A DNA stretch of 64,000 bases, taken from the IMG/VR virus record IMGVR_UViG_3300005253_000487, positions 1 through 64,000 of that record, one strand, 5' to 3'. The notes below the pieces were generated by a model. That model ran no database searches and was not told the DNA's origin. It saw nothing but the letters and a program-made list of their open reading frames with translations. This DNA comes from a virus. Each line of letters begins with the position of its first letter. Within the stretch, counting starts at the first letter, position 1. This document shows positions 1-64,000 of this stretch, piece by piece. Position numbers and translations under genes: made by a program.

Positions 1-548
1 ACGAGTCGTTCGTGCTCTGCCAGCCCACTTGGCGTCCCACCCTCCAGTAATTCAGTCACACCAAGGATGTTTTTTAGAGCATCCTGCGTTGGCGGCTCTC
101 CAGTAGGGGCGGGCTGTGGGAGCAACCTACGTCCATGCACAGGGCAATTCGTGCCCATTGAGTCAGGGTATCCTTCAAGTACCCAACGCCCAATGTCGGA
201 GAGTTTGCAGCTGCATCCAGCAGGGGTGGGCTCTGCCTCTGGCTGACATCTACCTCCACATTCTCCATAGCAGGCCGCACCCACAGCACCCATCCGACCG
301 CAGCGATCACACCTTGCAAGCGGGGCGGGCTCTGCCTTACGCCGCCTGTTCTTCTGCCGACGCTGCAGCGCCTCGAAATCATTGTGATCCGGTGGGGGCT
401 CTGCCCTGGACAGCGCTGTCCGATACTCCTGCAGCGCCAGGCCAAGGTGGTTTCGCGTGTCTACCCACACCATCTGGTCGGCACTGTACTTGACTCCGAC
501 CATCTTCTCCACACAGTTGATTAGTTCTCGCAGCGATACGGCACTCAT
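1..548 (-). CDS. Partial hypothetical protein (runs off left edge), Cys-rich with repeated AEPxP motifs
   Basis: Hand translation from ATG 548 (ATGA overlap with upstream stop) stays open to the edge: MSAVSLRELINCVEKMVGVKY...; GGCAGAGCCC recurs three times. Confidence 0.55.
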   Translation of the reverse strand, partial: MSAVSLRELINCVEKMVGVKYSADQMVWVDTRNHLGLALQEYRTALSRAEPPPDHNDFEALQRRQKNRRRKAEPAPLARCDRCGRMGAVGAACYGECGGRCQPEAEPTPAGCSCKLSDIGRWVLEGYPDSMGTNCPVHGRRLLPQPAPTGEPPTQDALKNILGVTELLEGGTPSGLAEHERL

Positions 549-850
549 GCGGCCACCATGCGTTTATATCTTGTTAGCGCCCCATGGATGCGACGGTGAC
601 ACGGCAGGTACAGCCACTGTACCTCAAGTGGTTCGTTGTAGTCCCAGTGGTGCTGTCGGCCGAGAGACACAAACTCCAACACCTTACGGATGTCTCTCAA
701 CCCATCCTCACAGGGCGTCACCTGTGCGGCTCCCCCACCGTCTTCTAGCGTGCAACGAAACTTTGCGTTTGGATCGGCGGGAGACACATTCTTGGAATCG
801 TCCAGGAGGGCTTCACGTGCCTGAACCGCAATTTGTAGTTTGCGTACCAT
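545..850 (-). CDS. Hypothetical protein
   Basis: Part of ORF 545..970; GAGG-preceded ATG at 850 (MVRKLQIAVQ...). Confidence 0.5.
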   Translation of the reverse strand: MVRKLQIAVQAREALLDDSKNVSPADPNAKFRCTLEDGGGAAQVTPCEDGLRDIRKVLEFVSLGRQHHWDYNEPLEVQWLYLPCHRRIHGALTRYKRMVAA

Positions 851-1369
851 GTGTTTTTGCCTCTCAATCCACTCTGTTCGTCCATCCAATAAAGATCCAC
901 CAGCGCCAGAGCATGAATCCGATCCCGAGACTACGCTCCCTGCTCTTGCGCCCTTCCGAACCTGTTTCAATACCGAAGTGCATTGACATCCTAAACCTCC
1001 ATTCGTGGCGGGGGCTTTACCTACCTGACCTTCGTGGTCCGGTAATGTAGTCGGGAGTACATGGCTTGTTGATTGTAGCAGTAGCAGGCCTCATACGATA
1101 GCTACCTACGGTTGTCAACTAAGCAAAGTGTTTTTCCGTGTTCAACGCACGTCGTAACCGGTGAAGCCGGGGCTTTCCCCTATTCGACTCGCCTAGCCGT
1201 GGGGCCTGCCGTCTGTGCCGAGAGTGTGTGACAGTTCCACCCCCCGCGCTTCCTACGCATCTAACGTCCTCACGCTTAGATACTGTCCTCCGGTCCTGGA
1301 CCTTACGGTGTGGTTCGGTGAGCCCCTGGTCTCTCATTCCAGGGGTAGTCAGCCCGTGCACCTTCCACA

Positions 1370-1612
1370 CTAGGGCGCCACTCTACGGTCGGAGTCCATG
1401 GCGCCCGCACCTCCCGTTAGTTTTCCACTGTGACGTGCTTCACGTGGTACGCGAGAACGGTGACAGAACGATCGCGTAGTAAAGAAAGTATGGGAGGCCG
1501 AGACCCCCTGAACTAAGGCCTCGCTTGCGTCCGTGTCGCCTTTGACTTCGGCGGTAGGCGAACGGAACCTCCCTGTTAGCAATGCAATTAGAAACTTGAG
1601 TGCTATGCCCAT
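1370..1612 (-). CDS. Hypothetical protein
   Basis: 80 aa ORF in a tightly packed minus-strand gene run. Confidence 0.45.
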   Translation of the reverse strand: MGIALKFLIALLTGRFRSPTAEVKGDTDASEALVQGVSASHTFFTTRSFCHRSRVPREARHSGKLTGGAGAMDSDRRVAP

Positions 1613-1959
1613 TACTTCCGCATCTCTCTTAGCTTGTCAAGGATAAGGCAAAACTGTCTGGCGCTCGTGGCAGCCTGCGCCGTCGCGGCAGCAAGGGCAC
1701 ACATACTTTTTTGTGCGTGTTTGATAGCTTCGATCATACGCGCCAAACGTTCATCGGTCATCGAAACTTCCTCGGTTGCCGTTTCAATTCTACCAGCGCC
1801 GCCTTGTACCGCTCCAGCATACGGGGCAGATGTTTGTACCCTGTCGCATCAGTCAAGTCTGCAATGCGCCCCTTCACGTACTGTAACGTTGCATCGTAGC
1901 TAGGACGTGTAGAGCGCAGAGTGTGGGCGAACTCGTGGGCAGTAGCGTGCAGGCGGCGC

Positions 1960-2214
1960 TTAGGCACGGTGGTCTTGTTGCTCCTCGAAGACACTTTCCT
2001 CCTTGAGAAGGCGCATCATGCGATTCATTGAATTGGTAGCCTCCTCGGCACGGATACCGCTTGCTTTGACTGCACGTTGTATGGCAAGGATGCCCTCTTC
2101 TAACTCTGCATCCGTGAACTCTGTTGTGTCGACACCCCAGAACGACAGCTCGCGGCGAACGCGAGCGAGGGCCTCGCGCCGTTGTCGTTTCTGCCACCAT
2201 GCTCTAAGTCCCAT
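1960..2214 (-). CDS. Hypothetical protein
   Basis: 84 aa ORF overlapping neighbours in operon fashion. Confidence 0.5.
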   Translation of the reverse strand: MGLRAWWQKRQRREALARVRRELSFWGVDTTEFTDAELEEGILAIQRAVKASGIRAEEATNSMNRMMRLLKEESVFEEQQDHRA

Positions 2215-2464
2215 CAGGTCTCGGGGCGGGAATGATCGTTACATTGTGCACTGAGTCTGCGAGCTTCTCGCCTTCCACTTCGATGAGTTTCTTGAGATAC
2301 CAATCCGCTTTCAAAAGATCGCCGACCGGTTTGCCCTTGTATCGGTAGCGGGCGAGGTACTTGACAACTTGTCCTGCAAGGAAATTAAAGTCTTGATCCA
2401 GGATGTAGTCGATGGTTTCGATCGACCCCTGGTTGTAATGGGAGGGGTGGTTTACGTTGCTCAT
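2204..2464 (-). CDS. DUF3310 family phage protein (putative nucleotide kinase)
   Basis: VNHPSHY...IETIDYI...GQVVKYLARYRYKG...DLLKADWYLKKLIE signature. Confidence 0.85.
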   Translation of the reverse strand: MSNVNHPSHYNQGSIETIDYILDQDFNFLAGQVVKYLARYRYKGKPVGDLLKADWYLKKLIEVEGEKLADSVHNVTIIPAPRPDGT

Positions 2465-2727
2465 ACGTTCGGTTCCGCCTCGTAACTTTTTAGGTCACTC
2501 CATTCCATCTCATGTCCACAATCTCTACACTCCACAGTGTCCCCGGGTTGGATGTCAAGGCACTTGTCAGGGTCATCAACAAACCCCAAGTGTTCACCGA
2601 TCGCTTTGTCCGTTCGCTTGCCCTTCCGTGCATTGAGGCGAAAGATTGCCTCAACGAGAATGTCGGTCGTCAACGTTAGGTCGGTTGACATGCACTCGTC
2701 ACAGCGAAACTCTTTCATGGCGCCCAT
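2461..2727 (-). CDS. Zinc-ribbon hypothetical protein
   Basis: CDEC and CRDC pairs. Confidence 0.55.
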   Translation of the reverse strand: MGAMKEFRCDECMSTDLTLTTDILVEAIFRLNARKGKRTDKAIGEHLGFVDDPDKCLDIQPGDTVECRDCGHEMEWSDLKSYEAEPNV

Positions 2728-2728
2728 G

Positions 2729-3520
2729 TTAATCCTTTACCACTTGTGCGTCTAGTTGTGCTGCTGTGTGTTGCATATAGTCTTCGCTGCCCGCAAACAC
2801 GCCCCGCAACGAAGCATCCTTGCGTCTACGTTCCAAGGTGTTGGGGTGGAACATGCCGGCAAGGGAAGAGAAGCCTGAGGTGTGGAGGTGACGAATGTAG
2901 GCCTCAGGTGATGGTACTTGCAACATGGATGTGATCACTGTGTCTGCACGGAACCTCTCGCTCTGGTCCACGCTACGACCAGTGATGTGGCGCCACAGAC
3001 GCATGGACTCTGCAACATGGTGTAGACTCTTAGCATCAGGGGGCAACGCGTCCAGTGCCTTGGATAGCCCTACAATCTTCATTCCTCCAGCGTGTCCCTT
3101 GTCCCTGCGGTGTCGACGTGGGGTAAGGAGAAGTACGCGAATTTGGTTGTACGCGTCCACAGCGTCTGGGCTGGTGAGGGGACCCAATGCGGATAGTCGC
3201 TTCGCTAACTTGCGGCGAACAGGTTCCGCTACGACAAGGTGGAAGCGGGCGAGGTGGGTGTTCACTTCCCGTAACCAATCCACTGTCTGTGGATCCAATG
3301 TGGGCTTCTTCACGCGAGGCAGTTCCGCTCCCGGGCCGAGAGCACGCGCACATGACTTGCAGATGCGGGCGCCTTCGGGCAGTGTGTGGACTATATTCTT
3401 GGCGGGGGTAGCGCGTAGGGTGATAACGCTGACGGTGCTGCACATTGTCTGTCGACCGCCTTGGGGCCACGCGTGCCACGGACGTCGCACAGCAAAGCGG
3501 ACCCAAGTAACTCTTGTCAC
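2729..3520 (-). CDS. Hypothetical protein (basic, N-terminal H/C zinc-like motif)
   Basis: 263 aa ORF, WH...C...CKSC. Confidence 0.55.
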   Translation of the reverse strand: MTRVTWVRFAVRRPWHAWPQGGRQTMCSTVSVITLRATPAKNIVHTLPEGARICKSCARALGPGAELPRVKKPTLDPQTVDWLREVNTHLARFHLVVAEPVRRKLAKRLSALGPLTSPDAVDAYNQIRVLLLTPRRHRRDKGHAGGMKIVGLSKALDALPPDAKSLHHVAESMRLWRHITGRSVDQSERFRADTVITSMLQVPSPEAYIRHLHTSGFSSLAGMFHPNTLERRRKDASLRGVFAGSEDYMQHTAAQLDAQVVKD

Positions 3521-3903
3521 GTAATCTCCACAAGGACACGGTAGACCTCAGTGTCCAAATCGTCTGCCCGCGCTGGAGCGTCTGTGCGGATGTATACCCG
3601 TTCACCAATACTGTTTAAGTCTCGGTGATCCCAATAGTTTGGTCCTACACTGCTAAATAAATCGCCAGGGCGAAGGTCTCGTTTTACACAAGGTTCCAAA
3701 CGAATGTTCATATCTTCTCCGCTTTGTGCAGACTTATGAGTAGTGACACCTGAGACTTTACGCAGGCTTGGAGTGTGGACAAAGGAAGATTGACGTCTGG
3801 GCTAGCACCCCCTTTTACCAATTCCCAACCGCTGTTCCCGCCTGTATTTCGGATGTGTCCTTGTAGGGGCTCCATCCATTGAGGCATGGTCCATTTTATG
3901 TGT

Positions 3904-5451
3904 TTAGCCATTGGTAACCTCCACTGTAAAACCCTCATCATGGTAGAGTTGAATGCGTTTGCGTGCTGCCGTATGGAGGTACTTAGCGGCGCGGGCTAAG
4001 AGACGCTCGTGGCTCTTAAATGTGACCCGGTCCACAATGTCTACGAGCCTGAGGAACTCCTTGCCATCTGTGCGTCGCAGCCCACGGCCGATGCGTTGCA
4101 ATGTCTGCTTCGTGGAACCCTCCCCGCTAACGAATAGAAGGTCAGTGGTATGTCCAAGTCGATTGGTTCCGCGGTCTAGGATCTTAGTAACCACAAGGAT
4201 GTGAATGTCTCCACGTCGGAACTGCCGCAGAACGTCTCGGCGTTGCGCCGGAGATGTGGAGCCATCCAAGAACACTGCACCTTTAATGGCCCGTGTAACA
4301 GAGTGTCCATGTTCCACACGGTTGACGATGACAGCGGTAGGTGTGTTGGGGCGGATGAGAGAGGCGATGAAATCATGACGCGCATAGTTGTTCATGACGG
4401 CCTCTTCGTAAACCCACCGTCGGCGTGCGGGTCCACTAAGCTCCCACCACTTCTTCAAGCCTCCGGTCAGCATGGGTGTGACATCGTATTGGTGTAACGT
4501 GACAGTGGGTGTAGCACTTACGTTGCGCTCTATGAGATCAATGTTCTTGGCTGCGAGTAGGATGGGCCCCATTAAGACGTCGAGTCTGAGATCTTCATAG
4601 GAGTCGTTTGGGAAGGTGCCGGAGAAGCCCAGGCGCCAGCGTGATCCTTTAGTATTGCTAAGGATGCGACGCCACGTTGCGACGTCCGCCCTGTCTGCTT
4701 CGTCTAGCAGTACCATTCCATGCCTGCCGACCCACTTGCGCCATACCTTTGCAGTGTCCCCCGTTTTTGCTGCCAATCGTTTCGACAGTGTTGGGACCAT
4801 GGCAATGGAGACAAGGTCTTGGGGCGGACGTTTAATACCTTGCGACACGCTTGCGGGTGAGAGTGAGGTCCACTTGGTAACCTCGTCCATGAGTGCATCG
4901 AATACGGAGATGGTGTCGCATAGGATGAGGACGGGGACGCCGAGTTGTGCGGCGAAGTCTGCCAGCAGTGCAATCACCGCACCCTTGCCCGCGTTGGTGG
5001 CAAGGGCGAAGCGCCCCCATTCATATTCCACGGCCGCTTTGAAAGCGACACGTTGGTACGTCCCTTGTGGTTCCGGTAGCTGTGTTAAGGTGGGGTGGGT
5101 GGGCGTGCAGGTAGGTGGTTGATTGTCTATTGTAATTGTTAACGCCTTACTCATGCGTTCGAGAAGCCCTCGAGACCCCCGGAACTCCCACACCCCTGGG
5201 CGTAACTGACGGCAGTACTTCCCCGGTGTGTAGGTGCCGTCCCAGAATACTGCCGCTGCTTTCTTACGTGCGGACGCCTCAGTCATCCCTCCCTGTATTA
5301 ACCTTCCTACCATGCTAGAGAACTTGCGGAAGCGGGGTGTGAACTGTGCATCAGGTACGGCATGGCGTTGACTCTCACGCCAATCGTACAGTGCCTTCGG
5401 CCCCGTAACAACCATTTCCGCGTGGTTGATGAGGTGGGCAACGGCAGTCAC
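3904..5451 (-). CDS. Superfamily 2 DNA helicase (UvsW-like)
   Basis: ATNAGKG (motif I), LLDEAD (II), GFSGT (III), QRIGRGLR (VI). Confidence 0.9.
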   Translation of the reverse strand: MTAVAHLINHAEMVVTGPKALYDWRESQRHAVPDAQFTPRFRKFSSMVGRLIQGGMTEASARKKAAAVFWDGTYTPGKYCRQLRPGVWEFRGSRGLLERMSKALTITIDNQPPTCTPTHPTLTQLPEPQGTYQRVAFKAAVEYEWGRFALATNAGKGAVIALLADFAAQLGVPVLILCDTISVFDALMDEVTKWTSLSPASVSQGIKRPPQDLVSIAMVPTLSKRLAAKTGDTAKVWRKWVGRHGMVLLDEADRADVATWRRILSNTKGSRWRLGFSGTFPNDSYEDLRLDVLMGPILLAAKNIDLIERNVSATPTVTLHQYDVTPMLTGGLKKWWELSGPARRRWVYEEAVMNNYARHDFIASLIRPNTPTAVIVNRVEHGHSVTRAIKGAVFLDGSTSPAQRRDVLRQFRRGDIHILVVTKILDRGTNRLGHTTDLLFVSGEGSTKQTLQRIGRGLRRTDGKEFLRLVDIVDRVTFKSHERLLARAAKYLHTAARKRIQLYHDEGFTVEVTNG

Positions 5452-5870
5452 TTCTTAATCCTTACGCACTCTGCTTCGTGGGCATGATGCTTCTTGGCGC
5501 AGGCGTAGCACAATTGGTCTCCGCACTTGTGGCAAAGGAACGTGGCGTCCTTCCCGCATTTGCTTTTGTGTACGATTACTATGCAATCACAACCCATCGT
5601 CGTCCTCCTCTATGTAATCATCACTGGGATGGAGTGCAGCGTGCAGACGGCGGGGGTTCCACACCCGCTCTCGTCTCTCGAACAACGCAAGCTCATCCCG
5701 CCGGAAGAAATGCCTAGGCAGACCAACACAACGCACGTCAACTTTCCAATAGCGTTCTGTCATTGTGCCGACAACACCAAGGTCGCCTGCTGACAACTGG
5801 ACAAAGAGGGGGCTGTCTGGGCATGGAGTAATCAACACGACGTCCCACTTACGTAGTCTAGTGCGGTGCT

Positions 5871-6218
5871 TCATTTCATCCACCGTCGTTGGGTAGACAG
5901 CCCTTCCCCTTCCATTTCTTCTTCAGCGCTTATGTCGTCGACGATATTGATGGTATAGAGTTTGCCCGTTACTGGCTTGCGTGGTGGATGCTGCGGTTGG
6001 GTTTCGAAGCGTGTGTAACTACCAGGTCGTCTTACGCCTGTGGCTAGGAACTCACACTCGGCGCACGTTTGTCCGAACGTCTCAGGTACTGTGACGAAAC
6101 CTTCTCCAAGCCATTCATCGCAGATGGCCTTGTTGAGGTCCGCGGTGTAGTGGGCCTTACTCTGGAAGCCCCCACGGCTTCTCCATGCGACACGGACGAG
6201 GTGATCGGGAGTTGGCAT
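5871..6218 (-). CDS. Hypothetical protein with zinc-finger-like motif
   Basis: KAH...C...TCAEC; 115 aa. Confidence 0.5.
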   Translation of the reverse strand: MPTPDHLVRVAWRSRGGFQSKAHYTADLNKAICDEWLGEGFVTVPETFGQTCAECEFLATGVRRPGSYTRFETQPQHPPRKPVTGKLYTINIVDDISAEEEMEGEGLSTQRRWMK

Positions 6219-6243
6219 AGTGCCCTGCCTTGCAAGTGAGAAA

Positions 6244-6312
6244 GCCGATGACCAGGAATTGAACCTGGACGCTCTAGGGTCATGTGGTCCCTCGAGCCAT
6301 GCCTACATCGGC
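6244..6312 (-). ncRNA. tRNA-like RNA lacking a D-arm
   Basis: 7-bp GCCGAUG/CAUCGGC acceptor-like stem, U8-A9, canonical T-arm CCAGG-UUCAAUU-CCUGG, central GCUC.AGGG/CCCU.GAGC stem; intergenic. Confidence 0.5.
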
Positions 6313-6418
6313 CGCGCCCACAGTGTCTCCGCCGTCTCACTTGCTTGAGCCACCGTACACGACTTCGGCGCTTTGTGCCCTTGCCGGCGCGCCGCGTGCC
6401 GTTCTAATAGTCTGCCCG

Positions 6419-7057
6419 CTACGCCTTGCGGTAGCGTAGCACGTTAATGGGTAGTGTTGCTGGGTCCAACATACGTTCCGCAAGGTAGTCTGCTGTGAAT
6501 TGCCGAATGCGGTGTAGCGTACGATGCCATTCCGTGCGCGTTAACTTGAATGCGGTTCGGAGTTGCACATGGGATGGGCGGATGTGTTTGCTGCCCCGTT
6601 GCTTCAACCTTGCCTTGCGTCGTGCAGTGATGCGAAGGAGTTTGCAATAGCGTTCGTCCTGGGGCTGGAGCAAGTTCTCTGCCACGCGTCGTGCAAGCAT
6701 CCCTTCCATCACCTCGAGGGCGTTGAGGTAAGCGTCGAGGTCGAGCGCGTTGTTCCACGCCCCTTGTGGATCCTGTAGCATCTTGTCCGGGGGGGCTGCG
6801 GTGAGGGGGAAGTCCTCGCGGTGACGGGCGCCGGAGTAGCGCCAGCCCCCGCTCCAGTAAATCCACATGCATCGTTGCAACAGTGTCCGCGCAAGTGCAA
6901 ATGATTTCTTGTGGACAGAGCTGCGGTGGTAAGAGAACAGAGCTTCCTGTACTAGGTCGTCTACGTCAGCTGGTTGCTGTGTGATGCGTCGGGCGAGTGA
7001 GTGGGCGAGGACGTTCAATTGTTGCGGTGTTGGAGACGGTGATTTGATTGTGGGCAC
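6419..7057 (-). CDS. Sigma-70/ECF-like phage transcription factor
   Basis: Region-2-like LARRI...DVDDLVQEALFSY and a basic helical C-terminus. Confidence 0.6.
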   Translation of the reverse strand: MPTIKSPSPTPQQLNVLAHSLARRITQQPADVDDLVQEALFSYHRSSVHKKSFALARTLLQRCMWIYWSGGWRYSGARHREDFPLTAAPPDKMLQDPQGAWNNALDLDAYLNALEVMEGMLARRVAENLLQPQDERYCKLLRITARRKARLKQRGSKHIRPSHVQLRTAFKLTRTEWHRTLHRIRQFTADYLAERMLDPATLPINVLRYRKA

Positions 7058-7068
7058 GATGGAACTCC

Positions 7069-7503
7069 TTAAGGGTTAAAGATTATAACTTGCTTACTTA
7101 ATTGACGAGCGTATCTAACTGTTGCCCATGTTCCAGAACGCACCACCTCCCCCTCTTGTTTTGGTGCCGCTAACATGACGTCACAGGCGGCAGCCATGTC
7201 GCGGTTGCGTTGGAGGTATGGTCTGGGAGGCATGATACGTTGGGCTGGTACTGGACAGTAGGCGCGCTTTCTAGCATCACTAGGCGGGTGTAGTATGACG
7301 AGGTGCTCTAAGCCTGTCTCCTGTACTATGGTAAACATCTGTTCGTCTGCCATGATGCAATCGCCCAAGTGGATTGAGCGCAGTGCTGCGCGATACTCAA
7401 TTAGGTAGTTGGTGAGATCGAAACATTGACGAGTGGTTAGGTCCCGGTGTTGGGTGCCAGTGAAACTTATGTCTAATTTGTTGTGCATAATTTTGCTGTC
7501 CAT
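7069..7503 (-). CDS. SLOG superfamily (YspA/DprA-like) nucleotide-binding protein
   Basis: ISFTGT, HLGDCIMAD, RNRDM...D.MLAAP, SGTWATVRYAR. Confidence 0.8.
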   Translation of the reverse strand: MDSKIMHNKLDISFTGTQHRDLTTRQCFDLTNYLIEYRAALRSIHLGDCIMADEQMFTIVQETGLEHLVILHPPSDARKRAYCPVPAQRIMPPRPYLQRNRDMAAACDVMLAAPKQEGEVVRSGTWATVRYARQLSKQVIIFNP

Positions 7504-7508
7504 GCGAC

Positions 7509-7535
7509 AGTATATGCAGACTTACAAAGGCGCAA
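7509..7535 (-). promoter_or_regulatory. Candidate sigma70 promoter, likely leaderless transcript
   Basis: TTGCGC-N15-TATACT ending 5 nt before ATG 7503; spacer is short. Confidence 0.3.
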
Positions 7536-7578
7536 GGGTTTTACTCTAACCCAAAAATTCGTATCGTATAAGTAGCGC

Positions 7579-7600
7579 ATAGGAATGCTATAGGAATGCT
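7579..7600 (+). repeat. 11-bp direct repeat ATAGGAATGCT x2, candidate RHH operator
   Basis: Exact tandem copies in the divergent intergenic region just upstream of the RHH gene. Confidence 0.55.
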
Positions 7601-7623
7601 TGCTAAAAGGGGGAACAACAACT

Positions 7624-7797
7624 ATGGTGATGCCGAAGCTGCCACCTGGAGAACGGAGAAGCGAACCTGTGTTCGTGCTTCTTCGTCCACGTGAGTTGCA
7701 ACAGGTGGATAAGATTGCCGAGAAAGAAGGGAAGAGTCGCGCCCAGGTACTGCGCGAGAGCTTCCTCGATAGGCATACGCAGGTCGATGCGCCTTGA
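7624..7797 (+). CDS. Ribbon-helix-helix (CopG-like) regulator
   Basis: VFVLLRPRELQQVDKIAEKEGKSRAQVLRE pattern; AAGGGG RBS. Confidence 0.75.
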   Translation: MVMPKLPPGERRSEPVFVLLRPRELQQVDKIAEKEGKSRAQVLRESFLDRHTQVDAP

Positions 7798-8009
7798 GGC
7801 TCGTGCCCTTGCGTGTCGTAATTCTAATTGTGGTTGCGGCTGTGGCTCTGACCGTAGGTGGGATGCTGTTGATGCTATGGGGTGGCTACCAATTAGGATT
7901 GTCCGCACAACTTATGAGTAGGCAAGAGGAGTTGACTGAGGAGGCAATCACACTCGTCAATAGTGTTGATGAGGCTGTGCGTTGCTTCCTGGGAGATTGT
8001 CCGCCGTGA
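7794..8009 (+). CDS. Small membrane protein
   Basis: Long hydrophobic N-terminal segment. Confidence 0.55.
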   Translation: MRLVPLRVVILIVVAAVALTVGGMLLMLWGGYQLGLSAQLMSRQEELTEEAITLVNSVDEAVRCFLGDCPP

Positions 8010-8101
8010 GGTCATCAGCACACGAACCTTGCTAAAATGTCCGTGGACGCGTAGACTAAGACTGTTGCAGTATGGGGAAGCAGTTTCAATCGAAGGAGGG
8101 C

Positions 8102-8440
8102 ATGATGCGAAGAATGCTTGGCAGAGTTGTCATGCTTGTGGCCGTACTGATGCTCAGTGCGGGGCTTCCACGAGCAGGTCCCGACACTGATGTAGGGATC
8201 GAACAGTACATTACCCAGGCCCAGGACGCGCAATACACCTTCGGTGCGATCGTTCCTCCCGCCGTTGACCTACGTGTCACAGAACAATTCGTGGCGGGTG
8301 CGTCGTTGGCAGAATCAAGATCGCCTCTGGTGATAACGCGGACGCAACGCTACGTGGATACTGTGCACACAAACACCGCCACGGCGACGTCCCGCTTTAT
8401 ACACCGGACCGATAACGGCTGGCGAACTCTGCGGACTTAG
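8102..8440 (+). CDS. Secreted/membrane hypothetical protein
   Basis: AAGGAGG RBS; signal-peptide-like MMRRMLGRVVMLVAVLMLSAG. Confidence 0.6.
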   Translation: MMRRMLGRVVMLVAVLMLSAGLPRAGPDTDVGIEQYITQAQDAQYTFGAIVPPAVDLRVTEQFVAGASLAESRSPLVITRTQRYVDTVHTNTATATSRFIHRTDNGWRTLRT

Positions 8441-8474
8441 CATAGGCGCGTGAGTTAGGAACATCCTGCTCACT

Positions 8475-8514
8475 AAAAAAGGCCACCAACACATTGCGCG
8501 TTGGTGGCCTTTTT
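8475..8514. terminator. Bidirectional intrinsic terminator
   Basis: AAAAAA-GGCCACCAAC-loop-GTTGGTGGCC-TTTTT between convergent gene blocks. Confidence 0.85.
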
Positions 8515-8669
8515 GTAAGTTCGAGGGGGCCTGCTCCCCGCCGTCTAACTACGAGACGGGAAGCAAGGAGCAACCCTCCCCCTCTGGTGCCCGGAGTCCA
8601 CTTTCTAATGGAACGCCCGTTGACGCAGACCGCCTGGGTGGGCCATCCCATCCAGACACCATTGTCTAC

Positions 8670-9947
8670 CTACTCCTCTGCGGAAACAACTTCCCCGAAC
8701 GGCACTCTATCTTGTGCGTGGTATGTGGGCGTGACCCACAGTACCGGCACGTCCGGTGCCTGTTCCGCCGGAGGGAATGTACCATACAGGTCCGTAAGGT
8801 ACAGCACGCAGGCAGGCGGTTCGTCTAGCCCCTCCAGCGCTGCGAACACTGGACGGAAATCTGTGCCTCCTCCACCTGCTGCCTCCAGGACAACCTGCTC
8901 GCCCTGTTCGAACGTCTCTTCCTTCTGGAGTGCCGCATCGCAATACATGATGTGGATACGGCGGGGCCTCATTTCTTCTGCCACTGCTTGCACCTCCGCA
9001 CCAAACAACGCGAGGAGCGTAGCGTCTATCGATCCGCTTGTGTCAATACCAATTACAATTGGACCAAGCTCCCGACTGTAAAGGGACGGGAGATACAAAC
9101 CCAACGGCATGTATCTGCGGTTGGGCTGCTCCCAGGAGTAATCACTGTTCGTGATCTCCTGTACGAAGCGCCGCAGCACGGAGCGCCAATCAACGCGTGC
9201 TCTTGCCGCTTGCTCCGCGAGGCGCGCGAGTCCGCCGGGCAGCTTGCCCTGTCCCTCGGCAAGTGCGGCGGCCTGTTGCACCGCTTCCTTCCAATCTTCC
9301 TCCGTGGGTGTTTCCGTGTCGTCGTCTCCGTTTGCTGCCGGAGCGTCTCGAACCTCACCGCCGAAGGGATCTTCTTGTTCTTCCTGCTCTTGCTCATCCT
9401 GATCATCTTGCTGCTCGTCCTGGTCTTCGTTTCCATCCCCGTTACCCTTGCCACTGCCACCGGGTTGCGACTCGTCGTCGCTGTCTCCACTACCGTCTTC
9501 GTCCCCTTCGCCCTCGCCTTCCTTGGGCTGTGGTTTCTGTAAACGATTGTAGATCCATTCGGCGGACTTACCAACGTGGCTGGGTTCGAGTTCGTACAAC
9601 ACATTGTCCGGAAGCTGGAACGACGCGTCACGTAACACTGGATTCAGTGCACGGTCAGCAGCTTCGTTCCATTGCCCCGCCTCGCGCCCAGCACGCCGCC
9701 AAGGATGCCCAAGGACACAGTGTCCAACTTCATGGGCAGTCAATGCGACGCGGCGTGAGTGCGAAGGGAGACTGTTGATGTACGTGGGATTGAAGCCCAG
9801 CGTCTTGCCATCCACCCATGCGGTCTTGCACGATGGATCTTCTCTCAGCTTCAGCTTCAATGTCAACGTACCCCAGAACGGTTCTCCAAGGACGAGCGCC
9901 GTACGTGCGGCAACCATCCTCTTCATTGCTTCTGACTGTTGCTTCAT
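8670..9947 (-). CDS. DUF2201-type metallopeptidase / VWA domain protein
   Basis: HEVGH zinc motif, acidic linker, DTSGS MIDAS, GGGGTDF, YLTDLYG; start reassigned to ATG 9947 behind GGAGG. Confidence 0.9.
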   Translation of the reverse strand: MKQQSEAMKRMVAARTALVLGEPFWGTLTLKLKLREDPSCKTAWVDGKTLGFNPTYINSLPSHSRRVALTAHEVGHCVLGHPWRRAGREAGQWNEAADRALNPVLRDASFQLPDNVLYELEPSHVGKSAEWIYNRLQKPQPKEGEGEGDEDGSGDSDDESQPGGSGKGNGDGNEDQDEQQDDQDEQEQEEQEDPFGGEVRDAPAANGDDDTETPTEEDWKEAVQQAAALAEGQGKLPGGLARLAEQAARARVDWRSVLRRFVQEITNSDYSWEQPNRRYMPLGLYLPSLYSRELGPIVIGIDTSGSIDATLLALFGAEVQAVAEEMRPRRIHIMYCDAALQKEETFEQGEQVVLEAAGGGGTDFRPVFAALEGLDEPPACVLYLTDLYGTFPPAEQAPDVPVLWVTPTYHAQDRVPFGEVVSAEE

Positions 9948-9966
9948 CTTTGCCTCCTCGTAAAGT

Positions 9967-10040
9967 GTGGGTTGCCTCATCAGTGCATGGGTACCCAACC
10001 CATGCAGACCGGACACCAAGCGGTGCCCGGTTTCGGCTAG
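9967..10040 (-). ncRNA. Type II hammerhead ribozyme 1
   Basis: GCC-GAAA-stem III-GUC^ (cut 10007/10006)-UGCAUGGG/CCCAUGCA stem I-CUGAUGA-GGC; loop UGGGU can pair with 3' ACCCA. Confidence 0.93.
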
Positions 10041-10312
10041 CCGCGTAGTTCTTGCAGCTCTTGGATAGTTGGTATGTCTTCATCCCAACAACCAATGATG
10101 TTTTCGTCAGTGAAGCCTGCTGCCATCATGCTGACGAATAGACGCTTACGATTCTCTGGTGTTGGATCCTTCATATACCTTTCTAGCTCTACCATCATTG
10201 CGTCATCTGGTGCGGCGATGGCATTACCTAACGCCACTCCGAATGCGTAAGGAGTACGCTTGTGTGGGTGAGCAATCTGCTCCCGTACAATCTCCTCCGG
10301 CGTGTTTGCCAT
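10037..10312 (-). CDS. Hypothetical protein
   Basis: 91 aa, starts 1 nt after upstream stop; its UAG lies in the 5' end of ribozyme 1. Confidence 0.7.
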   Translation of the reverse strand: MANTPEEIVREQIAHPHKRTPYAFGVALGNAIAAPDDAMMVELERYMKDPTPENRKRLFVSMMAAGFTDENIIGCWDEDIPTIQELQELRG

Positions 10313-10313
10313 G

Positions 10314-11216
10314 TCAAGCTCCCTTCTTGGCAGGCTTCTTCTTCGGCGGAGTGTAGACGCCCTTCATGCTTGCCAAGATGGCGTCGGCCTTGCGTGCGGT
10401 GTCCTTGCGGAACTTCTCATCATCACGCAACGACTCCACGTCCAGGGTCGACAGGTCCAGTAGCACCTGCTTCCGTGCCTTCTCCAGCTTCGCGTCCCCG
10501 GTGAGGTTAAGGCGGCCAATGATCTCCGCCATCTCACCGACGCGTGCTATCATTGTCGGCCGCAGATACTTCCCATCACCCAACTTGGTCCGCAGGTCTG
10601 TCACTGTGTCGCCCAACCGCTGCCACACATCGCCCATGGCGTCTGCGACTGCCTGCTTGACTCTGTCTTCCACTCCACGTGTCATGGCCTTTAACTGCTC
10701 CTTGGGTAGAGTGACTCGAAAGTCATCCCCGGAAGGAACAGGACCGTACTGGATAGTGAAGTGGAACTTAGTCCGGACCTGGCTTGTGGTGGGGTAGTCT
10801 GAACGTTTATACATCTGCCCCAACCGTTCCTCTGCTGTCCGTACGAGCGTTGGATAGTCCCTGAGGAACTTCTCCAGCGCCGTCTCATACCTGGTCTGCA
10901 CTGTCCGCATCGCTTCGACATACTCGAAGTAATTGGCAGTAGGTAAGAGACGCCAGCCCGCGTCCTCCCAGGGCAAGGTATGTTTGTAGTGCGTTACCCT
11001 TGCGACCTGAGTGGCGTTGACGAGCATCGAGTGTGACGGAGCGTCGCCCCCGAACAGTCGTTTGTGGTAGCGTCCTGCACGATCGTTCTTGGCCATCTCC
11101 GTATTCACTTTGTCGGTGACCTCTGCGTCGTGCTTCCGGGCGCTCCACAAGCCGATCCACACGTTGACGAGCATTGCTCGCCCCAAGATAGATGTGGACT
11201 TCTTTGTTGTGGTCAT
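10314..11216 (-). CDS. DUF3150-like phage protein (commonly adjacent to AAA/VWA pairs)
   Basis: 300 aa, MLVNVWIGLWSARKHD...TLPW...RLLP...YP pattern; gene context. Confidence 0.6.
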   Translation of the reverse strand: MTTTKKSTSILGRAMLVNVWIGLWSARKHDAEVTDKVNTEMAKNDRAGRYHKRLFGGDAPSHSMLVNATQVARVTHYKHTLPWEDAGWRLLPTANYFEYVEAMRTVQTRYETALEKFLRDYPTLVRTAEERLGQMYKRSDYPTTSQVRTKFHFTIQYGPVPSGDDFRVTLPKEQLKAMTRGVEDRVKQAVADAMGDVWQRLGDTVTDLRTKLGDGKYLRPTMIARVGEMAEIIGRLNLTGDAKLEKARKQVLLDLSTLDVESLRDDEKFRKDTARKADAILASMKGVYTPPKKKPAKKGA

Positions 11217-11240
11217 GCTTGCCTCCTTGTGTAGTTCAGT

Positions 11241-11313
11241 GTGGGTTGCCTCATCAGTACGTGGGTTCCCATTCCACGTAGACCGCCCACGACGTGTGGG
11301 CGGTTTCGGCTAC
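11241..11313 (-). ncRNA. Type II hammerhead ribozyme 2
   Basis: GCC GAAA CCGCCCAC..GUGGGCG GUC^ UACGUGG..CCACGUA CUGAUGA GGC; cut 11281/11280. Confidence 0.93.
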
Positions 11314-11486
11314 CTCGCAATCATCTCCGCTTCCATCTTCTTCATGGCGTCGCTAAGTTGTTCCCACCAAGAACGTATTCCAAGGTGAGGGTCGCCAGTT
11401 AACTGGACGATGGTTGATGCGATAGCATGAATGCGTTTGACTTGGGCTTCCTGGTCCTGTAAAGACCATTGCTCTCGCCCAGCCAT
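11310..11486 (-). CDS. 58-aa hypothetical protein (absent from ORF track)
   Basis: TAATG overlap with AAA stop; MAGREQWSLQDQ...EMIAR then UAG within ribozyme 2. Confidence 0.65.
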   Translation of the reverse strand: MAGREQWSLQDQEAQVKRIHAIASTIVQLTGDPHLGIRSWWEQLSDAMKKMEAEMIAR

Positions 11487-12514
11487 TACGCCGTACCGGA
11501 GATGAGCTGTCCAAGCTCACCGGACATCAATCTGACAAACTCCGGGGTGTTAACCAACTCCGGGTTGTTGCGTTCCGCATCCTTGATCAACAGTGCAGCG
11601 AATTCGCCGTGTCCTTCCTCGACGAGCCTCTCGGCGTAACGCGCCACGCGGCCAAAGTTCTGCTCGTTGGCCTTGATGGCGAGCCCTGTCACTGTAGCAT
11701 ACAACGCTGACAGGTCTGTCGGGATGTCCTGTCCATCCGGATTGATTAAGATGGCGTCGATGCTGGGTAGCTGACGGAACATCCGTAAGAAGGCGCGCAA
11801 CTCTACCGAGGCGCCTTCACCTACGGCGCCCGCTAGTGCTTCACCTTCCAGTGTGTCAGGTAGCCCAAGCTCCAGGACGTGTCCAGCGTTGCTCCAGGTG
11901 CGCGGTAGCGGGCAGTTCGTCATGTCCGCTGTCGGTGTGAACTGGCACAGCAACTCTGGGCGGAACCGAAGGAATGCAATCAGCTCCGGCGGGATGTGCG
12001 TTTGCGTGAACGCCCATTGACACCAGTCGTCCAAGTCCTCAACCAACTCTACGATGGATATGAACCTACTCTTCACGGGCTCCAGTATCCCACTGACGTT
12101 CGCACGGTCCGTGCGCCGGTTCGTTGCTGCAATGAACGACACTACATCGGGCAGCCTGTGCCCGTTGATTTCACGCGCCAAGATTAACTGCATCTTGGCC
12201 GCCTGTACGGCGCCCGGTGCTTGACCAAGATCGTCCAGGAACCATACCGTGTCTACTGTTGCGGCAAGTGCTTCAGCGAACTGCCCGAACGGTAGGAACT
12301 GAGCGGTCTTCTTGTCCGCCGACGGCCAAGGAAGCCCCTTGGAGTCCGTCGGATCTTCCACCGCGGGGTGCGACAGTATCATCCGCGCACCTGCGGTGTC
12401 ACATGCCTGTGCCACTACGTCACTCTTACCTACGCCAGGCTTCCCAGTGATTAGCACTGGGTGACGCTTTGGAATGGCGAGTGCGAGGAACATGGCCAGT
12501 TGTGATGGTTTCAT
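11486..12514 (-). CDS. MoxR/CbbQ-like AAA+ ATPase
   Basis: GKPGVGKS Walker A, WFLDDL Walker B, AATNR, SRF, PRTW; start at ATG 12514 behind GGAGG. Confidence 0.9.
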   Translation of the reverse strand: MKPSQLAMFLALAIPKRHPVLITGKPGVGKSDVVAQACDTAGARMILSHPAVEDPTDSKGLPWPSADKKTAQFLPFGQFAEALAATVDTVWFLDDLGQAPGAVQAAKMQLILAREINGHRLPDVVSFIAATNRRTDRANVSGILEPVKSRFISIVELVEDLDDWCQWAFTQTHIPPELIAFLRFRPELLCQFTPTADMTNCPLPRTWSNAGHVLELGLPDTLEGEALAGAVGEGASVELRAFLRMFRQLPSIDAILINPDGQDIPTDLSALYATVTGLAIKANEQNFGRVARYAERLVEEGHGEFAALLIKDAERNNPELVNTPEFVRLMSGELGQLISGTA

Positions 12515-12533
12515 CTTTGCCTCCTTGTAGTGT

Positions 12534-12606
12534 GTGGGTTGCCTCATCAGTACGTGGATTCCCATTCCACGCAGACCGGATGCACAGTGCATCCGGTTTC
12601 GGCTAC
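12534..12606 (-). ncRNA. Type II hammerhead ribozyme 3
   Basis: Intact core; stem III CCGGAUGCAC/GUGCAUCCGG; cut 12574/12573. Confidence 0.93.
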
Positions 12607-13500
12607 TTACTTTGGTGGCCACATGTACGTGAACTCCGGGCGTCCATACCACGTGACGTAGTGTCCGAGGGCGTCCTCGATGTTCTTGCTTCGTGGTTTG
12701 GACATGCCGTCGTTGTTACGGAACCACCTCCAGAATTCAATCTTCCAATCCCACCATATCGAATCCTGTGGCGTGCACAGGTCGTCCAGGGTGACCTCAT
12801 ACTCATGCCCGTCTCGCCGGCACCGCATGAACTTCTTGCGCTCCGCGGGTGGGAGGCTAAGGAACATGAGCGACTGTTGCATACCGAAGAACAACTGGCC
12901 GCGCATTACATCCTCGTTCCAACACCTGGGTATCTCTTCCACAATGTCCTCGGACAACGTTAGCAGTGGGCAGACGGTGTGGAAGAATGTATCCTCACTA
13001 TCGCTTTGCCAGATGTCGTAGAACGCCATGTCAAACGTACCGGGTGTTCTGTCCTTGAGGTATTCGAATAGGTCCGCACAGACTACAGTGATCTTCCCAT
13101 CGTCATCAGGCAGATGTTGGTTGACTAGCTTGATGACCTCTGATGAGATCTCTACGACGGTGACCTGCTCCACGTCTGGGTTGGCTGCTAGGTTTGCCGC
13201 AGCATAGCCTAGCCCCAGTCCACCAACCAACACCGTGCCGTAATAGCCCTCGAGAATGTTGTTGGCTTGCGCTTGTTCCACGGGCTCGTCTGTCATCCAC
13301 ACCCCTTGGTCCTCTTGGACTAGTTGGTGGAAGCGCACCCGCTTGTCAAATTTGACAGCCTTACTCTGCTGGCCAAAGAGTGCCGTGCGTGCGGTGGCGG
13401 TGTGGAATTTGTGTCCCACCTTGAAGTGAAGATGCTTGATGCTGTAAGCACCTTCCACCCCTTCAGGGATGTCGAGGACGGGCCAATACTTCTGTTTCAT
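12607..13500 (-). CDS. Class I SAM-dependent methyltransferase (spermidine-synthase-like fold)
   Basis: VLVGGLGLG, VTVVEIS, ADLFEY, FDMAFYDIW. Confidence 0.8.
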   Translation of the reverse strand: MKQKYWPVLDIPEGVEGAYSIKHLHFKVGHKFHTATARTALFGQQSKAVKFDKRVRFHQLVQEDQGVWMTDEPVEQAQANNILEGYYGTVLVGGLGLGYAAANLAANPDVEQVTVVEISSEVIKLVNQHLPDDDGKITVVCADLFEYLKDRTPGTFDMAFYDIWQSDSEDTFFHTVCPLLTLSEDIVEEIPRCWNEDVMRGQLFFGMQQSLMFLSLPPAERKKFMRCRRDGHEYEVTLDDLCTPQDSIWWDWKIEFWRWFRNNDGMSKPRSKNIEDALGHYVTWYGRPEFTYMWPPK

Positions 13501-13520
13501 TGTTGCCTCCCTGTAGTGTG

Positions 13521-13593
13521 TTGGGTTGCCTCATCAGTACGTGGATACCCATTCCACGTAAACCGCCCATGGAGTGTGGACGGTTTCGGCTGC
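13521..13593 (-). ncRNA. Type II hammerhead ribozyme 4 (GUU site)
   Basis: Intact core; cleavage triplet GUU fits NUH; cut 13561/13560. Confidence 0.9.
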
Positions 13594-14436
13594 CTACTTC
13601 TTCCGGCGCGTGCTTTTCTTCTTCCGCCGCTTGTCCGCAGTGGGCGTGGCCTTCCTACGTGTCACCTTCTTCTCTTGGCGTGGTGCTGCGGCCGTGTGTT
13701 CTGTGACGTGCCCATCGCTATTGTTCTGGGCTACGACGCGTGCCCGCTCACCCTGTGCTTGCACGCGTGCTTCTTTGCGTGCTGCCCGTTCCTTAGCACT
13801 TGTCTCCCGTCGGCGCCAGCGTGAGCGCCCCAGGTCTGGGAAACGTACTGTGTGGTCTACGATCAAGTCCGCCCGCTCGTTGGCTTGAGCACGCACATAC
13901 TCCACACCTTCTGGATCAATTACAACGTCGTGTGACTGACCATGTACGTCCATCGTTGCGCCACTCCAACCCTCAGTGCAGCGGCTGGATGTATTGACGG
14001 GAACGTCTGCGTCACTAACCTGCGGAATGCCAGCCGCGCGCTGTGGACCCAACCTCTGTTCCAGTAACGCGAAGTAGGCTTCCTTACTACCTAGCACCAC
14101 GAAGAGTGCCTCACGGAGTGGACGGTTGCTGCTGAACCCTAAGCGGTCGCGCTCAGCACCCATGGTCGTCTCTCCCGCTTGTAGACGGGGGAGGACTTCG
14201 CGTGCTTCCTGCAAGAGCGTCTCATCAAGTTGCTTACCGCCTTTGGGCTTCGCAGCTTTCTTCTTGTCTGCCTTCGCCGTGTCATTGACCCGCTTGTCCG
14301 CGTCCGCCTTCGCTGTGTCATTGACCCGCTTATCCGCCTTAGCTTGCGCGGACTTAGCGGGCGCCTTCTTCTTCCGTTTAGGGAAGGCGTTCTTGGCTGT
14401 AGCTTTCTTAGTACTCTTTCTCGGTCTTGCCATCAT
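13594..14436 (-). CDS. Lys/Arg/Ala-rich putative nucleic-acid-binding protein
   Basis: Histone-H1-like termini; duplicated ADKRVNDTAKAD. Confidence 0.7.
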   Translation of the reverse strand: MMARPRKSTKKATAKNAFPKRKKKAPAKSAQAKADKRVNDTAKADADKRVNDTAKADKKKAAKPKGGKQLDETLLQEAREVLPRLQAGETTMGAERDRLGFSSNRPLREALFVVLGSKEAYFALLEQRLGPQRAAGIPQVSDADVPVNTSSRCTEGWSGATMDVHGQSHDVVIDPEGVEYVRAQANERADLIVDHTVRFPDLGRSRWRRRETSAKERAARKEARVQAQGERARVVAQNNSDGHVTEHTAAAPRQEKKVTRRKATPTADKRRKKKSTRRKK

Positions 14437-14451
14437 TGCCTCCTTGTGTTT

Positions 14452-14523
14452 GTGGGTTGCCTCATCAGTACGTGGATACCCATTCCACGCAGACCATCCA
14501 CTCCGGTGGATGGTTTCAGCTAC
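14452..14523 (-). ncRNA. Type II hammerhead ribozyme 5
   Basis: Intact core; stem III CCAUCCAC/GUGGAUGG; G-U at base of stem II; cut 14492/14491. Confidence 0.9.
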
Positions 14524-14525
14524 TA

Positions 14526-14843
14526 CTACCTAGGTGGTGCGTCGACCGTCCGTCGGTACGTCCCTTCGCACAGGTAGCTTGAGTGCGAGATGCGCTGGAG
14601 CCTCAGCCGCAGTGCCTCAACGTCCTTGCACGCCAGCAACAGTTCTAGATCCTTTGCCGTCATGCATTGTGCAAGGACGCGAGCACCAATGCGGACATCC
14701 AGTAAGTCTACGTCTTCCGCCCGTGCCAACTTGCCGTCCGTGAAGCAATGGATGTTCCCGGTGCTGTGTTCCAGGATGCGTCCAATCATCTTCACGTACC
14801 TGTTCTTGACGATGACGACATCGCCTTCTTCGAAGACGCGCAT
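14526..14843 (-). CDS. Hypothetical protein
   Basis: TGATG overlap start MRVFEEGDVVIV; ends TAG TAG TAG running into ribozyme 5. Confidence 0.65.
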   Translation of the reverse strand: MRVFEEGDVVIVKNRYVKMIGRILEHSTGNIHCFTDGKLARAEDVDLLDVRIGARVLAQCMTAKDLELLLACKDVEALRLRLQRISHSSYLCEGTYRRTVDAPPR

Positions 14844-15064
14844 CACCCACCACCCTTCGGTCCTTCGGTCTTGCAAGCGCGTCCGCAGAAGATGTGATTG
14901 TCGTGCGCGAGGATTGCCGTACCCGCTGGCAGATTCTTGCCACACGCTGCACACTTGCGATCGACTTGCGCCCGGAACATTGCCTGTCTACGCTCGACTT
15001 CTTCGATGTTCGCTAGGAGCCCGCGTGCTCGCCCGGACTCAGTACCGCTTGTTCGTTTGTTCAT
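14843..15064 (-). CDS. Small zinc-finger-like protein
   Basis: GGAGG RBS; CAACG...FCGRAC. Confidence 0.65.
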   Translation of the reverse strand: MNKRTSGTESGRARGLLANIEEVERRQAMFRAQVDRKCAACGKNLPAGTAILAHDNHIFCGRACKTEGPKGGG

Positions 15065-15080
15065 GTGTGCCTCCTTGTGC

Positions 15081-15158
15081 GTGGGTTGCCTCATCAGTAC
15101 ATGGATTCCCATTCCATGCAGACCGGACAGCGTAACACGGCTGCCCGGTTTCGGCTAC
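15081..15158 (-). ncRNA. Type II hammerhead ribozyme 6
   Basis: Intact core; stem III CCGGGCAGC/GCUGUCCGG; cut 15121/15120. Confidence 0.93.
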
Positions 15159-15697
15159 TACGGTCCGCCTATCTGCGGTCCGCTTATCTGGTGGACGTTC
15201 TGCTCGTGCGCCTGTCGCATGAGTTCTTGCAGCACTTCAATCGTTTCGCTTGCGTGCGTCTCCACCTCGCCCCAGTCGACGTCGACGACCAGTATGTCGA
15301 TGAGGCCCGCAACGCGTTGCTCCGCGTCGTTGACTGTGAGGATGGCCTTGTCCACTTCGTCGGACCCATCGTCCCATTCTGAGAGGATGCTGAAGAGTGT
15401 GTAAAGCTCATCTGGTAGCTCGTCACGCGCCGCAGTGTCCAACTTGTCTGCAAACTTGGCTACCTTGCGGAGCTTGTTGAAGTTTACCGTGCCGTTAGCG
15501 ATGCACGCCTTTTGCACACGGTCCAAAATCTTCTGGTAGGCGTCGCAACTCATCCTCACCGTTGTCGTGGTACAGCCCCCGCTGTCGTCGCACGCTTGTA
15601 TCATGCGCCTGTGTCGCACTATCAGTGCCTGCATCGCACGAATCGTTGCTGCCCGTAGCTTCCTGTTCCGCGCCGGGATCTTCGATGGACGTTTCAT
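15158..15697 (-). CDS. Hypothetical helical protein
   Basis: 179 aa with GGAGG RBS. Confidence 0.7.
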   Translation of the reverse strand: MKRPSKIPARNRKLRAATIRAMQALIVRHRRMIQACDDSGGCTTTTVRMSCDAYQKILDRVQKACIANGTVNFNKLRKVAKFADKLDTAARDELPDELYTLFSILSEWDDGSDEVDKAILTVNDAEQRVAGLIDILVVDVDWGEVETHASETIEVLQELMRQAHEQNVHQISGPQIGGP

Positions 15698-15720
15698 TCT
15701 TGCCTCCCTGTAGTGGTGTT

Positions 15721-15793
15721 GTGGGTTACCTCGTCAGTACGTGGGTACCCAACCCATGCAGACCGGATGCACTGTGCACCCGGTTTCGGCTAC
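15721..15793 (-). ncRNA. Type II hammerhead ribozyme 7
   Basis: Core CUGACGA (variation only at the free N7 position); cut 15761/15760. Confidence 0.92.
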
Positions 15794-16416
15794 TGCCGGT
15801 CCAACGGGTACTGGAACTTCTCCAACACTACTGCCCATGCTGCTGCTGTCTGCTGCTCGATGATGTTGTGCACTGGGCTAGTGGAGTACGAAGGGGAACG
15901 CGTGGCGCGTACAACTTGCTCCAACGCTTCGACGCGGATCTTTTCATTCATCTCTTCCGCTGTGTCCCCATCCTTCCTGAACTGTGCGATGTACTGTAGC
16001 ACACCTCGGCACACGGTACCACTTGCGGCGCGCCTTATCACGTCCATGCTCGAGCCGAACCCGTAAGTCATGTCCGCTTGTGGCGCGTCCACTTGCTCTA
16101 GCAAGCGTGCCGTCCACTTCCGTATCTCCTTCTCACAGTAGCCAACTTCACGCTCCAAGTCTTCCACTCTGTGTACCCACCGCTCTGCTACTGTGGCAAT
16201 GTACTTGAAGTGGAGTTGCGTGCGCGTCTTGTTGTCGAACCCAATGAGATACTGCCCTTCCCCCAGGATCTTCTCTTCCCTGGTGAAGGCTTCCAACAAC
16301 GCCTTCTGTGTTCCATACTGCCACGGCGGATGTAAGTCCACGCGTGCCATGTTGGGTGTGCCGTCCGGCATCGCTTCGGCCTGGACGTCATGCTGCTGGT
16401 GTAATGTGTAACGCAT
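15790..16416 (-). CDS. Hypothetical protein, first gene of the ribozyme operon
   Basis: ATG 16416 behind GGGAGG; 208 aa. Confidence 0.7.
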   Translation of the reverse strand: MRYTLHQQHDVQAEAMPDGTPNMARVDLHPPWQYGTQKALLEAFTREEKILGEGQYLIGFDNKTRTQLHFKYIATVAERWVHRVEDLEREVGYCEKEIRKWTARLLEQVDAPQADMTYGFGSSMDVIRRAASGTVCRGVLQYIAQFRKDGDTAEEMNEKIRVEALEQVVRATRSPSYSTSPVHNIIEQQTAAAWAVVLEKFQYPLDRQ

Positions 16417-16437
16417 TCTTGCCTCCCTGTAGTGTGT

Positions 16438-16530
16438 GTGGGTTGCCTCATCAGTACGTGGGTACCCAACCCACGCAGACGTAACACGCATCCGCTAGGC
16501 AAGCGGTTGAGCGCGTGCTACGTTTCAGCT
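16438..16530 (-). ncRNA. Type II hammerhead ribozyme 8 (leader copy, extended stem III)
   Basis: GCU GAAA CGUAGCACGCG...UGCGUGUUAC GUC^ UGCGUGGG/CCCACGUA CUGAUGA GGC; cut 16478/16477. Confidence 0.92.
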
Positions 16531-17048
16531 TTGAAACTTTACAAGGAGGAGGCATACTAGATGCGCCGCCGTATCCCGTCTGTCTGCAATCTTGTGCCCG
16601 TCGTCCACGTCTCAATACGTACGAGCTGTGAACGCCGTGCACGCCGCAAGCACTTAGCGGAGGGGGTCGGTTGCTGTCGCTGGCTGAACGCCCTTAACGC
16701 GCATCTAGTTTCTGTTCGACTTCCGCGTCCCATTGTTGTGCGTGCTGCACACCCACCTTCCGTCCAGCCACTTAGCACGTCCTCGGGCTCCCGTTCCCTT
16801 AAGCATTCCGCTGGCGCTCTAACTTCCCCGTCCATCCACGCGCTACAACTTCTGTGTACCCCCGCGCTGACTGTGCTGTCTGCGTCGTCTATGGATCCGG
16901 GGTCGCAGTTTCTAACTGCATCGGCAATGCTGCCATCCCCGTAGTGCGCGTCCACGTAGCGCACCCTCCAACATCCACCCCTAACTACATGCTACTACAC
17001 CTACACTTACAATCTACGACACGCAACCCAAGGACGCAAGTGTTTTGC

Positions 17049-17201
17049 AAGTGCTTATATAGCAACCACTTACAGCGTCGCTCCCGTTGGATCGGTCGAA
17101 AAAGGGGAGCTTTTAAGCGATGCTATAAGTGCTTATATAGCAACCACTTAGCTATGCTTTACTCAGGGAAGGCACGTAAGTCCTTTGTTTCGTCCCATTT
17201 A
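17049..17201. repeat. Three (T)AAGT-N15-AYTTA pseudo-palindromes; two are identical 24-mers
   Basis: AAGTGCTTATATAGCAACCACTTA at 17049-17072 and 17127-17150; TAAGT-N15-ATTTA at 17177-17201. Confidence 0.75.
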
Positions 17202-17296
17202 CCCGATCGCTTGCGGTGCTGCACTGTAGCGTCAAGCGGGGTGACGCTTTTGACACGCTTGCGTTGCACTTGTATGACGCCGTATTGTGCGCGGAC

Positions 17297-18097
17297 ATGC
17301 CGAAGCAGACAGTAAAGAAGAAACGGCGCTCGAGTAAAGGGCGCAAGCATCATCCACACACTTGTGGTCCAAAGTGTAGACACAAGTGTGGTGACGTTGG
17401 TGGGCGCACGCAGAGTGGTAGGCCTTGTAGGCACCTCGGTGGTAACGGTGTGGAGGGCAAGGTGAAGGGCGTGTGGGCGCTGTGCTGGGATCACGATCCG
17501 GATAACACTGCACCCGCACCAACACAAGAGCAGGCATTCGAAGGTGGGCTGACGGGGAAGGAAGCTCTCTTCGTGTTCTACTATCCGGGGAGCGCCAATT
17601 GCAATGCGACGGAGGCGGCTAAGCTGGCGGGCTACACCGGCAGCCGCGCCACATTGCAAGCGACGGGGGCGAAGCTGATGACGAAGCCCAAGATTAAGGC
17701 AGCCATCCTCAAACGCTTCGATGAACTCTCGGCACCAGGCGAGGAGATCATTGCACGCATGACGGCGGATGCGCGGGGGAGTATGCTGCCGCTAGTGAAG
17801 TTTGACGAGAAGGGACGCCCCCAGGTTCACCTCACAGCGGAACTCCTCTTAGAGTTTGGCACGCTTATCAAAACAATAGACTGCGACCCGGAGACAGGGT
17901 ACATCCGCAAGCTGACGCTTAACGATGGACAGGCAGCACGAAGGGACTTGGCTAAGATACGCAAGCTCATGAGTGATGCACCGGAGGTCAACATCCTCAA
18001 TCTCCAGGACCTCTCGGACGATGAGCTGGCGAAGAGGTTAGCAACGCTCGCCGCACGCCTGCGCCCTAATCCACAGCATGAGTTGAATGGGGCATGA
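17297..18097 (+). CDS. terS: Terminase small subunit
   Basis: FVFYY...NATEAAKLAGY...GAKLMTKPKIKAAI HTH; directly upstream of terL. Confidence 0.85.
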   Translation: MPKQTVKKKRRSSKGRKHHPHTCGPKCRHKCGDVGGRTQSGRPCRHLGGNGVEGKVKGVWALCWDHDPDNTAPAPTQEQAFEGGLTGKEALFVFYYPGSANCNATEAAKLAGYTGSRATLQATGAKLMTKPKIKAAILKRFDELSAPGEEIIARMTADARGSMLPLVKFDEKGRPQVHLTAELLLEFGTLIKTIDCDPETGYIRKLTLNDGQAARRDLAKIRKLMSDAPEVNILNLQDLSDDELAKRLATLAARLRPNPQHELNGA

Positions 18098-19680
18098 CAG
18101 TGAGCTATGCTTCGCGGAGAGACCCGGCGCTGGAGGAAGCGTTGGCGTTGGCAGAGGAGGCGCAGAGCAGGGGCGTCCCCATTCCAGATACCTTAGCACA
18201 CGAGCTTCATGTGAGAGAGTCTGTACGTAGGGGCATCAACCCATGGTCTACCTTCCGGAGCTATATCGAATATGTGAACCCCGACCTGTTGCGCTACGAG
18301 CATATTGATCTGTTGGTAGAGCAGGCGGAGCGTCTCATCCGGAGAGAGATTCTGAGGCTGATGGTCCTGTTGCCCCCCCGGTACTTCAAGACGGAGGTCT
18401 TTAGCAGGCTGCTCTGTAGTTACTTCCTCCGCAAGTTTCCACGGAAGCTGGTGGGCGTGGCTAGTTATAACGCCTCTCGGGCCTGGGAAGTCTCAGAGCA
18501 GGCGCGCACGTACTTCACCTTCAGCGGGGGCGTGCTAAGGGCAAGCGCTCAGGCAAAGAAGTTCTGGGGTCCTCCTGAGGGTGGGGAGCTATGGGCGGCG
18601 GGGGTACAGGAGGGTACACTAGGGCATGGTTATCACTTAGGGGTGGTAGACGATCCAGTGGACCCGGAGAAGGCACGGAGCCCAGTGTATCAGAGGAGGT
18701 TCCAGGACTGGTGGCCTGAGAAGTGGATTAGCAGGCAGGAGCCCAATGCAGCCATCGTCCTGGTGATGCAGCGCCTGGGTGTGGAGGACCCGGTGGACTT
18801 TTTGTTCAGAAGAGAGATGGGTGAGAACACAGCACTGGCGCAAGAGGAGTGGACGGTGTTGGTGATGGATGAGCTGAAAGAGAACACCCCATTAGGTAGA
18901 TGGAACGGGCCACAAGGGTTGCCGCCTAGCTGCACGCTGATCAAAGACAAGCGGAAGGTGGGAGCATTGCTGTCCCCGCGGAGGTTTAACGCTCAGCAGG
19001 TGAAGAAGATACGGGCTGGAAGTGGTACATTGACCACAGCGACACAGCGGCAGCAAAGGCCATCGAACCCGAAGGGAGACTTCTGGGCTAAGAAATGGTT
19101 CCGGAAGTATGATACACTCCCGGCGGATGCCTTCGACGGTGGCCGGGATTGGGATACAGCGTACACGAAGGAAGAGGCCAATAGTGCGACGGCTTGGATA
19201 GAGAGCTACAGGGGCCCCAGCGTAAGGGTAGGCAATGGGGAGGGTCACCCAAGCGTGGAACGCTTCCCTATCTACATCCATGACGTGGACTGGGACTGGA
19301 AGGAGTTCCCGGACCTAGTGAAGTGGATGGCAGAGCTGGAAGGGCTGCCCCATTATGTGGAGGAGAAGGCTAGCGGGAAGAGCGCTATACAGGCCCTTAA
19401 GCCTCATGGCATAGTGGCTGAGGGTGTGGCGGTGAAGGGCGATAAGTTTGCCAGAGCTTCTGCCGTGCAGCCCGCCGTGAGTACTGGTCGCATTTATGTC
19501 AGAGCCTCCGAATATGATTTACTGTTAAGTGGAGAGGGCCAGGGCTTGCTTCGCATTACATCCGAGGCGTTGCAGGCGGGGATAGGGGGGCTGGACGTGA
19601 ACGATGCCTTTGTCCAGGCGCTGCACAGGCACATGAAGTTGTATGGGAAGACGGGCAAGCGGAAAGTGATGTGGGCATGA
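18094..19680 (+). CDS. terL: Terminase large subunit
   Basis: PPRYFKT Walker A variant, VVDDP Walker B, VMQR, QQRP, WDTA and EEKASG nuclease motifs. Confidence 0.93.
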   Translation: MTVSYASRRDPALEEALALAEEAQSRGVPIPDTLAHELHVRESVRRGINPWSTFRSYIEYVNPDLLRYEHIDLLVEQAERLIRREILRLMVLLPPRYFKTEVFSRLLCSYFLRKFPRKLVGVASYNASRAWEVSEQARTYFTFSGGVLRASAQAKKFWGPPEGGELWAAGVQEGTLGHGYHLGVVDDPVDPEKARSPVYQRRFQDWWPEKWISRQEPNAAIVLVMQRLGVEDPVDFLFRREMGENTALAQEEWTVLVMDELKENTPLGRWNGPQGLPPSCTLIKDKRKVGALLSPRRFNAQQVKKIRAGSGTLTTATQRQQRPSNPKGDFWAKKWFRKYDTLPADAFDGGRDWDTAYTKEEANSATAWIESYRGPSVRVGNGEGHPSVERFPIYIHDVDWDWKEFPDLVKWMAELEGLPHYVEEKASGKSAIQALKPHGIVAEGVAVKGDKFARASAVQPAVSTGRIYVRASEYDLLLSGEGQGLLRITSEALQAGIGGLDVNDAFVQALHRHMKLYGKTGKRKVMWA

Positions 19681-20064
19681 GAGTGTTCATATTTATTGCG
19701 GGTGTCATGGAGTGGTTGGCAGAGCGGAACTGTAACTTTTGGCTATGGGTAATGCAGTATAAGATTGTGTTGCCAAAAACATTATGCAGAACGCGTGGTT
19801 GTTATGTGGGACCAACTAATCCAAAACCGATGCAACCGCAACAGATGATCTATCCTTATGGCAGGCCGTCACGACCGCCACCGCCGCCCGCACCACCACC
19901 TAGAAATAATCCAGGAGTGACTGTACAGTGAGTAGGCAACGTGTAGTGCGTGTCGATCAATCACCATTGAATGCAAAGAGATGGTGTCTGACTTTGGCAT
20001 GTGGGCATGAAGTGTGGATAACGGCTGTAAGACGGCCAGCGCGTCAGACCTTCGATTGTGAAGC

Positions 20065-20361
20065 GTGCAGATGAGAGGGCAGGTGTTAGCACGGAAGCTG
20101 ATTGCACGGTTCAAGGCCGCAGGACACCCATGGCCTTATGGGGATGATGCAGTAGTGGTTCGTACGTATGCGGGACGCCATCAACTTGCCGCCGGCGCCT
20201 TTCGTTGGCACTTAGCACGACGGAGTAAGGTTGGCATCGTGCAGGGCATTGAGTACGGCAAGTATGGTTCAAGTGAGCGGGCGGGTGAGGTGGCTAGAGC
20301 AGCTACCGTGACCGTCGATACCTGTATGGGGGATGTCGATTTGGTAATAGAGAGGTCCTGA
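20065..20361 (+). CDS. Hypothetical protein
   Basis: ORF ending in TGATG overlap with portal start. Confidence 0.5.
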   Translation: MQMRGQVLARKLIARFKAAGHPWPYGDDAVVVRTYAGRHQLAAGAFRWHLARRSKVGIVQGIEYGKYGSSERAGEVARAATVTVDTCMGDVDLVIERS

Positions 20362-21815
20362 TGGCAAGACAACGAACTAAGCTACCCGGAACGAAATACT
20401 TGGGCGGTGGTTGGTACATGACGCCCACAGGTAACAAGGTCCAGGGGAAGGATGCCCTCATTACGGCCATGGCCAACCTGCCGACGGACATGACCACTGG
20501 ACGCTTCAGCTTCCTTCGTAAGGCGGGCCTCCAGTACCAAGGGGCGCGGGACGTCTATGCGTCCGCCGGTTACATCAAGGAGGGGACAGAGAACTTCGAT
20601 CACTACAAGGCGCTCTACGAACGTGACCCCGTAGCGGGGCGTATTGTAGACATGCCCGCTAAGACAACGTGGCGCACGCCGGCGGAGATCATAGACGGCA
20701 CGTTGTCGAAGGACAAGCGGGAGAAGAAGGAGGATACGGAGTTCGAGAAGGCATGGATAGCCTTAGCCCCACGGTTGAAGGTGTGGCGACACTTCGAGAA
20801 GGTAGACCGCCTCAGTCGTATTGGACAGTATGCGGTGCTCTTGATCGGTAGGCGGGAAGAGGATGACATGTCCTTGAAGACGCCGATGGAGGTAGTGACG
20901 GGGGGCGATGACATCTTGTTCCTGTCCAGTTACAATCAAAAGCGGGCGGAGATTGCTTCGTGGGTTACTAATCCAGGGCATGAGCGCTTCGGTTTCCCTG
21001 ACACCTATAAGCTCAACTTGAGTACAGGTGTTAAGGAGTTCGGAGATAAGAAGCTCCTCGTACACCACAGCCGCATCATCCATGTGGCCGAGGACCCGTT
21101 GGAGGACGAGGTGTTTGGACGCCCAGCGCTGAAGCGGGTGTTGAATGCGTTGACGGACTTGCTGAAGGTGACCGCCAGCACAGGAGAGGCGTACTGGCAA
21201 CTGGCGAGTAGGTTGTTGCAAGCCAAGGTCGATCCGACGCTGGAGATAACACAGGCGCAGATAGATGAGATGGGCGTAGCGTTGGAGGCCATCGTACATG
21301 ACCTCCGCCGCCAGTTCGTAGGCCAAGGCACGGAGCTGGAGTGGAAGACGGGTGAGGTGCCCAAGCCTGGGGACGCATTGGAAATGTATAAGAACATCAT
21401 GGGCGTAGGCTCCGGCATCCCAACCCGCGTCCTGTTCGGAAGTGAGATGGGGGAGTTGGCCAGTGCCCAGGACGAACGGAACTACTTCGGTATGGTCAAC
21501 GAACGGCAGGAACAGCACGCAGAGCCCAACATCTTGCGCGCCTTCATCGACAGGCTGGTAGGAGTGAAAGCGCTACCGGCGCCAAGCAAGGAAGGGTACA
21601 CGGTCGTATGGCCCACGCTCTTCGAGCTATCGGACAAGGACATTGCAGAGGCCAACCTTACGCGGGCGAAGGCGGCGAAGGAGCTGACGCCAATGGGTGG
21701 CGACCCACGGAAGTTGATCGAGGTGGACTCGGATCGTAATGTGTGGCTCTTGCAACGCGAGCCAGGACAAGTGGACGAGCCGCCCTTGGGTGCAGCTGGT
21801 GGAGGGGACGAGTAA
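20361..21815 (+). CDS. Portal protein (DUF1073 family)
   Basis: AGRIVDMPAKTTWR, FGFPDTY, VHHSRIIH, GIPTRVLFG...ASAQD; position after terL. Confidence 0.9.
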   Translation: MARQRTKLPGTKYLGGGWYMTPTGNKVQGKDALITAMANLPTDMTTGRFSFLRKAGLQYQGARDVYASAGYIKEGTENFDHYKALYERDPVAGRIVDMPAKTTWRTPAEIIDGTLSKDKREKKEDTEFEKAWIALAPRLKVWRHFEKVDRLSRIGQYAVLLIGRREEDDMSLKTPMEVVTGGDDILFLSSYNQKRAEIASWVTNPGHERFGFPDTYKLNLSTGVKEFGDKKLLVHHSRIIHVAEDPLEDEVFGRPALKRVLNALTDLLKVTASTGEAYWQLASRLLQAKVDPTLEITQAQIDEMGVALEAIVHDLRRQFVGQGTELEWKTGEVPKPGDALEMYKNIMGVGSGIPTRVLFGSEMGELASAQDERNYFGMVNERQEQHAEPNILRAFIDRLVGVKALPAPSKEGYTVVWPTLFELSDKDIAEANLTRAKAAKELTPMGGDPRKLIEVDSDRNVWLLQREPGQVDEPPLGAAGGGDE

Positions 21816-21867
21816 CAATGGGCGGAATTGCTAAGGATTATATAGTGTCCACTAATGTCGTGTTCGG

Positions 21868-22089
21868 ATGCGGACGATAGGGGTGAAGGGCGTGCCTGGG
21901 TGGCAGAGTCGTAAGACGCATTGCAAGCACGGACACCCGTTGACGGGAGAGAACCTCGTGGTGATTGTTTCGCTGCATCATCATAACTATCGTAGATGTG
22001 TAACGTGTCATCGTGCAAGGCTACGAGTGTGTGCAGCCAGGCGAAGGTTGGCCAATAAGCGAAAGGCGTTGCGCTGTGTTGCACCCTAA
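21868..22089 (+). CDS. Small Zn-binding protein resembling the accessory domain of HNH endonucleases
   Basis: KTHCKHGHP...ENL...RRCVTC. Confidence 0.55.
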   Translation: MRTIGVKGVPGWQSRKTHCKHGHPLTGENLVVIVSLHHHNYRRCVTCHRARLRVCAARRRLANKRKALRCVAP

Positions 22090-22849
22090 GCACGTACTCA
22101 TAGTGATCCCAGCGAGGCGGTTGTCGCGACGCCTGGTAGACAAGCCCCTGCGGTCCTTGTGGCACAGTACGGTGATTGAACATGTGGTGGCGGATGTACT
22201 GGCGTCCGCGGGGGAAGCGAAGGTGGTATTGTCAACCGACAGTCGTAAGGTTGCCCAGGCGGTGGAACATGTGGTGGAAGTGTGTATGACGCCAGGGCAG
22301 TATCGCAATGGTACAGAGCGGGTGGCGGCAACACTGGACAACTACCCAGAGTATCAGACGGAGCGGGACATCATTGTGAACGTGCAAGGGGACCAGCTAT
22401 TCGTTTCCAACGAGCACATTGAAGGGGCCGTCGAGCAGGTGCAGGCGGGCTTTGATGTGGGGACGATGGCAGCGAAGCTTTTGCCTGACATGCTAACTAA
22501 TTCCAATCGGGTGAAGGTGTTGATAGATGATCGAAAGTGCCTGGACTTCTTCAGGCTGGAGTCACAATCGAAAGAGATGAGACTATACCATCCGTCTTCC
22601 GTTGTGGCGCACCACTTGGGTATTTATGCCTACCGGCCGCAGACGTTGGCGCAGTGGATAGCATGGCCGAAGGGTCATCGCGAGTCTTTGTGGGGACTGG
22701 AGCAATTGCGTCCATTGGACCACGGAATGACTTTTGGTGCAGGAGAGACGAAGGTGATGCGCCCGCAGAGCGTGGACAGCTTAGAAGATTTGGATCGGTT
22801 GCGTGGCATGAGCGTCGGTGATGTCTTTAAGCTAGCGGCAAGGGCATGA
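22076..22849 (+). CDS. kdsB: CMP-Kdo synthetase-like cytidylyltransferase
   Basis: IPAR..SRR..KPL, GTERVA, IVNVQGD, HLGIYAYR, LEQLR. Confidence 0.88.
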   Translation: MLHPKHVLIVIPARRLSRRLVDKPLRSLWHSTVIEHVVADVLASAGEAKVVLSTDSRKVAQAVEHVVEVCMTPGQYRNGTERVAATLDNYPEYQTERDIIVNVQGDQLFVSNEHIEGAVEQVQAGFDVGTMAAKLLPDMLTNSNRVKVLIDDRKCLDFFRLESQSKEMRLYHPSSVVAHHLGIYAYRPQTLAQWIAWPKGHRESLWGLEQLRPLDHGMTFGAGETKVMRPQSVDSLEDLDRLRGMSVGDVFKLAARA

Positions 22850-23206
22850 CGCCCCAGACACAGGCTGTAGTGGTGCATTTGAAAGTAACACCACACCGGG
22901 CGACGGATGAGTGGAAGGTGCGGTGGTGTGGTGGGTGCAGACAATACGAGTATGACACAGGCGCTCCGCGTGGCTGGGTAATGTTAAAAGGATCACCACC
23001 GGAGGGTGTGCGTTTAAACCAAGGAAGAGAGTGATGACTTATACCTATGTCGTGCTTGAGGTGTCGGAGGAAGCTTATCGAGAGATCCGGACTAAGCTAG
23101 AGGAGGCGGACTATCAGTATATAATGTCTCGTCCCTCTGACCCAAACTGTATCATCGACATGCACGGCATTGCAATCCAACCGAGGACTAAGGAAGAGAG
23201 TGGTCA

Positions 23207-24178
23207 ATGACTTTAACAGAGCAGGAAATCGTAGCAGAAGGGAACCGCGTCATTGCTGAGGAGGCACAGGCGTTGGAGGGTCTGGAGGTGGGTGCGTCCT
23301 TTGTGGCAGCGGTGCGGTTGCTTGCGAGCTACCCGCCGGGGCGCGTGGTAGTTGCGGGAGTGGGCAAGAGCGGGTTGGTGGCACAACGTATCGCTGCCAC
23401 GCTCACAGTGACAGGGACGTGCGCCTGGTACCTCAGCCCCGCGGGCGCCCTGCACGGTGACATGGGTAAAATGATGAAAGGGGATATACTGTTGATGGTA
23501 TCCCGGAGCGGAGAGAGTGATGAGTTGCGAGGGATGGGAGCGTATGCGGATCGGTTGGGCTTGCCTATTGTACTTATCACAGCCGCACCTGAATCAGTGT
23601 TGGCTAAGTGGGCAGACATAGTGCTGGAGCACAGTGCGGAGGAGGCATGTCAATACGGACTGACGCCAACAAGCTCAGCGACACAGGCAATGGTCCTTGG
23701 GGATGCCCTCGCGCTTGCATTACAAAAGGAACGTGGCTTTGGTCCAGAACAATTCGCCGCACTACACAAGAGCGGCAGCCTCGGTAGGCGTTTAACGTTG
23801 ACTGTGAAGGATGTAATGGTGACAGGGCAAGACGTGGGCTACGTGATGCCGCAGGACACGCTGCTGACGGCAATGGTGCGGTTGGGGGTGCACCGGGGCA
23901 CGTTAATCGTATCGAGAGCGGGAGTGTTCCACGGTGTAGTGACGGCGGGTGATGTGTCGCGTTACATTAAACGCTATGATGAACGGTGGGCGAAGGCGGA
24001 AGTGGCCGATGCTACAGCTAGTGTGCCTGCGGAGATTACAGGTCCCGCATTATTGGTGATGGATGTAATAACGCAGATGCAAACGGCGGGCGTGATGGCG
24101 TTGCCGGTGCTAGATGAGATGCGGAACGTGGTAGGAATGATCCACTTGCATGATGCATTGAAGGCGAGGGTGATATGA
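23207..24178 (+). CDS. kdsD: Arabinose-5-phosphate isomerase (KdsD/KpsF/GutQ; SIS + CBS)
   Basis: GVGKSG, ALHGDMG, SRSGES, PTSS...GDALA, FAALH.SGSLGRRL, C-terminal CBS pair. Confidence 0.92.
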   Translation: MTLTEQEIVAEGNRVIAEEAQALEGLEVGASFVAAVRLLASYPPGRVVVAGVGKSGLVAQRIAATLTVTGTCAWYLSPAGALHGDMGKMMKGDILLMVSRSGESDELRGMGAYADRLGLPIVLITAAPESVLAKWADIVLEHSAEEACQYGLTPTSSATQAMVLGDALALALQKERGFGPEQFAALHKSGSLGRRLTLTVKDVMVTGQDVGYVMPQDTLLTAMVRLGVHRGTLIVSRAGVFHGVVTAGDVSRYIKRYDERWAKAEVADATASVPAEITGPALLVMDVITQMQTAGVMALPVLDEMRNVVGMIHLHDALKARVI

Positions 24179-24254
24179 GGTATTTTATTGGGGTAGTGTT
24201 TGTTCTATTGTGGAAATGGTGGGTGGGCTTGGTAGCGTTATTTGGCATGGTGCT

Positions 24255-25019
24255 GTGAGGTTACGTGATTTAGATCCAGGCGTCACTGTGGTATGCGTGC
24301 TGCGAAGCGGCAAGGACTTTAAGCCTGCCCATGTCCGCCAGCTCTATGATGGCCTAGTAAGGTGGTGGCCGTTTCGCACCATGCCCTTCCGCTTCGAAGT
24401 GCTATCTGACGTGCGCGAGGCGGACAACGACGTGCCCTTAGTCACCCCCATCCCGTTGAAGCATAATTGGCCGGGATGGTGGAGTAAGTTGGAACTCTTC
24501 CGTCCGGACTTGGACTACCTTGGGGACATCCTCTACTTCGATCTCGACACGGTGGTGGTGGGTGACTTGACAGACATCGTGTTGGTCAATCAATTGACTA
24601 TGCTCGATGACTTCTACAACCCAGGAATGTTGGGCAGTGGGCTGATGTATCTACCCATGGACGTGCGCCACGTGGTGTGGGACAAATGGATTAGAGACCC
24701 ACGGACGCCGATGATGCGCGTGCGGGGGGACCAAGAGTTTATAGGCGGGGCGTTTGGGTATGACCGTCCGCGTCGGTGGCAGCGCTTACTCCCTGGGCAG
24801 GTGATCAGTTACAAGGCAGACATACGTGAGCCCAAAGAGAAGACCATGCCCCAGGATGCCCGCGTCGTGTGCTTCCATGGACGTCCGCGTCCGTGGCAAG
24901 TTACATTACCTAGAGGAGGGGGACAGCATGAAGCACATACCCAACGTCCCTCGCGCAGGTCTGCTTGTAAGACATCCGCCGTAAAGGGAAGTGGGTGCCT
25001 GCGTGAAACACAAGACTGA
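24255..25019 (+). CDS. Glycosyltransferase (GT-A fold)
   Basis: VVCVLRSG, GWWSKLELF, YFDLD (DxD), GDQ, VVCFHGRPRPW. Confidence 0.85.
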   Translation: MRLRDLDPGVTVVCVLRSGKDFKPAHVRQLYDGLVRWWPFRTMPFRFEVLSDVREADNDVPLVTPIPLKHNWPGWWSKLELFRPDLDYLGDILYFDLDTVVVGDLTDIVLVNQLTMLDDFYNPGMLGSGLMYLPMDVRHVVWDKWIRDPRTPMMRVRGDQEFIGGAFGYDRPRRWQRLLPGQVISYKADIREPKEKTMPQDARVVCFHGRPRPWQVTLPRGGGQHEAHTQRPSRRSACKTSAVKGSGCLRETQD

Positions 25020-25437
25020 AGGGTGGGACGGCAACCCGGCGCGGATATTGCGGAGCTGGTTGAAGGAACAAGGCTTCACTATAGACCAGGCCCTTGCAGA
25101 GTACTTCGATGAGATGGAACGTTACTGCGATGAGCTGGTGGACATACCTGTGGAGACATACTGGAATGGGGAGAGGACGGAGTGTACGAAGGTAAGGGTG
25201 GTGGTTGGGAAGTCTGGAGCACCAACGTGGTGGTGTGCGGAGCTGGAAGGGCAAGAGCGTAATGCGGTCAAGGTGCGCTACAATAATCAGACGTTCTACT
25301 TGGACGATGATGCGTTTCCGGAAGATGCTTTCACACAAGAACATAAGGCGGGGGCGGGTTGGCGGAAGGTAACGGAGGGGCATGGGTGCCCGGACTACTA
25401 CCACGCAGAGTTACCTGTGAAGTGGGAAGTGCACTAG
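24991..25437 (+). CDS. Hypothetical protein
   Basis: 148 aa ORF in operon. Confidence 0.5.
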   Translation: MGACVKHKTEGWDGNPARILRSWLKEQGFTIDQALAEYFDEMERYCDELVDIPVETYWNGERTECTKVRVVVGKSGAPTWWCAELEGQERNAVKVRYNNQTFYLDDDAFPEDAFTQEHKAGAGWRKVTEGHGCPDYYHAELPVKWEVH

Positions 25438-26036
25438 TGAGTAACCGAACGGCAGTGCTTCGTACGGACGCCGTGCTTAATCGCATCCGCTCGCGCCCCA
25501 GCCCAGTGGGTGTAGAGGTGGGAGTGTTCCAGGGTAGGATGTCTGCTGTGCTGCTTCGTGGTCATCCAGGGTTGCGACTCTACATGGTAGACAATTGGTT
25601 GCCAATGACTGCGCAACCTGTGGCATACGTAGCGTCCAAGGACTATCATGCTAGGCTAGATGAGAGTAGGCAGTATGGAAACAAGACACAGGCGCTTAAG
25701 GTGGTGCAACGGTACCGAGGACGTGCTATCCTATTGCATCAGACCTCGGTGCAAGCGGCGATGGGTTTCGAGGATGGACAATGTGACTTCGTGTTCCTGG
25801 ATGCAGACCACAGTTATGAAGGCGTGAAGGCGGACCTCGAAGCGTGGTGGCCTAAGGTAGCTTTTGGTGGGTGGTTATGTGGGCATGATTATTACAATGC
25901 GGAGCAAGAGGCGCGGAGTAGGGGTGCGGGGCAATGCTTCGGCGTGCGTGTTGCGGTGGATGAAGCGGCAGTGAGTATGGGTTGGGCAGTACAGAAGGAC
26001 GCAGACGGCACGTGGTTTGTGCAGAAAGAAGAGTGA
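25437..26036 (+). CDS. SAM-dependent methyltransferase (Methyltransf_24-like)
   Basis: GVEVGVFQG, VDNW, DFVFLDADHSYE, GGWLCGHDY. Confidence 0.9.
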   Translation: MSNRTAVLRTDAVLNRIRSRPSPVGVEVGVFQGRMSAVLLRGHPGLRLYMVDNWLPMTAQPVAYVASKDYHARLDESRQYGNKTQALKVVQRYRGRAILLHQTSVQAAMGFEDGQCDFVFLDADHSYEGVKADLEAWWPKVAFGGWLCGHDYYNAEQEARSRGAGQCFGVRVAVDEAAVSMGWAVQKDADGTWFVQKEE

Positions 26037-26493
26037 TGCGGGAGACCGCGCAATGAAGAAAGTAAAAGTGTAAATGACCATTCACCTGGCTCATGACTCA
26101 TCTAACCGCGCGCCGGAAAGGAGTACAGAGTCATGAAGACGTACCGTAAGACATACGTGGTCCTTGAGAAAGGGGATCACCTGGAGGTGGGTTGTGGTGA
26201 CGTCACGTTGCAAATTGAGATGGACCAGTTGGGAGCACTTGTGGAAGTGAGAGCCCAGCGTCCAGCAACGGACGGGCGTTTCATGTTGGCATCCTGTAGC
26301 ATATTGGACAGTGGTGGAGAAACGCGGAATCATTTGGTTCGTGTCAATGGCGTTCTAAGTCTCTCTCCCATTGCGGATTCGTGTAAGCTTGGTGCCGAGG
26401 TTGTAGGTTCAACTCGTCGTTAACTTAGACTCGGGCGTGAGCGGTTAAGTAGATCATGAGACCAGGTGAATGGTTATTTGGAAAGAGGGGTAG

Positions 26494-27039
26494 ATGAAGA
26501 AGCCTAAGAAGAAGACTGGACTGCTCCGCCATACCCTACCACGTCCGAAGGGTGTTATCGAGTGTGACGTGGTGATGGATGTAGGTGCAGGCATCCGTCC
26601 GTTCAATTGGTATAAACCGAAGCACCACGTTTGCATTGAGCCTTATGAGCCGTACTGCGAACTCCTCGAGGCGGCCCAGTTTGAGGTGTATCAGATGACG
26701 GCTGTGGAAGCATTGGACCTGCTTATGTTTGATCGCATCGACGCTGTGTACCTCTTGGATGTGATCGAGCACATGGAGAAGGAGCCTGCACTCCATGTCC
26801 TCGAGCAGGCGAAGGCGATGGCAAGGGTGCAAGTGGTCATCTATACGCCTTGGGGCTTCATGGAGCAGACGAAAGATGGTTGGGGGTTGGGTGGGCATAG
26901 CTGGCAGACGCATCGCAGTGGTTGGCTGCCCGAGGAGTTCACAGCAGCGGATGGATGGACCACGCAATCGTTCCGTCCGGATCGTCATCCACATCCACAA
27001 GGATTGTATGCCATATGGGACAATACTACTCAGAACTAA
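26494..27039 (+). CDS. SAM-dependent methyltransferase-like protein
   Basis: VMDVGAG, LDVIEH, TPWGF...HRSGW. Confidence 0.8.
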   Translation: MKKPKKKTGLLRHTLPRPKGVIECDVVMDVGAGIRPFNWYKPKHHVCIEPYEPYCELLEAAQFEVYQMTAVEALDLLMFDRIDAVYLLDVIEHMEKEPALHVLEQAKAMARVQVVIYTPWGFMEQTKDGWGLGGHSWQTHRSGWLPEEFTAADGWTTQSFRPDRHPHPQGLYAIWDNTTQN

Positions 27040-28091
27040 AAGCGGCATGGCACATTGATCGCATCGCACAGCTACGCGCAGGGGAGCAGATCGCCCCGGT
27101 GGAGCTTCAATTCATTCTCTCTGATCTATGTAACCAGGCCTGTCACTTCTGTGCCTACCGTGCGGAAGCTGGTCTCTCCTCTGAAGGTTTCGTGGAGTGG
27201 GAAGATGGGAAGCGCAACCATAATCCTAACCGCATGATTGGGCGGGACAAGGCCTTGGAGATTTTGGACGATGCGGCGCGTATGGGGGTTCGGAGTATTA
27301 TCTTTACCGGCGGTGGTGAACCAACAGTGCATCCAAACCATTTGGAGATCTTCCAACATGCACTTGACTTGGGTCTCGAGTGCTCACTCAATACCAATGG
27401 TATTCTGTTGCGAAAGGGATGGGAAGAGGTGTTGAGCAGATTTACGTATGTGCGTTTCTCAATTGATGCGGGTACGGCGGATGAGTACGCTGCTATACGG
27501 CGTGTGCCTTCCGAACAATACCAGTGTGCTCTTACTAACCTGGCGCAGGTTGTGGAGGTGTGTGCTCTGCGGAGTTGTGTGGTAGGGGCGGGATATGTTG
27601 TAACACCGGAGAATTATAAGAATCTAGTGGAAGGGGTGCGTGCTATTCGTGCAACTCAGGCGCAGTACGTGAGGCTCGCTTCCATGCAATCTACCGCCCA
27701 GGGCGCGCCGTTTGCTCATGTGCTTTCCGAGGTACATCACTACTTGCATCTGGCGAAGGGGGAGGCGACGTCGGATTTTGAGGTTATTGATTTATTCGAT
27801 TTGGTCTTGGGACGTACACCCGCTGAATCCTTGTGCGGGATGCAGCATTTTGTGCTCTATATTGGTGGTAACCTCAGGGTCTATCGCTGTTGTTATACAG
27901 CGTATACGCAGCTTGGTGAGATTGGGGATCTACGTGAGCAATCCTTTGGTGATTGGTTCAAGAGCACTGCGAAGAAAGAAGCTATAGCAACGTTTGACGC
28001 AAGGGCGTGTGCGGTATGCCCACTTGAGCATAAGAACGAGACAATCAGATACATGGTTAATCAAAATCCTTCACACGTCAACTTCGTTTAA
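27015..28091 (+). CDS. Radical SAM protein with SPASM/twitch-like domain
   Basis: CNQACHFC, FTGGGEP, NTNG, RFSIDAG, C...G.VYRCC...CAVC. Confidence 0.9.
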   Translation: MGQYYSELKAAWHIDRIAQLRAGEQIAPVELQFILSDLCNQACHFCAYRAEAGLSSEGFVEWEDGKRNHNPNRMIGRDKALEILDDAARMGVRSIIFTGGGEPTVHPNHLEIFQHALDLGLECSLNTNGILLRKGWEEVLSRFTYVRFSIDAGTADEYAAIRRVPSEQYQCALTNLAQVVEVCALRSCVVGAGYVVTPENYKNLVEGVRAIRATQAQYVRLASMQSTAQGAPFAHVLSEVHHYLHLAKGEATSDFEVIDLFDLVLGRTPAESLCGMQHFVLYIGGNLRVYRCCYTAYTQLGEIGDLREQSFGDWFKSTAKKEAIATFDARACAVCPLEHKNETIRYMVNQNPSHVNFV

Positions 28092-28431
28092 GGAAGGGAG
28101 CCTTTATGTATCGTCGAACATGGTTAGGAAACATACTATTGGCATTGGTGGGTTGGTGGACAGGCCTTACCATTCGTCCACCATCGGCACCCGTTGTGAA
28201 GAAGCAGACAGTGCACGTAACAATACAGGCCCTAGGGGCAGAGAAGCTCCAGGCGACGTTGGAAGCTGCGGCCTCTACTAGCATCCGCGTGGCCATAGGT
28301 AGGTATCCGACAGCGGCAGAGATGACGATGGAGGAAGTAGACCTCAGCGGCAAGTCAATCTATTGGGGCAGCAAGCTCCCGCTGCCGATCGGTCCGGGGG
28401 AAACGGTATACGCGAGAGCGCAGGCCTACAA

Positions 28432-29148
28432 GTGAAATATTCCGTCTGTGTGCCTTACTGGAAGCGCCAAGGGGCGCTGGATAAGATGGTGGAACAGTAC
28501 GACCGCCTGTATTCGGACTTTGACCTCGAGTACTCGATTTGCGATGATGGATCACCTAAGCCTGCAATAGTGCCACGCATGACGCGGAGTGGACGACTGT
28601 GTGTTATGACAAGACTTTCGGAGAAGAAGCACGCGTTGAACCCGTGCGTGCCCATCAACAAGGCGGTGGAGAAGTCGACGGGGGACATCATCATCCTAAC
28701 GAATGCGGAGGTGGTACACCTAGAGGCCATCTTGCCTGAGATGCGTGGGTTGTTGACAGACGCCACGTCCTATGTGATAGCACGGTGTTGGGACACGCGG
28801 GGGAAGTGGATAGCAGGTCCGGAGACGGACTACTCCATACATGGTCCGCGGGAGCCCTGTCCACCTGGCGGACACATGCACTTCTTGACCATGCTGCGGC
28901 GGGAATTGTGGGAGGCGGCGGGTGGGTTCGATGAGGAGTATCGTAACGGGCAGGGCTGTGATGACAACGATTGGTTGTGGCGTCTATACGCTGTGGGCGC
29001 CCAATTCAAGACAACGCTTGGGCATGTGCAGCACGCTCCGAGTAAAAGTGTCCGGTGGGGCCTTCCGCACAACCGCGCTCTCTTCCATCGCAAGTGGCCC
29101 TCGGAGATGCGTACTCATCTCATTGCAGCAGGTGGAGGTTTGAGGTGA
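28432..29148 (+). CDS. Glycosyltransferase family 2
   Basis: SVCVPY, DDGS, GGFDEEY..G.G.DDND. Confidence 0.88.
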   Translation: MKYSVCVPYWKRQGALDKMVEQYDRLYSDFDLEYSICDDGSPKPAIVPRMTRSGRLCVMTRLSEKKHALNPCVPINKAVEKSTGDIIILTNAEVVHLEAILPEMRGLLTDATSYVIARCWDTRGKWIAGPETDYSIHGPREPCPPGGHMHFLTMLRRELWEAAGGFDEEYRNGQGCDDNDWLWRLYAVGAQFKTTLGHVQHAPSKSVRWGLPHNRALFHRKWPSEMRTHLIAAGGGLR

Positions 29149-29361
29149 AGGGATGACGTTTATACGCGTGGGTTACGTGGGGTTTTCATATTGCCGCTGG
29201 TATCAGCCGGCGCTCGGCCTCACGAGATGGTGGCTCCCGACCTTCCGGATCTACCGATCGCTGTGGCTGGGAAAACTGGAGATCAGACTGTACCGTCCCA
29301 CCGCCCTGCGTGCGATTGGAGCTGTAATGAGCGTGCGGAATATATGGGAGACGACAGAACA

Positions 29362-30906
29362 ATGACATTACTGGGTGGGGACTACCAGACCGCCGTGCGG
29401 ATGTCTGCAAAACTTGCAGCGATACCCTTGCCGAAGGACATGACAGGGATGCGTGTACTTGATGTTGGGTGTGATTTTGGTGCATTTTGTAAGTTGGCCA
29501 GTGACCGGGGGGCACGGGAGGTAGTAGGTGTAGACCGTGGACGCATTGTACGTGGTAAGGGTTTCGTAGACTTGGTTGCACATAACACAGCGCAAGGCTG
29601 GGAGCGGTGTACGTTTGTAGAAGCAGACTTGGGGGTGGAGTGGCCTGACTTGGGCAGTTTCGAACTGGTGCTGTGCTTCTCCCTGTATCATCACTGGTAT
29701 GGACAGTGCGCGGACCACTATCTTATTTGGCAATGGCTTGCACAACATACGGCGGCGGACGGACTATTACTGTGGGAGGGTCCGTTTAGCAGTCTGGACG
29801 GAACGGCGCGGCAGGTGACGCAACGCGTTGGTGATTACAATCGCAATGCCATCCTTGCCGCAGCCGAACAATTCTTCGACATCGAGGTGGTGGGACCAGC
29901 ACAGCATAGGGCTAATCGAGAAGTGTGGCGTGGGTTTCTGCGGAGGATGGATGTTATTACGAGTATGCGGGACGTTGAGGAGCGGCGCCGGGAAAGCCTC
30001 GGCCGCGTTCAGCGAACAGCGGATGCGCGAGGTGTACGAGATGATGGGGTGGTGGCCGTTCGCCGGCACACTGAACTTGCAGCCGAGGTGGCCAGAAGGG
30101 ACGAGGCCGAGCAACTTCGGGGAGCTGAAGCTCTTACTCGGACCCCCGCTGCGGGAAACGGAACACGACACCAAAATAGGACCGCTTCAGTGGTGGCCAG
30201 GAAAGTTAGAACTGCCGGAAGGCGACACAAGAAACGCCCTCCTGGTGCGGGGTGTACACACCGCAACCAACTACTTGGAATTAGTGACGCAGTTAGCAGT
30301 GAGATACTCGACAGACAACGGGATAAGGAACGGCGACAGGATTTGCTTTACCCATACCACGCTCTAATCTTAGGGGGTGGTCAGGGTGTGTGGGATGAAG
30401 TGTTGGCGTGGGAAGAGATGTACGGCGGGAGGTGGGACGGCCTTGTTGTAGCGGCGAATGATGTAGGCAGTCATTGGCCCCGGGCATTGGACCACTGGGT
30501 TACTCTCCATCCAAATAGACTTATCAGCTGGATAGCAATTCGCAAGAGCTACGGCTTCGTCGATGGGTTTGAGACGTGGGGTCGGCGCAAGTTGAATGCG
30601 ATTGACCATTACATCCAACCGTGGGCGGGTGGATCGAGTGGTATGCTCGCCGTCCAAGTTGCACGTCAGCTGGGATGTACGCGAGGGATATTGTGTGGGA
30701 TACCGATGACACCCTCGCCTCACTTCATAGAAAGTACGGTGCACCCGGGCACGAAGAACTGGAACGAGGTGGCGGGACATTGGCGCTCGTGGGCCCGGCA
30801 CATGAATCGTATGACGGGATGGGTGCGCTCGATGAGTGGGCGGACGGCGGACGTGTTGGGCGTACCTGACGTAGATTGGTTGTTGAGTGAAGAGGAGTGT
30901 GTGTGA
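29362..30906 (+). CDS. Methyltransferase (N-term) joined in one ORF to a C-terminal MptE/Maf-like Rossmann domain; middle segment looks off-frame
   Basis: VLDVGCDFG; C-terminal ALILGGG...AAND...HWVTLHP...GSSG...ILCGIPM; gene structure uncertain. Confidence 0.6.
   Translation: MTLLGGDYQTAVRMSAKLAAIPLPKDMTGMRVLDVGCDFGAFCKLASDRGAREVVGVDRGRIVRGKGFVDLVAHNTAQGWERCTFVEADLGVEWPDLGSFELVLCFSLYHHWYGQCADHYLIWQWLAQHTAADGLLLWEGPFSSLDGTARQVTQRVGDYNRNAILAAAEQFFDIEVVGPAQHRANREVWRGFLRRMDVITSMRDVEERRRESLGRVQRTADARGVRDDGVVAVRRHTELAAEVARRDEAEQLRGAEALTRTPAAGNGTRHQNRTASVVARKVRTAGRRHKKRPPGAGCTHRNQLLGISDAVSSEILDRQRDKERRQDLLYPYHALILGGGQGVWDEVLAWEEMYGGRWDGLVVAANDVGSHWPRALDHWVTLHPNRLISWIAIRKSYGFVDGFETWGRRKLNAIDHYIQPWAGGSSGMLAVQVARQLGCTRGILCGIPMTPSPHFIESTVHPGTKNWNEVAGHWRSWARHMNRMTGWVRSMSGRTADVLGVPDVDWLLSEEECV
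29951..30367 (+). CDS. CTP-dependent riboflavin kinase-like (DUF120) domain, nested in +1 frame
   Basis: G.LRSGAGKAS, GWWPFAGTLNL, LELV...GD; GGAGG 4 nt upstream of ATG. Confidence 0.7.
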   Translation: MLLRVCGTLRSGAGKASAAFSEQRMREVYEMMGWWPFAGTLNLQPRWPEGTRPSNFGELKLLLGPPLRETEHDTKIGPLQWWPGKLELPEGDTRNALLVRGVHTATNYLELVTQLAVRYSTDNGIRNGDRICFTHTTL

Positions 30907-31077
30907 ACGACCTGGGTCTGCAATCCCTGGCATTTGCCAAGCGGTACGTGTCGTTGACAGACGCATTGATGTCCCAGGGTGTTGCCGAGGCCAAGGCGCG
31001 GGAGGAAGCGCGAGCTACGGCATTGATAATGATGTATCATGAGAATCCAGATAACCCTTGTCCTTTGTGTGGTGGTG

Positions 31078-32070
31078 ATGCTTAGCCTCGCGGATGCGAT
31101 TGTTGTTAATCAAGGCGACAGCGAACACCTAATGTTCCGCTTCCACAATACGGCGCGCCGGATCGCGGATCAGTTTGGTCCGCAGACAGCGAGGGCGTGG
31201 GCGCGTGCAGTAGCCAATGTGCAGGACGCTATTGATGAGAAGGCCTTGCGCGCCGCGTTGGCTGCAAAGGATCTCGCGCAAGTGGACGCCGCTGTGAGTG
31301 CCTCCCGTTTCGGGAAGGCGTTGCAAGCACTGGAGGACCCATTTGCCCGCACGGCTGGTGCGACAGGGACAGCGAGTGCCGAGACGTTGGAGGAGGCGGG
31401 CTTCATCATGCAATTCAACGCCACGCATCCCAACGTGATTCTGTTTGCACGTGACCAGGCGGCGGCGCTAGTAGTGGACGTGACGGCAGATGTACGTGAA
31501 GCGATACGCACGGTGGTGGCGTTGGGGGCGCAAGAAGGGCTAACCATAGTAAAGCAAGCGCAGGCCATACGGCAGGTCGTAGGGCTACCCCCTCCCTGGG
31601 CTGAGGCACCCTTGCGCTTAGGTAAGGAGCTTAGGGAGGGACGGGCGGCAGCGGCCACAGGAAGGCGCTTATCTGCTACCACTAAGCAAGAGATCCGCCG
31701 TCGCATCTCTCGCGGGACAGTCACGGAGGCCTTCATCGAGCGGATGCAAGAGCGGTACAGTAAATCCCTTATCAATAGACGGGGTTTGAACATTGCGCGG
31801 ACCGAGAGTCTGCGTGCGGCCAATTTTGGACAGCAAGACAGTTGGGTGCAGGCGATGAGGCAGAAGGTCTTGCCACGGGACAGTAGGCGCTTCTGGATCG
31901 TTACCCCGGACGAGAAGCTCTCCGAAACACATGCACGCATTCCTGGTATGAATCCAAACGGGCGAAGTATGACCGAACCATTTCAAACAACTGAAGGTCC
32001 TTTTATGTTTCCACCTTCAAGGCCAAACTGCCGTTGCGGTATTGGCTTGGGGATAGGGCAGGGGCGATGA
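31078..32070 (+). CDS. Head morphogenesis protein (SPP1 gp7/Mu F-like)
   Basis: IARTE..RAAN, WIVTPD, PPSRPNCRC. Confidence 0.85.
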   Translation: MLSLADAIVVNQGDSEHLMFRFHNTARRIADQFGPQTARAWARAVANVQDAIDEKALRAALAAKDLAQVDAAVSASRFGKALQALEDPFARTAGATGTASAETLEEAGFIMQFNATHPNVILFARDQAAALVVDVTADVREAIRTVVALGAQEGLTIVKQAQAIRQVVGLPPPWAEAPLRLGKELREGRAAAATGRRLSATTKQEIRRRISRGTVTEAFIERMQERYSKSLINRRGLNIARTESLRAANFGQQDSWVQAMRQKVLPRDSRRFWIVTPDEKLSETHARIPGMNPNGRSMTEPFQTTEGPFMFPPSRPNCRCGIGLGIGQGR

Positions 32071-32396
32071 AGAAGAAGGAGACGGCGGCGGAGTTGGTGA
32101 CGAGACACATGAGTACCCTTACACGGTTGACGGACTTGTGGCCAAGTCTCTCGGTCTCGGCACAACAGATGTTGTTGAAGCAGGTGCAATTGTTGGTGGG
32201 TGAGAAGTATAATGGCGTTATGGAATTGCATTGTACGATGGGTGGTGTGCGCCTGTTGCGTGCACCACGGGACTTCCGTCCTACCAATGGCGAGGGGTCA
32301 AGCAAAGAAAGGTAGGTCTTGTTCTCAGTGCAAGATGCTACTATTGTTCGTTTGAATGGAGCCGCAGTTTTCATCACAGAAGGGGAGAAGTAGACC

Positions 32397-32909
32397 ATGA
32401 CTACACAGACAAGGACGCTGGGTGTTGGGGAACCAGTGCTCCGCAATGGAGAGATGCATTTGGTTACTGACATGGTGAAGCGGTTTTCCCAGGAGGACGG
32501 GACACCCTTCATGCTGGTCGTGTATGAGAACACGGCCCACAAGGTCACAGCGCTTGCGAGCGATCAACGGTGGGACGATGAGCTGGGTTGTTGGTACTCG
32601 TGGGGTGTGGTGATTAGTAAAGCGGATCGTGCAATCGTGGCAGAGTTGCGCGATCGGGGTTTGTTACCTTGTCGTAAAACGCGCACACCAGGTAACCCAC
32701 CCGCCGGTGGAGAGCACCTCAATTTGTTCAAGGCGTTGTTCCACTTGAAGCCCGCGCAGTTTTGGAACGCTGCGATGGCGGAAGTGCGGAAGGGTGGCGA
32801 CCTCCCGGTTGAAGCACAGGCGGCCGTTGCGGCCTATACTGAACGTTACAAGCAACCTCTCAGCGAAGGTTACGCTGATCCAGATGCCGACGACTCGGTG
32901 GGGGAGTAA
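32397..32909 (+). CDS. Hypothetical protein
   Basis: 170 aa with RBS. Confidence 0.6.
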   Translation: MTTQTRTLGVGEPVLRNGEMHLVTDMVKRFSQEDGTPFMLVVYENTAHKVTALASDQRWDDELGCWYSWGVVISKADRAIVAELRDRGLLPCRKTRTPGNPPAGGEHLNLFKALFHLKPAQFWNAAMAEVRKGGDLPVEAQAAVAAYTERYKQPLSEGYADPDADDSVGE

Positions 32910-32912
32910 ACC

Positions 32913-33380
32913 ATGGCAGACTTTCATTACAACGAAGCGGCGAAGAAGGTTTACGACCAGACGTTGGATATGGTTGCCGACGCTGCGGTCAAGGTAGGCC
33001 TGTCTACGTCTGTACACGTTCCTATCAGGGACGACGACTTCCTGGACGAAGTGGGCGCCGATGATTTCATCGACGGCGAACTCACCGGTACGGGGTACAC
33101 CTCCGGTTTTGGTAACTCGGGGCGTAAGGCGTTGGCTTCTCGCGCCATTGTTGTTGACAAGCCCAACAACCGCGCCGAGTTTGATGCCGCTGATGTTACA
33201 TGGACTGGTATCGACGCAGGTACGGCAGCGCAAGCAACGATCATGAAAGAGATTACGAACGACGCTGCAAGTATAACGATTGCGAACATTGATTCGGGAG
33301 GCTTCCCAATTGTGACCAACGGCGGTGACCTCACGATTCAATGGAACGCGGAAGGCATCATTCAATTGCGGACCACTTAA
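32913..33380 (+). CDS. Putative virion structural protein
   Basis: FDAADVTW...TNGGDLTIQWN.EGI motif typical of small phage structural proteins. Confidence 0.65.
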   Translation: MADFHYNEAAKKVYDQTLDMVADAAVKVGLSTSVHVPIRDDDFLDEVGADDFIDGELTGTGYTSGFGNSGRKALASRAIVVDKPNNRAEFDAADVTWTGIDAGTAAQATIMKEITNDAASITIANIDSGGFPIVTNGGDLTIQWNAEGIIQLRTT

Positions 33381-33400
33381 AAAGGCTAGATTGCCGAGGA

Positions 33401-34024
33401 ATGAAAATCTTCGTACAGTGGGCCAAGGCAACACGTCGGGCTTATCGGCAGATGGATTCTGCCGATTGGCCTAGCCTCCCCCGTAAGGCGGAACCCAAGG
33501 CGACTCGCACCCCGGTCTTTGATGAGGCTGGGCGTGTGGTGGACTTCAGCGGCGGTAAGGAAACCCTAGACGACGCGGACGGGTGGATTGATGGTGTGTG
33601 CGTCATGGGACGGCGGTGTTGGGGGGACCACGTTGCTGTTGAGGAAGTCGGGGATACGTTGCGGGTTATTATGTGGAACAACGATCCCGGCGACTACGCT
33701 CAGGATGAGATGACGGCGATGGTCTGGACATTTTATCCCGAGATCGTGGATTGGACTGTACGCTCAGGTGACGGAACGCTCCGCAACGTGGGGCCGCGTG
33801 AGGACCTCGATTGGTACATGAGTCCCACACGCAAGGCTGAGTTGGCAGCCGCAGGAACCTTGCCACTGCTAGTTGGTAGTGGTGAGTTTGCTCGCGTCCT
33901 TCCCTATGTTGATTTCGTGCCGCCTCCTCCTGCAAAAACACTTCACGGTATTTGGCTCCTTCAAGACGTGAGTGACGCTTTGGCGGCAGTACCGACTCCA
34001 GGTTATCGGGAGTGGTTCAAGTGA
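33401..34024 (+). CDS. Hypothetical protein
   Basis: GAGG RBS, in late operon. Confidence 0.55.
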   Translation: MKIFVQWAKATRRAYRQMDSADWPSLPRKAEPKATRTPVFDEAGRVVDFSGGKETLDDADGWIDGVCVMGRRCWGDHVAVEEVGDTLRVIMWNNDPGDYAQDEMTAMVWTFYPEIVDWTVRSGDGTLRNVGPREDLDWYMSPTRKAELAAAGTLPLLVGSGEFARVLPYVDFVPPPPAKTLHGIWLLQDVSDALAAVPTPGYREWFK

Positions 34025-34569
34025 CCATTACTTATGAGTTTGATGGTGCTACTGGTTTTGATAGTGGTTGTACACCGGCAACAGCTTTTAACAAAAATGC
34101 GCGCCTGGGGCGAATTGACTCGACCTTTTTAAGCCGACTCATTCCCCCGGCCACAACAGATGAAATCAGTATGTCTTGGACGACACCTGGGGGCGAGCCC
34201 GGCTTTGCCGACTGGCCTCTTGGTGCTTATGTCGCGCGCATTAATATCAATGCTATTGACTCCGTCGCCAGTATTAAGTTTCAGCTTTTACGCGTGCAGT
34301 CTGGGTGTACAGTAGACGAGACGTTGGGAACGTCCGGCTCTGTCTCTACAACAGGCAATAAGACTTTTACTGTTAACACGGACCCCACGTCTGGGGCGGC
34401 GGGTGATAGATTTCAGTGCCGGATCCTTGGTTCTAACAGCGACCTACACATGACCCAAAATTTCACTATTAACCCAGATATTTCGACCCGATCTGTGATC
34501 GAAGGGCCTTGGTCAGTCGGGGGCATTGCTATTCCTATTGTTTATCACCACCGCCAGAGGAATTTTTAG
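34021..34569 (+). CDS. Putative beta-rich virion protein
   Basis: Thr/Ser/Gly-rich; GTGA overlap. Confidence 0.55.
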   Translation: MTITYEFDGATGFDSGCTPATAFNKNARLGRIDSTFLSRLIPPATTDEISMSWTTPGGEPGFADWPLGAYVARININAIDSVASIKFQLLRVQSGCTVDETLGTSGSVSTTGNKTFTVNTDPTSGAAGDRFQCRILGSNSDLHMTQNFTINPDISTRSVIEGPWSVGGIAIPIVYHHRQRNF

Positions 34570-36168
34570 ATGAGCTTCCAGGGTTTTCTAAGACAATCCA
34601 CAGCCGTAGATGTGAAGATTGGGCCGTTCGTTGATAGTGGTGACGGCGATGCGGAGGAAACTGGACTGACAATAGCTCAGGCCGATGTGCTTCTTAGTAA
34701 GAACGGGCAGACTGGGGCGCAAAAGAATGATGCGACTTCCTGTGCGCATGCCGAAGACGGGATGTATAACTGTGAGTTAGATGCGACTGACACGGACACC
34801 GTAGGGCAACTCACGCTGGGAGTTCATGTGGCAGGTGCTCTCTTCGTCCGTCACGATTGGCAGGTTGTTGAGGAGGCCGTGTATGGTCGGGATTACGCTT
34901 CTGGAGCAACTGGGGTTGATCCCGATTGGACAAACGCCGGTCGGTTGGATGCGATCTTGGACATTATCGCCGCCGATGTGGTCAATATCGACGGCGCGGC
35001 AATGCGGGGCACGGACGGTGCCAACACCACAACACCACCGACAGCCGGTACGATAGCCGACGCGGTACAGGATGAGCCTATTGAGGGTCATGTTGTACAA
35101 GGTACTACGGGTTGGGCAACGGCACTTGCTGTCTACGCCGGTCCCGATGGTCCAGGTATTTACATTGATAGCGGCGCGGGCAATACAAATACCGTTGTTG
35201 GTACAGACGGTACTGAGATCAATCCCGTCTCGACGTTTGCAGCAGCCCGCACACTGGCTAACGCATTGGGCTTGAAGATTTACTACCTGGAGGGTAATTC
35301 CGATATTACTCTCGCGGCCACACATGTTGACTGGGAATTTATAGGCATCGGTAGTGTGTCTGATAACGTTGTCAATCTCGGAAGCCAGGACGTGAGTCGG
35401 TCCTTGTTCCGAAACCTGACACTCGAAGGCATACAAGGCGGCACGGGTAGGATCACCGCCCGTGACTGCGCACTCCAAGACCCCGGTGCGGGTGCTACAA
35501 CACTACATATGTTCGCTGAGCGGTGTGGATTTGTTGACCGTATCGAAGTGGATACGAGTAACGACAACGTGTTCGATCAATGCTTTTCATTGGTCGCAGG
35601 CACCGCTGCTCCCGTGATTGTTGCGACGGGTGCAGCGGGTACAATATCGGTGAGACACTACAGCGGTGGACTAGAGTTTGAGTCGTTATCCGCCTCACAT
35701 AACGTCACGTGGGAGGGCATTGGTCAGATCATCTTCAACGCCAACTGCAACGTTAATGCAAATGTCAGTGTTCGTGGTGTTGGCGCGATTATCGACAACA
35801 CGGCCGGAATGGCTGCGCTGACCGAGACGTCATTGGTTAACATGACCAAGATCAACACCGAGTGTGATACAGCCCTCAGTGACATGGGGTTCTCTTCGCC
35901 TAGGAAGAACGTCGCGCTGGCGGACATCTCTGTCTTCATGGTGGCCTCAAGCGACCATGTTACGCCAAAGACGGGGCTAACCCTCACGGTAACCCGATCG
36001 CTCGACGGGGGTGCGTTTGGCGCGGGCACAGGGTCTGCTGCCGAGATCGCCAATGGCATGTACCAGTACGACGCCAGCCAGGCCGATATGAATGCCGATG
36101 TGGTGATCTTCCGGTTCACCGGCACTGACGCGGACGATACCTTCCTCACCATTCATACGCGCTCGTGA
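34570..36168 (+). CDS. Putative head-associated fibre/structural protein
   Basis: Related Ig-like terminal domains (TGLTI...SKNG...GMY; TGLTL...SLDGG...GMY) around a beta-helix-like core. Confidence 0.65.
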   Translation: MSFQGFLRQSTAVDVKIGPFVDSGDGDAEETGLTIAQADVLLSKNGQTGAQKNDATSCAHAEDGMYNCELDATDTDTVGQLTLGVHVAGALFVRHDWQVVEEAVYGRDYASGATGVDPDWTNAGRLDAILDIIAADVVNIDGAAMRGTDGANTTTPPTAGTIADAVQDEPIEGHVVQGTTGWATALAVYAGPDGPGIYIDSGAGNTNTVVGTDGTEINPVSTFAAARTLANALGLKIYYLEGNSDITLAATHVDWEFIGIGSVSDNVVNLGSQDVSRSLFRNLTLEGIQGGTGRITARDCALQDPGAGATTLHMFAERCGFVDRIEVDTSNDNVFDQCFSLVAGTAAPVIVATGAAGTISVRHYSGGLEFESLSASHNVTWEGIGQIIFNANCNVNANVSVRGVGAIIDNTAGMAALTETSLVNMTKINTECDTALSDMGFSSPRKNVALADISVFMVASSDHVTPKTGLTLTVTRSLDGGAFGAGTGSAAEIANGMYQYDASQADMNADVVIFRFTGTDADDTFLTIHTRS

Positions 36169-38198
36169 TCCTTTACTGGCAGAACCACGTCGCGGCTTTT
36201 GTAGGTGCTCACCGTTACCTGACGGTGGGCATTTTCACACAACCCTTGCAACATGCTTCCGCGCTTGCAGCGACCACCGTTACACCTTCACCAGTGGTCC
36301 TGACGTTGGTGCCAGCAACTCCGACCTTGGTGGCGGGCGCTGTAACCGTTACGCCTAGTCCGGTTGTGGCTACCATCACCCCCGTCGCGCCCACGTTGGT
36401 CGCAGGGGAAGTAACGTTGCTACCTGATCCAGTCATTGCTTCGTTTGTTGTTGGTATACCCACGTTGGTGGCGGGGGAAGCAACACTCTTACCTAATGCC
36501 GTCGTGGCCGCATTTGTTGTTGCCTCGCCCATCGTTACCAACGCGCAGACGATTAATCCCAGCGCCGTCATCGCAACCTTTGCGATAGGAGCACCAACGT
36601 TGGTGGCGGGAGTAGCAACGCTGACGCCGAGTGCTGTCGTGACTACGTTTGTAATTGCGGCACCCATATTAGTAGCGGGAGTAGTAACGTTGACACCTGA
36701 TGCTCTGGTTGCTACGTTTGCAATCGCAGCACCTACGTTGACCCCAGGTGTAGTGACGTTGACGCCCGATGCTGTGATTGCGACATTCGTAGTCACTGTG
36801 CCCACGGCTGTCTTTATCCAGTCACCCAGTCCAGTGATAGCAACGTTTGTTGTGGTGACACCGGCTATACTCACAGGTGGTGCGCTAACACCTAATGTGG
36901 TGGTCGCGTCATTCGTAATTACTGCGCCCACGACTATCTTTATTCAGACGCCTAGTCCAATCATTGCCACGTTTGCGCTAGCAGCACCTACTCTTGTTCC
37001 TGGAGGCATTACAGTTACACCGGATGCAGTGATCATAACACTTGTGATAGGGGTGCCAACTCTTGTTGTGGGGACTGTAACAATGGCACCGAACGCCGTG
37101 GTGGCCACGTTTGCGTTTGTGCCGCCCACCGTCCTCCTAGGTCAAACTGTAACGCCAGGCACCGTAGTCACAACATTCGCGCTCGCTACTCCGACGATGG
37201 TGGCAGGTCCCGTAACAATGATGCCCGCTGCGGTGGCCACTACGTTTGCTGTTGCAGGGCCAACACTCGCTGTAGGAGCAGTGACGTTGACGCCAAGTGC
37301 CATTGTGACAACGTTTGTGGTGCTTGCGCCTACTACAATCTTCATCCAACAACCTAGTGCCATTGTAATGACGTTTGCTATTACAGCGCCAGCATTGATA
37401 GCAGGTGAAGCCACGCTGTTACCCGATGCTGTAATAGTCACATTCGTTATCGCTGTACCGCAGCTCCGGGAGACGGTGAAACCCAGCGTCGTTGTTGCGA
37501 CGTGGTTTGTTGCTGCACCTACTACAGTGCTTGGAACAGCACTTACCCCTTCCGTTGTGTCTGCCACACTTGCCATCACTGCTCCCGCTTTAGTGGCGGG
37601 AGCAGTGACGTTGACGCCCAATGCAGCGATTGCGCCTTTTCCCATTGTCACCCCATAACCCTTTGTTGATTTTACCGCCACACCTTCGCCCGTGCTAGCG
37701 AGCTTCACTGTAGCATCCCCAACATTGGCGCTCGGTGCGGTAACACTCACACCCACACCCGTGTCAGCGGTATTTGCAGTCACCTCCCCCACGCCTAAAG
37801 TTACAACAACCCCGGGCACAGTGATTACGCGTTTTGTTGTCACAACACCAATTGCCCGTCTTACAGTAAAGCCCGCGGCGGTGGTAGCAACGTGGACGGT
37901 AGCAAGTCCGACATTGGTGCCCGGAGGGGCGACACTATCCCCGGGTGCTGTGGTCATGCGTCTTGTGGTCACGACGCCTACGTTAGTATATCATATCATT
38001 ATCTTTGGAGGTGTAGCTGCCGCTGTTCCTTGTTTCGGTGGGAGTGTGGCAGTATCGGCGGCCTGCTTTGGGGGTAATGTGTTAGAGGCGGTGGCCTGCT
38101 TCGGCGGTAGTGTGGCAGTATCGGCAGCCGTAGAGGGGGGTGGAGTGGCGGCATCTGCCGGCGTACAAGGTGGTGGTGTAGCGGTGCCAGAACCTTAG
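36165..38198 (+). CDS. Thr/Val/Ala/Pro ~21-aa repeat protein, interrupted by in-frame TAA at 37656-37658
   Basis: TLTPxAVVATFxxxAPTLVAG repeats continue in the same frame on both sides of the stop. Confidence 0.7.
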
Positions 38199-38207
38199 GA
38201 GAGGTTG

Positions 38208-38522
38208 ATGACTATATATCGTACTAATGACACCAATTTAGTTACCGATGTGCTGACGGACCCGGCTGGCGATCCTATCACCGTTGGTACGGTGAACGCC
38301 GAAGTTTTCAATGAGGCGGGAACGGAGAGCTTGATTGCTAGTGCAGCGATGGTGCATGACGCGGGCGGGGTGTGGAAGAGGAAGTTGGAAGCGGACGTGG
38401 TTGATACCATACCCGTAGGCACCAAGCGTGTTCTTGTTCGGGTCACCGTTGGGAGCCCAGTAGACGCCACGTTTGAACGTATCGAACAGGTGCGTGACAG
38501 ACGTGCAGCAGAAGTGGTATAG
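38208..38522 (+). CDS. Hypothetical structural protein
   Basis: GGAGAGG RBS. Confidence 0.55.
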   Translation: MTIYRTNDTNLVTDVLTDPAGDPITVGTVNAEVFNEAGTESLIASAAMVHDAGGVWKRKLEADVVDTIPVGTKRVLVRVTVGSPVDATFERIEQVRDRRAAEVV

Positions 38523-38634
38523 CTTTAACGAAGGGACATTGGACAATCCCTACGACTTGCACAGTAGGCACGTATCATACTATGTTCACGTCCTGGGCGT
38601 AGTTAAACGATAGGACAGCCTGCCAACTCCTTGA

Positions 38635-40514
<1,880 letters not shown>

Positions 40515-40515
<1 letters not shown>

Positions 40516-40973
40516 TGCCGAACACCATCCTGGTGAAAGGCGATTTGGTTGCGAAGGAGGCGGAGGCGTCCAGCGCCATCACCCCGGGCGACCTTGTGGA
40601 GTACGGGGGCGTCAATGACCTGCAGACGCACGGCACAGCGGGTGGGCCGGCGCGTAAGGCATTCGCCCTCGAGAACGATCTTGTCGGTAAGGGCGTCGGC
40701 CTCACGGGCGACGACTATGCGGCCGGTGAGACCGTGCGGTACGGGATTCCTCAGCCTGGCGCGGAGGTCAACGCCATCCTGAACTACCCCGAGAATGTAA
40801 CCAAGGGTGATCCCTTGGTCAGTGGAGGCGACGGCGGACTGGTTGCCTTCATCGAGTCCACCCACGAAGCGGGTGTCATTGTGGCATACGCGGCGGAAGA
40901 CAAAGACAATTCGGCCGGTGGTGCGGCGGTTCGCATCATTGCTGAAGGAGCGGAGGCGGAAGGGGGATCTGTC
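40515..40973 (+). CDS. Capsid decoration/cement protein (no stop; in frame with MCP)
   Basis: AITPGDLVE...FALEND...YAAGETV...GDPLVSGGDG; position between scaffold and MCP. Confidence 0.7.
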
Positions 40974-41966
40974 ATGGAACAACAGTTTAGACTAGTTGGC
41001 GCAGAGGATCTGCTCGCTCGAGGCGTAACTAACCTCGCACAGCTACGGCCGATCCTTGCAGCAAACGCCGATCCGCTTCAAGTCCATAACGCTACCCTGC
41101 GGAAGGACGAGTGGGAACAGATCGACGAGCGGGTCAATCAGGTGATGCGGGAACGCCTCACCGTCGCAGACGACCTGCGCGCCAAGGGGCTTGTGACGCC
41201 TGTTGGCTTGGGCACCACGTTGCGTGTAACGGAGCGGTTGGAAGACTTCGAAGACGCGGACGTTTCCTACGATGGCGACACAGCACCGACGAAGGACCGT
41301 CCCAGTTTCCTGCGGGACACCATCCCGGTGCCTGTTGTGTCGAAGGACTTCTCAGTCAGTTGGAGGCAACTCGAAGCGTCTCGCACGCGTGGAGAGCCTC
41401 TCGACACCACGGCCGCAGGTCTTGCGACCCGCAAGGTGCGGGATAAGTTGCAGGACTTGATCGTGAACGGGTTTGGACACGGACCGGACGGGTCCACCAT
41501 CCCCGGGCTTGCTAACGCGGCCAATAGGCAACAGGTGTCGTTGACCATCGATTGGGACGCGTCGGGCGCAACGATCATCGCCGATGTACTGCGGATGTTG
41601 GAAGCAGCATACGCGGTCAGCCTCTTCGGACCCTTCACCCTGTACGTACCCAAGAACTACTGGGCGACGTTGCAGGATGACTACAGTACGGACAAGGGTG
41701 AGAAGACGTTCATCCAGCGCATCCTGGCTTTCGAAGATATCGAAGCCGTGCGGCCGCTGGACACGTTGGCGGATGACAACGTGATCATGGTGCAGATGAC
41801 CGAGGACGTGATCGACTTGTCCGAGGCGCAGTCCATCACCACCGTGCAGTGGGAGAAGAACCCGTTCGTAACGATGTTCCGGGTTCTGATGGTTGGAGGT
41901 CCGCACATCAAGTCGATCGAGAACGAAGCGGGCACCACCATTCATGGAATTATACATCTTTCGTAA
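40974..41966 (+). CDS. Major capsid protein (HK97 fold, Linocin_M18/encapsulin-like family)
   Basis: Own AAGGGGG RBS; LRKDEWEQID, PVPVVSKDFSVSWRQLEASR..G.PLDT. Confidence 0.88.
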   Translation: MEQQFRLVGAEDLLARGVTNLAQLRPILAANADPLQVHNATLRKDEWEQIDERVNQVMRERLTVADDLRAKGLVTPVGLGTTLRVTERLEDFEDADVSYDGDTAPTKDRPSFLRDTIPVPVVSKDFSVSWRQLEASRTRGEPLDTTAAGLATRKVRDKLQDLIVNGFGHGPDGSTIPGLANAANRQQVSLTIDWDASGATIIADVLRMLEAAYAVSLFGPFTLYVPKNYWATLQDDYSTDKGEKTFIQRILAFEDIEAVRPLDTLADDNVIMVQMTEDVIDLSEAQSITTVQWEKNPFVTMFRVLMVGGPHIKSIENEAGTTIHGIIHLS

Positions 41967-41977
41967 ACGGGCGGACG

Positions 41978-42322
41978 ATGCCGCGGTATAAGAACATTGG
42001 GCATTCCTTGTGGCGGCGGCCGACTGGTGAGGCGGTCCCGCCTGGGGGAACCTTTGAGGCAACACCCCGAGAGCACCAACGGATTAAACGCCGTGGGTAT
42101 CACGGGCGATTGCAGCGGGTGGAGGATGTACCCGCTGCCTCCTCAAGTGGTAGTGACAAGCCCACAGATCAATCACCTGCTACAAGCTCCGCTGCCAAAG
42201 AGTTGCGCGCCGAGTGGACGTTGCGTATGGAGCCCGCAAAGTATTTGAAGTTGCACGGCAGCGGAGGACATGCACCACTCGCCCGGCAGATCGTGGCCGC
42301 GGAGGAAGAGGGCGCCTCATGA
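41978..42322 (+). CDS. Hypothetical protein, paralog A
   Basis: YKN.G...W.L.M.P..YLKLH..G.HA.LAR. Confidence 0.65.
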   Translation: MPRYKNIGHSLWRRPTGEAVPPGGTFEATPREHQRIKRRGYHGRLQRVEDVPAASSSGSDKPTDQSPATSSAAKELRAEWTLRMEPAKYLKLHGSGGHAPLARQIVAAEEEGAS

Positions 42323-42657
42323 CGCTATACCGGAATCGAGGCGCCCGCTTCCCGCGGGATGATGAACAAGGTCATTGGGAGACGGACGCTGTGCACGAGC
42401 CCACGGAACATGAGTTGCGGACGCGTGCGCACAAATTGGTTGCCGTCTCCGCACTGGACCCCGAGTATGTAGAATCAGTATCGGCAACACTCGCAGAGGA
42501 GGTTATTGATCCCTCAACGGGGCTTGCCGAATGGCCTATACAGATGCGCCCGGAGATGTATGTGCGTCTGCATCCTGAAGGCAAACATGCTGACCTTGCT
42601 CGTGCCCACGTGGCGCAGGCTGAGGAGGATGCAGACCCTGATGCCGAGGACATCTGA
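42319..42657 (+). CDS. Hypothetical protein, paralog B
   Basis: YRN.G...W.I.M.P..YVRLH..G.HA.LAR. Confidence 0.65.
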   Translation: MTLYRNRGARFPRDDEQGHWETDAVHEPTEHELRTRAHKLVAVSALDPEYVESVSATLAEEVIDPSTGLAEWPIQMRPEMYVRLHPEGKHADLARAHVAQAEEDADPDAEDI

Positions 42658-43042
42658 GACAGCCGTCAAGGCTGTAATATCCACGTCGTTGACCACGACG
42701 CAGGTTGAACAGTTTATCGGTGACGCCTCGTTGTGGGTGGATGAGGAGTTAACCTCCTCGGGCCTATCCGCAGGACGCCTGGAGTTGATTGAACGCTACT
42801 TGACCTGTGCGCTCATACGTCTACGTGACCTTGGGTTGACGCAAGCCAAGTTCGATGACATCACTGAGCACTATCAGGTGGACAAAGAAGTCACGGACTA
42901 CCTGTTACGTGCTGCGGCAATGGATCCTACAGGTACAGTGCGCCGCTACTTCATGGCGCCCGCAGATGTGCGCCCAGTGCAGTACCGCGTAGCCACACGC
43001 TTCGTGGACGACACGGCCACTAGCCCGGCAGATGATGTATGA
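42641..43042 (+). CDS. Head-tail adaptor
   Basis: Size, position, IERYL...DPTG. Confidence 0.65.
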   Translation: MPRTSETAVKAVISTSLTTTQVEQFIGDASLWVDEELTSSGLSAGRLELIERYLTCALIRLRDLGLTQAKFDDITEHYQVDKEVTDYLLRAAAMDPTGTVRRYFMAPADVRPVQYRVATRFVDDTATSPADDV

Positions 43043-43368
43043 GTGTCCTACTCAGTCGGCACGCGACACTGGAAACAGTGGGTGTAGAAGCACGCTCCGG
43101 TGTTGATGGGGAAGGTGCGCCTAATTACGCTGCTTCCGTAGACATAAAGTCACGTGTCACTCGATCGGAGAAAGTAGTTCTTAACGAAGAGGGCACGGAG
43201 GTCCGCACGGTGTTGAATGTGTGGACGCCCTCAACGTCAGACACACTACCCGGACGTAAGGCTCGTCTAACGTTTGGTGGTGAGAAATTCATTGTCGTTG
43301 ACCTAAAGGATGTGAAGGGGCTTGATGCCACTGCTGAACACCGACGCGTGCGTTGTCGCCGCGAATAA
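43039..43368 (+). CDS. Head closure protein
   Basis: Size, beta-rich, position. Confidence 0.6.
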   Translation: MSVLLSRHATLETVGVEARSGVDGEGAPNYAASVDIKSRVTRSEKVVLNEEGTEVRTVLNVWTPSTSDTLPGRKARLTFGGEKFIVVDLKDVKGLDATAEHRRVRCRRE

Positions 43369-43618
43369 CCTTGGGGGTGTAGGTGGGCACAGAGCAATGG
43401 ATGGTGGTCGCGGTGCTTTTCGGTCCTTTGGTTGGGGCGGGCATAGGAACATTCTTTGGGTTACGTGGGGCCATTAACGGTCTTGCACAACGTTCGAAGC
43501 GGATGGAAGGGACGTTGGTTGAGGTGCGTGACTACACGCGCGACACGTCCAGGTTGCTGGAAGGAACACTTGGTAAGCAAGTCGGTGAAATCCATACGGA
43601 GGTCACGCGGGGTGACTA

Positions 43619-44092
43619 GTGGCTAGAGGTGCCCAGAAGACGCGCAAGAGTTTTAAGGCTGCCGCAAAGCAGATTGAGAAACTGCGAAAGAACCTTGGGA
43701 AGAGAATGGCCTCGGGTCTTAGACTCATTGGTGAAGAGATCATGTTGGATGTGAAAGCTTCTCGGCCGGGCGCTGGAGTACCAGTGGACAAAGGACCATT
43801 GCGTGCAAGCGGTAGAGTGGAAGGTCCGGTGGCGGATCAAGTGTTCTTGGACTTTGGGGGCAGTGCGGCGCCTTACGCTGTGGTGCAGCATGAAGATACA
43901 ACGTTGCAGCATAGCGTTGGTGAACCGCGCTATTTGGTACGAGGCATTGAACGGTGGAAGAGAAATGGGGAGAGTGTGCGGCGGGCAATGGCTCATTTGA
44001 AAGTGGCCGTAGACCGGGTGGCTAAGGGGCAGCGTGCATCCACGCGTGGTGTGGGTATAGGAAGTGTGCGGCGAAGAGGAAGGGTGCGTTAA
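43619..44092 (+). CDS. HK97 gp10-like neck protein
   Basis: VPVDKGPLRASG...PYAVVQHE. Confidence 0.75.
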   Translation: MARGAQKTRKSFKAAAKQIEKLRKNLGKRMASGLRLIGEEIMLDVKASRPGAGVPVDKGPLRASGRVEGPVADQVFLDFGGSAAPYAVVQHEDTTLQHSVGEPRYLVRGIERWKRNGESVRRAMAHLKVAVDRVAKGQRASTRGVGIGSVRRRGRVR

Positions 44093-44511
44093 TGGGTGCC
44101 GTCGTTGATGTCTATCAACATCTCATCACCCAGGGACATGCGGAAGGTTCTACAGGCTGGGACATTGTGAAGCGGATGTTGTCGGATGTGGATGTCAATG
44201 ATCAATTGATCGTTGTGACAGATGATGGGGGGGCACTTCCGGAGATTAAAGAAATCTTAGGCATTGGTGACAGTGCCTTGCATGATATTGGTGTGTTGGT
44301 GTTGGTGCGTGGTGCACCCTTCAAGGGTGATGCAAATTTGACGAAAGCATTGGACATCTTTATTGAGTTACACGGTAAGCGCGACGTGACGTTGAACGGA
44401 ACGCAGTACATGCGGATTAAGGCCATGACGCCTGAGCCTATCTTTATTGGCTTTGACGATAAGAATCGTCCGCGCCATACGACAGGCTATATGCTATTGG
44501 TAGACGCATGA
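44092..44511 (+). CDS. Tail terminator/completion protein
   Basis: VLVRG...PIFIGFDDKNRP; position. Confidence 0.65.
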   Translation: MGAVVDVYQHLITQGHAEGSTGWDIVKRMLSDVDVNDQLIVVTDDGGALPEIKEILGIGDSALHDIGVLVLVRGAPFKGDANLTKALDIFIELHGKRDVTLNGTQYMRIKAMTPEPIFIGFDDKNRPRHTTGYMLLVDA

Positions 44512-44546
44512 GAAACCATTCAGGTAGGAGGAGGGGGTAAAGTAAA

Positions 44547-44975
44547 ATGCCAAAATATCTTCCGCACGGCACTACGTTCAGCATCGGGAGCAAGTTGGTG
44601 GGGGGCCTTATTTCCATCGGCGTTCCCGATCGCTCGCGCGGAGAGGCAGAAACAACGGACACCGATTCTGCAGGGGACCGGGAGTGGATAGCCGGTCTAA
44701 GAGAAGGCGGCGGTGTGGAGTTGACATTTCGGCACGATCCGGATGACGTTGGTCAGCTTCAATTGGAAACCAACTTCAATGCGTCTGTGGCTGCATCGAA
44801 GGAAGAGTGTATCATCACCCTACCGGAGGTGGCTACTGCGGCGTCGGGATCGCGCACGTACACCTTCGACGGTTTCGTAACCCAGCCGCCAACCGGTGAC
44901 TTGGGTCTAGCGGATGATGACGCGGCCGAGCAGACAGCGGTTATCAAGCTGTCTGATAAAGTCACCATCGCATAA
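44547..44975 (+). CDS. Major tail tube protein
   Basis: ETTDTDS..DREWIAGLREGG...YTFDGFVT. Confidence 0.85.
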   Translation: MPKYLPHGTTFSIGSKLVGGLISIGVPDRSRGEAETTDTDSAGDREWIAGLREGGGVELTFRHDPDDVGQLQLETNFNASVAASKEECIITLPEVATAASGSRTYTFDGFVTQPPTGDLGLADDDAAEQTAVIKLSDKVTIA

Positions 44976-45003
44976 GTGAAAGGGAAGAAAGGAAAGGCTT
45001 AGG

Positions 45004-45447
45004 ATGAGTAAGGTAACGCAGTCTACGCCAACCCCAACCCCAACCCCAACCCCAACCAGGGGTGTAGTGATCGTCCTTGATAAGGAGCGCAGGTTACGCT
45101 ACTCGTTGGGCACTATTAGAAAGATGCGCGAGGAGTTTGGCGATAACGTCCTCGAATCAGGTTTACCCCACGACGCTATAGGCAAGCTGTTGTGGTTTGG
45201 ACTTGTCCATGACGATGAGAACCTCACGCCTGGAGATGTAGAAGAGCTTGTGGATCTCGAACACCTGGATGAGATCATGAAGGCTGTGACTAAGGCGACG
45301 GGGGGGCGGTCTCGAATTGAATTGATCGAGGCGGGTACGAAGTTGAGTCCCGCCCCCCCTCCTCAGCAGCCCGTAGCCAAGACGACGGAGGCTACGGGCG
45401 AGGAGACGAAGGACGAGGAAGTGACAGTGTCGACGCCGCAGAGCTGA
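45004..45447 (+). CDS. Tail assembly chaperone (G)
   Basis: Between tail tube and tape measure; LDKERRLRY. Confidence 0.75.
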   Translation: MSKVTQSTPTPTPTPTPTRGVVIVLDKERRLRYSLGTIRKMREEFGDNVLESGLPHDAIGKLLWFGLVHDDENLTPGDVEELVDLEHLDEIMKAVTKATGGRSRIELIEAGTKLSPAPPPQQPVAKTTEATGEETKDEEVTVSTPQS

Positions 45448-45758
45448 AGTGGTGGGCCGGAGCAATGGCTTGCGGCATTTCTGATGCATTGTATTGGAGT
45501 CTGACACGTGAAGAATTGGTGGCAGTGCTTAAGGTTCACGCGGCACGGGAAAGGTCTGCAAATCTGCGGGCGGGTTTGGTTGCGGCTACAATTTGTAATA
45601 CGAACCCGTATAGGAAGAAGGGTGCAAGGCGCATACAGCCTGGAGACTTCTTCCGTTCTGCAAAACGGGAACACATGTCTGTAGCAGAAGCACAGAAGTT
45701 CATGAATGGATGGGCTAGCACTATTAACAAAGACGCCGCTGCTCAAGGGGGCAAATGA
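45354..45758 (+). CDS. Tail chaperone -1 frameshift extension (GT)
   Basis: C CCC CCT heptamer at 45354-45360; -1 frame open to 45758 with YWSLT.EE. Confidence 0.65.
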   Translation, partial: PPSSAARSQDDGGYGRGDEGRGSDSVDAAELKWWAGAMACGISDALYWSLTREELVAVLKVHAARERSANLRAGLVAATICNTNPYRKKGARRIQPGDFFRSAKREHMSVAEAQKFMNGWASTINKDAAAQGGK

Positions 45759-48412
45759 CTGTTCTTGCAGTAGCCCGTATCGTTCTTACGGGAGACACGA
45801 TTGCGTTAACCAAATCGCTCCATGGTGCGTCGGCAGCCATGGAGCAAGCTGGACGGCGCATGACGAAGATTGGCAAGAGCTTAACTACTAAAGTCACGCT
45901 GCCTATTATAGCGATCGGTGGCGTGAGTGTGAAGATGGCTGCAACCTTCGACGCCTCCATGCGAAAGATTGTAGGTCTGGTGGGTGTGCAAAGGGATGTT
46001 GTGGATGGGTGGCGCGATGACGTCCGAAAGTTGGCCGTGCAGTATGGCTCTTCTGCTAATGAAGCAGCGGAAGCGTTGTTCTTCATCACCTCCGCAGGCT
46101 TGCGTGGCTCCGATGCAATGGAAGCCCTCGAGGCGTCACTGAAGGGCACGGCGGCGGGCATGGGGCAGACGGCAACATTGGCGGATGCTGCCACCTCGGC
46201 AATGAACGCGTATGGTGCTGCCAACGTAAGCGCGGAACGGGCGGTGGAGATCCTCACCGCTGCCGTGCGGGCTGGTAAGCTAGAGACGGCCGCGTTGGCG
46301 CCTGTCATTGGTAGATTGTTGCCTACAGCATCTGCCATGAAGATTGGCTTCGCAGAGATTGCGGGCATTTTGGCCGTATTCTCCCGTACCGGTTTGCAGG
46401 CGGCGGAGGGTGCGACGTCTTTGAATAGTGTTATGACAACACTACTCAAACCTAGTCAGTTGGCGACGGAAGCGTTGGCGGAAGTTGGGCTTACGATGGC
46501 GCAACTCCGTGAGACGGCCGCAGGTCCGCAGGGTCTTATTGGAGTGATGCGGTTGTTGGCTGATACGTTTGCGGATGATGATGAGAAGTTGACTGCCATT
46601 ATTCCAAACATTCGTGCGTTCCGTGGCGTGATGAATGTGTTGGCGCAAGATGCAGACATCGTTGATCAAGTGATGTCTGATGTAGCAAACTCCCAGGGTA
46701 TCTTGTCAGAGGCGTTCATCGCATCCATGGGCCCACTCTTCCGGATGAGGCGGGCGTGGGAACAGTTTAAGGAACTCCTACTCAGTGTAGGCTTTGCAAT
46801 CATTCCCGTCATCGTGCCCATCTTTGTAAAGATGGGGAAGGCGTTTGATGTGGTGGCGCATGAGATAGGGAATATGTCTACGACCACCAAGACGGCCGGT
46901 GTGGCCTTAGTAGGGGCGGCTGCCGCCATAGGTCCCGTCCTTGTTGGTCTGGGGTCTGCCGTGTTGGTGATGAAAGCGTTGGGTGTTGCAACGTTGACAG
47001 TGACGACTAGGTTGTTTGGGCTTAGCGCGGTAATGGGAGCAGGTAGTATACTACTCGTTGCTCTTGGCTTGACGGCGGCGGCGATGCTGAAAGTTAAACT
47101 TGCTGCTATTGAAATGGAAGCGTCAACGTTGCGTGCCACTGATAGCATAAAAGCGGGTTTCGCTGATTTAGAACCGGAGGCTGCGGCGCGTAAGGTCGCA
47201 CGCCTTAACATGGTCATAAAGACGATGGAAGGCGATGTAGACAATCTACGCACCCAGGCTGTGATGGCGCAGGCTGCGATGGTGGGTGTAGCGGATGCAA
47301 CAGCAACACAGGCTACCCCGGCGTTTCGTGAGAGTGCAGACTCTTTGCTTGCGGAGGCGGATGCGATAGAAGAAACTATTGCTAGGACGAAAGCGTTTCG
47401 TACTGCATTGCAGGCGGTGGCAAACACAGCGGTTGAGACGGCGAAGGTAGTTGATAAAGGGGCAGGTGGTGGTACTGCACCCGCCGCTTGGATGGTGGCT
47501 GCGAAAGAAGCTATGGAGCTGTTGTCAGCCTCATTACGTGAAACGGTGGTGTTGAATGAGTTGATGGGTGAGAGTTTTGATCTACCCGCTGCACAGGCTG
47601 AGGCCTACGAAGCGGCTATCGTGTCTATGGTTGAGGCAGGTGTGGACCTTGACGTGGCGGTTGGCCAGAATGGAGAAAACCTCCGAGTACTGACTGAACG
47701 TTATTTGGTATTGGCGGCGGGCGTGGACGAGGCAGAAAAGAAGACGAACGCGTTGACGGCAGCACAGGAAGACGCGAAGCGTATTATTGAAGGCATCCGC
47801 ACGCCGACAGAACAGTACGATGCGACGGTAGCAAATCTGCAAAAACACTTGGATGCAACACTGCTCACGCAAGTAGAATTCGATCGGGCGGTAGGGTTGG
47901 CAAAGACTACGTTGGCGGAGGCAACGGCAAGTGGGCTTGAATGGGGTGAGACAATGGAGCGCGCGAGTGCGCATGCATTGGACAGCTTTATTCAGTTCGC
48001 AACGACAGCCGGTGGTGAGTTTAGCGACTTTGTGAACGGGGTTATCCGAGACCTTGTACGTATGGCTGCTAAGATGGCCATTACAGGCGCCTTCAAAAGC
48101 CTTACGGCGAGCCCAATACCCGAGCTGGCGCACGGTGGGTTCCTCCCTGGAGGTAGCCTAGGGTTGGTGGGGGAGCAGGGCCCGGAGTTGGTGCAAGCGG
48201 GGAGGCAAGGGGTGACGGTGCAACCGATGAGTGGCTTGGTGGCGGCAGGAGCGGCGGACACGGGCGGTAACATTCGATTGGCGGTGACAATCCAGGCCAA
48301 TGATGCTAAGAGCTTTAAGGAGATGGTTGAAGCGCATCCGGATGTTGTCACAGCGCCTGTGATGCAGGCGCTTGCGCGTGGCCAAAATCTACGAAGACGT
48401 CTACAAGGGTGA
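45755..48412 (+). CDS. Tape measure protein (TP901 family)
   Basis: 885 aa Ala-rich; TLPIIAIG, EAAEALFFITSAG, C-terminal VGEQGPEL. Confidence 0.92.
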   Translation: MTVLAVARIVLTGDTIALTKSLHGASAAMEQAGRRMTKIGKSLTTKVTLPIIAIGGVSVKMAATFDASMRKIVGLVGVQRDVVDGWRDDVRKLAVQYGSSANEAAEALFFITSAGLRGSDAMEALEASLKGTAAGMGQTATLADAATSAMNAYGAANVSAERAVEILTAAVRAGKLETAALAPVIGRLLPTASAMKIGFAEIAGILAVFSRTGLQAAEGATSLNSVMTTLLKPSQLATEALAEVGLTMAQLRETAAGPQGLIGVMRLLADTFADDDEKLTAIIPNIRAFRGVMNVLAQDADIVDQVMSDVANSQGILSEAFIASMGPLFRMRRAWEQFKELLLSVGFAIIPVIVPIFVKMGKAFDVVAHEIGNMSTTTKTAGVALVGAAAAIGPVLVGLGSAVLVMKALGVATLTVTTRLFGLSAVMGAGSILLVALGLTAAAMLKVKLAAIEMEASTLRATDSIKAGFADLEPEAAARKVARLNMVIKTMEGDVDNLRTQAVMAQAAMVGVADATATQATPAFRESADSLLAEADAIEETIARTKAFRTALQAVANTAVETAKVVDKGAGGGTAPAAWMVAAKEAMELLSASLRETVVLNELMGESFDLPAAQAEAYEAAIVSMVEAGVDLDVAVGQNGENLRVLTERYLVLAAGVDEAEKKTNALTAAQEDAKRIIEGIRTPTEQYDATVANLQKHLDATLLTQVEFDRAVGLAKTTLAEATASGLEWGETMERASAHALDSFIQFATTAGGEFSDFVNGVIRDLVRMAAKMAITGAFKSLTASPIPELAHGGFLPGGSLGLVGEQGPELVQAGRQGVTVQPMSGLVAAGAADTGGNIRLAVTIQANDAKSFKEMVEAHPDVVTAPVMQALARGQNLRRRLQG

Positions 48413-48419
48413 TGCTTAG

Positions 48420-49040
48420 ATGCCTGCCTTTCCGCGTGCGATAGCTTCGAGGCTTAGTACCCCGCCAGAATTCCCTGAAGGGTTTGCAAGTTGGGGACAG
48501 TCAGGGAAGGGACAGTTCCGCTCCTTCGAAAACGTGGGTAGGATTTGGACGGAGATTTATCCGTCCTGGAATTACCTGACGACGGAAGGACGAGCACTTA
48601 TTCGCGCCATCAATTTAGCGCGGCGTGAATTAACGATCTGGACCATTCAACATCCGCACCTTATTGCCAACTATGGTGCACAAGGCGGATCTCCTTTGGT
48701 GGACGGTGCAAGCCAGGCAGGAGACACTATTCTTATTGATGGTGCGCCTGCGAGCACCCTCAATTGGTTGCGGGATGGGGACATCATTCTCATTGCAGGT
48801 AGCACACTCATCCTCGATGTCAAGGCGGACGTGGACACAGATAGTGCGGGGGATGCAACCATTCCCATCCATCCGCCCATCTTCACTGGTGGTAGTCCTA
48901 GTAATAATGCCGTCGTTACTATTGACGCATCCGCCATCAACTTCACTGCCGTGTTAGTAGGCACACAGATGCCCGACATTGAGGCGCACGGGGTGGTGGC
49001 AGCAGGCATGACGCTAACGTGGCGAGAACAACCATCATGA
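48420..49040 (+). CDS. Distal tail-like protein
   Basis: Position after tape measure; PLVDGASQ.G...IPIHPP. Confidence 0.6.
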   Translation: MPAFPRAIASRLSTPPEFPEGFASWGQSGKGQFRSFENVGRIWTEIYPSWNYLTTEGRALIRAINLARRELTIWTIQHPHLIANYGAQGGSPLVDGASQAGDTILIDGAPASTLNWLRDGDIILIAGSTLILDVKADVDTDSAGDATIPIHPPIFTGGSPSNNAVVTIDASAINFTAVLVGTQMPDIEAHGVVAAGMTLTWREQPS

Positions 49041-49050
49041 GGGTGTTAGC

Positions 49051-49704
49051 ATGAGTCCAGGTACACGCACACTCGGCTCAGGCATCGCTGCGGAGCTTAC
49101 CAGTCTCAATGCGGAAGCAGTGCACCTTGTGGAGATTGTATTCTCCAGCGGTACTGAGCGTCTCAGTACGGGCACACGTGATATTGATTGGGATGGGTTT
49201 ACGTGGAGTGCAGTAGGTGGGATACTGCAGATTGGTGCTGTTGAAGAGGCGCAGTCGCCGAAGAATGCAGGCATGGATATTGCGCTCGCAGGTATTGACC
49301 AAACGATTGTCAGTGCTCTGCTGAGTGCTCACTACCGGGGACGCTCCCTTAAGTTATGGCGGGCGTATCTTGACCAAGCGACTGGCCTCATTATTGTGGA
49401 CCCCGTTCCTTTGATAGACCACTTGCAACTTGAGGGCTATCGGATTGAGGAAAACATCAGTCGTGGGAGTCCGTTGACTGTTACGATTAAGACGCGGGTA
49501 TCCTTACGTGCAAGTATCCCGGAGCGGCGGGGTATCCAGTGCAATCTGATAAGTCATCAGAGTGTACACACGGATGAGACGTTCATGCAACACGTTGCAG
49601 GTCTTAAAGGGAAGTTAAACTATTGGGGCACGGAAGCGCCAACGCGCATTGGTGGTGGGGGTGGTGGTGGAAACCAAGACGATGGTCCGGATGAGAGGCT
49701 GTAA
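49051..49704 (+). CDS. Minor tail / baseplate hub protein
   Basis: Position; WDG.TW..VG. Confidence 0.6.
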   Translation: MSPGTRTLGSGIAAELTSLNAEAVHLVEIVFSSGTERLSTGTRDIDWDGFTWSAVGGILQIGAVEEAQSPKNAGMDIALAGIDQTIVSALLSAHYRGRSLKLWRAYLDQATGLIIVDPVPLIDHLQLEGYRIEENISRGSPLTVTIKTRVSLRASIPERRGIQCNLISHQSVHTDETFMQHVAGLKGKLNYWGTEAPTRIGGGGGGGNQDDGPDERL

Positions 49705-50154
49705 ATGATTCTTCCCCGCGTACTGGATTGGCGTAGCAGGCTTGTCCCTTGGGCGGAGGGGCTACGTGGGGAACCCTACGAATGGGGGCTTACGGACTGT
49801 GGTAAGATAGCGTGCGCCGCATTGGCTGAGATGTTTGGACAGGACATCGCAGCGCTGCCCCCGTACACTACGGCCGCGGAGGCTGTCCGTGTACTGTCCG
49901 CTGCCGGTGGCGCGGGAGGAATCATGCAACGCCTCGGTGCGGAGCCCGTCACATCCATGTTCCTACAGTCAGGTGCGATTGTAGTGGACCCCGACAAGGG
50001 TGATGAACATTTTCCAGGTATCTATGTCTACGTTGAACCAATATTGATAACAAGTCATCTAGAGACGGGTGTTGAGTGGTACGAACGGGAGGGCGTGCTG
50101 GGAGCTAACGCCGTCGTCTTCAATCTTTGGGAGGCACTACTCCCCGATGGGTAG
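49705..50154 (+). CDS. NlpC/P60-like tail assembly protein
   Basis: PYEWGLTDC. Confidence 0.7.
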   Translation: MILPRVLDWRSRLVPWAEGLRGEPYEWGLTDCGKIACAALAEMFGQDIAALPPYTTAAEAVRVLSAAGGAGGIMQRLGAEPVTSMFLQSGAIVVDPDKGDEHFPGIYVYVEPILITSHLETGVEWYEREGVLGANAVVFNLWEALLPDG

Positions 50155-53100
50155 TAAAGTTGGAAGAATTGTTGCGGGCGTAATTCTCACGGCAGGAAGT
50201 GTCGTTGCTCTTGCGTTTGGGCAACCACAGCTTGCCTACGCGTTGGGTTCGATCGGCCTTGGGATGCTTTACAACGAGGCTTTTGGTGCACGTGGCCTCA
50301 ATGATCGTCAAGCTACGGTGATGGAAAACCGGACGGACGTGCGCGAACATATCCCGCTCATCTACGGAGAGACGCGTGTCGGCGCGAACATGATTGACAT
50401 CCGGGTGGATGATGCAAGCCCCGATAACAAGAGATTGGCACTCGTGGCAGCCTTTTGCTTGGGCTCTTCTGATGGTGGGGACATTGAAGGCGTCCAGACT
50501 ATCTACTTGGATGATAAGATTGCGTGGACAAAAGGCGCCGGTTTGGCGGGAGTGTACAACGGTTTCCTGCCAGTCAGTGATACCATTCAGTCAAAGTTCT
50601 TAAAGGTAACGGTGCACGAAGGTGCTACATCACAGACAGTAGATGCTGATTTAACTGCTCTATTCCCAACGGAGCATCCTAGCACGTCACGTGGGCGTAG
50701 TGTGTGCTATGTTACACTATTGGCGTGGGCAGATTCAGATGTCTATCCAAATGGTATTCCACGCATCAATGCCTTGATTCGCGGGCAACGGTGTTTCGAT
50801 CCACGCACATCCACAACGATCTATACGCAGAACCCTGCGGTCATTATTCGAGACTATCTTGTTTCCACGGTCTATGGGTTTGGAGTACCGACAGCTGACA
50901 TCATTGAGCAGACCTTCATAGACATGGCGAATTACTGTGACGAGATCGTCTCACTCCCTTCAGCTGGATCGCAGAAGCGTTTTGTGGCCAATGGTTGGGT
51001 TGACACGTCGAAGTCCTTGTCTAGTAACCTCGCAGACCTCGCCACATCTTGCCGCGCCCAGGTCTTTGAAACGGGCGGGAAGTGGCAAATCCATATTCGG
51101 CGCACGCTTGCTGTTAGCGGTCTCAAGTTGGACAAGGGCAACACGGTGGAGGGAAGCTGGAACTTCTTCCTCCCAGGTTCGCGGGATGTACCGAATGTCA
51201 TGCGTGCAACGTACCTGGATCCCGCGAGGGACTACCGCCCGGATACAGTGCAGTGGCCTGACCCAGGTGCAGCTAACCCCGCACTGACAAACGACAACGA
51301 TTTCGAGAGTCGGTTTGCAATAGACCTACCGTATACGGACAACCGACTGCGGGCGCAACAATTTTGCTTGACGTTGACGAAGGAAATGCGCGAAGGGATT
51401 ATGGTTACCCTGACCGCGAAAGGAGAATTGCTCCAAGGCAAGATTGGTGACATTGTCGAATTGACATACTTGACGCCAGGGTGGGTGGATAAGCCCTTCT
51501 GGATTATTGCAATGAACATCAAGTCTGATTTCAACATAGATATGGTTCTTGTTGAATATGAGTCTACGGTCTACGACTTGGATGCGCAGGTAGACCAACC
51601 TGCCATTCCCAATACTAATCTTCCTGATCCGCATGCCGCACCACCACCTACAAGCCTTGTGCTTACCGCTGATGCCTCAGTGGCGCAGGAAACAAATGCT
51701 GGTGTTTATATCCCACGCATCCGGGCGACCTGGGTTGATGCTGATCATAACTTTGTGGCCCAATACGACCTTGAAGCCAAGCCATCAAGCGTCAGTGAAC
51801 TGTGGGATTCTTTTGGTCCGGTTCCTGTAGGTGAGGAATACTTTCTAGTCTATCCTGTTGATGAACAATCGTGGGACGTTCGTATACGCACGGTGACAAA
51901 GAGTGGGGTTAAAAGCGACTGGGTAGAAGAAACTGTTTCTGTAGACCTTGGTCCACACGCGCAGATTGGGGCGCTTGGTACGACGGTTAAGCGTACAGAT
52001 GGGTCGGCGGTAGTTCGTGCAGAGCTTGATCCTGCTGTAAAGTCGGTTCGTTATGTCGCGATTGTAGGTGTCGCTCCCTCGTGGCCAAATGATGCTGCGG
52101 TTGAGGCTGGTACAATTATTACTCCAACAGCAACCTTTGTTGATATCGCTTTTGGCGCGGGCACCGTTCTTCCTGGCGAGCGGCTGCTCATTCGTATGGT
52201 GCCCTATGCTGCTATTAACGGCATTGGGCCCGATGGGTCTGCGGCGACACATGGATCTATTGTTGCTGACCTCGATGGGACGGATCAACCTGAAGTACGG
52301 TCGATTGCGTTTCGTGTGAGCGCTTTAGGTGTTGTTGATCTTATAATTCGGACGATGCAAGCGAAGTCAATTAAGTGGGCAGTATCAAACTCCTCTTTCC
52401 CAACACCTGTTACAAACGCTAATACGGACAGCGAAGGTGTTGTTGAACTCTTAGGTGTAGACACCCTCATTACTGGCGAGACTTTGTTTGTTGCAGTTCT
52501 CGCCTATGAGGCAATCAATCAGGGCGGTGTTGTTGGTACAGTGGAGGGGCGTGATAAGTATCTCTATGCACTCGAACCCACGGTCGAGAGCGTTGGGACG
52601 ACGGTTCACACCGCTGACGGATCGGCTACGGTCCGCATGGAACTCTCGCCGCTTGTGTTGTCGATTCGCTATGCAACGGCGGTTGGTGCGAACCCCAGCT
52701 TTCCAAACGATGCTGCGGTAGAAGCAGGCACGATCGTTAACACAACCGACACCGAGGAACTTACGTTTGCGCCGGGTACCGTAGCCCCAGGAGAGCGCCT
52801 CTTAATTCGAATCGCGCCTTATGCAGCAACTGGTGGTGTTGGGCCAGACTCTTCTGCAGCGACACACGGTAAGATAGTTGCCGACCTGGATGGCGAGGAT
52901 CAGCCAGAGGTATTCGGACTTGAGATAGAGATTGACGACAGCGGTGTTGCGGATCTCGCGGTTCGCACAAGCAAGACCGGTAGTGTTAAGTGGGTAGAAA
53001 ATACCACGGGTTTTGTGTCGAAGGCCACGGTACGGTCCTCCGGGACAACGAGTAACGTAGATGCTGATGGGCTGTTTGAGACGGCGGGGTATCGCACACT

Positions 53101-54958
53101 TACTGCAGCTCAGACAAGTTATATCTCGATGCTTGCCTTTGCCGCCTCGGGTGCGGGTGGCGTAGAAGGTCCAGTTCTAACGAAGCGGAAGCGGGCGTAT
53201 GAGGGTGGCGGTGGAGGATCAAGTATCAATGCGCCGCGGGCGACGGCCGAGGTTACGTCGCAAACGACTACTGACGAGACCTTCACGCTGAAAGCGATCG
53301 CCGGCCCCGGGGGATCTTCCAACCTCCAAGTGAAGCACCGGACCCAAGTATCGGGTTCAGCCTTTGGGGGCTTTAGTGCGTGGTTCACCGCACCGAGAAC
53401 CAACGTCACCATTACCCGGCACGCCCGGTTGACGACTATCCTTGAAGTTGTGGCACGCGATGTTAACCGCGGCAACATCGAGTCATTCCCCTATCAATAT
53501 CAGGTGCGTGGGGCAGAACAGCATGTCTTAGACACCGGCAAGAAAAAGCGTGATTGGCAGTTCGACGACAATGAATATGCCGTTATGGCGAGTGCCTCAG
53601 ACGGGAAGACCGCCAACGCGGCTGTCAAGGAGTCCGGTGGTAGGGCCGTCAACCTCCTTTACGCGAAGGCCCTCATCGGCGACCCCGACACGGCCGACGC
53701 AATTGCTAACGGTGCAGTAGCTAGGGTTACTACGAATAATGAAGCGACGGGCGGAGGTCGGGGATTCACTGGGTTAGACTCGTCCGCCAGGTTGGTGACG
53801 GGAACGGTTGTAAAAACGGTGGCGGAGATTGATGACGGTGTCGGTCGTTCTGTAACAGGGCTCTCGGTCTCAGGTGAGGTTACGGTAGGCACCGTTGCAA
53901 AGTCAGTATCTGAAATAGATGATGCTGTTGTTCGGGCAACAGATGGGCTTGATAATGTTGGGCAAGTTAGAAAAGGCTTTCAGTTTGATGAGCGTGTAAT
54001 GGCGCTTACGGTGGAGAACAACGACGATGTGGCAACAGGTACCGTTACGCTTCAGCGCCTCACGACAGTCCACCCCGACACTAAAATTAGCGGCTTCGCG
54101 GGTGGTGCTGCTGGACGCGTGATTGTCATATACCATGCGTCAGGGCCTCCCGCAATACTTCTGAATCTTACAACTTCTGCGGCTGCCAATCAACTACGAC
54201 TCCCGGACAGCCTGCACCACCACATAGAACCGAACACGGCGGCCTGGCTCCACTACGACACCTCCGATTCCAAGTGGCATGTTCTGGGCGTGAGAACACA
54301 CGTCTTCACCGATGACATCCGAGCGGGACAATTTGGTGGCGGAGCCTATTCGTTTGCAGGCGCCTTAACCGTTAATGGAGACTTATTCGCTGGTGCATTC
54401 TTAGACGTTGTTAACGACATAACTGGGGATAGAGTCTTTGCTCTGTCCGACGGTTCCGTGCTCAAAGACACGACTGTTGACCGACTTACTGCTGAAAGTA
54501 TTGTTAAGGTCACAGTTCCGAAAGCTAGTTCTGGTGGTCCACAGGCTGATCTAAGTTGGCATCGGTTCTTTCGGTTTGAGAAAACCGGTCTTGCTGAAAA
54601 TGCCACCCACAACATCTTCAAGATTACTCTTGGAGGTATTAGAAGATCCGTTCATGTCAGAGCTGTAGCTGTCTGGCGATCTCCTGGAGGGTTTGTTTTC
54701 GGTCGTGAGTCTGGTGTTCAAGAGGGAACCATCTGGACCAATGACGGCCCAACCGCAGCCTTTATCCAACTGTCGAATCTTAACTCTGGTACGGGCTCGG
54801 GTGACTCCTACTGGGCAACGCCATCTATTTTCGGGGCAGTGTGTACGTTCAAATTCCATATTAGAGACAACGGTGGGAGCACCACAAACAGCGTAGTAGG
54901 TGCCTATGTCGAGATATGGGACGACGATGTAGACCAGGCAACCGTAGCAATAGTATAG
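50147..54958 (+). CDS. Tail tip / host-specificity protein (lambda J-like) with long C-terminal extension
   Basis: IPLIYGETRVG, G...DPRT...NPA..IRDYL, GDIV; ~1600 aa. Confidence 0.88.
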   Translation: MGSKVGRIVAGVILTAGSVVALAFGQPQLAYALGSIGLGMLYNEAFGARGLNDRQATVMENRTDVREHIPLIYGETRVGANMIDIRVDDASPDNKRLALVAAFCLGSSDGGDIEGVQTIYLDDKIAWTKGAGLAGVYNGFLPVSDTIQSKFLKVTVHEGATSQTVDADLTALFPTEHPSTSRGRSVCYVTLLAWADSDVYPNGIPRINALIRGQRCFDPRTSTTIYTQNPAVIIRDYLVSTVYGFGVPTADIIEQTFIDMANYCDEIVSLPSAGSQKRFVANGWVDTSKSLSSNLADLATSCRAQVFETGGKWQIHIRRTLAVSGLKLDKGNTVEGSWNFFLPGSRDVPNVMRATYLDPARDYRPDTVQWPDPGAANPALTNDNDFESRFAIDLPYTDNRLRAQQFCLTLTKEMREGIMVTLTAKGELLQGKIGDIVELTYLTPGWVDKPFWIIAMNIKSDFNIDMVLVEYESTVYDLDAQVDQPAIPNTNLPDPHAAPPPTSLVLTADASVAQETNAGVYIPRIRATWVDADHNFVAQYDLEAKPSSVSELWDSFGPVPVGEEYFLVYPVDEQSWDVRIRTVTKSGVKSDWVEETVSVDLGPHAQIGALGTTVKRTDGSAVVRAELDPAVKSVRYVAIVGVAPSWPNDAAVEAGTIITPTATFVDIAFGAGTVLPGERLLIRMVPYAAINGIGPDGSAATHGSIVADLDGTDQPEVRSIAFRVSALGVVDLIIRTMQAKSIKWAVSNSSFPTPVTNANTDSEGVVELLGVDTLITGETLFVAVLAYEAINQGGVVGTVEGRDKYLYALEPTVESVGTTVHTADGSATVRMELSPLVLSIRYATAVGANPSFPNDAAVEAGTIVNTTDTEELTFAPGTVAPGERLLIRIAPYAATGGVGPDSSAATHGKIVADLDGEDQPEVFGLEIEIDDSGVADLAVRTSKTGSVKWVENTTGFVSKATVRSSGTTSNVDADGLFETAGYRTLTAAQTSYISMLAFAASGAGGVEGPVLTKRKRAYEGGGGGSSINAPRATAEVTSQTTTDETFTLKAIAGPGGSSNLQVKHRTQVSGSAFGGFSAWFTAPRTNVTITRHARLTTILEVVARDVNRGNIESFPYQYQVRGAEQHVLDTGKKKRDWQFDDNEYAVMASASDGKTANAAVKESGGRAVNLLYAKALIGDPDTADAIANGAVARVTTNNEATGGGRGFTGLDSSARLVTGTVVKTVAEIDDGVGRSVTGLSVSGEVTVGTVAKSVSEIDDAVVRATDGLDNVGQVRKGFQFDERVMALTVENNDDVATGTVTLQRLTTVHPDTKISGFAGGAAGRVIVIYHASGPPAILLNLTTSAAANQLRLPDSLHHHIEPNTAAWLHYDTSDSKWHVLGVRTHVFTDDIRAGQFGGGAYSFAGALTVNGDLFAGAFLDVVNDITGDRVFALSDGSVLKDTTVDRLTAESIVKVTVPKASSGGPQADLSWHRFFRFEKTGLAENATHNIFKITLGGIRRSVHVRAVAVWRSPGGFVFGRESGVQEGTIWTNDGPTAAFIQLSNLNSGTGSGDSYWATPSIFGAVCTFKFHIRDNGGSTTNSVVGAYVEIWDDDVDQATVAIV

Positions 54959-55238
54959 GGGGGGATTTTAATGAGTCTCAGAGAAGAACTTCTCAGTGAA
55001 CCCGTCAATATCGTACGGGATAAAGAAAGATTGGTTGATGTAACCATTCGGAGTTTACCGGATGGTGACTCTTTGGTGGGTAGTTGGGAGGCACCCGACG
55101 TCCACGGCCAGATGCTGCGCTATAACCGCACGGTAGACGAAGTGTTGGCCGCGGATCTCATACGACGATTCGACACACTTACAGTGACAGCATTGATAGA
55201 CGCGGTGGCAGAGGACACTAAACAAAAGTAGGGGTGTT

Positions 55239-55787
55239 ATGGCTGATCGAATTGGGAAACTGTGCGACGATTGTCAGAAATGCGGCGAGGAGAAGGTGAT
55301 CGGACTTTGCAGTTGCCCGGTGATGTATATGGTGGTTGGGACGTTCGAGAGCGGCTATATCGAGGATGATGTTGTACTGCCGCGGTTTGGCTGGGAAATC
55401 TTTGCCGACTACCACGAAGATACCGATCGCCTGGTGCAGCTGAATTTGACCCGTGTGGAATTGTGTGGGTGCTGTTGGGTCAAACGGCTCTCGCGACCCA
55501 AGGCGCTCGAGGAGGTCACGGGGGCACAATACTGTGTGGAGCGGAGGGCGGCTTACTGGAAAGCGAATCCGGCGGCGGCGAAAGCAAAGGCGGAGAGAGA
55601 AGCGGCGGCGGAGGCGGAGGTGGAGAGGGTGGAGGCGCATAGGGTGGCAGTGGCGAGGGCGGCAGCAATGGCAGAGTTGGAAAAAGAGGCGTACGCCGAA
55701 GCACGCGAGCGGGTGGCGCTGGAGGCAGCGACAGAGGAGTCTACAGAGGGAGGAGACGATGGCACGGAAGATCAAGGCGACGGTTGA
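55239..55787 (+). CDS. Hypothetical protein (Cys motifs, Ala/Glu coiled coil)
   Basis: GGGG RBS, 182 aa. Confidence 0.55.
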   Translation: MADRIGKLCDDCQKCGEEKVIGLCSCPVMYMVVGTFESGYIEDDVVLPRFGWEIFADYHEDTDRLVQLNLTRVELCGCCWVKRLSRPKALEEVTGAQYCVERRAAYWKANPAAAKAKAEREAAAEAEVERVEAHRVAVARAAAMAELEKEAYAEARERVALEAATEESTEGGDDGTEDQGDG

Positions 55788-56075
55788 GACGAACGACGGC
55801 GCCGGCCCGCGCGATGTCGTACACTGCGAGGCGTGTGGTCGGGATGTTGTTATAGATGTTGATGGAAGCCCTGTTGGTTGTGAAATAGACCGCCGCACAA
55901 AGCTACGTGCTCTAGTGGACCGTGGTAAGTATCATCTGCAAAAGGATCTCACTTGCCTAGAATCTGCACTACCTGCGCATTGTGAAACGTGTGATTTTAA
56001 AGAAGGCGAAGAAGAGGGATAACTATTCCGTGGGGGGTCCTTAATGCGCCTGCACAGTCTGGGGGGAAGTGAAAA

Positions 56076-56420
56076 ATGAGCACAGCAAACGAACAGTGGT
56101 GGGAACGCCTCGGTCGTATGATAGGTGGCTGGGCACTCGCGCTTCTTGTGATTTGGAAGTATCCTGTGCCACCTGATGGTATTGAGTTCATGGAAGCCAC
56201 GGTGCGGTGGGGCTTCCTTGCCTCACTCATCGCCTTGGGTGTCGGCATGGCGCACAGTACTGTCTTTGGTATTGTGTTGGGTTATATGGGCCGTTGGTAT
56301 TCTTTCTTGCGCCGGGGTAAGCGTAACGGTGGACCCGTGGCGCCCACATCTGTAGAGGAAGGCACGCGTGTCCAATCTGCTGTTACAGGCAGTGACAAGA
56401 AACAACGAGGGAGCAAATGA
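56076..56420 (+). CDS. Putative holin
   Basis: 2-3 hydrophobic segments, basic C-terminus, immediately upstream of amidase. Confidence 0.6.
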   Translation: MSTANEQWWERLGRMIGGWALALLVIWKYPVPPDGIEFMEATVRWGFLASLIALGVGMAHSTVFGIVLGYMGRWYSFLRRGKRNGGPVAPTSVEEGTRVQSAVTGSDKKQRGSK

Positions 56421-56995
56421 CACCTCCGACAATCATAGAGCAGCTGGTCGAGTGGCATGGTATTCGTCATCGCAACGTCGAAGGCATTGTGACGCACGCG
56501 ATGGGTGAGTATATCGTCGTGCCAGGTAAAGGGACCTTCCATGCTACGGAATTCCTCGAACGCTCCCCGGAGCTGGTTGGGAAGACGCTATCGGCACATT
56601 GTCTTGGGCAGCCCAACGGTGAGATTGTTCGCCTGGTGCCTGATGATAGACTTGCCTGGCACGCAGGTGAGTCGCGCTTGGGTGACTTGATTGGGTTGAA
56701 CAAAACATTCCTTGGGTACGAGTGGTTGGTGCCCGGAGAGTGGCACATTACAGCGTTCAACGACGCCATGCGAACAGGGAAGGCGCAGTTTACGCCCGAG
56801 CAGTATGAGAGTGGTGGATGGCAATACGCTCAGTGGATGAACGCCTACGATTTTGGGAGGCACCGTGTAGTAACGCACGCGCAGGTCGCCGGTGATGATG
56901 TGCGTGGACCTGGTCGGGGGAAGCTAGACCCCGGCGTTGGTTTCAACCAAGGGCGCTTGTCCATTGCCATTGACCGTATACGTGCAAACGATTAG
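56417..56995 (+). CDS. Endolysin, N-acetylmuramoyl-L-alanine amidase (Amidase_2)
   Basis: IVTH, SAH, AWHAG, GYE, VVTH...KLDPG. Confidence 0.9.
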   Translation: MTPPTIIEQLVEWHGIRHRNVEGIVTHAMGEYIVVPGKGTFHATEFLERSPELVGKTLSAHCLGQPNGEIVRLVPDDRLAWHAGESRLGDLIGLNKTFLGYEWLVPGEWHITAFNDAMRTGKAQFTPEQYESGGWQYAQWMNAYDFGRHRVVTHAQVAGDDVRGPGRGKLDPGVGFNQGRLSIAIDRIRAND

Positions 56996-57003
56996 GAGGT
57001 AAC

Positions 57004-57747
57004 ATGACAGGGCAACAAAAGGTCATCGTTGGGTTCACTATCGTGCTCGTGCTTCTAAGCACAGTGCTGGGTCTCGCGCTTCGTGCCAAGCAACGTGCAG
57101 AACGTGACCTGGATGTTGCTGTAGCTAACACCGCGGCGGCCCAGACGGCACAGCTACGCATGGAGGAGGAGGGTCGGGCAACGGTCCTTCGGTTGCAGCT
57201 ACAGCACGACTCGGACAGCATTGCACAATTGGCGCTCGCTAATGTATCGGCAGCACTCCTGCGGATGAATGATTCCTTGGGTGTGCAGGTCAAGGCGTTG
57301 ACGGAGGTGAAGGTAACGTTCGAAGCGCGGATGCAAGAGTTTGATGAAGCGTTAGTAGAGATGGCGGACGCGGTAACGCCGCAAGGGGATACGGTGCGGA
57401 TAGCAGCCTTCGTAGAAGAGGGGCCGCCCGTGGAAGGTGAGATCGTGGTCGAGGTACCCAAGAACCCCGCCGCTCCCATCATGTTGACGACAGTGCTGCG
57501 GCCCACGCCATGGGACGCCACGCTTCAGTTAGGCTGTACGAAAGACAACGTAGCCAGCTTTGCATTAGACTCCCCGGACTGGGTCCCGTTAACAATTGAG
57601 TTAGGTGTAGTAGACCAGGAAGTGTGCCTGCCCCTCGCCAACACTACCTTCGCGGGCAAGTTGTTCAGCCTGGACGTGTCGAAGGTAGTGTGGGCAGGCG
57701 CCGGAGGGTTAGTGGCCCTATTACTCCTTGGCACGTTGGGTAATTAG
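57004..57747 (+). CDS. Spanin-like membrane protein
   Basis: N-terminal TM, coiled coil, C-terminal TM; follows endolysin. Confidence 0.5.
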   Translation: MTGQQKVIVGFTIVLVLLSTVLGLALRAKQRAERDLDVAVANTAAAQTAQLRMEEEGRATVLRLQLQHDSDSIAQLALANVSAALLRMNDSLGVQVKALTEVKVTFEARMQEFDEALVEMADAVTPQGDTVRIAAFVEEGPPVEGEIVVEVPKNPAAPIMLTTVLRPTPWDATLQLGCTKDNVASFALDSPDWVPLTIELGVVDQEVCLPLANTTFAGKLFSLDVSKVVWAGAGGLVALLLLGTLGN

Positions 57748-57751
57748 AGCG

Positions 57752-58177
57752 CTACCGGTGGGTGCTAACAATGGACCGGCCCATACGCGTAGTGGTTGCT
57801 CCACGGGGTATGGGCGTGTCGTCCGTGCCCGCCACCATCAACTTACCATTAAGGAAGAACACCGCGCATTTATAACGCGGGTGTCTGTCTGATAGTAATG
57901 CGTACCAATACAAGCCAGGCTTCGTTGGCGGTGTTGCTGTCCATCTGGGTGTCCTAGTCCTAGCTGGCGGTATTGCTGCCTCACTTGTGTAACCATCTAA
58001 GCGTAAGGCTTCCTCGAGGTCGTCTGAGAATTCTGCGTCCACGGGTCGACGCCACACAGCATAGGTGGCTAGAATATCCTGGGCCATGGGATCCTTAGTA
58101 CTCAGTGGTACCTTACCCGCGGGACATCCTGGATACTTGTCACTCTTAAACTCGCCGTTGACTAAATGTGCGCCCAT
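57752..58177 (-). CDS. Hypothetical protein
   Basis: 141 aa; W...PPTKPGLYWY motif. Confidence 0.55.
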   Translation of the reverse strand: MGAHLVNGEFKSDKYPGCPAGKVPLSTKDPMAQDILATYAVWRRPVDAEFSDDLEEALRLDGYTSEAAIPPARTRTPRWTATPPTKPGLYWYALLSDRHPRYKCAVFFLNGKLMVAGTDDTPIPRGATTTRMGRSIVSTHR

Positions 58178-58684
58178 GAATTACTCTCCAGGCTTATGGT
58201 CAATACAGTAACAACAATACTTCCCAATCTGTGCCACGGATACGTCACACACGATACACCAACGCTTTCCTATGCGTGCTACCTCACGCGTGTGATAGAC
58301 CTTACCTTCAGGTAGCCTACGGTGACAGAATTTGCACAGGGTATAGAGTGTGGGGTTGTCTGGTAGCTCTACTGCATTGCTCTCCTCCAGCTTGCACCTT
58401 GCACAGATCACCGAGGCGCCCCCGCGGACCATAGCTTAAATCCAAGGAACCCCCCATATAGCGCGGCATTGGACGCGGGTGGGGGGAACACACTGTAGAT
58501 GTACTGTACATGGGAAGCGCATGGGTTCACGCTTCCCAACCGTACCAGAACGTTCGGCCGAACAATGCAAACCAACGTTCCCATTGACGAGCATGACGAG
58601 TGAACCCAACCCCAAAGAACTTGCCCCAACCATTGGTCCTTTCAACCTCATTGTGGAAACGAGACCCGGCGTAGAAACCCATTG

Positions 58685-59188
58685 CTACTCCGCGGGGATC
58701 AAATACGTGGCTGTGCAATTGGGCGTTTCCCACACCTCGACAGACGTGAGGCGTGCGCCCTTGATGGTTGTGTTGAGCGCCGTGTGCAAGGGGCCGGCGA
58801 TCAGACCTGCCCAATACTTCGCCAACTCCTCGGCGGTCGGGATGCATGGGACGGGTACAATACTGTTTCCTAGAAGGGCAACCCTCCTGTCGAGGTAGCT
58901 CACCAGTCGGTCTTCAGGATGTCTTGCCATTACTAATGGGTCAAGCTCCCATAGCATGAAGCAGTGATCAAACTTGGCATGAATGTGTTCCATCATTACG
59001 CGTTTGATGGCGCCGAAGTCTATTATCATACCACTGTCAGGTGCGTTGGTGCTGGGCGACACAAGACTGAGTGCGGACACGCTGGCGATGATCTTGTAGC
59101 GATGCCCATGTAGGTGTCGGCACCGGGAGTCGTGGAAAGGAACGCGGTGCCCAGCGTCGATCTCAATTGTGCGACGGACGACGTACAT
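58685..59188 (-). CDS. queD: 6-carboxy-tetrahydropterin synthase
   Basis: DAGHR, CRHLHGH, GMIIDFG, PTAE, VWET; AAGGAG RBS. Confidence 0.92.
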   Translation of the reverse strand: MYVVRRTIEIDAGHRVPFHDSRCRHLHGHRYKIIASVSALSLVSPSTNAPDSGMIIDFGAIKRVMMEHIHAKFDHCFMLWELDPLVMARHPEDRLVSYLDRRVALLGNSIVPVPCIPTAEELAKYWAGLIAGPLHTALNTTIKGARLTSVEVWETPNCTATYLIPAE

Positions 59189-59204
59189 GAATGCTCCTTT
59201 TGTG

Positions 59205-64000: not shown

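Follow-up and report, generated by a model that had tools for sequence, protein, structure and literature searches.

Clustered hammerhead ribozymes in phages were described by Perreault et al. in 2011. In the accessible part of that report they were proposed to cut long transcripts into single-gene mRNAs, clustered prophage hammerheads cleaved in vitro and in E. coli, and a pseudoknot was needed for fast cleavage (PMC3088659). Type II hammerheads of Desulfovibrio vulgaris cleave in vivo (PMC8782182). The idea that hammerheads cut polycistronic phage RNA into mRNAs of differing stability or translation has already been published, according to the accessible sections of two papers (PMC3088659; PMC6765202); the tight packing of stop codon, ribozyme and ribosome-binding site (RBS) is not spelled out in the accessible parts of Perreault et al. 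(PMC3088659) or of a 2019 review. The array described here shares with the Perreault clusters, as far as that part describes them, the ribozyme class (RF02276), the pseudoknot between loop I and the 3' tail, a position in a phage operon that separates individual genes or short groups of genes, and the proposed transcript-cutting role, and differs in its regularity, with eight copies in 6.6 kb whose 3' halves and RBS are near-identical.

RiboJ, reportedly described by Lou et al. in 2012, is said to be the sTRSV hammerhead plus a 3' hairpin. It is a synthetic self-cleaving ribozyme insulator used in E. coli (PMC6206723), where it raised transcript and protein levels. As in RiboJ, a self-cleaving hammerhead upstream of the RBS would give a defined 5' end with a 5'-OH and a hairpin. 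However, RiboJ is type III and has an extra hairpin that exposes the Shine-Dalgarno (SD) sequence, whereas the present array uses eight type II hammerheads with a pseudoknot and an unstructured C/A-rich linker, and seven of them lie between cistrons instead of close to a promoter. The PeSLs of T4-type phages are also repeated intergenic expression cassettes beside accessory genes, with signs of cassette-bounded gain and loss (PMC2839356, PMC4122927), but they consist of an early promoter and a stem-loop terminator and act at the DNA and transcription level. The present cassettes combine a ribozyme with an RBS and would act on the RNA; a promoter-like motif was not found in the array.

An array of eight type II hammerheads

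The window is a stretch of 64,000 nucleotides of IMG/VR virus record IMGVR_UViG_3300005253_000487. Rfam cmscan gave eight matches to Hammerhead_II (RF02276), all on the minus strand, from 16530 to 9966, and the 88-kb virus record holds no ninth copy. Six of the eight scored above the Rfam cut-off of 37 bits (41.7-51.4 bits) and the other two below it, at 33.3 and 32.8. The cassettes are as follows.

HH1 cassette, 16414..16530, minus strand: hammerhead 16530-16437, C17 at 16478, GGAGGCA 16426-16420, ATG 16416 (Rfam 32.8 bits, motif positions, folds); long stem III and G10.1-U11.1 pair; heads the operon, without an upstream ORF
HH2 cassette, 15695..15791, minus strand: hammerhead 15791-15720, C17 at 15761, GGAGGCA 15707-15701, ATG 15697 (Rfam 33.3 bits); CUGACGA core, A-C mismatch in stem I, outer stem II pair G-U; first G of stem II shared with stop TAG of g1
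HH3 cassette, 15062..15156, minus strand: hammerhead 15156-15080, C17 at 15121, GGAGGCA 15074-15068, ATG 15064 (Rfam 41.8 bits); TAG-TAG directly ahead
HH4 cassette, 14431..14521, minus strand: hammerhead 14521-14451, C17 at 14492, GGAGGCA 14443-14437, ATGATG (14436/14433) (Rfam 44.8 bits); G10.1-U11.1 pair; three in-frame TAG codons ahead
HH5 cassette, 13498..13591, minus strand: hammerhead 13591-13520, GUU triplet, U17 at 13561, GGAGGCA 13510-13504, ATG 13500 (Rfam 48.9 bits); TAG-GCA-GCC ahead
HH6 cassette, 12512..12604, minus strand: hammerhead 12604-12533, C17 at 12574, GGAGGCA 12524-12518, ATG 12514 (Rfam 41.7 bits); TAA-G-TAG-CC ahead
HH7 cassette, 11214..11311, minus strand: hammerhead 11311-11240, C17 at 11281, GGAGGCA 11226-11220, ATG 11216 (Rfam 51.4 bits); first G of stem II shared with stop TAG of g8
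HH8 cassette, 9945..10038, minus strand: hammerhead 10038-9966, C17 at 10007, GGAGGCA 9957-9951, ATG 9947 (Rfam 45.5 bits); first G of stem II shared with stop TAG of g10

The catalytic core (CUGAnGA, GAAA, A15.1-U16.1, H17) is complete in all eight matches. In the alignment, 97.8% of the cells in the four helices are paired, and the covariation score of the eight copies was equalled in none of 500 shuffles. A chance origin of the array is excluded: every copy lies between genes and on the coding strand, compensatory changes on both sides are seen in six of the eight stem III pairs, and a full GGAGG at the proper spacing is rare ahead of the other genes of the window. The stem III hairpins have predicted energies between -10.9 and -23.5 kcal/mol, the stem I hairpins between -7.9 and -14.3 kcal/mol. 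Four of the eight copies depart from the standard hammerhead (GUU, G10.1-U11.1, stem I mismatch). The GUU and G-U variants named in the first-pass annotation are present, with GUU as the cleavage triplet of the 13591 copy and G-U pairs in stem II of the copies at 16530, 14521 and 15791.

Genes and junctions of the operon

The cassettes precede the following units.

g1, 15790..16416, minus strand: 208 aa, no family
g2, 15158..15697, minus strand: 179 aa, no family
g3 and g4, 14526..15064, minus strand: 73 aa, CxxC-type, and about 105 aa; TGATG coupling at 14845-14841; one ribozyme-bounded unit
g5, 13594..14436, minus strand: about 279 aa with Lys/Ala-rich ends, no family
g6, 12607..13500, minus strand: 297 aa, SAM-dependent methyltransferase-like (phrog_15480, E 3.9e-17)
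g7 and g8, 11310..12514, minus strand: AAA ATPase of 342 aa and 58 aa; TAATG coupling at 11488-11484; one unit (phrog_1297, E 1e-66)
g9 and g10, 10037..11216, minus strand: DUF3150 protein of 300 aa and 91 aa; TGA-C-ATG join at 10316-10310; one unit (Pfam PF11348)
g11, 8670..9947, minus strand: 425 aa, DUF2201_N metallopeptidase-like and VWA-like domains (Pfam E 2e-52 and 2e-26; phrog_1314); last gene with a cassette ahead

In Pfam, g6 matched Spermine_synth at its cut-off, and Methyltransf_25 and Methyltransf_11 below theirs. The nearest relatives of the ATPase are from Acidobacteriota and Alphaproteobacteria, with identity of at most 52%. On the minus strand of the array there was no terminator-like site, promoter-like sites were no more numerous than in shuffled sequence, and no leftward promoter for the operon was identified.

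The upstream stop had been said to abut or overlap the 5' end of the ribozyme in the seven internal copies, and it does so: TAG-CC-GAAAC is found at 10038, 11311 and 15791, a double TAG at 15156 and a triple in-frame TAG at 14521. The distance from the true stop to the first base of stem II is -1 nt in the first three, +2 at 15156, +5 at 14521 and +3 at both 12604 and 13591. A range of -1 to +5 nt looks like tight packing rather than a fixed geometry. All eight copies then continue with GGCAACCCA... and, as had been noticed, a C/A-rich linker, GGAGGCA and ATG. The spacer between GGAGGCA and ATG is 3 nt in seven copies; in the eighth (GGAGGCA from 14443) the spacer is itself ATG, so that it is the second ATG (14433) that stands at the usual distance. 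The description of a CA-rich spacer fits the linker, but not its first part, ACCCA, which is the pseudoknot partner of loop I and belongs to the ribozyme. Computed post-cleavage leaders of 55-64 nt agree with the near-identical 5' UTR of ~55-65 nt proposed in the first-pass annotation. Its statement that junctions without a ribozyme are tightly coupled was also borne out, all three (TGATG, TAATG, TGA-C-ATG) being overlapping or 1-nt stop/start pairs.

To place these junctions in their class, we surveyed 145 other type II hammerheads from uncultivated phage contigs. A stop codon lay at -1 to +5 nt in 101 of the 145 (70%), compared with 2.6% of random positions, and 110 of 143 (77%) had an SD and a start codon within 45 nt 3'. 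Eleven contigs carried arrays of 3-9 copies, and each of the four arrays read through had a uniform, locus-specific RBS. The layout is real but is not a standardisation special to this locus: phage ribozymes in this arrangement, which has been known since 2011, are usually built in this way.

The anatomy of the RNA ends had been described correctly: cleavage would give an upstream RNA whose 3' end is the stem III hairpin carrying a 2',3'-cyclic phosphate, and a downstream RNA starting with a 5'-OH directly in the stem I hairpin. The further proposal that such a 5' end is a poor substrate for RNase E/J needs correction for RNase J. A 5'-OH is not generally poor for this enzyme, since self-cleavage of the glmS mRNA leader also leaves a 5'-OH on the coding fragment, and there it sets off RNase J1 decay, contrary to the proposed stabilisation (Collins et al. 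2007, reviewed in PMC3997798). Unlike in glmS, the 5' nucleotide here is paired in stem I, which may block this route, and any protection would stem from the paired 5' end. Comparison with a RiboJ-like insulator is reasonable as a functional analogy, with insulation, stabilisation and coupling to translation termination as putative effects. In RNAfold thermodynamic predictions SD accessibility was unchanged by cleavage for HH2-HH8, seven of the eight copies, and insulation by unmasking of the RBS is therefore unsupported for these.

Probable cutting of the operon RNA and competing readings

The array probably serves to cut a long leftward RNA with its eight hammerheads into eight mRNAs, the cassettes being portable stop-ribozyme-RBS connectors. 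Beyond the motifs, positions, covariation and general layout described above, we infer from the sequence a single transcript, its cleavage in vivo, and effects on decay and translation. In this uncultivated phage from marine sediment, a leftward operon of early or accessory genes would yield one long RNA, and cleavage after GUC or GUU would release mRNAs of one or two genes (g1; g2; g3-g4; g5; g6; g7-g8; g9-g10; g11 onward). Each ribozyme takes up all of the space from a stop codon to the following RBS. With type II topology, the upstream mRNA would keep its stop codon and a tail of 29-37 nt ending in the GC-rich stem III hairpin and a cyclic phosphate. The 5'-OH of the downstream mRNA would lie within the stem I hairpin, which the pseudoknot also ties to ACCCA; the unstructured C/A-rich linker and GGAGGCA-N3-ATG would follow. 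With this near-identical leader, every unit would be translated from the same strong, independent initiation site, and overlapping stop/start codons would be kept by gene pairs that need coupling. The connectors would have been added to the operon and probably recombine within it. Against this reading stand the absence of the sequence from RNA runs, the lack of an identified leftward promoter, the unchanged SD accessibility predicted for HH2-HH8, the two copies under the Rfam cut-off, the A-C mismatch in stem I of HH2, the G-U at 10.1-11.1 in HH1 and HH4, and the use of a 5'-OH as an entry site by RNase J1 (PMC3997798).

It is possible, if somewhat doubtful, that the cassettes act above all as linkers for recombination or as mobile regulatory units of the PeSL kind (PMC2839356, PMC4122927), with ~100-nt repeats that let phages gain, lose or swap accessory genes; cleavage and the built-in stop and RBS would merely make insertions harmless to the operon. 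The two readings are compatible and differ in the main target of selection. Two observations are new here and hint that the cassettes are portable and recombining. First, ATPase-DUF3150-DUF2201 is contiguous, without any hammerhead, in five relatives, and relatives of this module lack g8 with HH7 and g10 with HH8. Second, the copies have mosaic halves: relationships among stem III halves and stem I halves are uncorrelated (Mantel r = -0.2), HH2 and HH6 differing by 2 letters in stem III and 7 in the 3' half, and HH1 and HH2 by 14 and 3. Identical stretches as long as 37 nt recur between copies, and in each of the arrays read through in other phages the cassettes are homogenised to a version of their own. 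In the metagenome of another study, depth peaks on bins with five of the cassettes, and half of the placed pieces run on into unlike sequence. On metagenome contig X2-12, a g4-like gene is joined to g6 by one hybrid ribozyme (HH4-like with HH5 parts), and g5 and one ribozyme are absent; since HH4 and HH5 share an exact 37-nt stretch, this contig may be a k=31 assembly chimera. However, there are just eight copies and this one possibly chimeric contig, shared identical stretches of 20-37 nt offer little length for recombination, and the compensatory stem III changes and intact core show selection on catalysis itself.

Cutting of the operon RNA could also be graded or conditional, with the GUU, G-U 10.1-11.1 or stem I mismatch copies slow or dependent on Mg2+, temperature or ribosome traffic and setting differing ratios of coupled to uncoupled expression. 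Such a timing device is unlikely. The four departing copies would suit it, as would a terminating ribosome that, judging from its footprint size, must cover stem II, GAAA and the first part of stem III when the stop lies at -1 to +5 nt, and the accessible part of Perreault et al. suggests that slower phage variants may be regulated (PMC3088659). However, this range, found here and class-wide, argues for packing over tuned geometry, no element that would bind a ligand or act as a switch is apparent, and the departures are conservative (wobble pairs, allowed H17).

The end chemistry (5'-OH and 2',3'-cyclic phosphate) suits RtcB. Circularisation or splicing of the excised gene RNAs, by rebuilt and ligating hammerheads or by an RtcB-type ligase, is nevertheless highly improbable. 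Each unit would carry half a ribozyme at either end, the 5' half of the following copy at its 3' end and the 3' half of the preceding copy at its 5' end, and the near-identity of all cores and of stem II (GCC/GGC) could allow hybrid ribozymes to form. A stem II of just 3 bp would, however, hold the ends weakly, and Perreault et al., in the accessible part of their report, looked for circularised or spliced RNAs derived from such arrays without detecting any (PMC3088659).

The leader upstream of HH1

One further element lies ahead of the first ribozyme.

Anti-SD, 16545..16554, minus strand: antisense of the GGAGGAGGCA of a rightward gene, reading UGCCUCCUCC on the leftward leader (folding prediction)

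Like RiboJ, HH1 heads its operon, and it is the only copy that could remove an anti-SD leader. UGCCUCCUCC is predicted to pair with the SD of g1 unless HH1 cuts the leader off, an effect that applies only if transcription begins at or above about 16555. By folding, the unpaired probability of the g1 SD is 0.03-0.19 with the leader and 0.40 without it.

Type II hammerheads of the leftward arm

The 88-kb record comes from an uncultivated virus and is about 83% complete; the window covers its first 64 kb. The rightward arm is structural (small and large terminase, portal, protease/scaffold, capsid, and tape measure), and the leftward arm begins at about 16.5 kb. No match came up when the array was compared by blastn with 50,697 phage records, and no relatives of the terminase were found in the GTDB species genomes. 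There were no hints of a host beyond relatives of the ATPase module in Acidobacteriota and Alphaproteobacteria, which share at most 52% identity. The features of this region are as follows.

16561, plus strand: first ATG of the rightward operon, with its RBS GGAGGAGGCA at 16545-16554
16531-16560: interval of about 30 nt within which the leftward and rightward operons diverge
9945-16530, minus strand: hammerhead cassettes HH1 to HH8, in operon order from 16530 downwards (hammerheads within 9966-16530); g1 follows HH1 and g11 follows HH8
14431-14443, minus strand: GGAGGCA of HH4, followed directly by ATGATG, so that N3 is itself ATG
8670-12514, minus strand: triad of an AAA ATPase (phrog_1297), a DUF3150 gene, and a DUF2201 gene that is metallopeptidase-like and VWA-like
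6419-7057, minus strand: ORF of 212 aa downstream of the array that matches sigma-70 region 2 weakly (E 1e-4, short of the Pfam cut-off) and may encode a phage sigma-like factor

Rfam cmscan identified eight type II hammerheads (RF02276) in the window, all on the minus strand in the leftward arm. Six of them scored above the gathering threshold of 37 bits (41.7-51.4 bits). HH2 (33.3 bits) and HH1 (32.8 bits) were below this threshold in the window-wide search (E 0.006-0.009), and they sit in the same cassette context as the other six. No further copy was found elsewhere in the 88-kb record, and no ribozyme class besides Hammerhead_II was found in the window at E <= 1.

The catalytic core (C3-U4-G5-A6-N7-G8-A9, G12-A13-A14, A15.1-U16.1, and H17) is complete in every copy in our alignment of the eight sequences. 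CUGAUGA is present in seven copies, while HH2 has CUGACGA, a change at the free N7 position. All eight have GAAA and the A15.1-U16.1 pair, and the residue at the cleavage site, which is never G, is U in HH5 and C in the other seven. Loops close off stems I and III and stem II is open, which is the type II permutation. Pairing supports this structure: 97.8% of the alignment cells were paired under it, compared with 28-40% in the slid-partner controls. Changes on both sides were seen in six of the eight pairs of stem III, and none of 500 shuffles reached the observed covariation. Stem II is just 3 bp (GCC/GGC, with a G-U in three copies). The UGGG of loop I is able to pair with a CCCA tail 3' of stem II in all eight copies, and a fifth pair (U-A; UGGGU/ACCCA) can form in five of them; since the pseudoknot pairs are invariant, this demonstrates pairing potential but not covariation. 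Perreault et al. showed that the loop I-tail pseudoknot was required for fast cleavage (PMC3088659).

The eight copies are type II hammerheads with predicted self-cleavage. Four of them are candidates for slow cleavage, namely HH5 (GUU), HH1 and HH4 (G10.1-U11.1), and HH2 (a mismatched A-C in stem I plus an outer G-U pair).

Junctions of the array and of the class

The first-pass annotation had described a standardised stop-ribozyme-RBS junction, and its statements that the upstream stop codon abuts or overlaps stem II in HH2 to HH8 were all verified on the sequence. The end of the stop codon is at -1 nt from stem II at HH2, HH7, and HH8, where the stem begins with the G of TAG, and at +2 nt at HH3, +3 nt at HH5 and HH6, and +5 nt at HH4. 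The double TAG before HH3 and the triple TAG before HH4 are also there. On the other side, a C/A-rich linker and then GGAGGCA-N3-ATG follow all eight ribozymes as claimed. The stretch that had been called a CA-rich spacer begins with CCCA/ACCCA, the pseudoknot tail, and this part thus belongs to the ribozyme. A full, properly spaced GGAGG is rare ahead of the other genes in the window. At HH4, where N3 is itself ATG, the second ATG (14433) is the probable start of g5, judging by the spacing at the remaining seven cassettes. Cleavage at the predicted sites, with residue 17 at 16478, 15761, 15121, 14492, 13561, 12574, 11281, and 10007 for HH1 to HH8, would give leaders of 55-64 nt and leave tails of 29-37 nt on the upstream RNAs.

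At the three ribozyme-free junctions, stop and start form TGATG, TAATG, and TGA-C-ATG, as had been noted. The operon thus falls into eight units (g1; g2; g3-g4; g5; g6; g7-g8; g9-g10; g11 onward). Eight coding-strand copies lie within 6.6 kb of a phage genome, bounding units of one or two genes. Among the products are a methyltransferase-like protein (g6), the AAA ATPase (g7), the DUF3150 protein (g9), and the DUF2201 metallopeptidase/VWA-like protein (g11). The PHROG label of the last one, 'HNH endonuclease', had no Pfam support.

The junction is not special to this phage, as a survey of the class shows. IMG/VR phage contigs were fetched with two DNA patterns, and hammerheads were detected with a covariance model built from our alignment and a pairing-checked regex. 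The set contained 145 de-duplicated hammerheads in 91 other loci. The search pattern was biased to stem II sequences of NCC/GGN, and the regex missed HH2 owing to its mismatch, so that imperfect copies are undercounted. The stop codon of an ORF with 60 or more codons ended at -1 to +5 nt from stem II in 101 of the 145 hammerheads (70%), compared with 2.6% of random same-strand positions. A start codon preceded by an SD was found no more than 45 nt from stem II in 110 of 143 (77%), and 79 hammerheads had both the stop and the SD/start. Therefore, the stop-ribozyme-RBS junction is the normal build of the type II phage class. A fixed stop-to-ribozyme geometry can be ruled out, since the distances run from -1 to +5 nt both here and in the survey, and this spread argues for maximal packing instead.

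There were 11 multi-copy loci, each with 3-9 hammerheads, and three of them (L017, L044, and L062) have 8-9 copies each. The four arrays that were inspected in full each have their own uniform RBS after the ribozyme, for example ACAAGGAGGA in L017, CAGGAGAGGCUGCC in L044, and UUUGGAGAAC in L059. These four arrays, L017 (7402-11682, minus strand), L044, L062 (2151-5080, plus strand), and L059, carry 6-9 type II hammerheads per 3-5 kb. In L044 and L062, the SD is about 10-15 nt past stem II and there is no ACCCA-type tail.

Proposed processing and comparison with known systems

A single leftward transcript would span the array and would be cleaved co-transcriptionally at eight sites. The products would part readily because just 3 bp of stem II join them. 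Translation of the upstream RNA would terminate normally because the stop codon is about 30 nt ahead of the new 3' end, and each uniform leader would initiate independently. On the minus strand, the array contains no terminator-like sites, and its promoter-like sites did not exceed the expectation from shuffled sequences. Neither terminators nor sigma-70-like promoters, a type that may not be that of the host, were in excess in 8000-17500, and there were none in the cassettes; a simple sigma-70 scan gave no leftward promoter upstream of HH1. No RNA runs with window 9900-16600 were found; the four matches were DNA contigs from marine sediment metagenomes of two studies.

The discovery is incremental, since neither the arrangement nor the role proposed for it is new. 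Perreault et al. (2011, PMC3088659) described prophages in which single genes or short gene blocks are flanked by multiple hammerheads, and proposed processing to gene-length mRNAs. They showed that three such arrays were cleaved in vitro and one in E. coli, and no circular or spliced products were found. Type II hammerheads near phage-like genes are cleaved in vivo in D. vulgaris (PMC8782182). Weinberg and colleagues, in a review from 2019 (PMC6765202), list 'different stabilities or translation efficiencies' as a suggestion that needs work, and still treat what bacterial and phage hammerheads do biologically as an open question.

The observation in the first-pass annotation was confirmed, and its interpretation as an insulator was supported in part. 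In E. coli, the synthetic hammerhead insulator RiboJ increases the amounts of mRNA and protein (PMC6206723). As in RiboJ, all eight ribozymes lie between an upstream context and an RBS, a position that would free the mature 5' UTR from this context, and there is no upstream ORF at HH1. RiboJ has a type III core derived from sTRSV and an extra 3' hairpin that keeps the SD exposed, whereas the core here is type II and a hairpin-free C/A-rich linker separates the pseudoknot tail from the SD. In partition-function folding, the predicted unpaired probability of the SD at HH2 to HH8 was about 0.35-0.65 both before and after cleavage, and on this prediction cleavage-dependent unmasking was rejected for these copies. 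The leader with a 5'-OH had also been regarded as a poor substrate of RNase J. Since the 5'-OH of the glmS ribozyme is an entry site for RNase J1 (PMC3997798), this is host-dependent at best, and if there is RNase protection here, its source would be the complete pairing of the 5' end.

HH1 is the only copy with an effect on downstream expression predicted by folding. A leftward leader from at least about 16555 would carry UGCCUCCUCC, the antisense of the SD of the rightward gene, and the predicted unpaired probability of the g1 SD is 0.03-0.19 with this leader versus 0.40 without it. Given a leftward transcription start at about 16555 or above, HH1 would remove the anti-SD leader; the analogy to RiboJ would be literal at HH1 only, and conditional on this start site. 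The promoters and leaders of the two operons must overlap because of the divergence within about 30 nt. Every leftward GGAGGCA site has an anti-SD in the antisense of the rightward RBS.

The value of the array lies in a tidy experimental system, together with the junction statistics of the class, rather than a new principle. It is a clean test bed, with eight near-isogenic natural cassettes that include GUU, G-U 10.1-11.1, and stem I mismatch variants, and with the three neighbouring translationally coupled junctions as internal controls. The class-wide figures turn 'ribozyme as intercistronic connector' into a quantitative, testable statement. The cassettes might also yield compact natural parts for operon design.

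Portability of the cassettes

What is new in this analysis is hints that the cassettes are portable and recombining. One viral contig (ATPase identity 56%) has the ATPase-DUF3150-DUF2201 triad in an unbroken row, with gaps of just 3 and 7 nt and no hammerhead, and so do three genomes of bacteria, one from Acidobacteriota and two from Alphaproteobacteria, where the triad is likewise contiguous and hammerhead-free; the gap sizes are those of the viral contig. In a fifth relative, Edaphobacter (L144), the ATPase and DUF3150 genes are contiguous up to the end of the locus (the five loci are L020 and L141-L144). In the window, the triad is split by g8 with HH7 and by g10 with HH8, both of which distant relatives lack.

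The two halves of the cassettes also differ in their similarities. HH2 and HH6 are 2 letters apart in stem III and 7 in the 3' half, while HH1 and HH2 are 14 letters apart in stem III and 3 in the 3' half. Over the eight copies the two patterns are unrelated (Mantel r -0.2), which is the pattern expected from recombination near the cleavage site and is no more than suggestive at this number of copies. Moreover, a low-depth metagenome contig of 598 nt has a g4-like gene (12% diverged), a single hybrid ribozyme, and an identical g6, and lacks g5 and one ribozyme; since HH4 and HH5 have an exact run of 37 nt in common, this contig could be a chimera of assembly at k=31. In the second study, the depth peaks at the bins with five cassettes (HH4 to HH8), and half of the placed pieces continue into unlike sequence. 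Most joints between hammerheads in metagenome run X4 were rejected as rearrangements of this phage because their sides are just 20-43 nt, and they read as other genomes with the same cassette.

It is possible, though rather doubtful, that the selected unit is a portable connector of stop codon, hammerhead, pseudoknot tail, SD, and start codon, which spreads and recombines among phages that share a habitat; stem III would then go along with the upstream gene, and stem I together with the RBS would accompany the downstream gene. If so, any gene could be spliced into an operon without polar effects, and the connector would be the RNA-level counterpart of the PeSL, the mobile regulatory cassettes known from T4-type phages, and a naturally occurring form of a standard part in synthetic biology. 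A promoter and a terminator stem-loop are parts of PeSL, whereas neither was found in the cassettes of the window. Should gene shuffling also run through the cassettes, RNA processing would be tied to the plasticity of phage genomes.

Run X4 contains very deep contigs, with a summed depth of up to about 878, that match the cassettes HH4 and HH6 and have deletions of 3-5 nt in the C/A-rich linker, at window positions 14447-14450 and 12526-12532. The cassette family is abundant in this sediment sample and its linker is variable in length.

Follow-up and report, generated by a model that had tools for sequence, protein, structure and literature searches.

Eight intact type II hammerhead ribozymes delimit the gene units of a minus-strand operon in an uncultivated marine-sediment phage

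In this study, the window, meaning the whole stretch of 64,000 nucleotides that was analysed (positions 1 to 64,000 of IMG/VR record IMGVR_UViG_3300005253_000487), comes from an uncultivated marine-sediment phage whose terminase, portal and head genes lie on the strand opposite to the operon described here. Eight type II hammerhead ribozymes (Rfam RF02276, Hammerhead_II), all on the minus strand and spanning 9966-16530, were detected by Rfam cmscan, and within 6.6 kb these copies delimit eight units of one or two genes on one strand (Table 1). The matches ranged from 32.8 to 51.4 bits; six of the eight exceeded the curated gathering threshold of 37 bits, with copies 7 and 8 just below it (E 8e-4 and 1e-3, respectively, in an 8-kb search). 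A repeat finder recovered the same eight copies, at spacings of 1274, 1293, 987, 931, 629, 640 and 717 nt. An earlier note on this DNA, made from the letters alone, had placed eight minus-strand hammerheads at these positions and named the Rfam model as a check, and both the number and the location of the copies are borne out. No further hammerheads beyond these eight were found by the RF02276 search in the whole 88-kb IMG/VR record.

The gene of the first unit, gA, gave no PHROG match; its Shine-Dalgarno sequence GGGAGGCA lies 5 nt before the AUG, and a homologue (35%), likewise bracketed by copies of the cassette described below, was observed in the sister contig L120, which also carries a homologue of gE (49%). 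In the third unit, gC and gD are translationally coupled via an AUGA overlap, and gF of the fifth shows weak Pfam matches to methyltransferase and spermine-synthase families. The MoxR-like AAA+ ATPase (phrog_1297 at 1e-66) has more than 2000 homologues, the DUF3150 protein (PF11348 at 7e-6) has homologues in 76 loci, and the protein of the last unit matches PF13203 at 2e-52 and PF09967 at 2e-26. The genes that have no hammerhead in front are translationally coupled to the preceding gene. At the downstream end of the operon, the intrinsic terminator is a long, G+C-rich hairpin with core arms of 10 nt followed by U6, which could, given an A-run on its 5' side, act in both directions; no terminator-like sites were found on the minus strand between 17000 and 8514. 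Upstream of hammerhead 8, the leader displays an extreme skew and a GC content that is flat by codon position in both of its long ORFs, with no excess structure (z +0.23) and no Rfam match. The anti-Shine-Dalgarno stretch CCUCCUUGUA can pair with the gA ribosome-binding site at 16422-16431 in an in silico fold with a z-score of only -2.2.

Table 1. Features of the hammerhead-bearing operon, in the presumed direction of transcription
Feature	Position	Strand	RF02276 (bits)	Predicted 3' product start	Description
Leader	16531..17040	-			Purine-rich, apparently non-coding; hammerhead 8 would remove it
Anti-Shine-Dalgarno stretch	16540..16549	-			Just 5' of hammerhead 8; minimum-energy fold of 16405-16600
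Hammerhead 8	16437..16530	-	32.8	16477	First in transcript; own model R1 76.3 bits; core intact; long branched stem III with 31-nt insertion
Unit 1	15790..16416	-			gA, 208 aa, no family (ORF and sequence)
Hammerhead 7	15720..15791	-	33.3	15760	R1 89.8 bits
Unit 2	15158..15697	-			gB, 179 aa, no family
Hammerhead 6	15080..15156	-	41.8	15120	
Unit 3	14526..15064	-			gC, 73 aa (14843-15064); gD, 105 aa (14526-14843)
Hammerhead 5	14451..14521	-	44.8	14491	
Unit 4	13594..14436	-			gE, 280 aa, lysine-rich, internal 36-nt tandem repeat
Hammerhead 4	13520..13591	-	48.9	13560	H17=U
Unit 5	12607..13500	-			gF, SAM-dependent methyltransferase-like, 297 aa (phrog_15480 at 3.9e-17)
Hammerhead 3	12533..12604	-	41.7	12573	
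Unit 6	11310..12514	-			MoxR-like AAA+ ATPase, 342 aa (11486-12514); coupled 58-aa ORF (11310-11486)
Hammerhead 2	11240..11311	-	51.4	11280	
Unit 7	10037..11216	-			DUF3150 protein, 300 aa (10314-11216); coupled 91-aa ORF (10037-10312)
Hammerhead 1	9966..10038	-	45.5	10006	Last in transcript
Unit 8	8670..9947	-			DUF2201 metallopeptidase-like and VWA-like protein, 425 aa
Intrinsic terminator	8475..8514	-			Operon end; dG -32.6 kcal/mol, z -7.3, U6 tract

Every copy is flanked by a stop codon on one side and, on the other, by a strong ribosome-binding site that is almost the same throughout, forming a cassette of about 100 nt. The 5' part of the cassette consists of the stop codon, GCY-GAAA, the stem III hairpin and GUH, after whose H the cut is predicted, and the 3' part consists of the stem I hairpin, CUGANGA-GGY, an AACCCA tail, a CA-rich spacer, the ribosome-binding site A(A/G)GGAGGCA (8/8), 5 nt and the AUG. 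The distance from the predicted cut to the AUG is 55-64 nt in all eight copies, and stem I begins at nucleotide 1 of the predicted 3' product. In three copies the ribozyme's first two nucleotides belong to a UAG stop codon: in hammerhead 7 the stop of the upstream gene supplies them, and hammerheads 2 and 1 overlap the stops of the 58-aa and 91-aa ORFs, respectively. In the other four post-gene copies the stop lies 0-5 nt upstream, and three in-frame UAG codons precede hammerhead 5. The cut sites predicted by the earlier note were reproduced, the register of the first nucleotides of the 3' products having been corrected by hand in four copies.

The elements of the array are genuine type II hammerheads with complete cores. 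All eight retain CUGA(U/C)GA, GAAA and GU(C/U), that is, C3 U4 G5 A6 N7 G8 A9, G12 A13 A14, A15.1-U16.1 and H17, and core variation is limited, as had been claimed before, to N7=C in copy 7 and H17=U in copy 4. The cmscan alignments place three helices round the core; loops close stems I and III, and stem II is left open. G-U wobbles were noticed in stem II of copies 5, 7 and 8, and a single A-C mismatch in stem I of copy 7. Set against the RF02276 family, the core, the open stem II topology and the pseudoknot all match, whereas two copies are 4 bits short (a 31-nt stem III insertion in one; N7=C, a wobble and a mismatch in the other). Among the seven alignable copies, 98.2% of the cells were paired, against 24-41% with the partners slid; both partners had changed in eight pairs, of which six belong to the nine pairs of stem III, and none of 500 shuffles reached the observed covariation score. 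Stem I covaries between genomes, reading GCGUGG/CCACGY in the window and GCACAGG/CCUGUGC in sister contigs. The 5' core positions are invariant in all eight copies except for a wobble-compatible C/U in stem II, and the adjoining stem III has drifted to about 65% pairwise identity; an invariant 5' core beside so fast-drifting a stem points to selection on catalysis in the window phage. Taken by halves, pairwise identity among the window copies is 0.85 for the 3' half and 0.65 for the 5' half.

The minimum-energy fold is the exact canonical three-way junction in five of the eight copies, and in a sixth it is a three-way junction with stem III slightly extended into the core (hammerhead 6 folds as a three-way junction and hammerhead 3 as a hammerhead). 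In copies 7 and 8, the pseudoknot-free minimum-energy folds contain a competing helix between the 5' strand of stem I and the 3' tail. The complementarity of UGGG in loop I to CCCA in the tail directly 3' of stem II, described in the earlier note, provides the four pairs that are the least expected of a type II pseudoknot and holds in 8/8 copies, being invariant in the seven aligned and present in copy 8, and a fifth, U-A, pair is possible in five copies. No covariation of the pseudoknot was detected inside the window, but the pairing does covary among the copies of L025, an IMG/VR contig with unrelated genes.

We consider it probable that the intact hammerheads process one long transcript into units. 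A single minus-strand transcript would probably start in the divergent region near 17040-17150, end at the terminator at 8514-8475, and cut itself during synthesis into a leader of about 0.5 kb and eight mono- or bicistronic mRNAs, with predicted sizes of 717, 640, 629, 931, 987, 1293, 1274 and about 1531 nt. These agree with the sizes given earlier, including a last unit of about 1530 nt, whose end is marked by the strong terminator. From the intact cores only, we infer that the polycistronic RNA is cut at every ribozyme. As stem II has only 3 bp, the products should come apart immediately, making the cut irreversible in effect. The 5'-OH of each mRNA would sit flush on the stem I hairpin, at the head of a 5' UTR of 55-64 nt common to all; at the other end, the message would stop 1 nt beyond the stem III hairpin and bear a 2',3'-cyclic phosphate. 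Each gene unit would be translated from a standard, context-independent leader, and hairpins capping both ends of each message would lead to independent decay. The sequences establish what the motif is, that its cores are intact, its covariation, the layout and the limits of the operon; they suggest that the operon is transcribed as a single unit and cut in vivo, and that this affects stability and insulation. The stability argument follows the RNA-decay rules of E. coli, which may not be those of the host.

A comparable scheme exists in phage T7, where, as Dunn and Studier reportedly found, host RNase III cuts the early mRNA at double-stranded intercistronic sites, leaving a 5'-phosphate and a 3'-OH. 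The likeness lies in a long early transcript cut at structured intercistronic sites into discrete mRNAs with protective end hairpins; in contrast, the window RNA would cut itself and leave a 5'-OH and a 2',3'-cyclic phosphate, which makes the analogy functional only. Multiple prophage hammerheads flanking single genes or short gene blocks were described by Perreault et al. 2011 (PMC3088659), who proposed the same role, the conversion of a long transcript into gene-length mRNAs; a 2017 review repeats the point (PMC6155905). In the 2011 work, polycistronic RNAs of 2 kb were cleaved by triple prophage arrangements both in vitro and in E. coli (PMC3088659). Three type II hammerheads of Desulfovibrio vulgaris cleave in vivo (PMC8782182). 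The earlier note spoke of isolated copies and knew of no described array this regular; that view does not stand against these clustered prophage hammerheads of 2011, nor against the eight-match array of L025 and the dense cassette arrays of sister contigs. Like the published arrangements, the operon has several coding-strand hammerheads bracketing phage genes mostly of unknown function, and in both the ribozymes belong to type II, stem II measures 2-3 bp and the pseudoknot links loop I to the 3' tail. Unlike the arrangements tested there, which comprised three ribozymes, it has eight copies, all of a single homogenised subtype; every copy is fused to a standard ribosome-binding site, and one stands ahead of each unit of an operon bounded by a terminator. 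With the synthetic ribozyme insulator RiboJ, protein levels rise 2-10 fold and transcript levels about 2 fold (PMC6206723). RiboJ and related insulators (Lou et al. 2012) are similar in that a hammerhead directly upstream of the ribosome-binding site provides a hairpin-started standard 5' UTR and removes the upstream context. However, RiboJ is an engineered satellite-RNA hammerhead (sTRSV, reported type III) with an added hairpin, used singly behind promoters, whereas the window holds a natural type II array within an operon, and the two are compared only in how they work.

The earlier note had also suggested a look for the same layout in related phage contigs. The cassette is present in sister contigs, but many of its copies there are core-dead, and no hammerheads were found at these junctions in 80 IMG/VR relatives sharing the ATPase gene, most of which also share the DUF3150 and VWA genes. 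The genes do not need a hammerhead. Cassettes occupy the orthologous ATPase, DUF3150 and VWA junctions in the sisters L201 and L110, whose proteins are 58-72% identical, and the sister marine-sediment contigs L120, L154 and L201 harbor four to six cassettes each. Many of the sister cassettes lack the GAAA catalytic strand, with G12 and the 5' strand of stem II gone, and retain stem III (with compensatory changes), GUH, stem I, CUGAUGAGGCAACCCA, the tail of the pseudoknot and the ribosome-binding site. The 5' core is intact in 0/4 copies of L201, 0/6 of L120, 0/2 of L193 and 1/5 of L154, whereas all eight window copies are intact. Since the core-dead copies are otherwise retained, much of the cassette is maintained without catalysis, which weakens the idea that cleavage is its whole function. 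These copies are no longer recognised by Rfam. They had been missed by the earlier note. In L025, eight R1 hammerhead matches within 4.3 kb display the same hammerhead-plus-ribosome-binding-site layout; the array of eight and the layout are shared with the window, and the unrelated genes, the diverged copies and the covarying pseudoknots set it apart. Three results go beyond the published arrays: the hammerhead-free relatives, the core-dead sister cassettes, and the homogenisation of the 5'-UTR half within each genome together with the reordering of gene cassettes between genomes.

These comparisons bear on what the cassette is for. Sister copies without G12 keep everything from a paired stem III and GUH through stem I and the 3' core to the tail and the ribosome-binding site, and within the window conservation is much higher in the 3' half than in the 5' half, as might be expected if the cassette were mainly an RNA structure, with hairpins and a pseudoknotted standard 5' UTR and ribosome-binding site that set translation and block nucleases, and with cleavage optional. 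We regard this as unlikely, given that the window's eight copies keep every catalytic nucleotide beside the fast-drifting stem III and that no function of CUGANGA and GUH is known apart from the hammerhead fold; moreover, the dead copies might be recent losses whose decay is still to come. A different reading takes the repeats to be chiefly recombination modules, or a selfishly spreading repeat, with ribozyme activity incidental. About 60 nt of near-identical sequence at each gene boundary would allow cassettes to be gained, lost and reordered, and several observations favour such exchange: stem I is genome-specific, with an identity of 0.79 within and 0.64 between genomes, a difference reached by 0/2000 label shuffles; the two halves of the copies show discordant similarity patterns (r = -0.14 to -0.33); content and order of the cassettes vary between relatives, the gA homologue being followed directly by the gE homologue in L120 and a methyltransferase lying downstream of DUF3150 in L193; and the cassette is absent from ATPase relatives at 46-66% identity, yet present in L198 and L115, where the neighbouring ATPase and VWA or DUF3150 homologues share only 27-40% identity with those of the window. 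Nevertheless, this reading seems quite improbable to us, as it leaves unexplained both the perfectly kept catalytic core in 8/8 copies and the constant coding-strand siting exactly between stop codon and ribosome-binding site; the sample behind it is small and its contigs are short, and roles in recombination and processing are not exclusive.

With the stop codon abutting or overlapping the ribozyme in the seven post-gene copies, a terminating ribosome would cover the 5' strand of stem II and GAAA, and cleavage might be conditional, with terminating ribosomes gating the folding and, at hammerhead 8, an alternative hairpin and the upstream anti-Shine-Dalgarno stretch doing so; translation or the physiological state would then decide on processing. 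In the fold of 16405-16600, the stretch pairs with the gA ribosome-binding site and GUUUCA pairs with UGAAAC of the hammerhead 8 core. However, this gating is purely an in silico prediction, the z-score of the fold is low, as mentioned above, and the closeness of stop codon and ribozyme may be no more than an economy of the genome; we see hardly any likelihood in it. A wider reading, possible although we rather doubt it, is that the unit selected is the whole cassette, a boundary module of a marine-sediment phage clade that is homogenised within genomes and recombines between copies, with cleavage as a switchable accessory. Such a module would consist of the hairpin that ends one message, together with the 5' UTR (hairpin and pseudoknot) and the ribosome-binding site that begin the next; early genes would be plugged in, out and around by the clade, and the module would still work without the catalytic strand, as in L201 and L120. 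If this were true, the sister phages would represent natural 'on' and 'off' versions.

Self-processing of one transcript by intact hammerheads stays our preferred reading of the window operon. The array is a large and regular example of a phage arrangement known since 2011, and the operon does not make the case for a new kind of system. What hammerheads do for bacteria and phages is a question still to be settled (PMC6155905, PMC6765202). For this question the operon is a clean test bed: its eight ribozymes are all intact and of one subtype, its ends are defined, and the sizes of the fragments can be predicted; the natural pairing of active and dead cassettes at the same gene junctions lets cleavage be separated from RNA structure, and the cassette is a ready-made natural counterpart of synthetic ribozyme insulators.

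With regard to the identity of the repeats, Hammerhead_II (RF02276) was the only Rfam family matched when the whole window was scanned at gathering thresholds, with six copies, all on the minus strand, and a permissive Rfam scan of 9500-17500 added the two further copies listed in the table. A repeat finder independently grouped the same eight copies, which are spaced 1274, 1293, 987, 931, 629, 640 and 717 nt apart, and the 88-kb linear IMG/VR record, estimated to be 83% complete, holds no hammerhead matches beyond these eight. The consensus of all eight reads A-GCY-GAAA, stem III, GUH, stem I, CUGANGA-GGY-AACCCA, and the cores differ only at N7 (C in copy 7) and H17 (U in copy 4). Among the seven alignable copies, standard pairs occupy 98.2% of the base-pair cells, against 24-41% when the partners are slid; eight pairs are changed on both sides, six of these within the nine pairs of stem III, and none of 500 shuffles reached the observed covariation score. 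The minimum-energy structure is the exact three-way junction in five of the eight copies and likewise in a sixth, where stem III extends slightly into the core. The coordinates and motif given in the earlier note were found to be correct by the Rfam scans, the repeat finder and our reading of the cores, as were its predicted cleavage positions, and its statements that core variation is limited to N7 and H17 and that stem changes preserve pairing are borne out by these counts.

Each hammerhead belongs to an intercistronic cassette of about 100 nt, which also comprises a CA-rich spacer and a ribosome-binding site. All eight genes behind hammerheads share the site A(A/G)GGAGGCA, placed some 5 nt ahead of the AUG; the distance from cut to AUG is 55-64 nt, and genes lacking a hammerhead of their own show translational coupling to the preceding gene. 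In three copies the first two nucleotides of the ribozyme fall within the upstream stop codon, which lies at most 5 nt away in the other four gene-preceded copies; at two of the stop-codon/ribozyme junctions, in-frame UAG runs were noticed. The last gene is followed by a strong intrinsic terminator at 8514-8475 (dG -32.6 kcal/mol, z -7.3), beyond which lies a convergent plus-strand gene. From the operon layout and this terminator, products of 717, 640, 629, 931, 987, 1293, 1274 and ~1531 nt plus a leader are predicted, in agreement with the unit sizes that had been proposed, the last of them at ~1530 nt. Genes for terminase, portal and head proteins lie on the opposite strand, hence the virus is a tailed phage. 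Its DNA is present in four marine-sediment metagenome DNA sequencing runs, the only runs listed for the stretch, with no RNA sequencing run among them. About 150 nt separate the last gene from the terminator (8515-8669, minus), where an 84-aa ORF (8397-8651) is of doubtful coding value, and gE carries a tandem 36-nt repeat (14266-14337, 92% identical) encoding a repeated lysine/alanine/aspartate-rich segment.

Gene units of the hammerhead operon, and the two hammerhead copies recovered by the permissive scan
Feature	Position	Strand	Remark
Hammerhead copy	16437-16530	minus	32.8 bits, permissive Rfam scan; 31 extra nucleotides in stem III
Unit 1: gA, 208 aa	15790-16416	minus	directly behind a hammerhead
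Hammerhead copy	15720-15791	minus	33.3 bits, permissive Rfam scan
Unit 2: gB, 179 aa	15158-15697	minus	directly behind a hammerhead
Unit 3: gC + gD, 73 and 105 aa, AUGA overlap	14526-15064	minus	directly behind a hammerhead
Unit 4: gE, 280 aa	13594-14436	minus	directly behind a hammerhead
Unit 5: gF, methyltransferase-like protein	12607-13500	minus	directly behind a hammerhead
Unit 6: MoxR-like ATPase + coupled 58-aa ORF	11310-12514	minus	directly behind a hammerhead
Unit 7: DUF3150 protein + coupled 91-aa ORF	10037-11216	minus	directly behind a hammerhead
Unit 8: DUF2201/VWA protein	8670-9947	minus	directly behind a hammerhead

The leader, 16531 to ~17040 (minus), covers about 0.5 kb upstream of hammerhead 8, the first in the transcript, and is very purine-rich. 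Its two long ORFs (minus 16557-16964 and plus 16561-16944) have a flat codon-position GC unlike all real genes here, so that a coding leader was rejected; a structured RNA at 16531-17040 was likewise rejected, with z = +0.23, not above shuffled sequence, and no Rfam match. No homologue of the leader was found in the fetched loci. A sigma-70 consensus scan gave fewer matches than shuffles and returned no convincing promoter candidate ahead of hammerhead 8. In the divergent region that separates the hammerhead and terminase operons, which is richer in AT, two perfect copies of a 24-nt repeat (17049-17072 and 17127-17150) stand 78 nt apart, where none is expected by chance; the repeat ends are inverted over 5 nt (AAGTG...CACTT), and these could be operators or phage-specific promoters.

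We consider it probable that the eight ribozymes are active and that one operon transcript is cut to give a leader plus eight messages, each capped by hairpins and carrying a standard leader. Cleavage 3' of H17 would part stem III from stem I, leaving the upstream product with a 2',3'-cyclic phosphate end one nucleotide beyond the stem III hairpin, and the downstream product with a 5'-OH and an opening stem I hairpin, paired from nucleotide 1. Fast product release is to be expected, as the products would be joined only by the 3-bp stem II and the pseudoknot. The 5'-end-dependent pathways of RNase E and RNase J require a single-stranded 5'-monophosphate end, and 3' exonucleases and poly(A) polymerase require a free single-stranded 3'-OH; in view of these requirements, both ends of each processed message should be protected. 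Every unit would also get an identical leader through processing. Ligation into circular mRNAs by a phage RtcB was considered and is unsupported: the 88-kb phage record contains no RtcB, a host RtcB being possible, and circular RNAs were sought and not found by Perreault et al. 2011 (PMC3088659).

The proposed processing is parallel to the cutting of T7 early RNA by RNase III, and the ribozyme-plus-standard-leader messages to the synthetic insulator RiboJ, with which transcript levels rise about 2 fold and protein levels 2-10 fold (PMC6206723). With reference to the literature, Perreault et al. 2011 put forward a processing of long phage transcripts into mRNAs the length of an operon or a gene, described the pseudoknot of the type II form and reported that triple hammerhead arrangements cleave in vitro and in E. 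coli (PMC3088659). Type II hammerheads also cleave in vivo in Desulfovibrio vulgaris (PMC8782182), and reviews repeat the clustered-hammerhead pattern while regarding its biological role as open (PMC6155905, PMC6765202). Our literature search found no published description of larger hammerhead arrays. L025, a 12.8-kb IMG/VR contig, has eight type II hammerhead matches at 7402-11682 amid unrelated small genes, each match having AAGGAGG and a start codon behind it, with loop I/tail pseudoknots that covary from copy to copy. The self-processing interpretation in the earlier note is therefore plausible and has precedent, but its claim of novelty was overstated given both that precedent and the unrelated L025 array: the layout is of a known kind, of which the window's array is a large, regular member.

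The ATPase has more than 2000 homologues, the closest (P0002-P0004) at 70-72% identity. In 80 IMG/VR loci with ATPases 46-66% identical, examined with 10-kb flanks, our own covariance model detected a single hammerhead, in L105, some 2 kb upstream of the ATPase; the same model does pick up the divergent copies of L025 and L184. Ribozymes of any Rfam class were absent from the seven loci scanned, the six closest relatives included. Among the 80 loci and an earlier ATPase relative (L028), DUF3150 occurs in 76 and the VWA gene in 73, in the same order; the three-gene module does not need hammerheads. This MoxR-like ATPase, DUF3150 and DUF2201/VWA trio (window 8670-12514) is a widely conserved phage module, seen in about 75 IMG/VR loci, and in most phages the gaps between its genes are short. 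One relative (L030, ATPase 64% identical) has about 30 tRNA genes and a tmRNA gene at 4160-8112, upstream of the module; the window has no tRNA genes. The named phage genomes of INPHARED gave no blastn match to the 6.7-kb region, and no close relatives of gF and gA were found in IMG/VR.

The layout which the earlier note proposed to look for in related contigs, nearly missing from these ATPase loci, did appear in sister contigs from marine-sediment metagenomes, found by scanning for a 16-nt 3' core-plus-tail word. L201, whose ATPase, DUF3150 and VWA proteins are 69%, 72% and 58% identical to those of the window, carries one element ahead of the ATPase, one between it and DUF3150, one following DUF3150 and one ahead of VWA; these correspond to the junctions of hammerheads 3, 2 and 1, with one in addition. 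In L110 a 58% VWA homologue is flanked on both sides by hammerheads, and the 1.7-kb L163 has one intact hammerhead. In many of the sister copies the 5' catalytic strand is missing: aligned to the model, they show CAAA, ACAA, AACA or -ACA in place of GAAA, or a deletion there, and the 5' strand of stem II is unpaired. Intact 5' cores were counted in 8/8 copies of the window, 3/3 of L227, 2/2 each of L110, L198 and L115, 1/2 of L123, 1/5 of L154, 0/4 of L201, 0/6 of L120 and 0/2 of L193. The degenerate copies are not recognized by Rfam, and no other ribozyme class was found in the sister loci at E <=1. The idea that the core-dead sister copies form a permuted (type III) hammerhead with the GAAA found in AUGAAA start regions was rejected by eye, the stem III partners being unpaired. 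G12 serves as general base in the hammerhead reaction and is affected in the degenerate copies, which are thus probably inactive.

These copies retain stem III (with different paired sequences), GUH, stem I, CUGAUGAGGCAACCCA, the pseudoknot tail and the ribosome-binding site, and much of the cassette appears to be maintained without catalysis. Such retention of hairpins, 3' core and ribosome-binding site is what would be seen if the cassette acted mainly as structure; we hold this unlikely, as the window displays perfectly conserved cores beside a drifting stem III, which supports selection for catalysis in this phage.

Slightly less likely still, the cassette may be above all a repeat at gene boundaries that recombines or spreads selfishly. 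The window's copies have a mean pairwise identity of 0.65 in the 5' half (stem III) and 0.85 in the 3' half, and the groupings by the two halves disagree (r = -0.14 to -0.33); across nine contigs, stem I identity is 0.79 within genomes vs 0.64 between them, a difference reached by none of 2000 label shuffles. Such homogenised stems and discordant halves are what recombination or gene conversion between copies would be expected to leave, the samples being small and the contigs short. Cassette order also differs in L193, where a methyltransferase homologue (54%) lies downstream of DUF3150, and in L120, where six elements bracket homologues of gA (35%) and gE (49%), gB-gD being absent from the interval. 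Conditional cleavage is very improbable in our judgment, and would be favored by in silico features at 16522-16549 with 16422-16431 (minus): immediately 5' of hammerhead 8, the ribosome-binding-site module recurs in inverted form (CCUCCUUGUA) and is modelled as able to pair with the first gene's ribosome-binding site, a possible anti-Shine-Dalgarno helix, and an alternative GUUUCA/UGAAAC hairpin could sequester the GAAA core of hammerhead 8.

In summary, judged by their sequences, the cassettes with a destroyed 5' catalytic strand in L201, L120, L154, L193 and L123 appear to be natural 'dead' orthologues of the window's ribozymes, and with the intact array and these naturally core-dead orthologues side by side the purpose of phage hammerheads can be tested directly.

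Follow-up and report, generated by a model that had tools for sequence, protein, structure and literature searches.

The closest described systems are the prophage clusters of Perreault et al. (2011; PMC3088659), in which several hammerhead ribozymes, including type II copies whose loop I forms a pseudoknot with the 3' tail, flank single genes or short blocks, and the identity of the flanked genes is not constant. Processing of long phage transcripts was proposed as their role, and these clustered phage hammerheads cleave both in vitro and, from a construct in A. tumefaciens, in vivo (PMC3088659). In D. vulgaris, cleavage in cells is known for type II hammerheads located close to phage-like genes (PMC8782182), and workers in the field have proposed that the ribozymes serve to process polycistronic transcripts (PMC6765202). 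The function of bacterial and phage hammerheads has been an open question since 2011.

The features of the prophage clusters recur in the locus described here, in which an uncultured phage of about 100 kb has eight hammerheads between the first genes of a long operon. The hammerhead layout has been known since 2011, and the idea of circular products from such clusters is not new either. The window analyzed is a stretch of 64,000 nucleotides from IMG/VR record IMGVR_UViG_3300005253_000487, which is 88 kb long with an estimated completeness of 83%. Eight type II hammerheads, all on the minus strand, lie between 9966 and 16530. Taken as a whole, the region is probably best explained as the 6.5 kb closest to the promoter in a long leftward operon of a tailed phage; the operon genes share one orientation and are tightly packed. 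The hammerheads are listed with their scores in the Rfam family Hammerhead_II (RF02276) and their predicted cleavage positions.

16437-16530, minus strand: HH8, first of the array; 32.8 bits; cleavage 16478/16477
15720-15791, minus strand: HH7; 33.3 bits; cleavage 15761/15760
15080-15156, minus strand: HH6; 41.8 bits; cleavage 15121/15120; hammerhead fold
14451-14521, minus strand: HH5; 44.8 bits; cleavage 14492/14491
13520-13591, minus strand: HH4; 48.9 bits; cleavage 13561/13560
12533-12604, minus strand: HH3; 41.7 bits; cleavage 12574/12573
11240-11311, minus strand: HH2; 51.4 bits; cleavage 11281/11280
9966-10038, minus strand: HH1, last of the array; 45.5 bits; cleavage 10007/10006

All eight copies match RF02276, six of them above the gathering score of 37 bits (41.7-51.4 bits). 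HH7 (33.3 bits) and HH8 (32.8 bits) fall slightly under it, the former because of a stem I mismatch and a GGU stem II strand and the latter because of a long insertion in stem III. Elsewhere in the 88-kb record no RF02276 match was found. Read from the sequence, the predicted scissile bond lies directly after C17, so that the 3' products are predicted to begin at 16477, 15760, 15120, 14491, 13560, 12573, 11280 and 10006. Positions 10007 and 16477 are the predicted cleavage sites of the last and first copy, respectively, and the interval between them therefore comprises exactly seven internal fragments (717, 640, 629, 931, 987, 1293 and 1274 nt). The initial annotation had described an array of seven internal fragments bounded by half-ribozymes, and the Rfam matches and the reading of the sequence bear this out to the base.

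The invariant core is kept in all eight copies: CUGA(U/C)GA, GAAA, the A15.1-U16.1 pair and H17, position 17 being C in seven copies and U in HH4. Pair 1.1-2.1 is U-A throughout; at 10.1-11.1 six copies have G-C, and HH5 and HH8 have G.U. Under stricter published hammerhead criteria this G.U pair is questionable. [quoted passage not shown] Any chimeric combination of 5' and 3' strands gives three standard or wobble pairs, as expected from the earlier claim that stem II strands are interchangeable between copies. HH7 has CUGACGA, the GGU strand and a single A.C mismatch within stem I, and HH8 combines a GCU/GGC stem II with a 12-bp stem III that contains an inner hairpin, a long form also seen at the first array position in the related contigs L138, L139 and L140. 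L127 has a canonical hammerhead at the place matching HH3. The minimum-energy structure is the hammerhead junction in six of the eight copies, and a competing alternative in HH7 and HH8. The loop I UGGG pairs with the tail CCCA, and since none of these four pairs varies among the seven aligned copies, the pseudoknot is present without covariation. In the window alignment 98% of cells are paired and eight pairs, in stems I and III, have changed on both sides (observed values matched by 0 of 500 shuffles). An alignment of 92 elements has 95% of cells paired, against 32-45% in slid controls, with two-sided change in 17 of 17 pairs of stems I and III and again no shuffle among 500 as high. Because alignment A4 was fitted to the model, its stem II counts are unreliable, and the columns were inspected directly instead. 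Judged by family match, core and covariation, the eight copies are type II hammerhead ribozymes.

Each hammerhead starts 0-6 nt past the preceding stop codon, a UAG stop being the source of the outer base of stem II in several copies, and stops 15-25 nt short of the following start codon, with a uniform AGGAGGCA ribosome-binding site in between. The cassettes enclosed in this way and the neighboring features are as follows.

17049-17072 and 17127-17150, no strand assigned: two copies of a 24-nt perfect repeat, between the array and divergent plus-strand genes
15790-16416, minus strand: cassette 7, g8 (208 aa), no family match
15158-15697, minus strand: cassette 6, g7 (179 aa), an orphan
14526-15064, minus strand: cassette 5, small overlapping genes g6a (14843-15064, 73 aa, with a Cys pair) and g6b (14526-14846)
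13594-14433, minus strand: cassette 4, g5 (279 aa, Lys-rich), gene family F1
12607-13500, minus strand: cassette 3, g4 (297 aa), SAM methyltransferase-like (phrog_15480, 3.9e-17)
11310-12514, minus strand: cassette 2, g3a (11486-12514), a MoxR-like AAA ATPase (phrog_1297, 1e-66), and g3b (11310-11486, 58 aa)
10037-11216, minus strand: cassette 1, g2a (10314-11216), a DUF3150 protein (PF11348), and g2b (10037-10312, 91 aa)
8670-9947, minus strand: g1 (425 aa), DUF2201 metallopeptidase with a VWA-like domain, first gene past the array

The 24-nt repeat has only these two copies in 88 kb, in an intervening region of roughly 800 nt, and the pair may serve as promoter or operator of the leftward transcript. 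Promoter-like and terminator-like sites do not exceed their frequency in shuffled sequence, and none lies at a junction. Two open reading frames (16557-16955, minus strand; 16561-16944, plus strand) were considered as a gene upstream of HH8 and discarded, neither being conserved in relatives. The g3a ATPase has 2154 homologues at E<=1e-20 among the 8000 candidates scored; its best relatives in isolated phages, N4-like phages included, are about 30% identical, and closer ones (70-72% identical) are encoded on contigs of 90-97 kb (P0002-P0007). The AAA-DUF3150-VWA triad occurs, whole or in part, in 76 of 81 IMG/VR loci, mostly tightly spaced, and none of 50 triad-bearing records contains a type II hammerhead; to judge from these records, the triad works without ribozymes. 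The g1 gene is not followed by a hammerhead here but is followed by one in L101.

In a megablast search of 50,697 phage records the region had no match. Forty-one metagenome contigs carry the junction motif, and a covariance model finds junction elements in 30 of them, 84 in all, in a sample that is biased because it was retrieved through the motif itself. An exact 16-mer of core and tail occurs once each in 19 IMG/VR contigs; among ten of these scanned with Rfam, a hammerhead was found only in L005 and L012. L107 covers 1.7 kb of a 90.8-kb contig. One contig of a Planctomycetota MAG has a junction at its edge and shares no genes with the locus, which is a weak hint about the host.

Gene families shared by the relatives sit beside different neighbors. 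The order g5/g4/g3a of the present locus appears as g5/g3a in L136, and elsewhere g2a/x/g4 (L108), g8/g5 (L103) and g5/g2a (L140) are found. Family F1, represented here by g5 (which contains a 36-nt tandem repeat at 14266-14337), is the most widespread cassette, with 12 members and varying neighbors. Junction elements also border the homologues of g8 (family F7) in L103, L130 and L138. The g4 gene is upstream of the ATPase gene here and in L127, comes after the DUF3150 gene in L108 and is missing from this place in L136 and L123. In L112 there is an additional junction element between the g2a homologue and the following small ORF. No homologue of g7 was found in any related locus compared. Blocks of high identity (85-96%) are shared among these loci, and seven of nine internal block ends, a small sample, fall at or within 35 nt of a junction element; two left ends are within 7 nt of a predicted cleavage site, one boundary lies 5' of the whole ribozyme, and right boundaries are not resolvable within the conserved half. 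Gain, loss and reordering of cassettes, which the initial annotation had thought possible and had suggested checking by comparing cassette content and order among related phages, are thereby supported, as the order varies and most breakpoints lie at the elements. In any phage mosaic, however, breakpoints would be expected at gene borders, since other recombinants do not survive. The comparison supports shuffling at the junctions, and the repeats may be its cause or may just sit at viable gene borders.

The direct repeat at every border (family D1) is the 3' half of the element, from stem I through CUGAUGAGGCAACCCA. It had been described as near-identical over about 45 bp; repeats are indeed present at each border, but they are 39 nt long and 82-97% identical in pairwise comparison, with exact shared runs of 11-37 nt (median 20). 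Stem I is more alike within contigs than between them (identity 0.70 versus 0.59; none of 2000 label shuffles gave a difference as large). A RecA-family gene is located at record positions 69897-70640, and searches for phage recombinases found no RecT or ERF family gene. Homologous exchange between the 39-nt repeats is the likeliest route of the cassette changes.

These features are probably best accounted for by ribozymes that cut the operon transcript into separate mRNAs, with the 39-nt repeats as the route of cassette exchange. Each hammerhead would fold and cut itself in cis during transcription, which would turn the polycistronic RNA into seven mRNAs of one or two genes and a downstream remainder. 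The 3' products would carry a 5'-OH and, because stem II is an open helix, would start flush with the stem I hairpin; the 5' products would carry a 2',3'-cyclic phosphate and end one base past the stem III hairpin. Both new ends would therefore be capped by a hairpin, and every cistron would receive an identical leader. The stability and translation of neighboring genes would be uncoupled, as in the synthetic RiboJ insulator, and the direct repeats at the cassette borders would exchange homologously, possibly through the RecA-like protein. The analysis establishes the motifs, their exact positions, the covariation and the mosaicism of the cassettes; cleavage in vivo, its effect on the fate of the mRNAs and the mechanism of recombination are inferences.

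The junction elements of the closest ribozyme-bearing relatives raise another reading. Roughly half of them, and about half of 86 elements in relatives as a whole, are without the GCC-GAAA strand, among them elements of L112 and L123; what these retain is the hairpin of stem III together with stem I, the CUGAUGA box, the tail and the ribosome-binding site. In some junction elements of relatives the CUGAUGA box is mutated. A GAAA strand supplied in trans was rejected, the replacing flanks having no consensus and only 3 bp being available as an anchor, and a conserved alternative 5' motif was rejected for the same want of consensus. Cleavage at a given junction must therefore be dispensable, and the conserved part of the element may be important as a leader or as a hairpin, or it may simply spread as a repeat. 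In this reading the element would be mainly a leader and hairpin module or a selfish repeat in which catalysis is incidental: the stem III hairpin would make the upstream message more stable or cause the polymerase to pause, stem I and the tail would determine the context in which the ribosome-binding site lies, and the element would spread and become homogenized by gene conversion. The strand loss, the flanks that lack a consensus, the absence of any other Rfam ribozyme class (E<=0.1) from the elements without the 5' strand, and the homogenization of stem I within genomes are in line with this. However, all eight copies in the window keep every catalytic nucleotide, which is unexpected without selection for cleavage, and the relatives were picked by the CUGAUGA-bearing motif itself. 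To our knowledge, the CUGAUGA box has no role outside catalysis. Incidental catalysis is thus rather unlikely, and processing of the transcript by the ribozymes is preferred.

Ends of 5'-OH and 2',3'-cyclic phosphate type are substrates of RtcB, and in engineered systems RtcB circularizes RNAs flanked by ribozymes. The predicted end chemistry would suit RtcB, and the ends of a fragment could re-form a hammerhead, after which the reverse reaction or an RtcB from the host would close the fragment into a circular mRNA, resistant to exonucleases and translatable. The geometry fits, as all chimeric stem II combinations pair. The claim that a fragment can rebuild a full ribozyme from its own ends held in part: ViennaRNA gives the re-formed stem II a probability of 0.95, 0.89 and 0.61 in fragments F1, F2 and F4, whose minimum-energy folds show the full three-way junction (stem II of F2 and F4 can be extended to 6-7 pairs), but 0.12, 0.20, about 0 and about 0 in F3, F5, F6 and F7. 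Controls with shuffled interiors span 0-1 (means 0.00-0.48), and only F1 exceeds all of its own (0 of 8 reach it). The fragments are thus no better than controls, and there is no sign of selection for pairing of the ends. The 3-bp stem II moreover overlaps or abuts the stop codon close to the ribosome-binding site, where terminating and initiating ribosomes should open it. Searches of the whole 88-kb record (83% complete) found no RtcB or RNA ligase, reverse transcriptase (RVT_1) or integrase, which extends the absence of reverse transcriptase, integrase and RtcB reported for the window and answers the suggested search for rtcB or a reverse transcriptase in the rest of the genome; a ligase or reverse transcriptase may be supplied in trans, for instance by the host. 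For comparable clusters, Perreault et al. raised the possibility of circular or spliced products and could detect none (PMC3088659). Many junctions of the relatives are catalytically dead, so circles cannot be obligatory. Protein-coding circular RNAs, the earlier proposal, would be important if true; resting on geometry, with no ligase in the record, they find no support here, are neither shown nor refuted, and appear improbable. More remote still is retrozyme-like mobility, in which circularized cassette RNAs would be reverse transcribed and reinserted. The two block ends close to cleavage sites and the permutation of cassettes could be read in this way, but the record has no reverse transcriptase or integrase, the block boundary 5' of a whole ribozyme does not fit and the right boundaries are unresolvable, the cassettes are coding genes with ribosome-binding sites rather than non-coding repeats, and homologous exchange of DNA, for which a RecA-like protein is present, is the simpler account of the same data; we regard it as scarcely credible. 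The wider proposal, that ribozyme-bounded units are mobile cassettes whose cleaved mRNAs re-pair through the interchangeable 3-bp stem II, are closed or joined in trans by a host RtcB or the ribozyme and are perhaps shuffled by a reverse transcriptase supplied in trans, is very improbable. If true, it would mean stable circular or recombined translatable mRNAs and a phage "ribozyme integron," perhaps with heritable shuffling at the exact scissile bond.

Processing of the operon transcript and exchange at the DNA level remain the preferred reading, and the locus is a good test bed for it, with eight intact ribozymes in 6.5 kb and a uniform frame of stop codon, ribozyme and ribosome-binding site. 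The intact and strand-stripped junctions of the sister phages are natural "mutants" that could separate selection for cleavage, for the leader and for the repeat.

In RiboJ insulators, a hammerhead placed before the ribosome-binding site strips the upstream context and leaves a defined 5' end bearing a hairpin. The present element is natural, has type II topology, stands at every junction and would also leave a 3' hairpin on the upstream product; insulation here is a prediction. In retrozymes and viroid-like RNAs (PMC4918200, PMC7761336), as predicted here, two hammerheads bound a unit that is released with 5'-OH and 2',3'-cyclic phosphate ends, which there are substrates of tRNA-ligase or RtcB-type enzymes. 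Those RNAs are non-coding, with type III or type I ribozymes, rods that bring the ends close to each other, and a dependence on reverse transcription or RNA replication, whereas the units described here are mRNAs of 629-1293 nt with type II ribozymes, an open 3-bp stem and no encoded reverse transcriptase or ligase. The PeSL elements of T4-type phages (Arbiol et al., 2010, PMC2839356; PMC4122927) are likewise short repeated elements at gene borders, with a regulatory role; they lie on either side of non-essential orphan genes, and recombination between the elements shuffles modules between related phages. PeSL consists of an early promoter and a terminator stem-loop, a combination that the present element lacks, being a ribozyme and a ribosome-binding site that would act on RNA. 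As with PeSL, the same short element borders variable genes, here and in 30 related contigs, which suggests that the junctions are sites of accessory-gene swapping in this phage group, in parallel with the PeSL cassettes. Compared with the clusters of Perreault et al., the present array, with its eight copies in an uncultured phage of ~100 kb, is longer and more regular, it splits the widely conserved AAA-DUF3150-VWA triad, and it comes with comparative signs of cassette exchange and of decay of the catalytic strand in sister lineages.

Eight type II hammerheads (RF02276) were detected by Rfam between positions 9966 and 16530, all on the minus strand. Six of them lie above the Rfam gathering score and two slightly under it (33.3 and 32.8 bits), and Rfam found no further type II hammerhead in the whole 88-kb record, whose bases 1-64000 make up the window. 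In transcription order, the ribozymes (HH8 to HH1) and the genes that follow them (g8 to g1) are:

HH8, scissile bond 16478/16477, minus strand; followed by g8 (208 aa, no family)
HH7, scissile bond 15761/15760, minus strand; followed by g7 (179 aa, orphan)
HH6, scissile bond 15121/15120, minus strand; followed by two overlapping small genes
HH5, scissile bond 14492/14491, minus strand; followed by g5 (Lys-rich, internal 36-nt repeat)
HH4, scissile bond 13561/13560, minus strand; followed by g4 (SAM methyltransferase-like)
HH3, scissile bond 12574/12573, minus strand; followed by g3a (MoxR-like AAA ATPase) and a 58-aa gene
HH2, scissile bond 11281/11280, minus strand; followed by g2a (DUF3150) and a 91-aa gene
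HH1, scissile bond 10007/10006, minus strand; followed by g1 (DUF2201 metallopeptidase and VWA)

These bonds show that the interval 10007-16477 of the initial annotation comprises exactly the seven internal fragments. One frame, read on the minus strand, is common to all eight junctions. The stop codon of the upstream gene, mostly UAG, lies 0-6 nt ahead of the hammerhead element or overlaps it. The 5' part of each element consists of GCC (or GCU), GAAA, a variable stem III hairpin and GU followed by C or U, and the 3' part of a stem I hairpin, CUGA(U/C)GA and GGC (or GGU). The tail, AACCCA, is able to pair with the UGGG of loop I; between the tail and the start codon lie an A/C-rich spacer and then AGGAGGCA. 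The 3' halves of the window copies (39 nt) are 82-97% identical, and stems I and III covary, with 98% of cells paired, eight pairs changed on both sides and no match among 500 shuffles. The minimum-energy structure is the hammerhead junction in six of the eight copies, with competing folds in HH7 (15720-15791) and HH8 (16437-16530). The stem I loops of these two copies each carry two UGGG motifs, and in their minimum-energy folds the tail is paired to the 5' strand of stem I and the junction is absent; HH7 and HH8 may be slower or conditional. What the initial annotation observed is confirmed in full. Hammerhead arrays are of an already known kind, and the present one is a new, large and regular example.

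The family of g5 (ORF family F1) is the most widespread of the cassette families; in the window copy a 36-nt tandem duplication (14266-14337, 92% identity) encodes a repeated Lys/Asp-rich peptide. The leftward operon extends past g1. Comparison with relatives revealed no conserved coding sequence in the ~800 nt upstream of HH8, beyond which lie divergent plus-strand genes common to the relatives. This non-coding region contains two perfect 24-nt copies (17049-17072 and 17127-17150), the sole two in 88 kb, with inverted AAGTG/CACTT ends flanking TATATA; the pair is a candidate operator or promoter pair. In a consensus scan, promoters and terminators were not enriched inside the array.

When metagenome contigs were scanned for a 19-nt motif of core and tail, 41 matched, many of them several times. 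Seven window copies then served to build a covariance model, which identified 92 elements in these contigs and two earlier motif matches (L005 and L012), with up to eight per 4.8 kb in some contigs. In their stems I and III 95% of cells are paired (32-45% in slid controls) and 17 of 17 pairs are changed on both sides, a result reached by none of 500 shuffles. Thirty array-bearing contigs were oriented on the ribozyme strand and the ORFs between elements were clustered. The best relatives were compared as contig fragments, in which the window gene families recur beside different neighbours:

L127: element, g4, element, g3a; window order kept, 74% nucleotide identity
L112: element, g3a, element, g2a, element, small ORF, element, g1; an extra junction relative to the window
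L136: g5, element, g3a; methyltransferase cassette missing
L123: g5, element, 59-aa ORF, element, g3a; another cassette where the window has g4
L108: g2a, element, ORF, element, g4; methyltransferase at a different place
L103: g8, element, g5; without g7 and g6
L140: g5, element, g2a; without g4 and g3a between them
L101: g1, then an element; in the window no element follows g1

Some contig pairs share blocks that are 85-96% identical. Of the nine internal ends of these blocks, seven fall inside a junction element (a hammerhead, intact or without its 5' strand, at a cassette border) or no more than 35 nt away from one. Two left ends are at most 7 nt from the scissile bond, where the variable stem III gives way to the conserved stem I. 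Compensated stem I variants are specific to each lineage, and stem I likeness is 0.70 within contigs versus 0.59 between them, a difference reached by none of 2000 label shuffles. The permuted neighbours, the block ends and the within-contig likeness support the earlier proposal of DNA-level shuffling at the repeats, in a sample that is small and was retrieved through the motif itself, although mosaic joints at gene borders are expected regardless. Of the recombination protein families searched for, the 88-kb record yielded a single one, represented by a RecA/UvsX-family recombinase gene (record G000:C1:69897-70640, minus strand, outside the window; 95 bits to PF00154); RecT and ERF are absent. 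The junction motif has a single match among 185,579 species genomes, at bases 1-24 of a Planctomycetota MAG locus (L142, JADFRO010000054.1), where it is truncated by the start of the locus, which covers 8 kb of a contig of 11.9 kb. That contig has no genes in common with the present phage; the match points weakly to the host phylum, or comes from a phage fragment that was binned.

A distinct form of the first hammerhead, in which the stem II strand is GCU and the long stem III carries an inner hairpin with a CUAGC-type loop, is kept by position in four lineages, the remaining copies being homogenised within each genome:

Window, 16437-16530
L138 (oriented), 1341-1437
L139 (oriented), 2044-2136
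L140 (oriented), 8060-8155

The GCC-GAAA strand is missing from most junction elements of the contigs whose gene content is nearest to that of the window (L112, L123, L136, L108, L103, L106, L131, L141, L130 and L124) and from about half across the sister phages. A strict check, which mis-scores copies with stem I mismatches such as window HH7, classed the 86 elements outside the window as 38 canonical, 40 without the 5' strand and eight in which the CUGAUGA box is mutated; when the model-fitted alignment was inspected directly, 47 of 92 had the canonical strand. In strand-less elements both hairpins (stem I, and stem III with the A-U pair that closes it) are retained, as are the CUGAUGA box, the GUH triplet, the RBS and the tail of the pseudoknot. 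Ribozyme matches from Rfam in the ten nearest contigs are limited to two hammerheads, with none from another class. Because the sequences replacing the 5' strand share no motif or consensus, the strand-less elements are probably decayed hammerheads. Loss of the catalytic strand at many junctions implies that this phage group can do without cleavage at a given junction, which weakens the case for obligatory cleavage and still more that for obligatory circularisation. Against this decay in relatives, the intact state of all eight window copies is noteworthy.

Homologues of the g3a ATPase number in the thousands, and an alignment of them was used to gather 80 IMG/VR triad loci. The triad of MoxR-like AAA ATPase, DUF3150 and DUF2201/VWA metallopeptidase (window 8670-12514) occurs in one order, mostly with tight spacing, in more than 70 IMG/VR phage contigs (L020-L100). 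At ~30% identity, it is also present in N4-like and other isolated phages. None of the 80 loci has g4-g8 homologues nearby, and none of 50 whole triad records searched contains a type II hammerhead; in the closest ribozyme-free locus (L020) the inter-gene gaps are 3-7 nt. The ribozymes are therefore not needed for the triad, and those of the present phage divide a module that is contiguous elsewhere.

The initial annotation proposed that cleaved fragments could rebuild a ribozyme from their own ends and circularise. The geometry holds: stem I, the CUGAUGA box and GGC form the 5' end of each fragment, and GCC, GAAA and stem III its 3' end; all chimeric combinations of stem II strands pair. Partition functions of the seven excised fragments (F1-F7) gave the following probabilities of stem II between a fragment's own ends, with the mean of controls that had a shuffled interior between unchanged ends:

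F1: 0.95; control mean 0.23
F2: 0.89; control mean 0.44
F3: 0.12; control mean 0.18
F4: 0.61; control mean 0.48
F5: 0.20; control mean 0.03
F6: about 0; control mean 0.00
F7: about 0; control mean 0.22

The minimum-energy folds of F1, F2 and F4 contain the complete three-way junction. However, control values span 0 to 1, and F1 is the sole fragment to score higher than each of its eight controls; end pairing is thus permitted by the model, with no sign of selection for it. Moreover, stem II has only 3 bp, overlaps or abuts the stop codon and has the next start codon some 15-25 nt away, so that ribosomes should hold the helix open. The earlier remark that the window lacks a reverse transcriptase, integrase or RtcB extends to the whole 88-kb record (estimated 83% complete), which encodes neither a ligase (no RtcB or RNA_ligase family protein) nor an RVT_1 or tyrosine integrase. 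Circular or spliced products were raised for clustered phage hammerheads, and their detection failed (Perreault et al., 2011; PMC3088659); in later reviews (including PMC6765202) transcript processing is still a suggestion and bacterial hammerhead circles are not reported. Functionally meaningful RNA circles from the cleaved fragments are very improbable.

Co-transcriptional cutting of the operon transcript into short mRNAs is the most likely role of the array. In bacterial mRNA decay, RNase E-type entry is slower at 5'-terminal hairpins and at non-monophosphorylated ends, and exonucleases are stopped by 3' hairpins. Because the cut bond lies between two closed hairpins, the downstream product would begin flush with stem I, with a 5'-OH, and the upstream product would end one base past stem III, with a cyclic phosphate. 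With such hairpin-capped, non-monophosphorylated ends, both products should be protected, and the type II topology is well suited to such a use. Every cistron would be given the same leader, and HH8 cleavage would also strip a leader of several hundred nucleotides. Transcript processing is the function proposed in the literature (PMC3088659, PMC6765202), with which the present reading agrees, and type II hammerheads are active in vivo in D. vulgaris (PMC8782182). The array would be the natural counterpart of synthetic ribozyme insulators.
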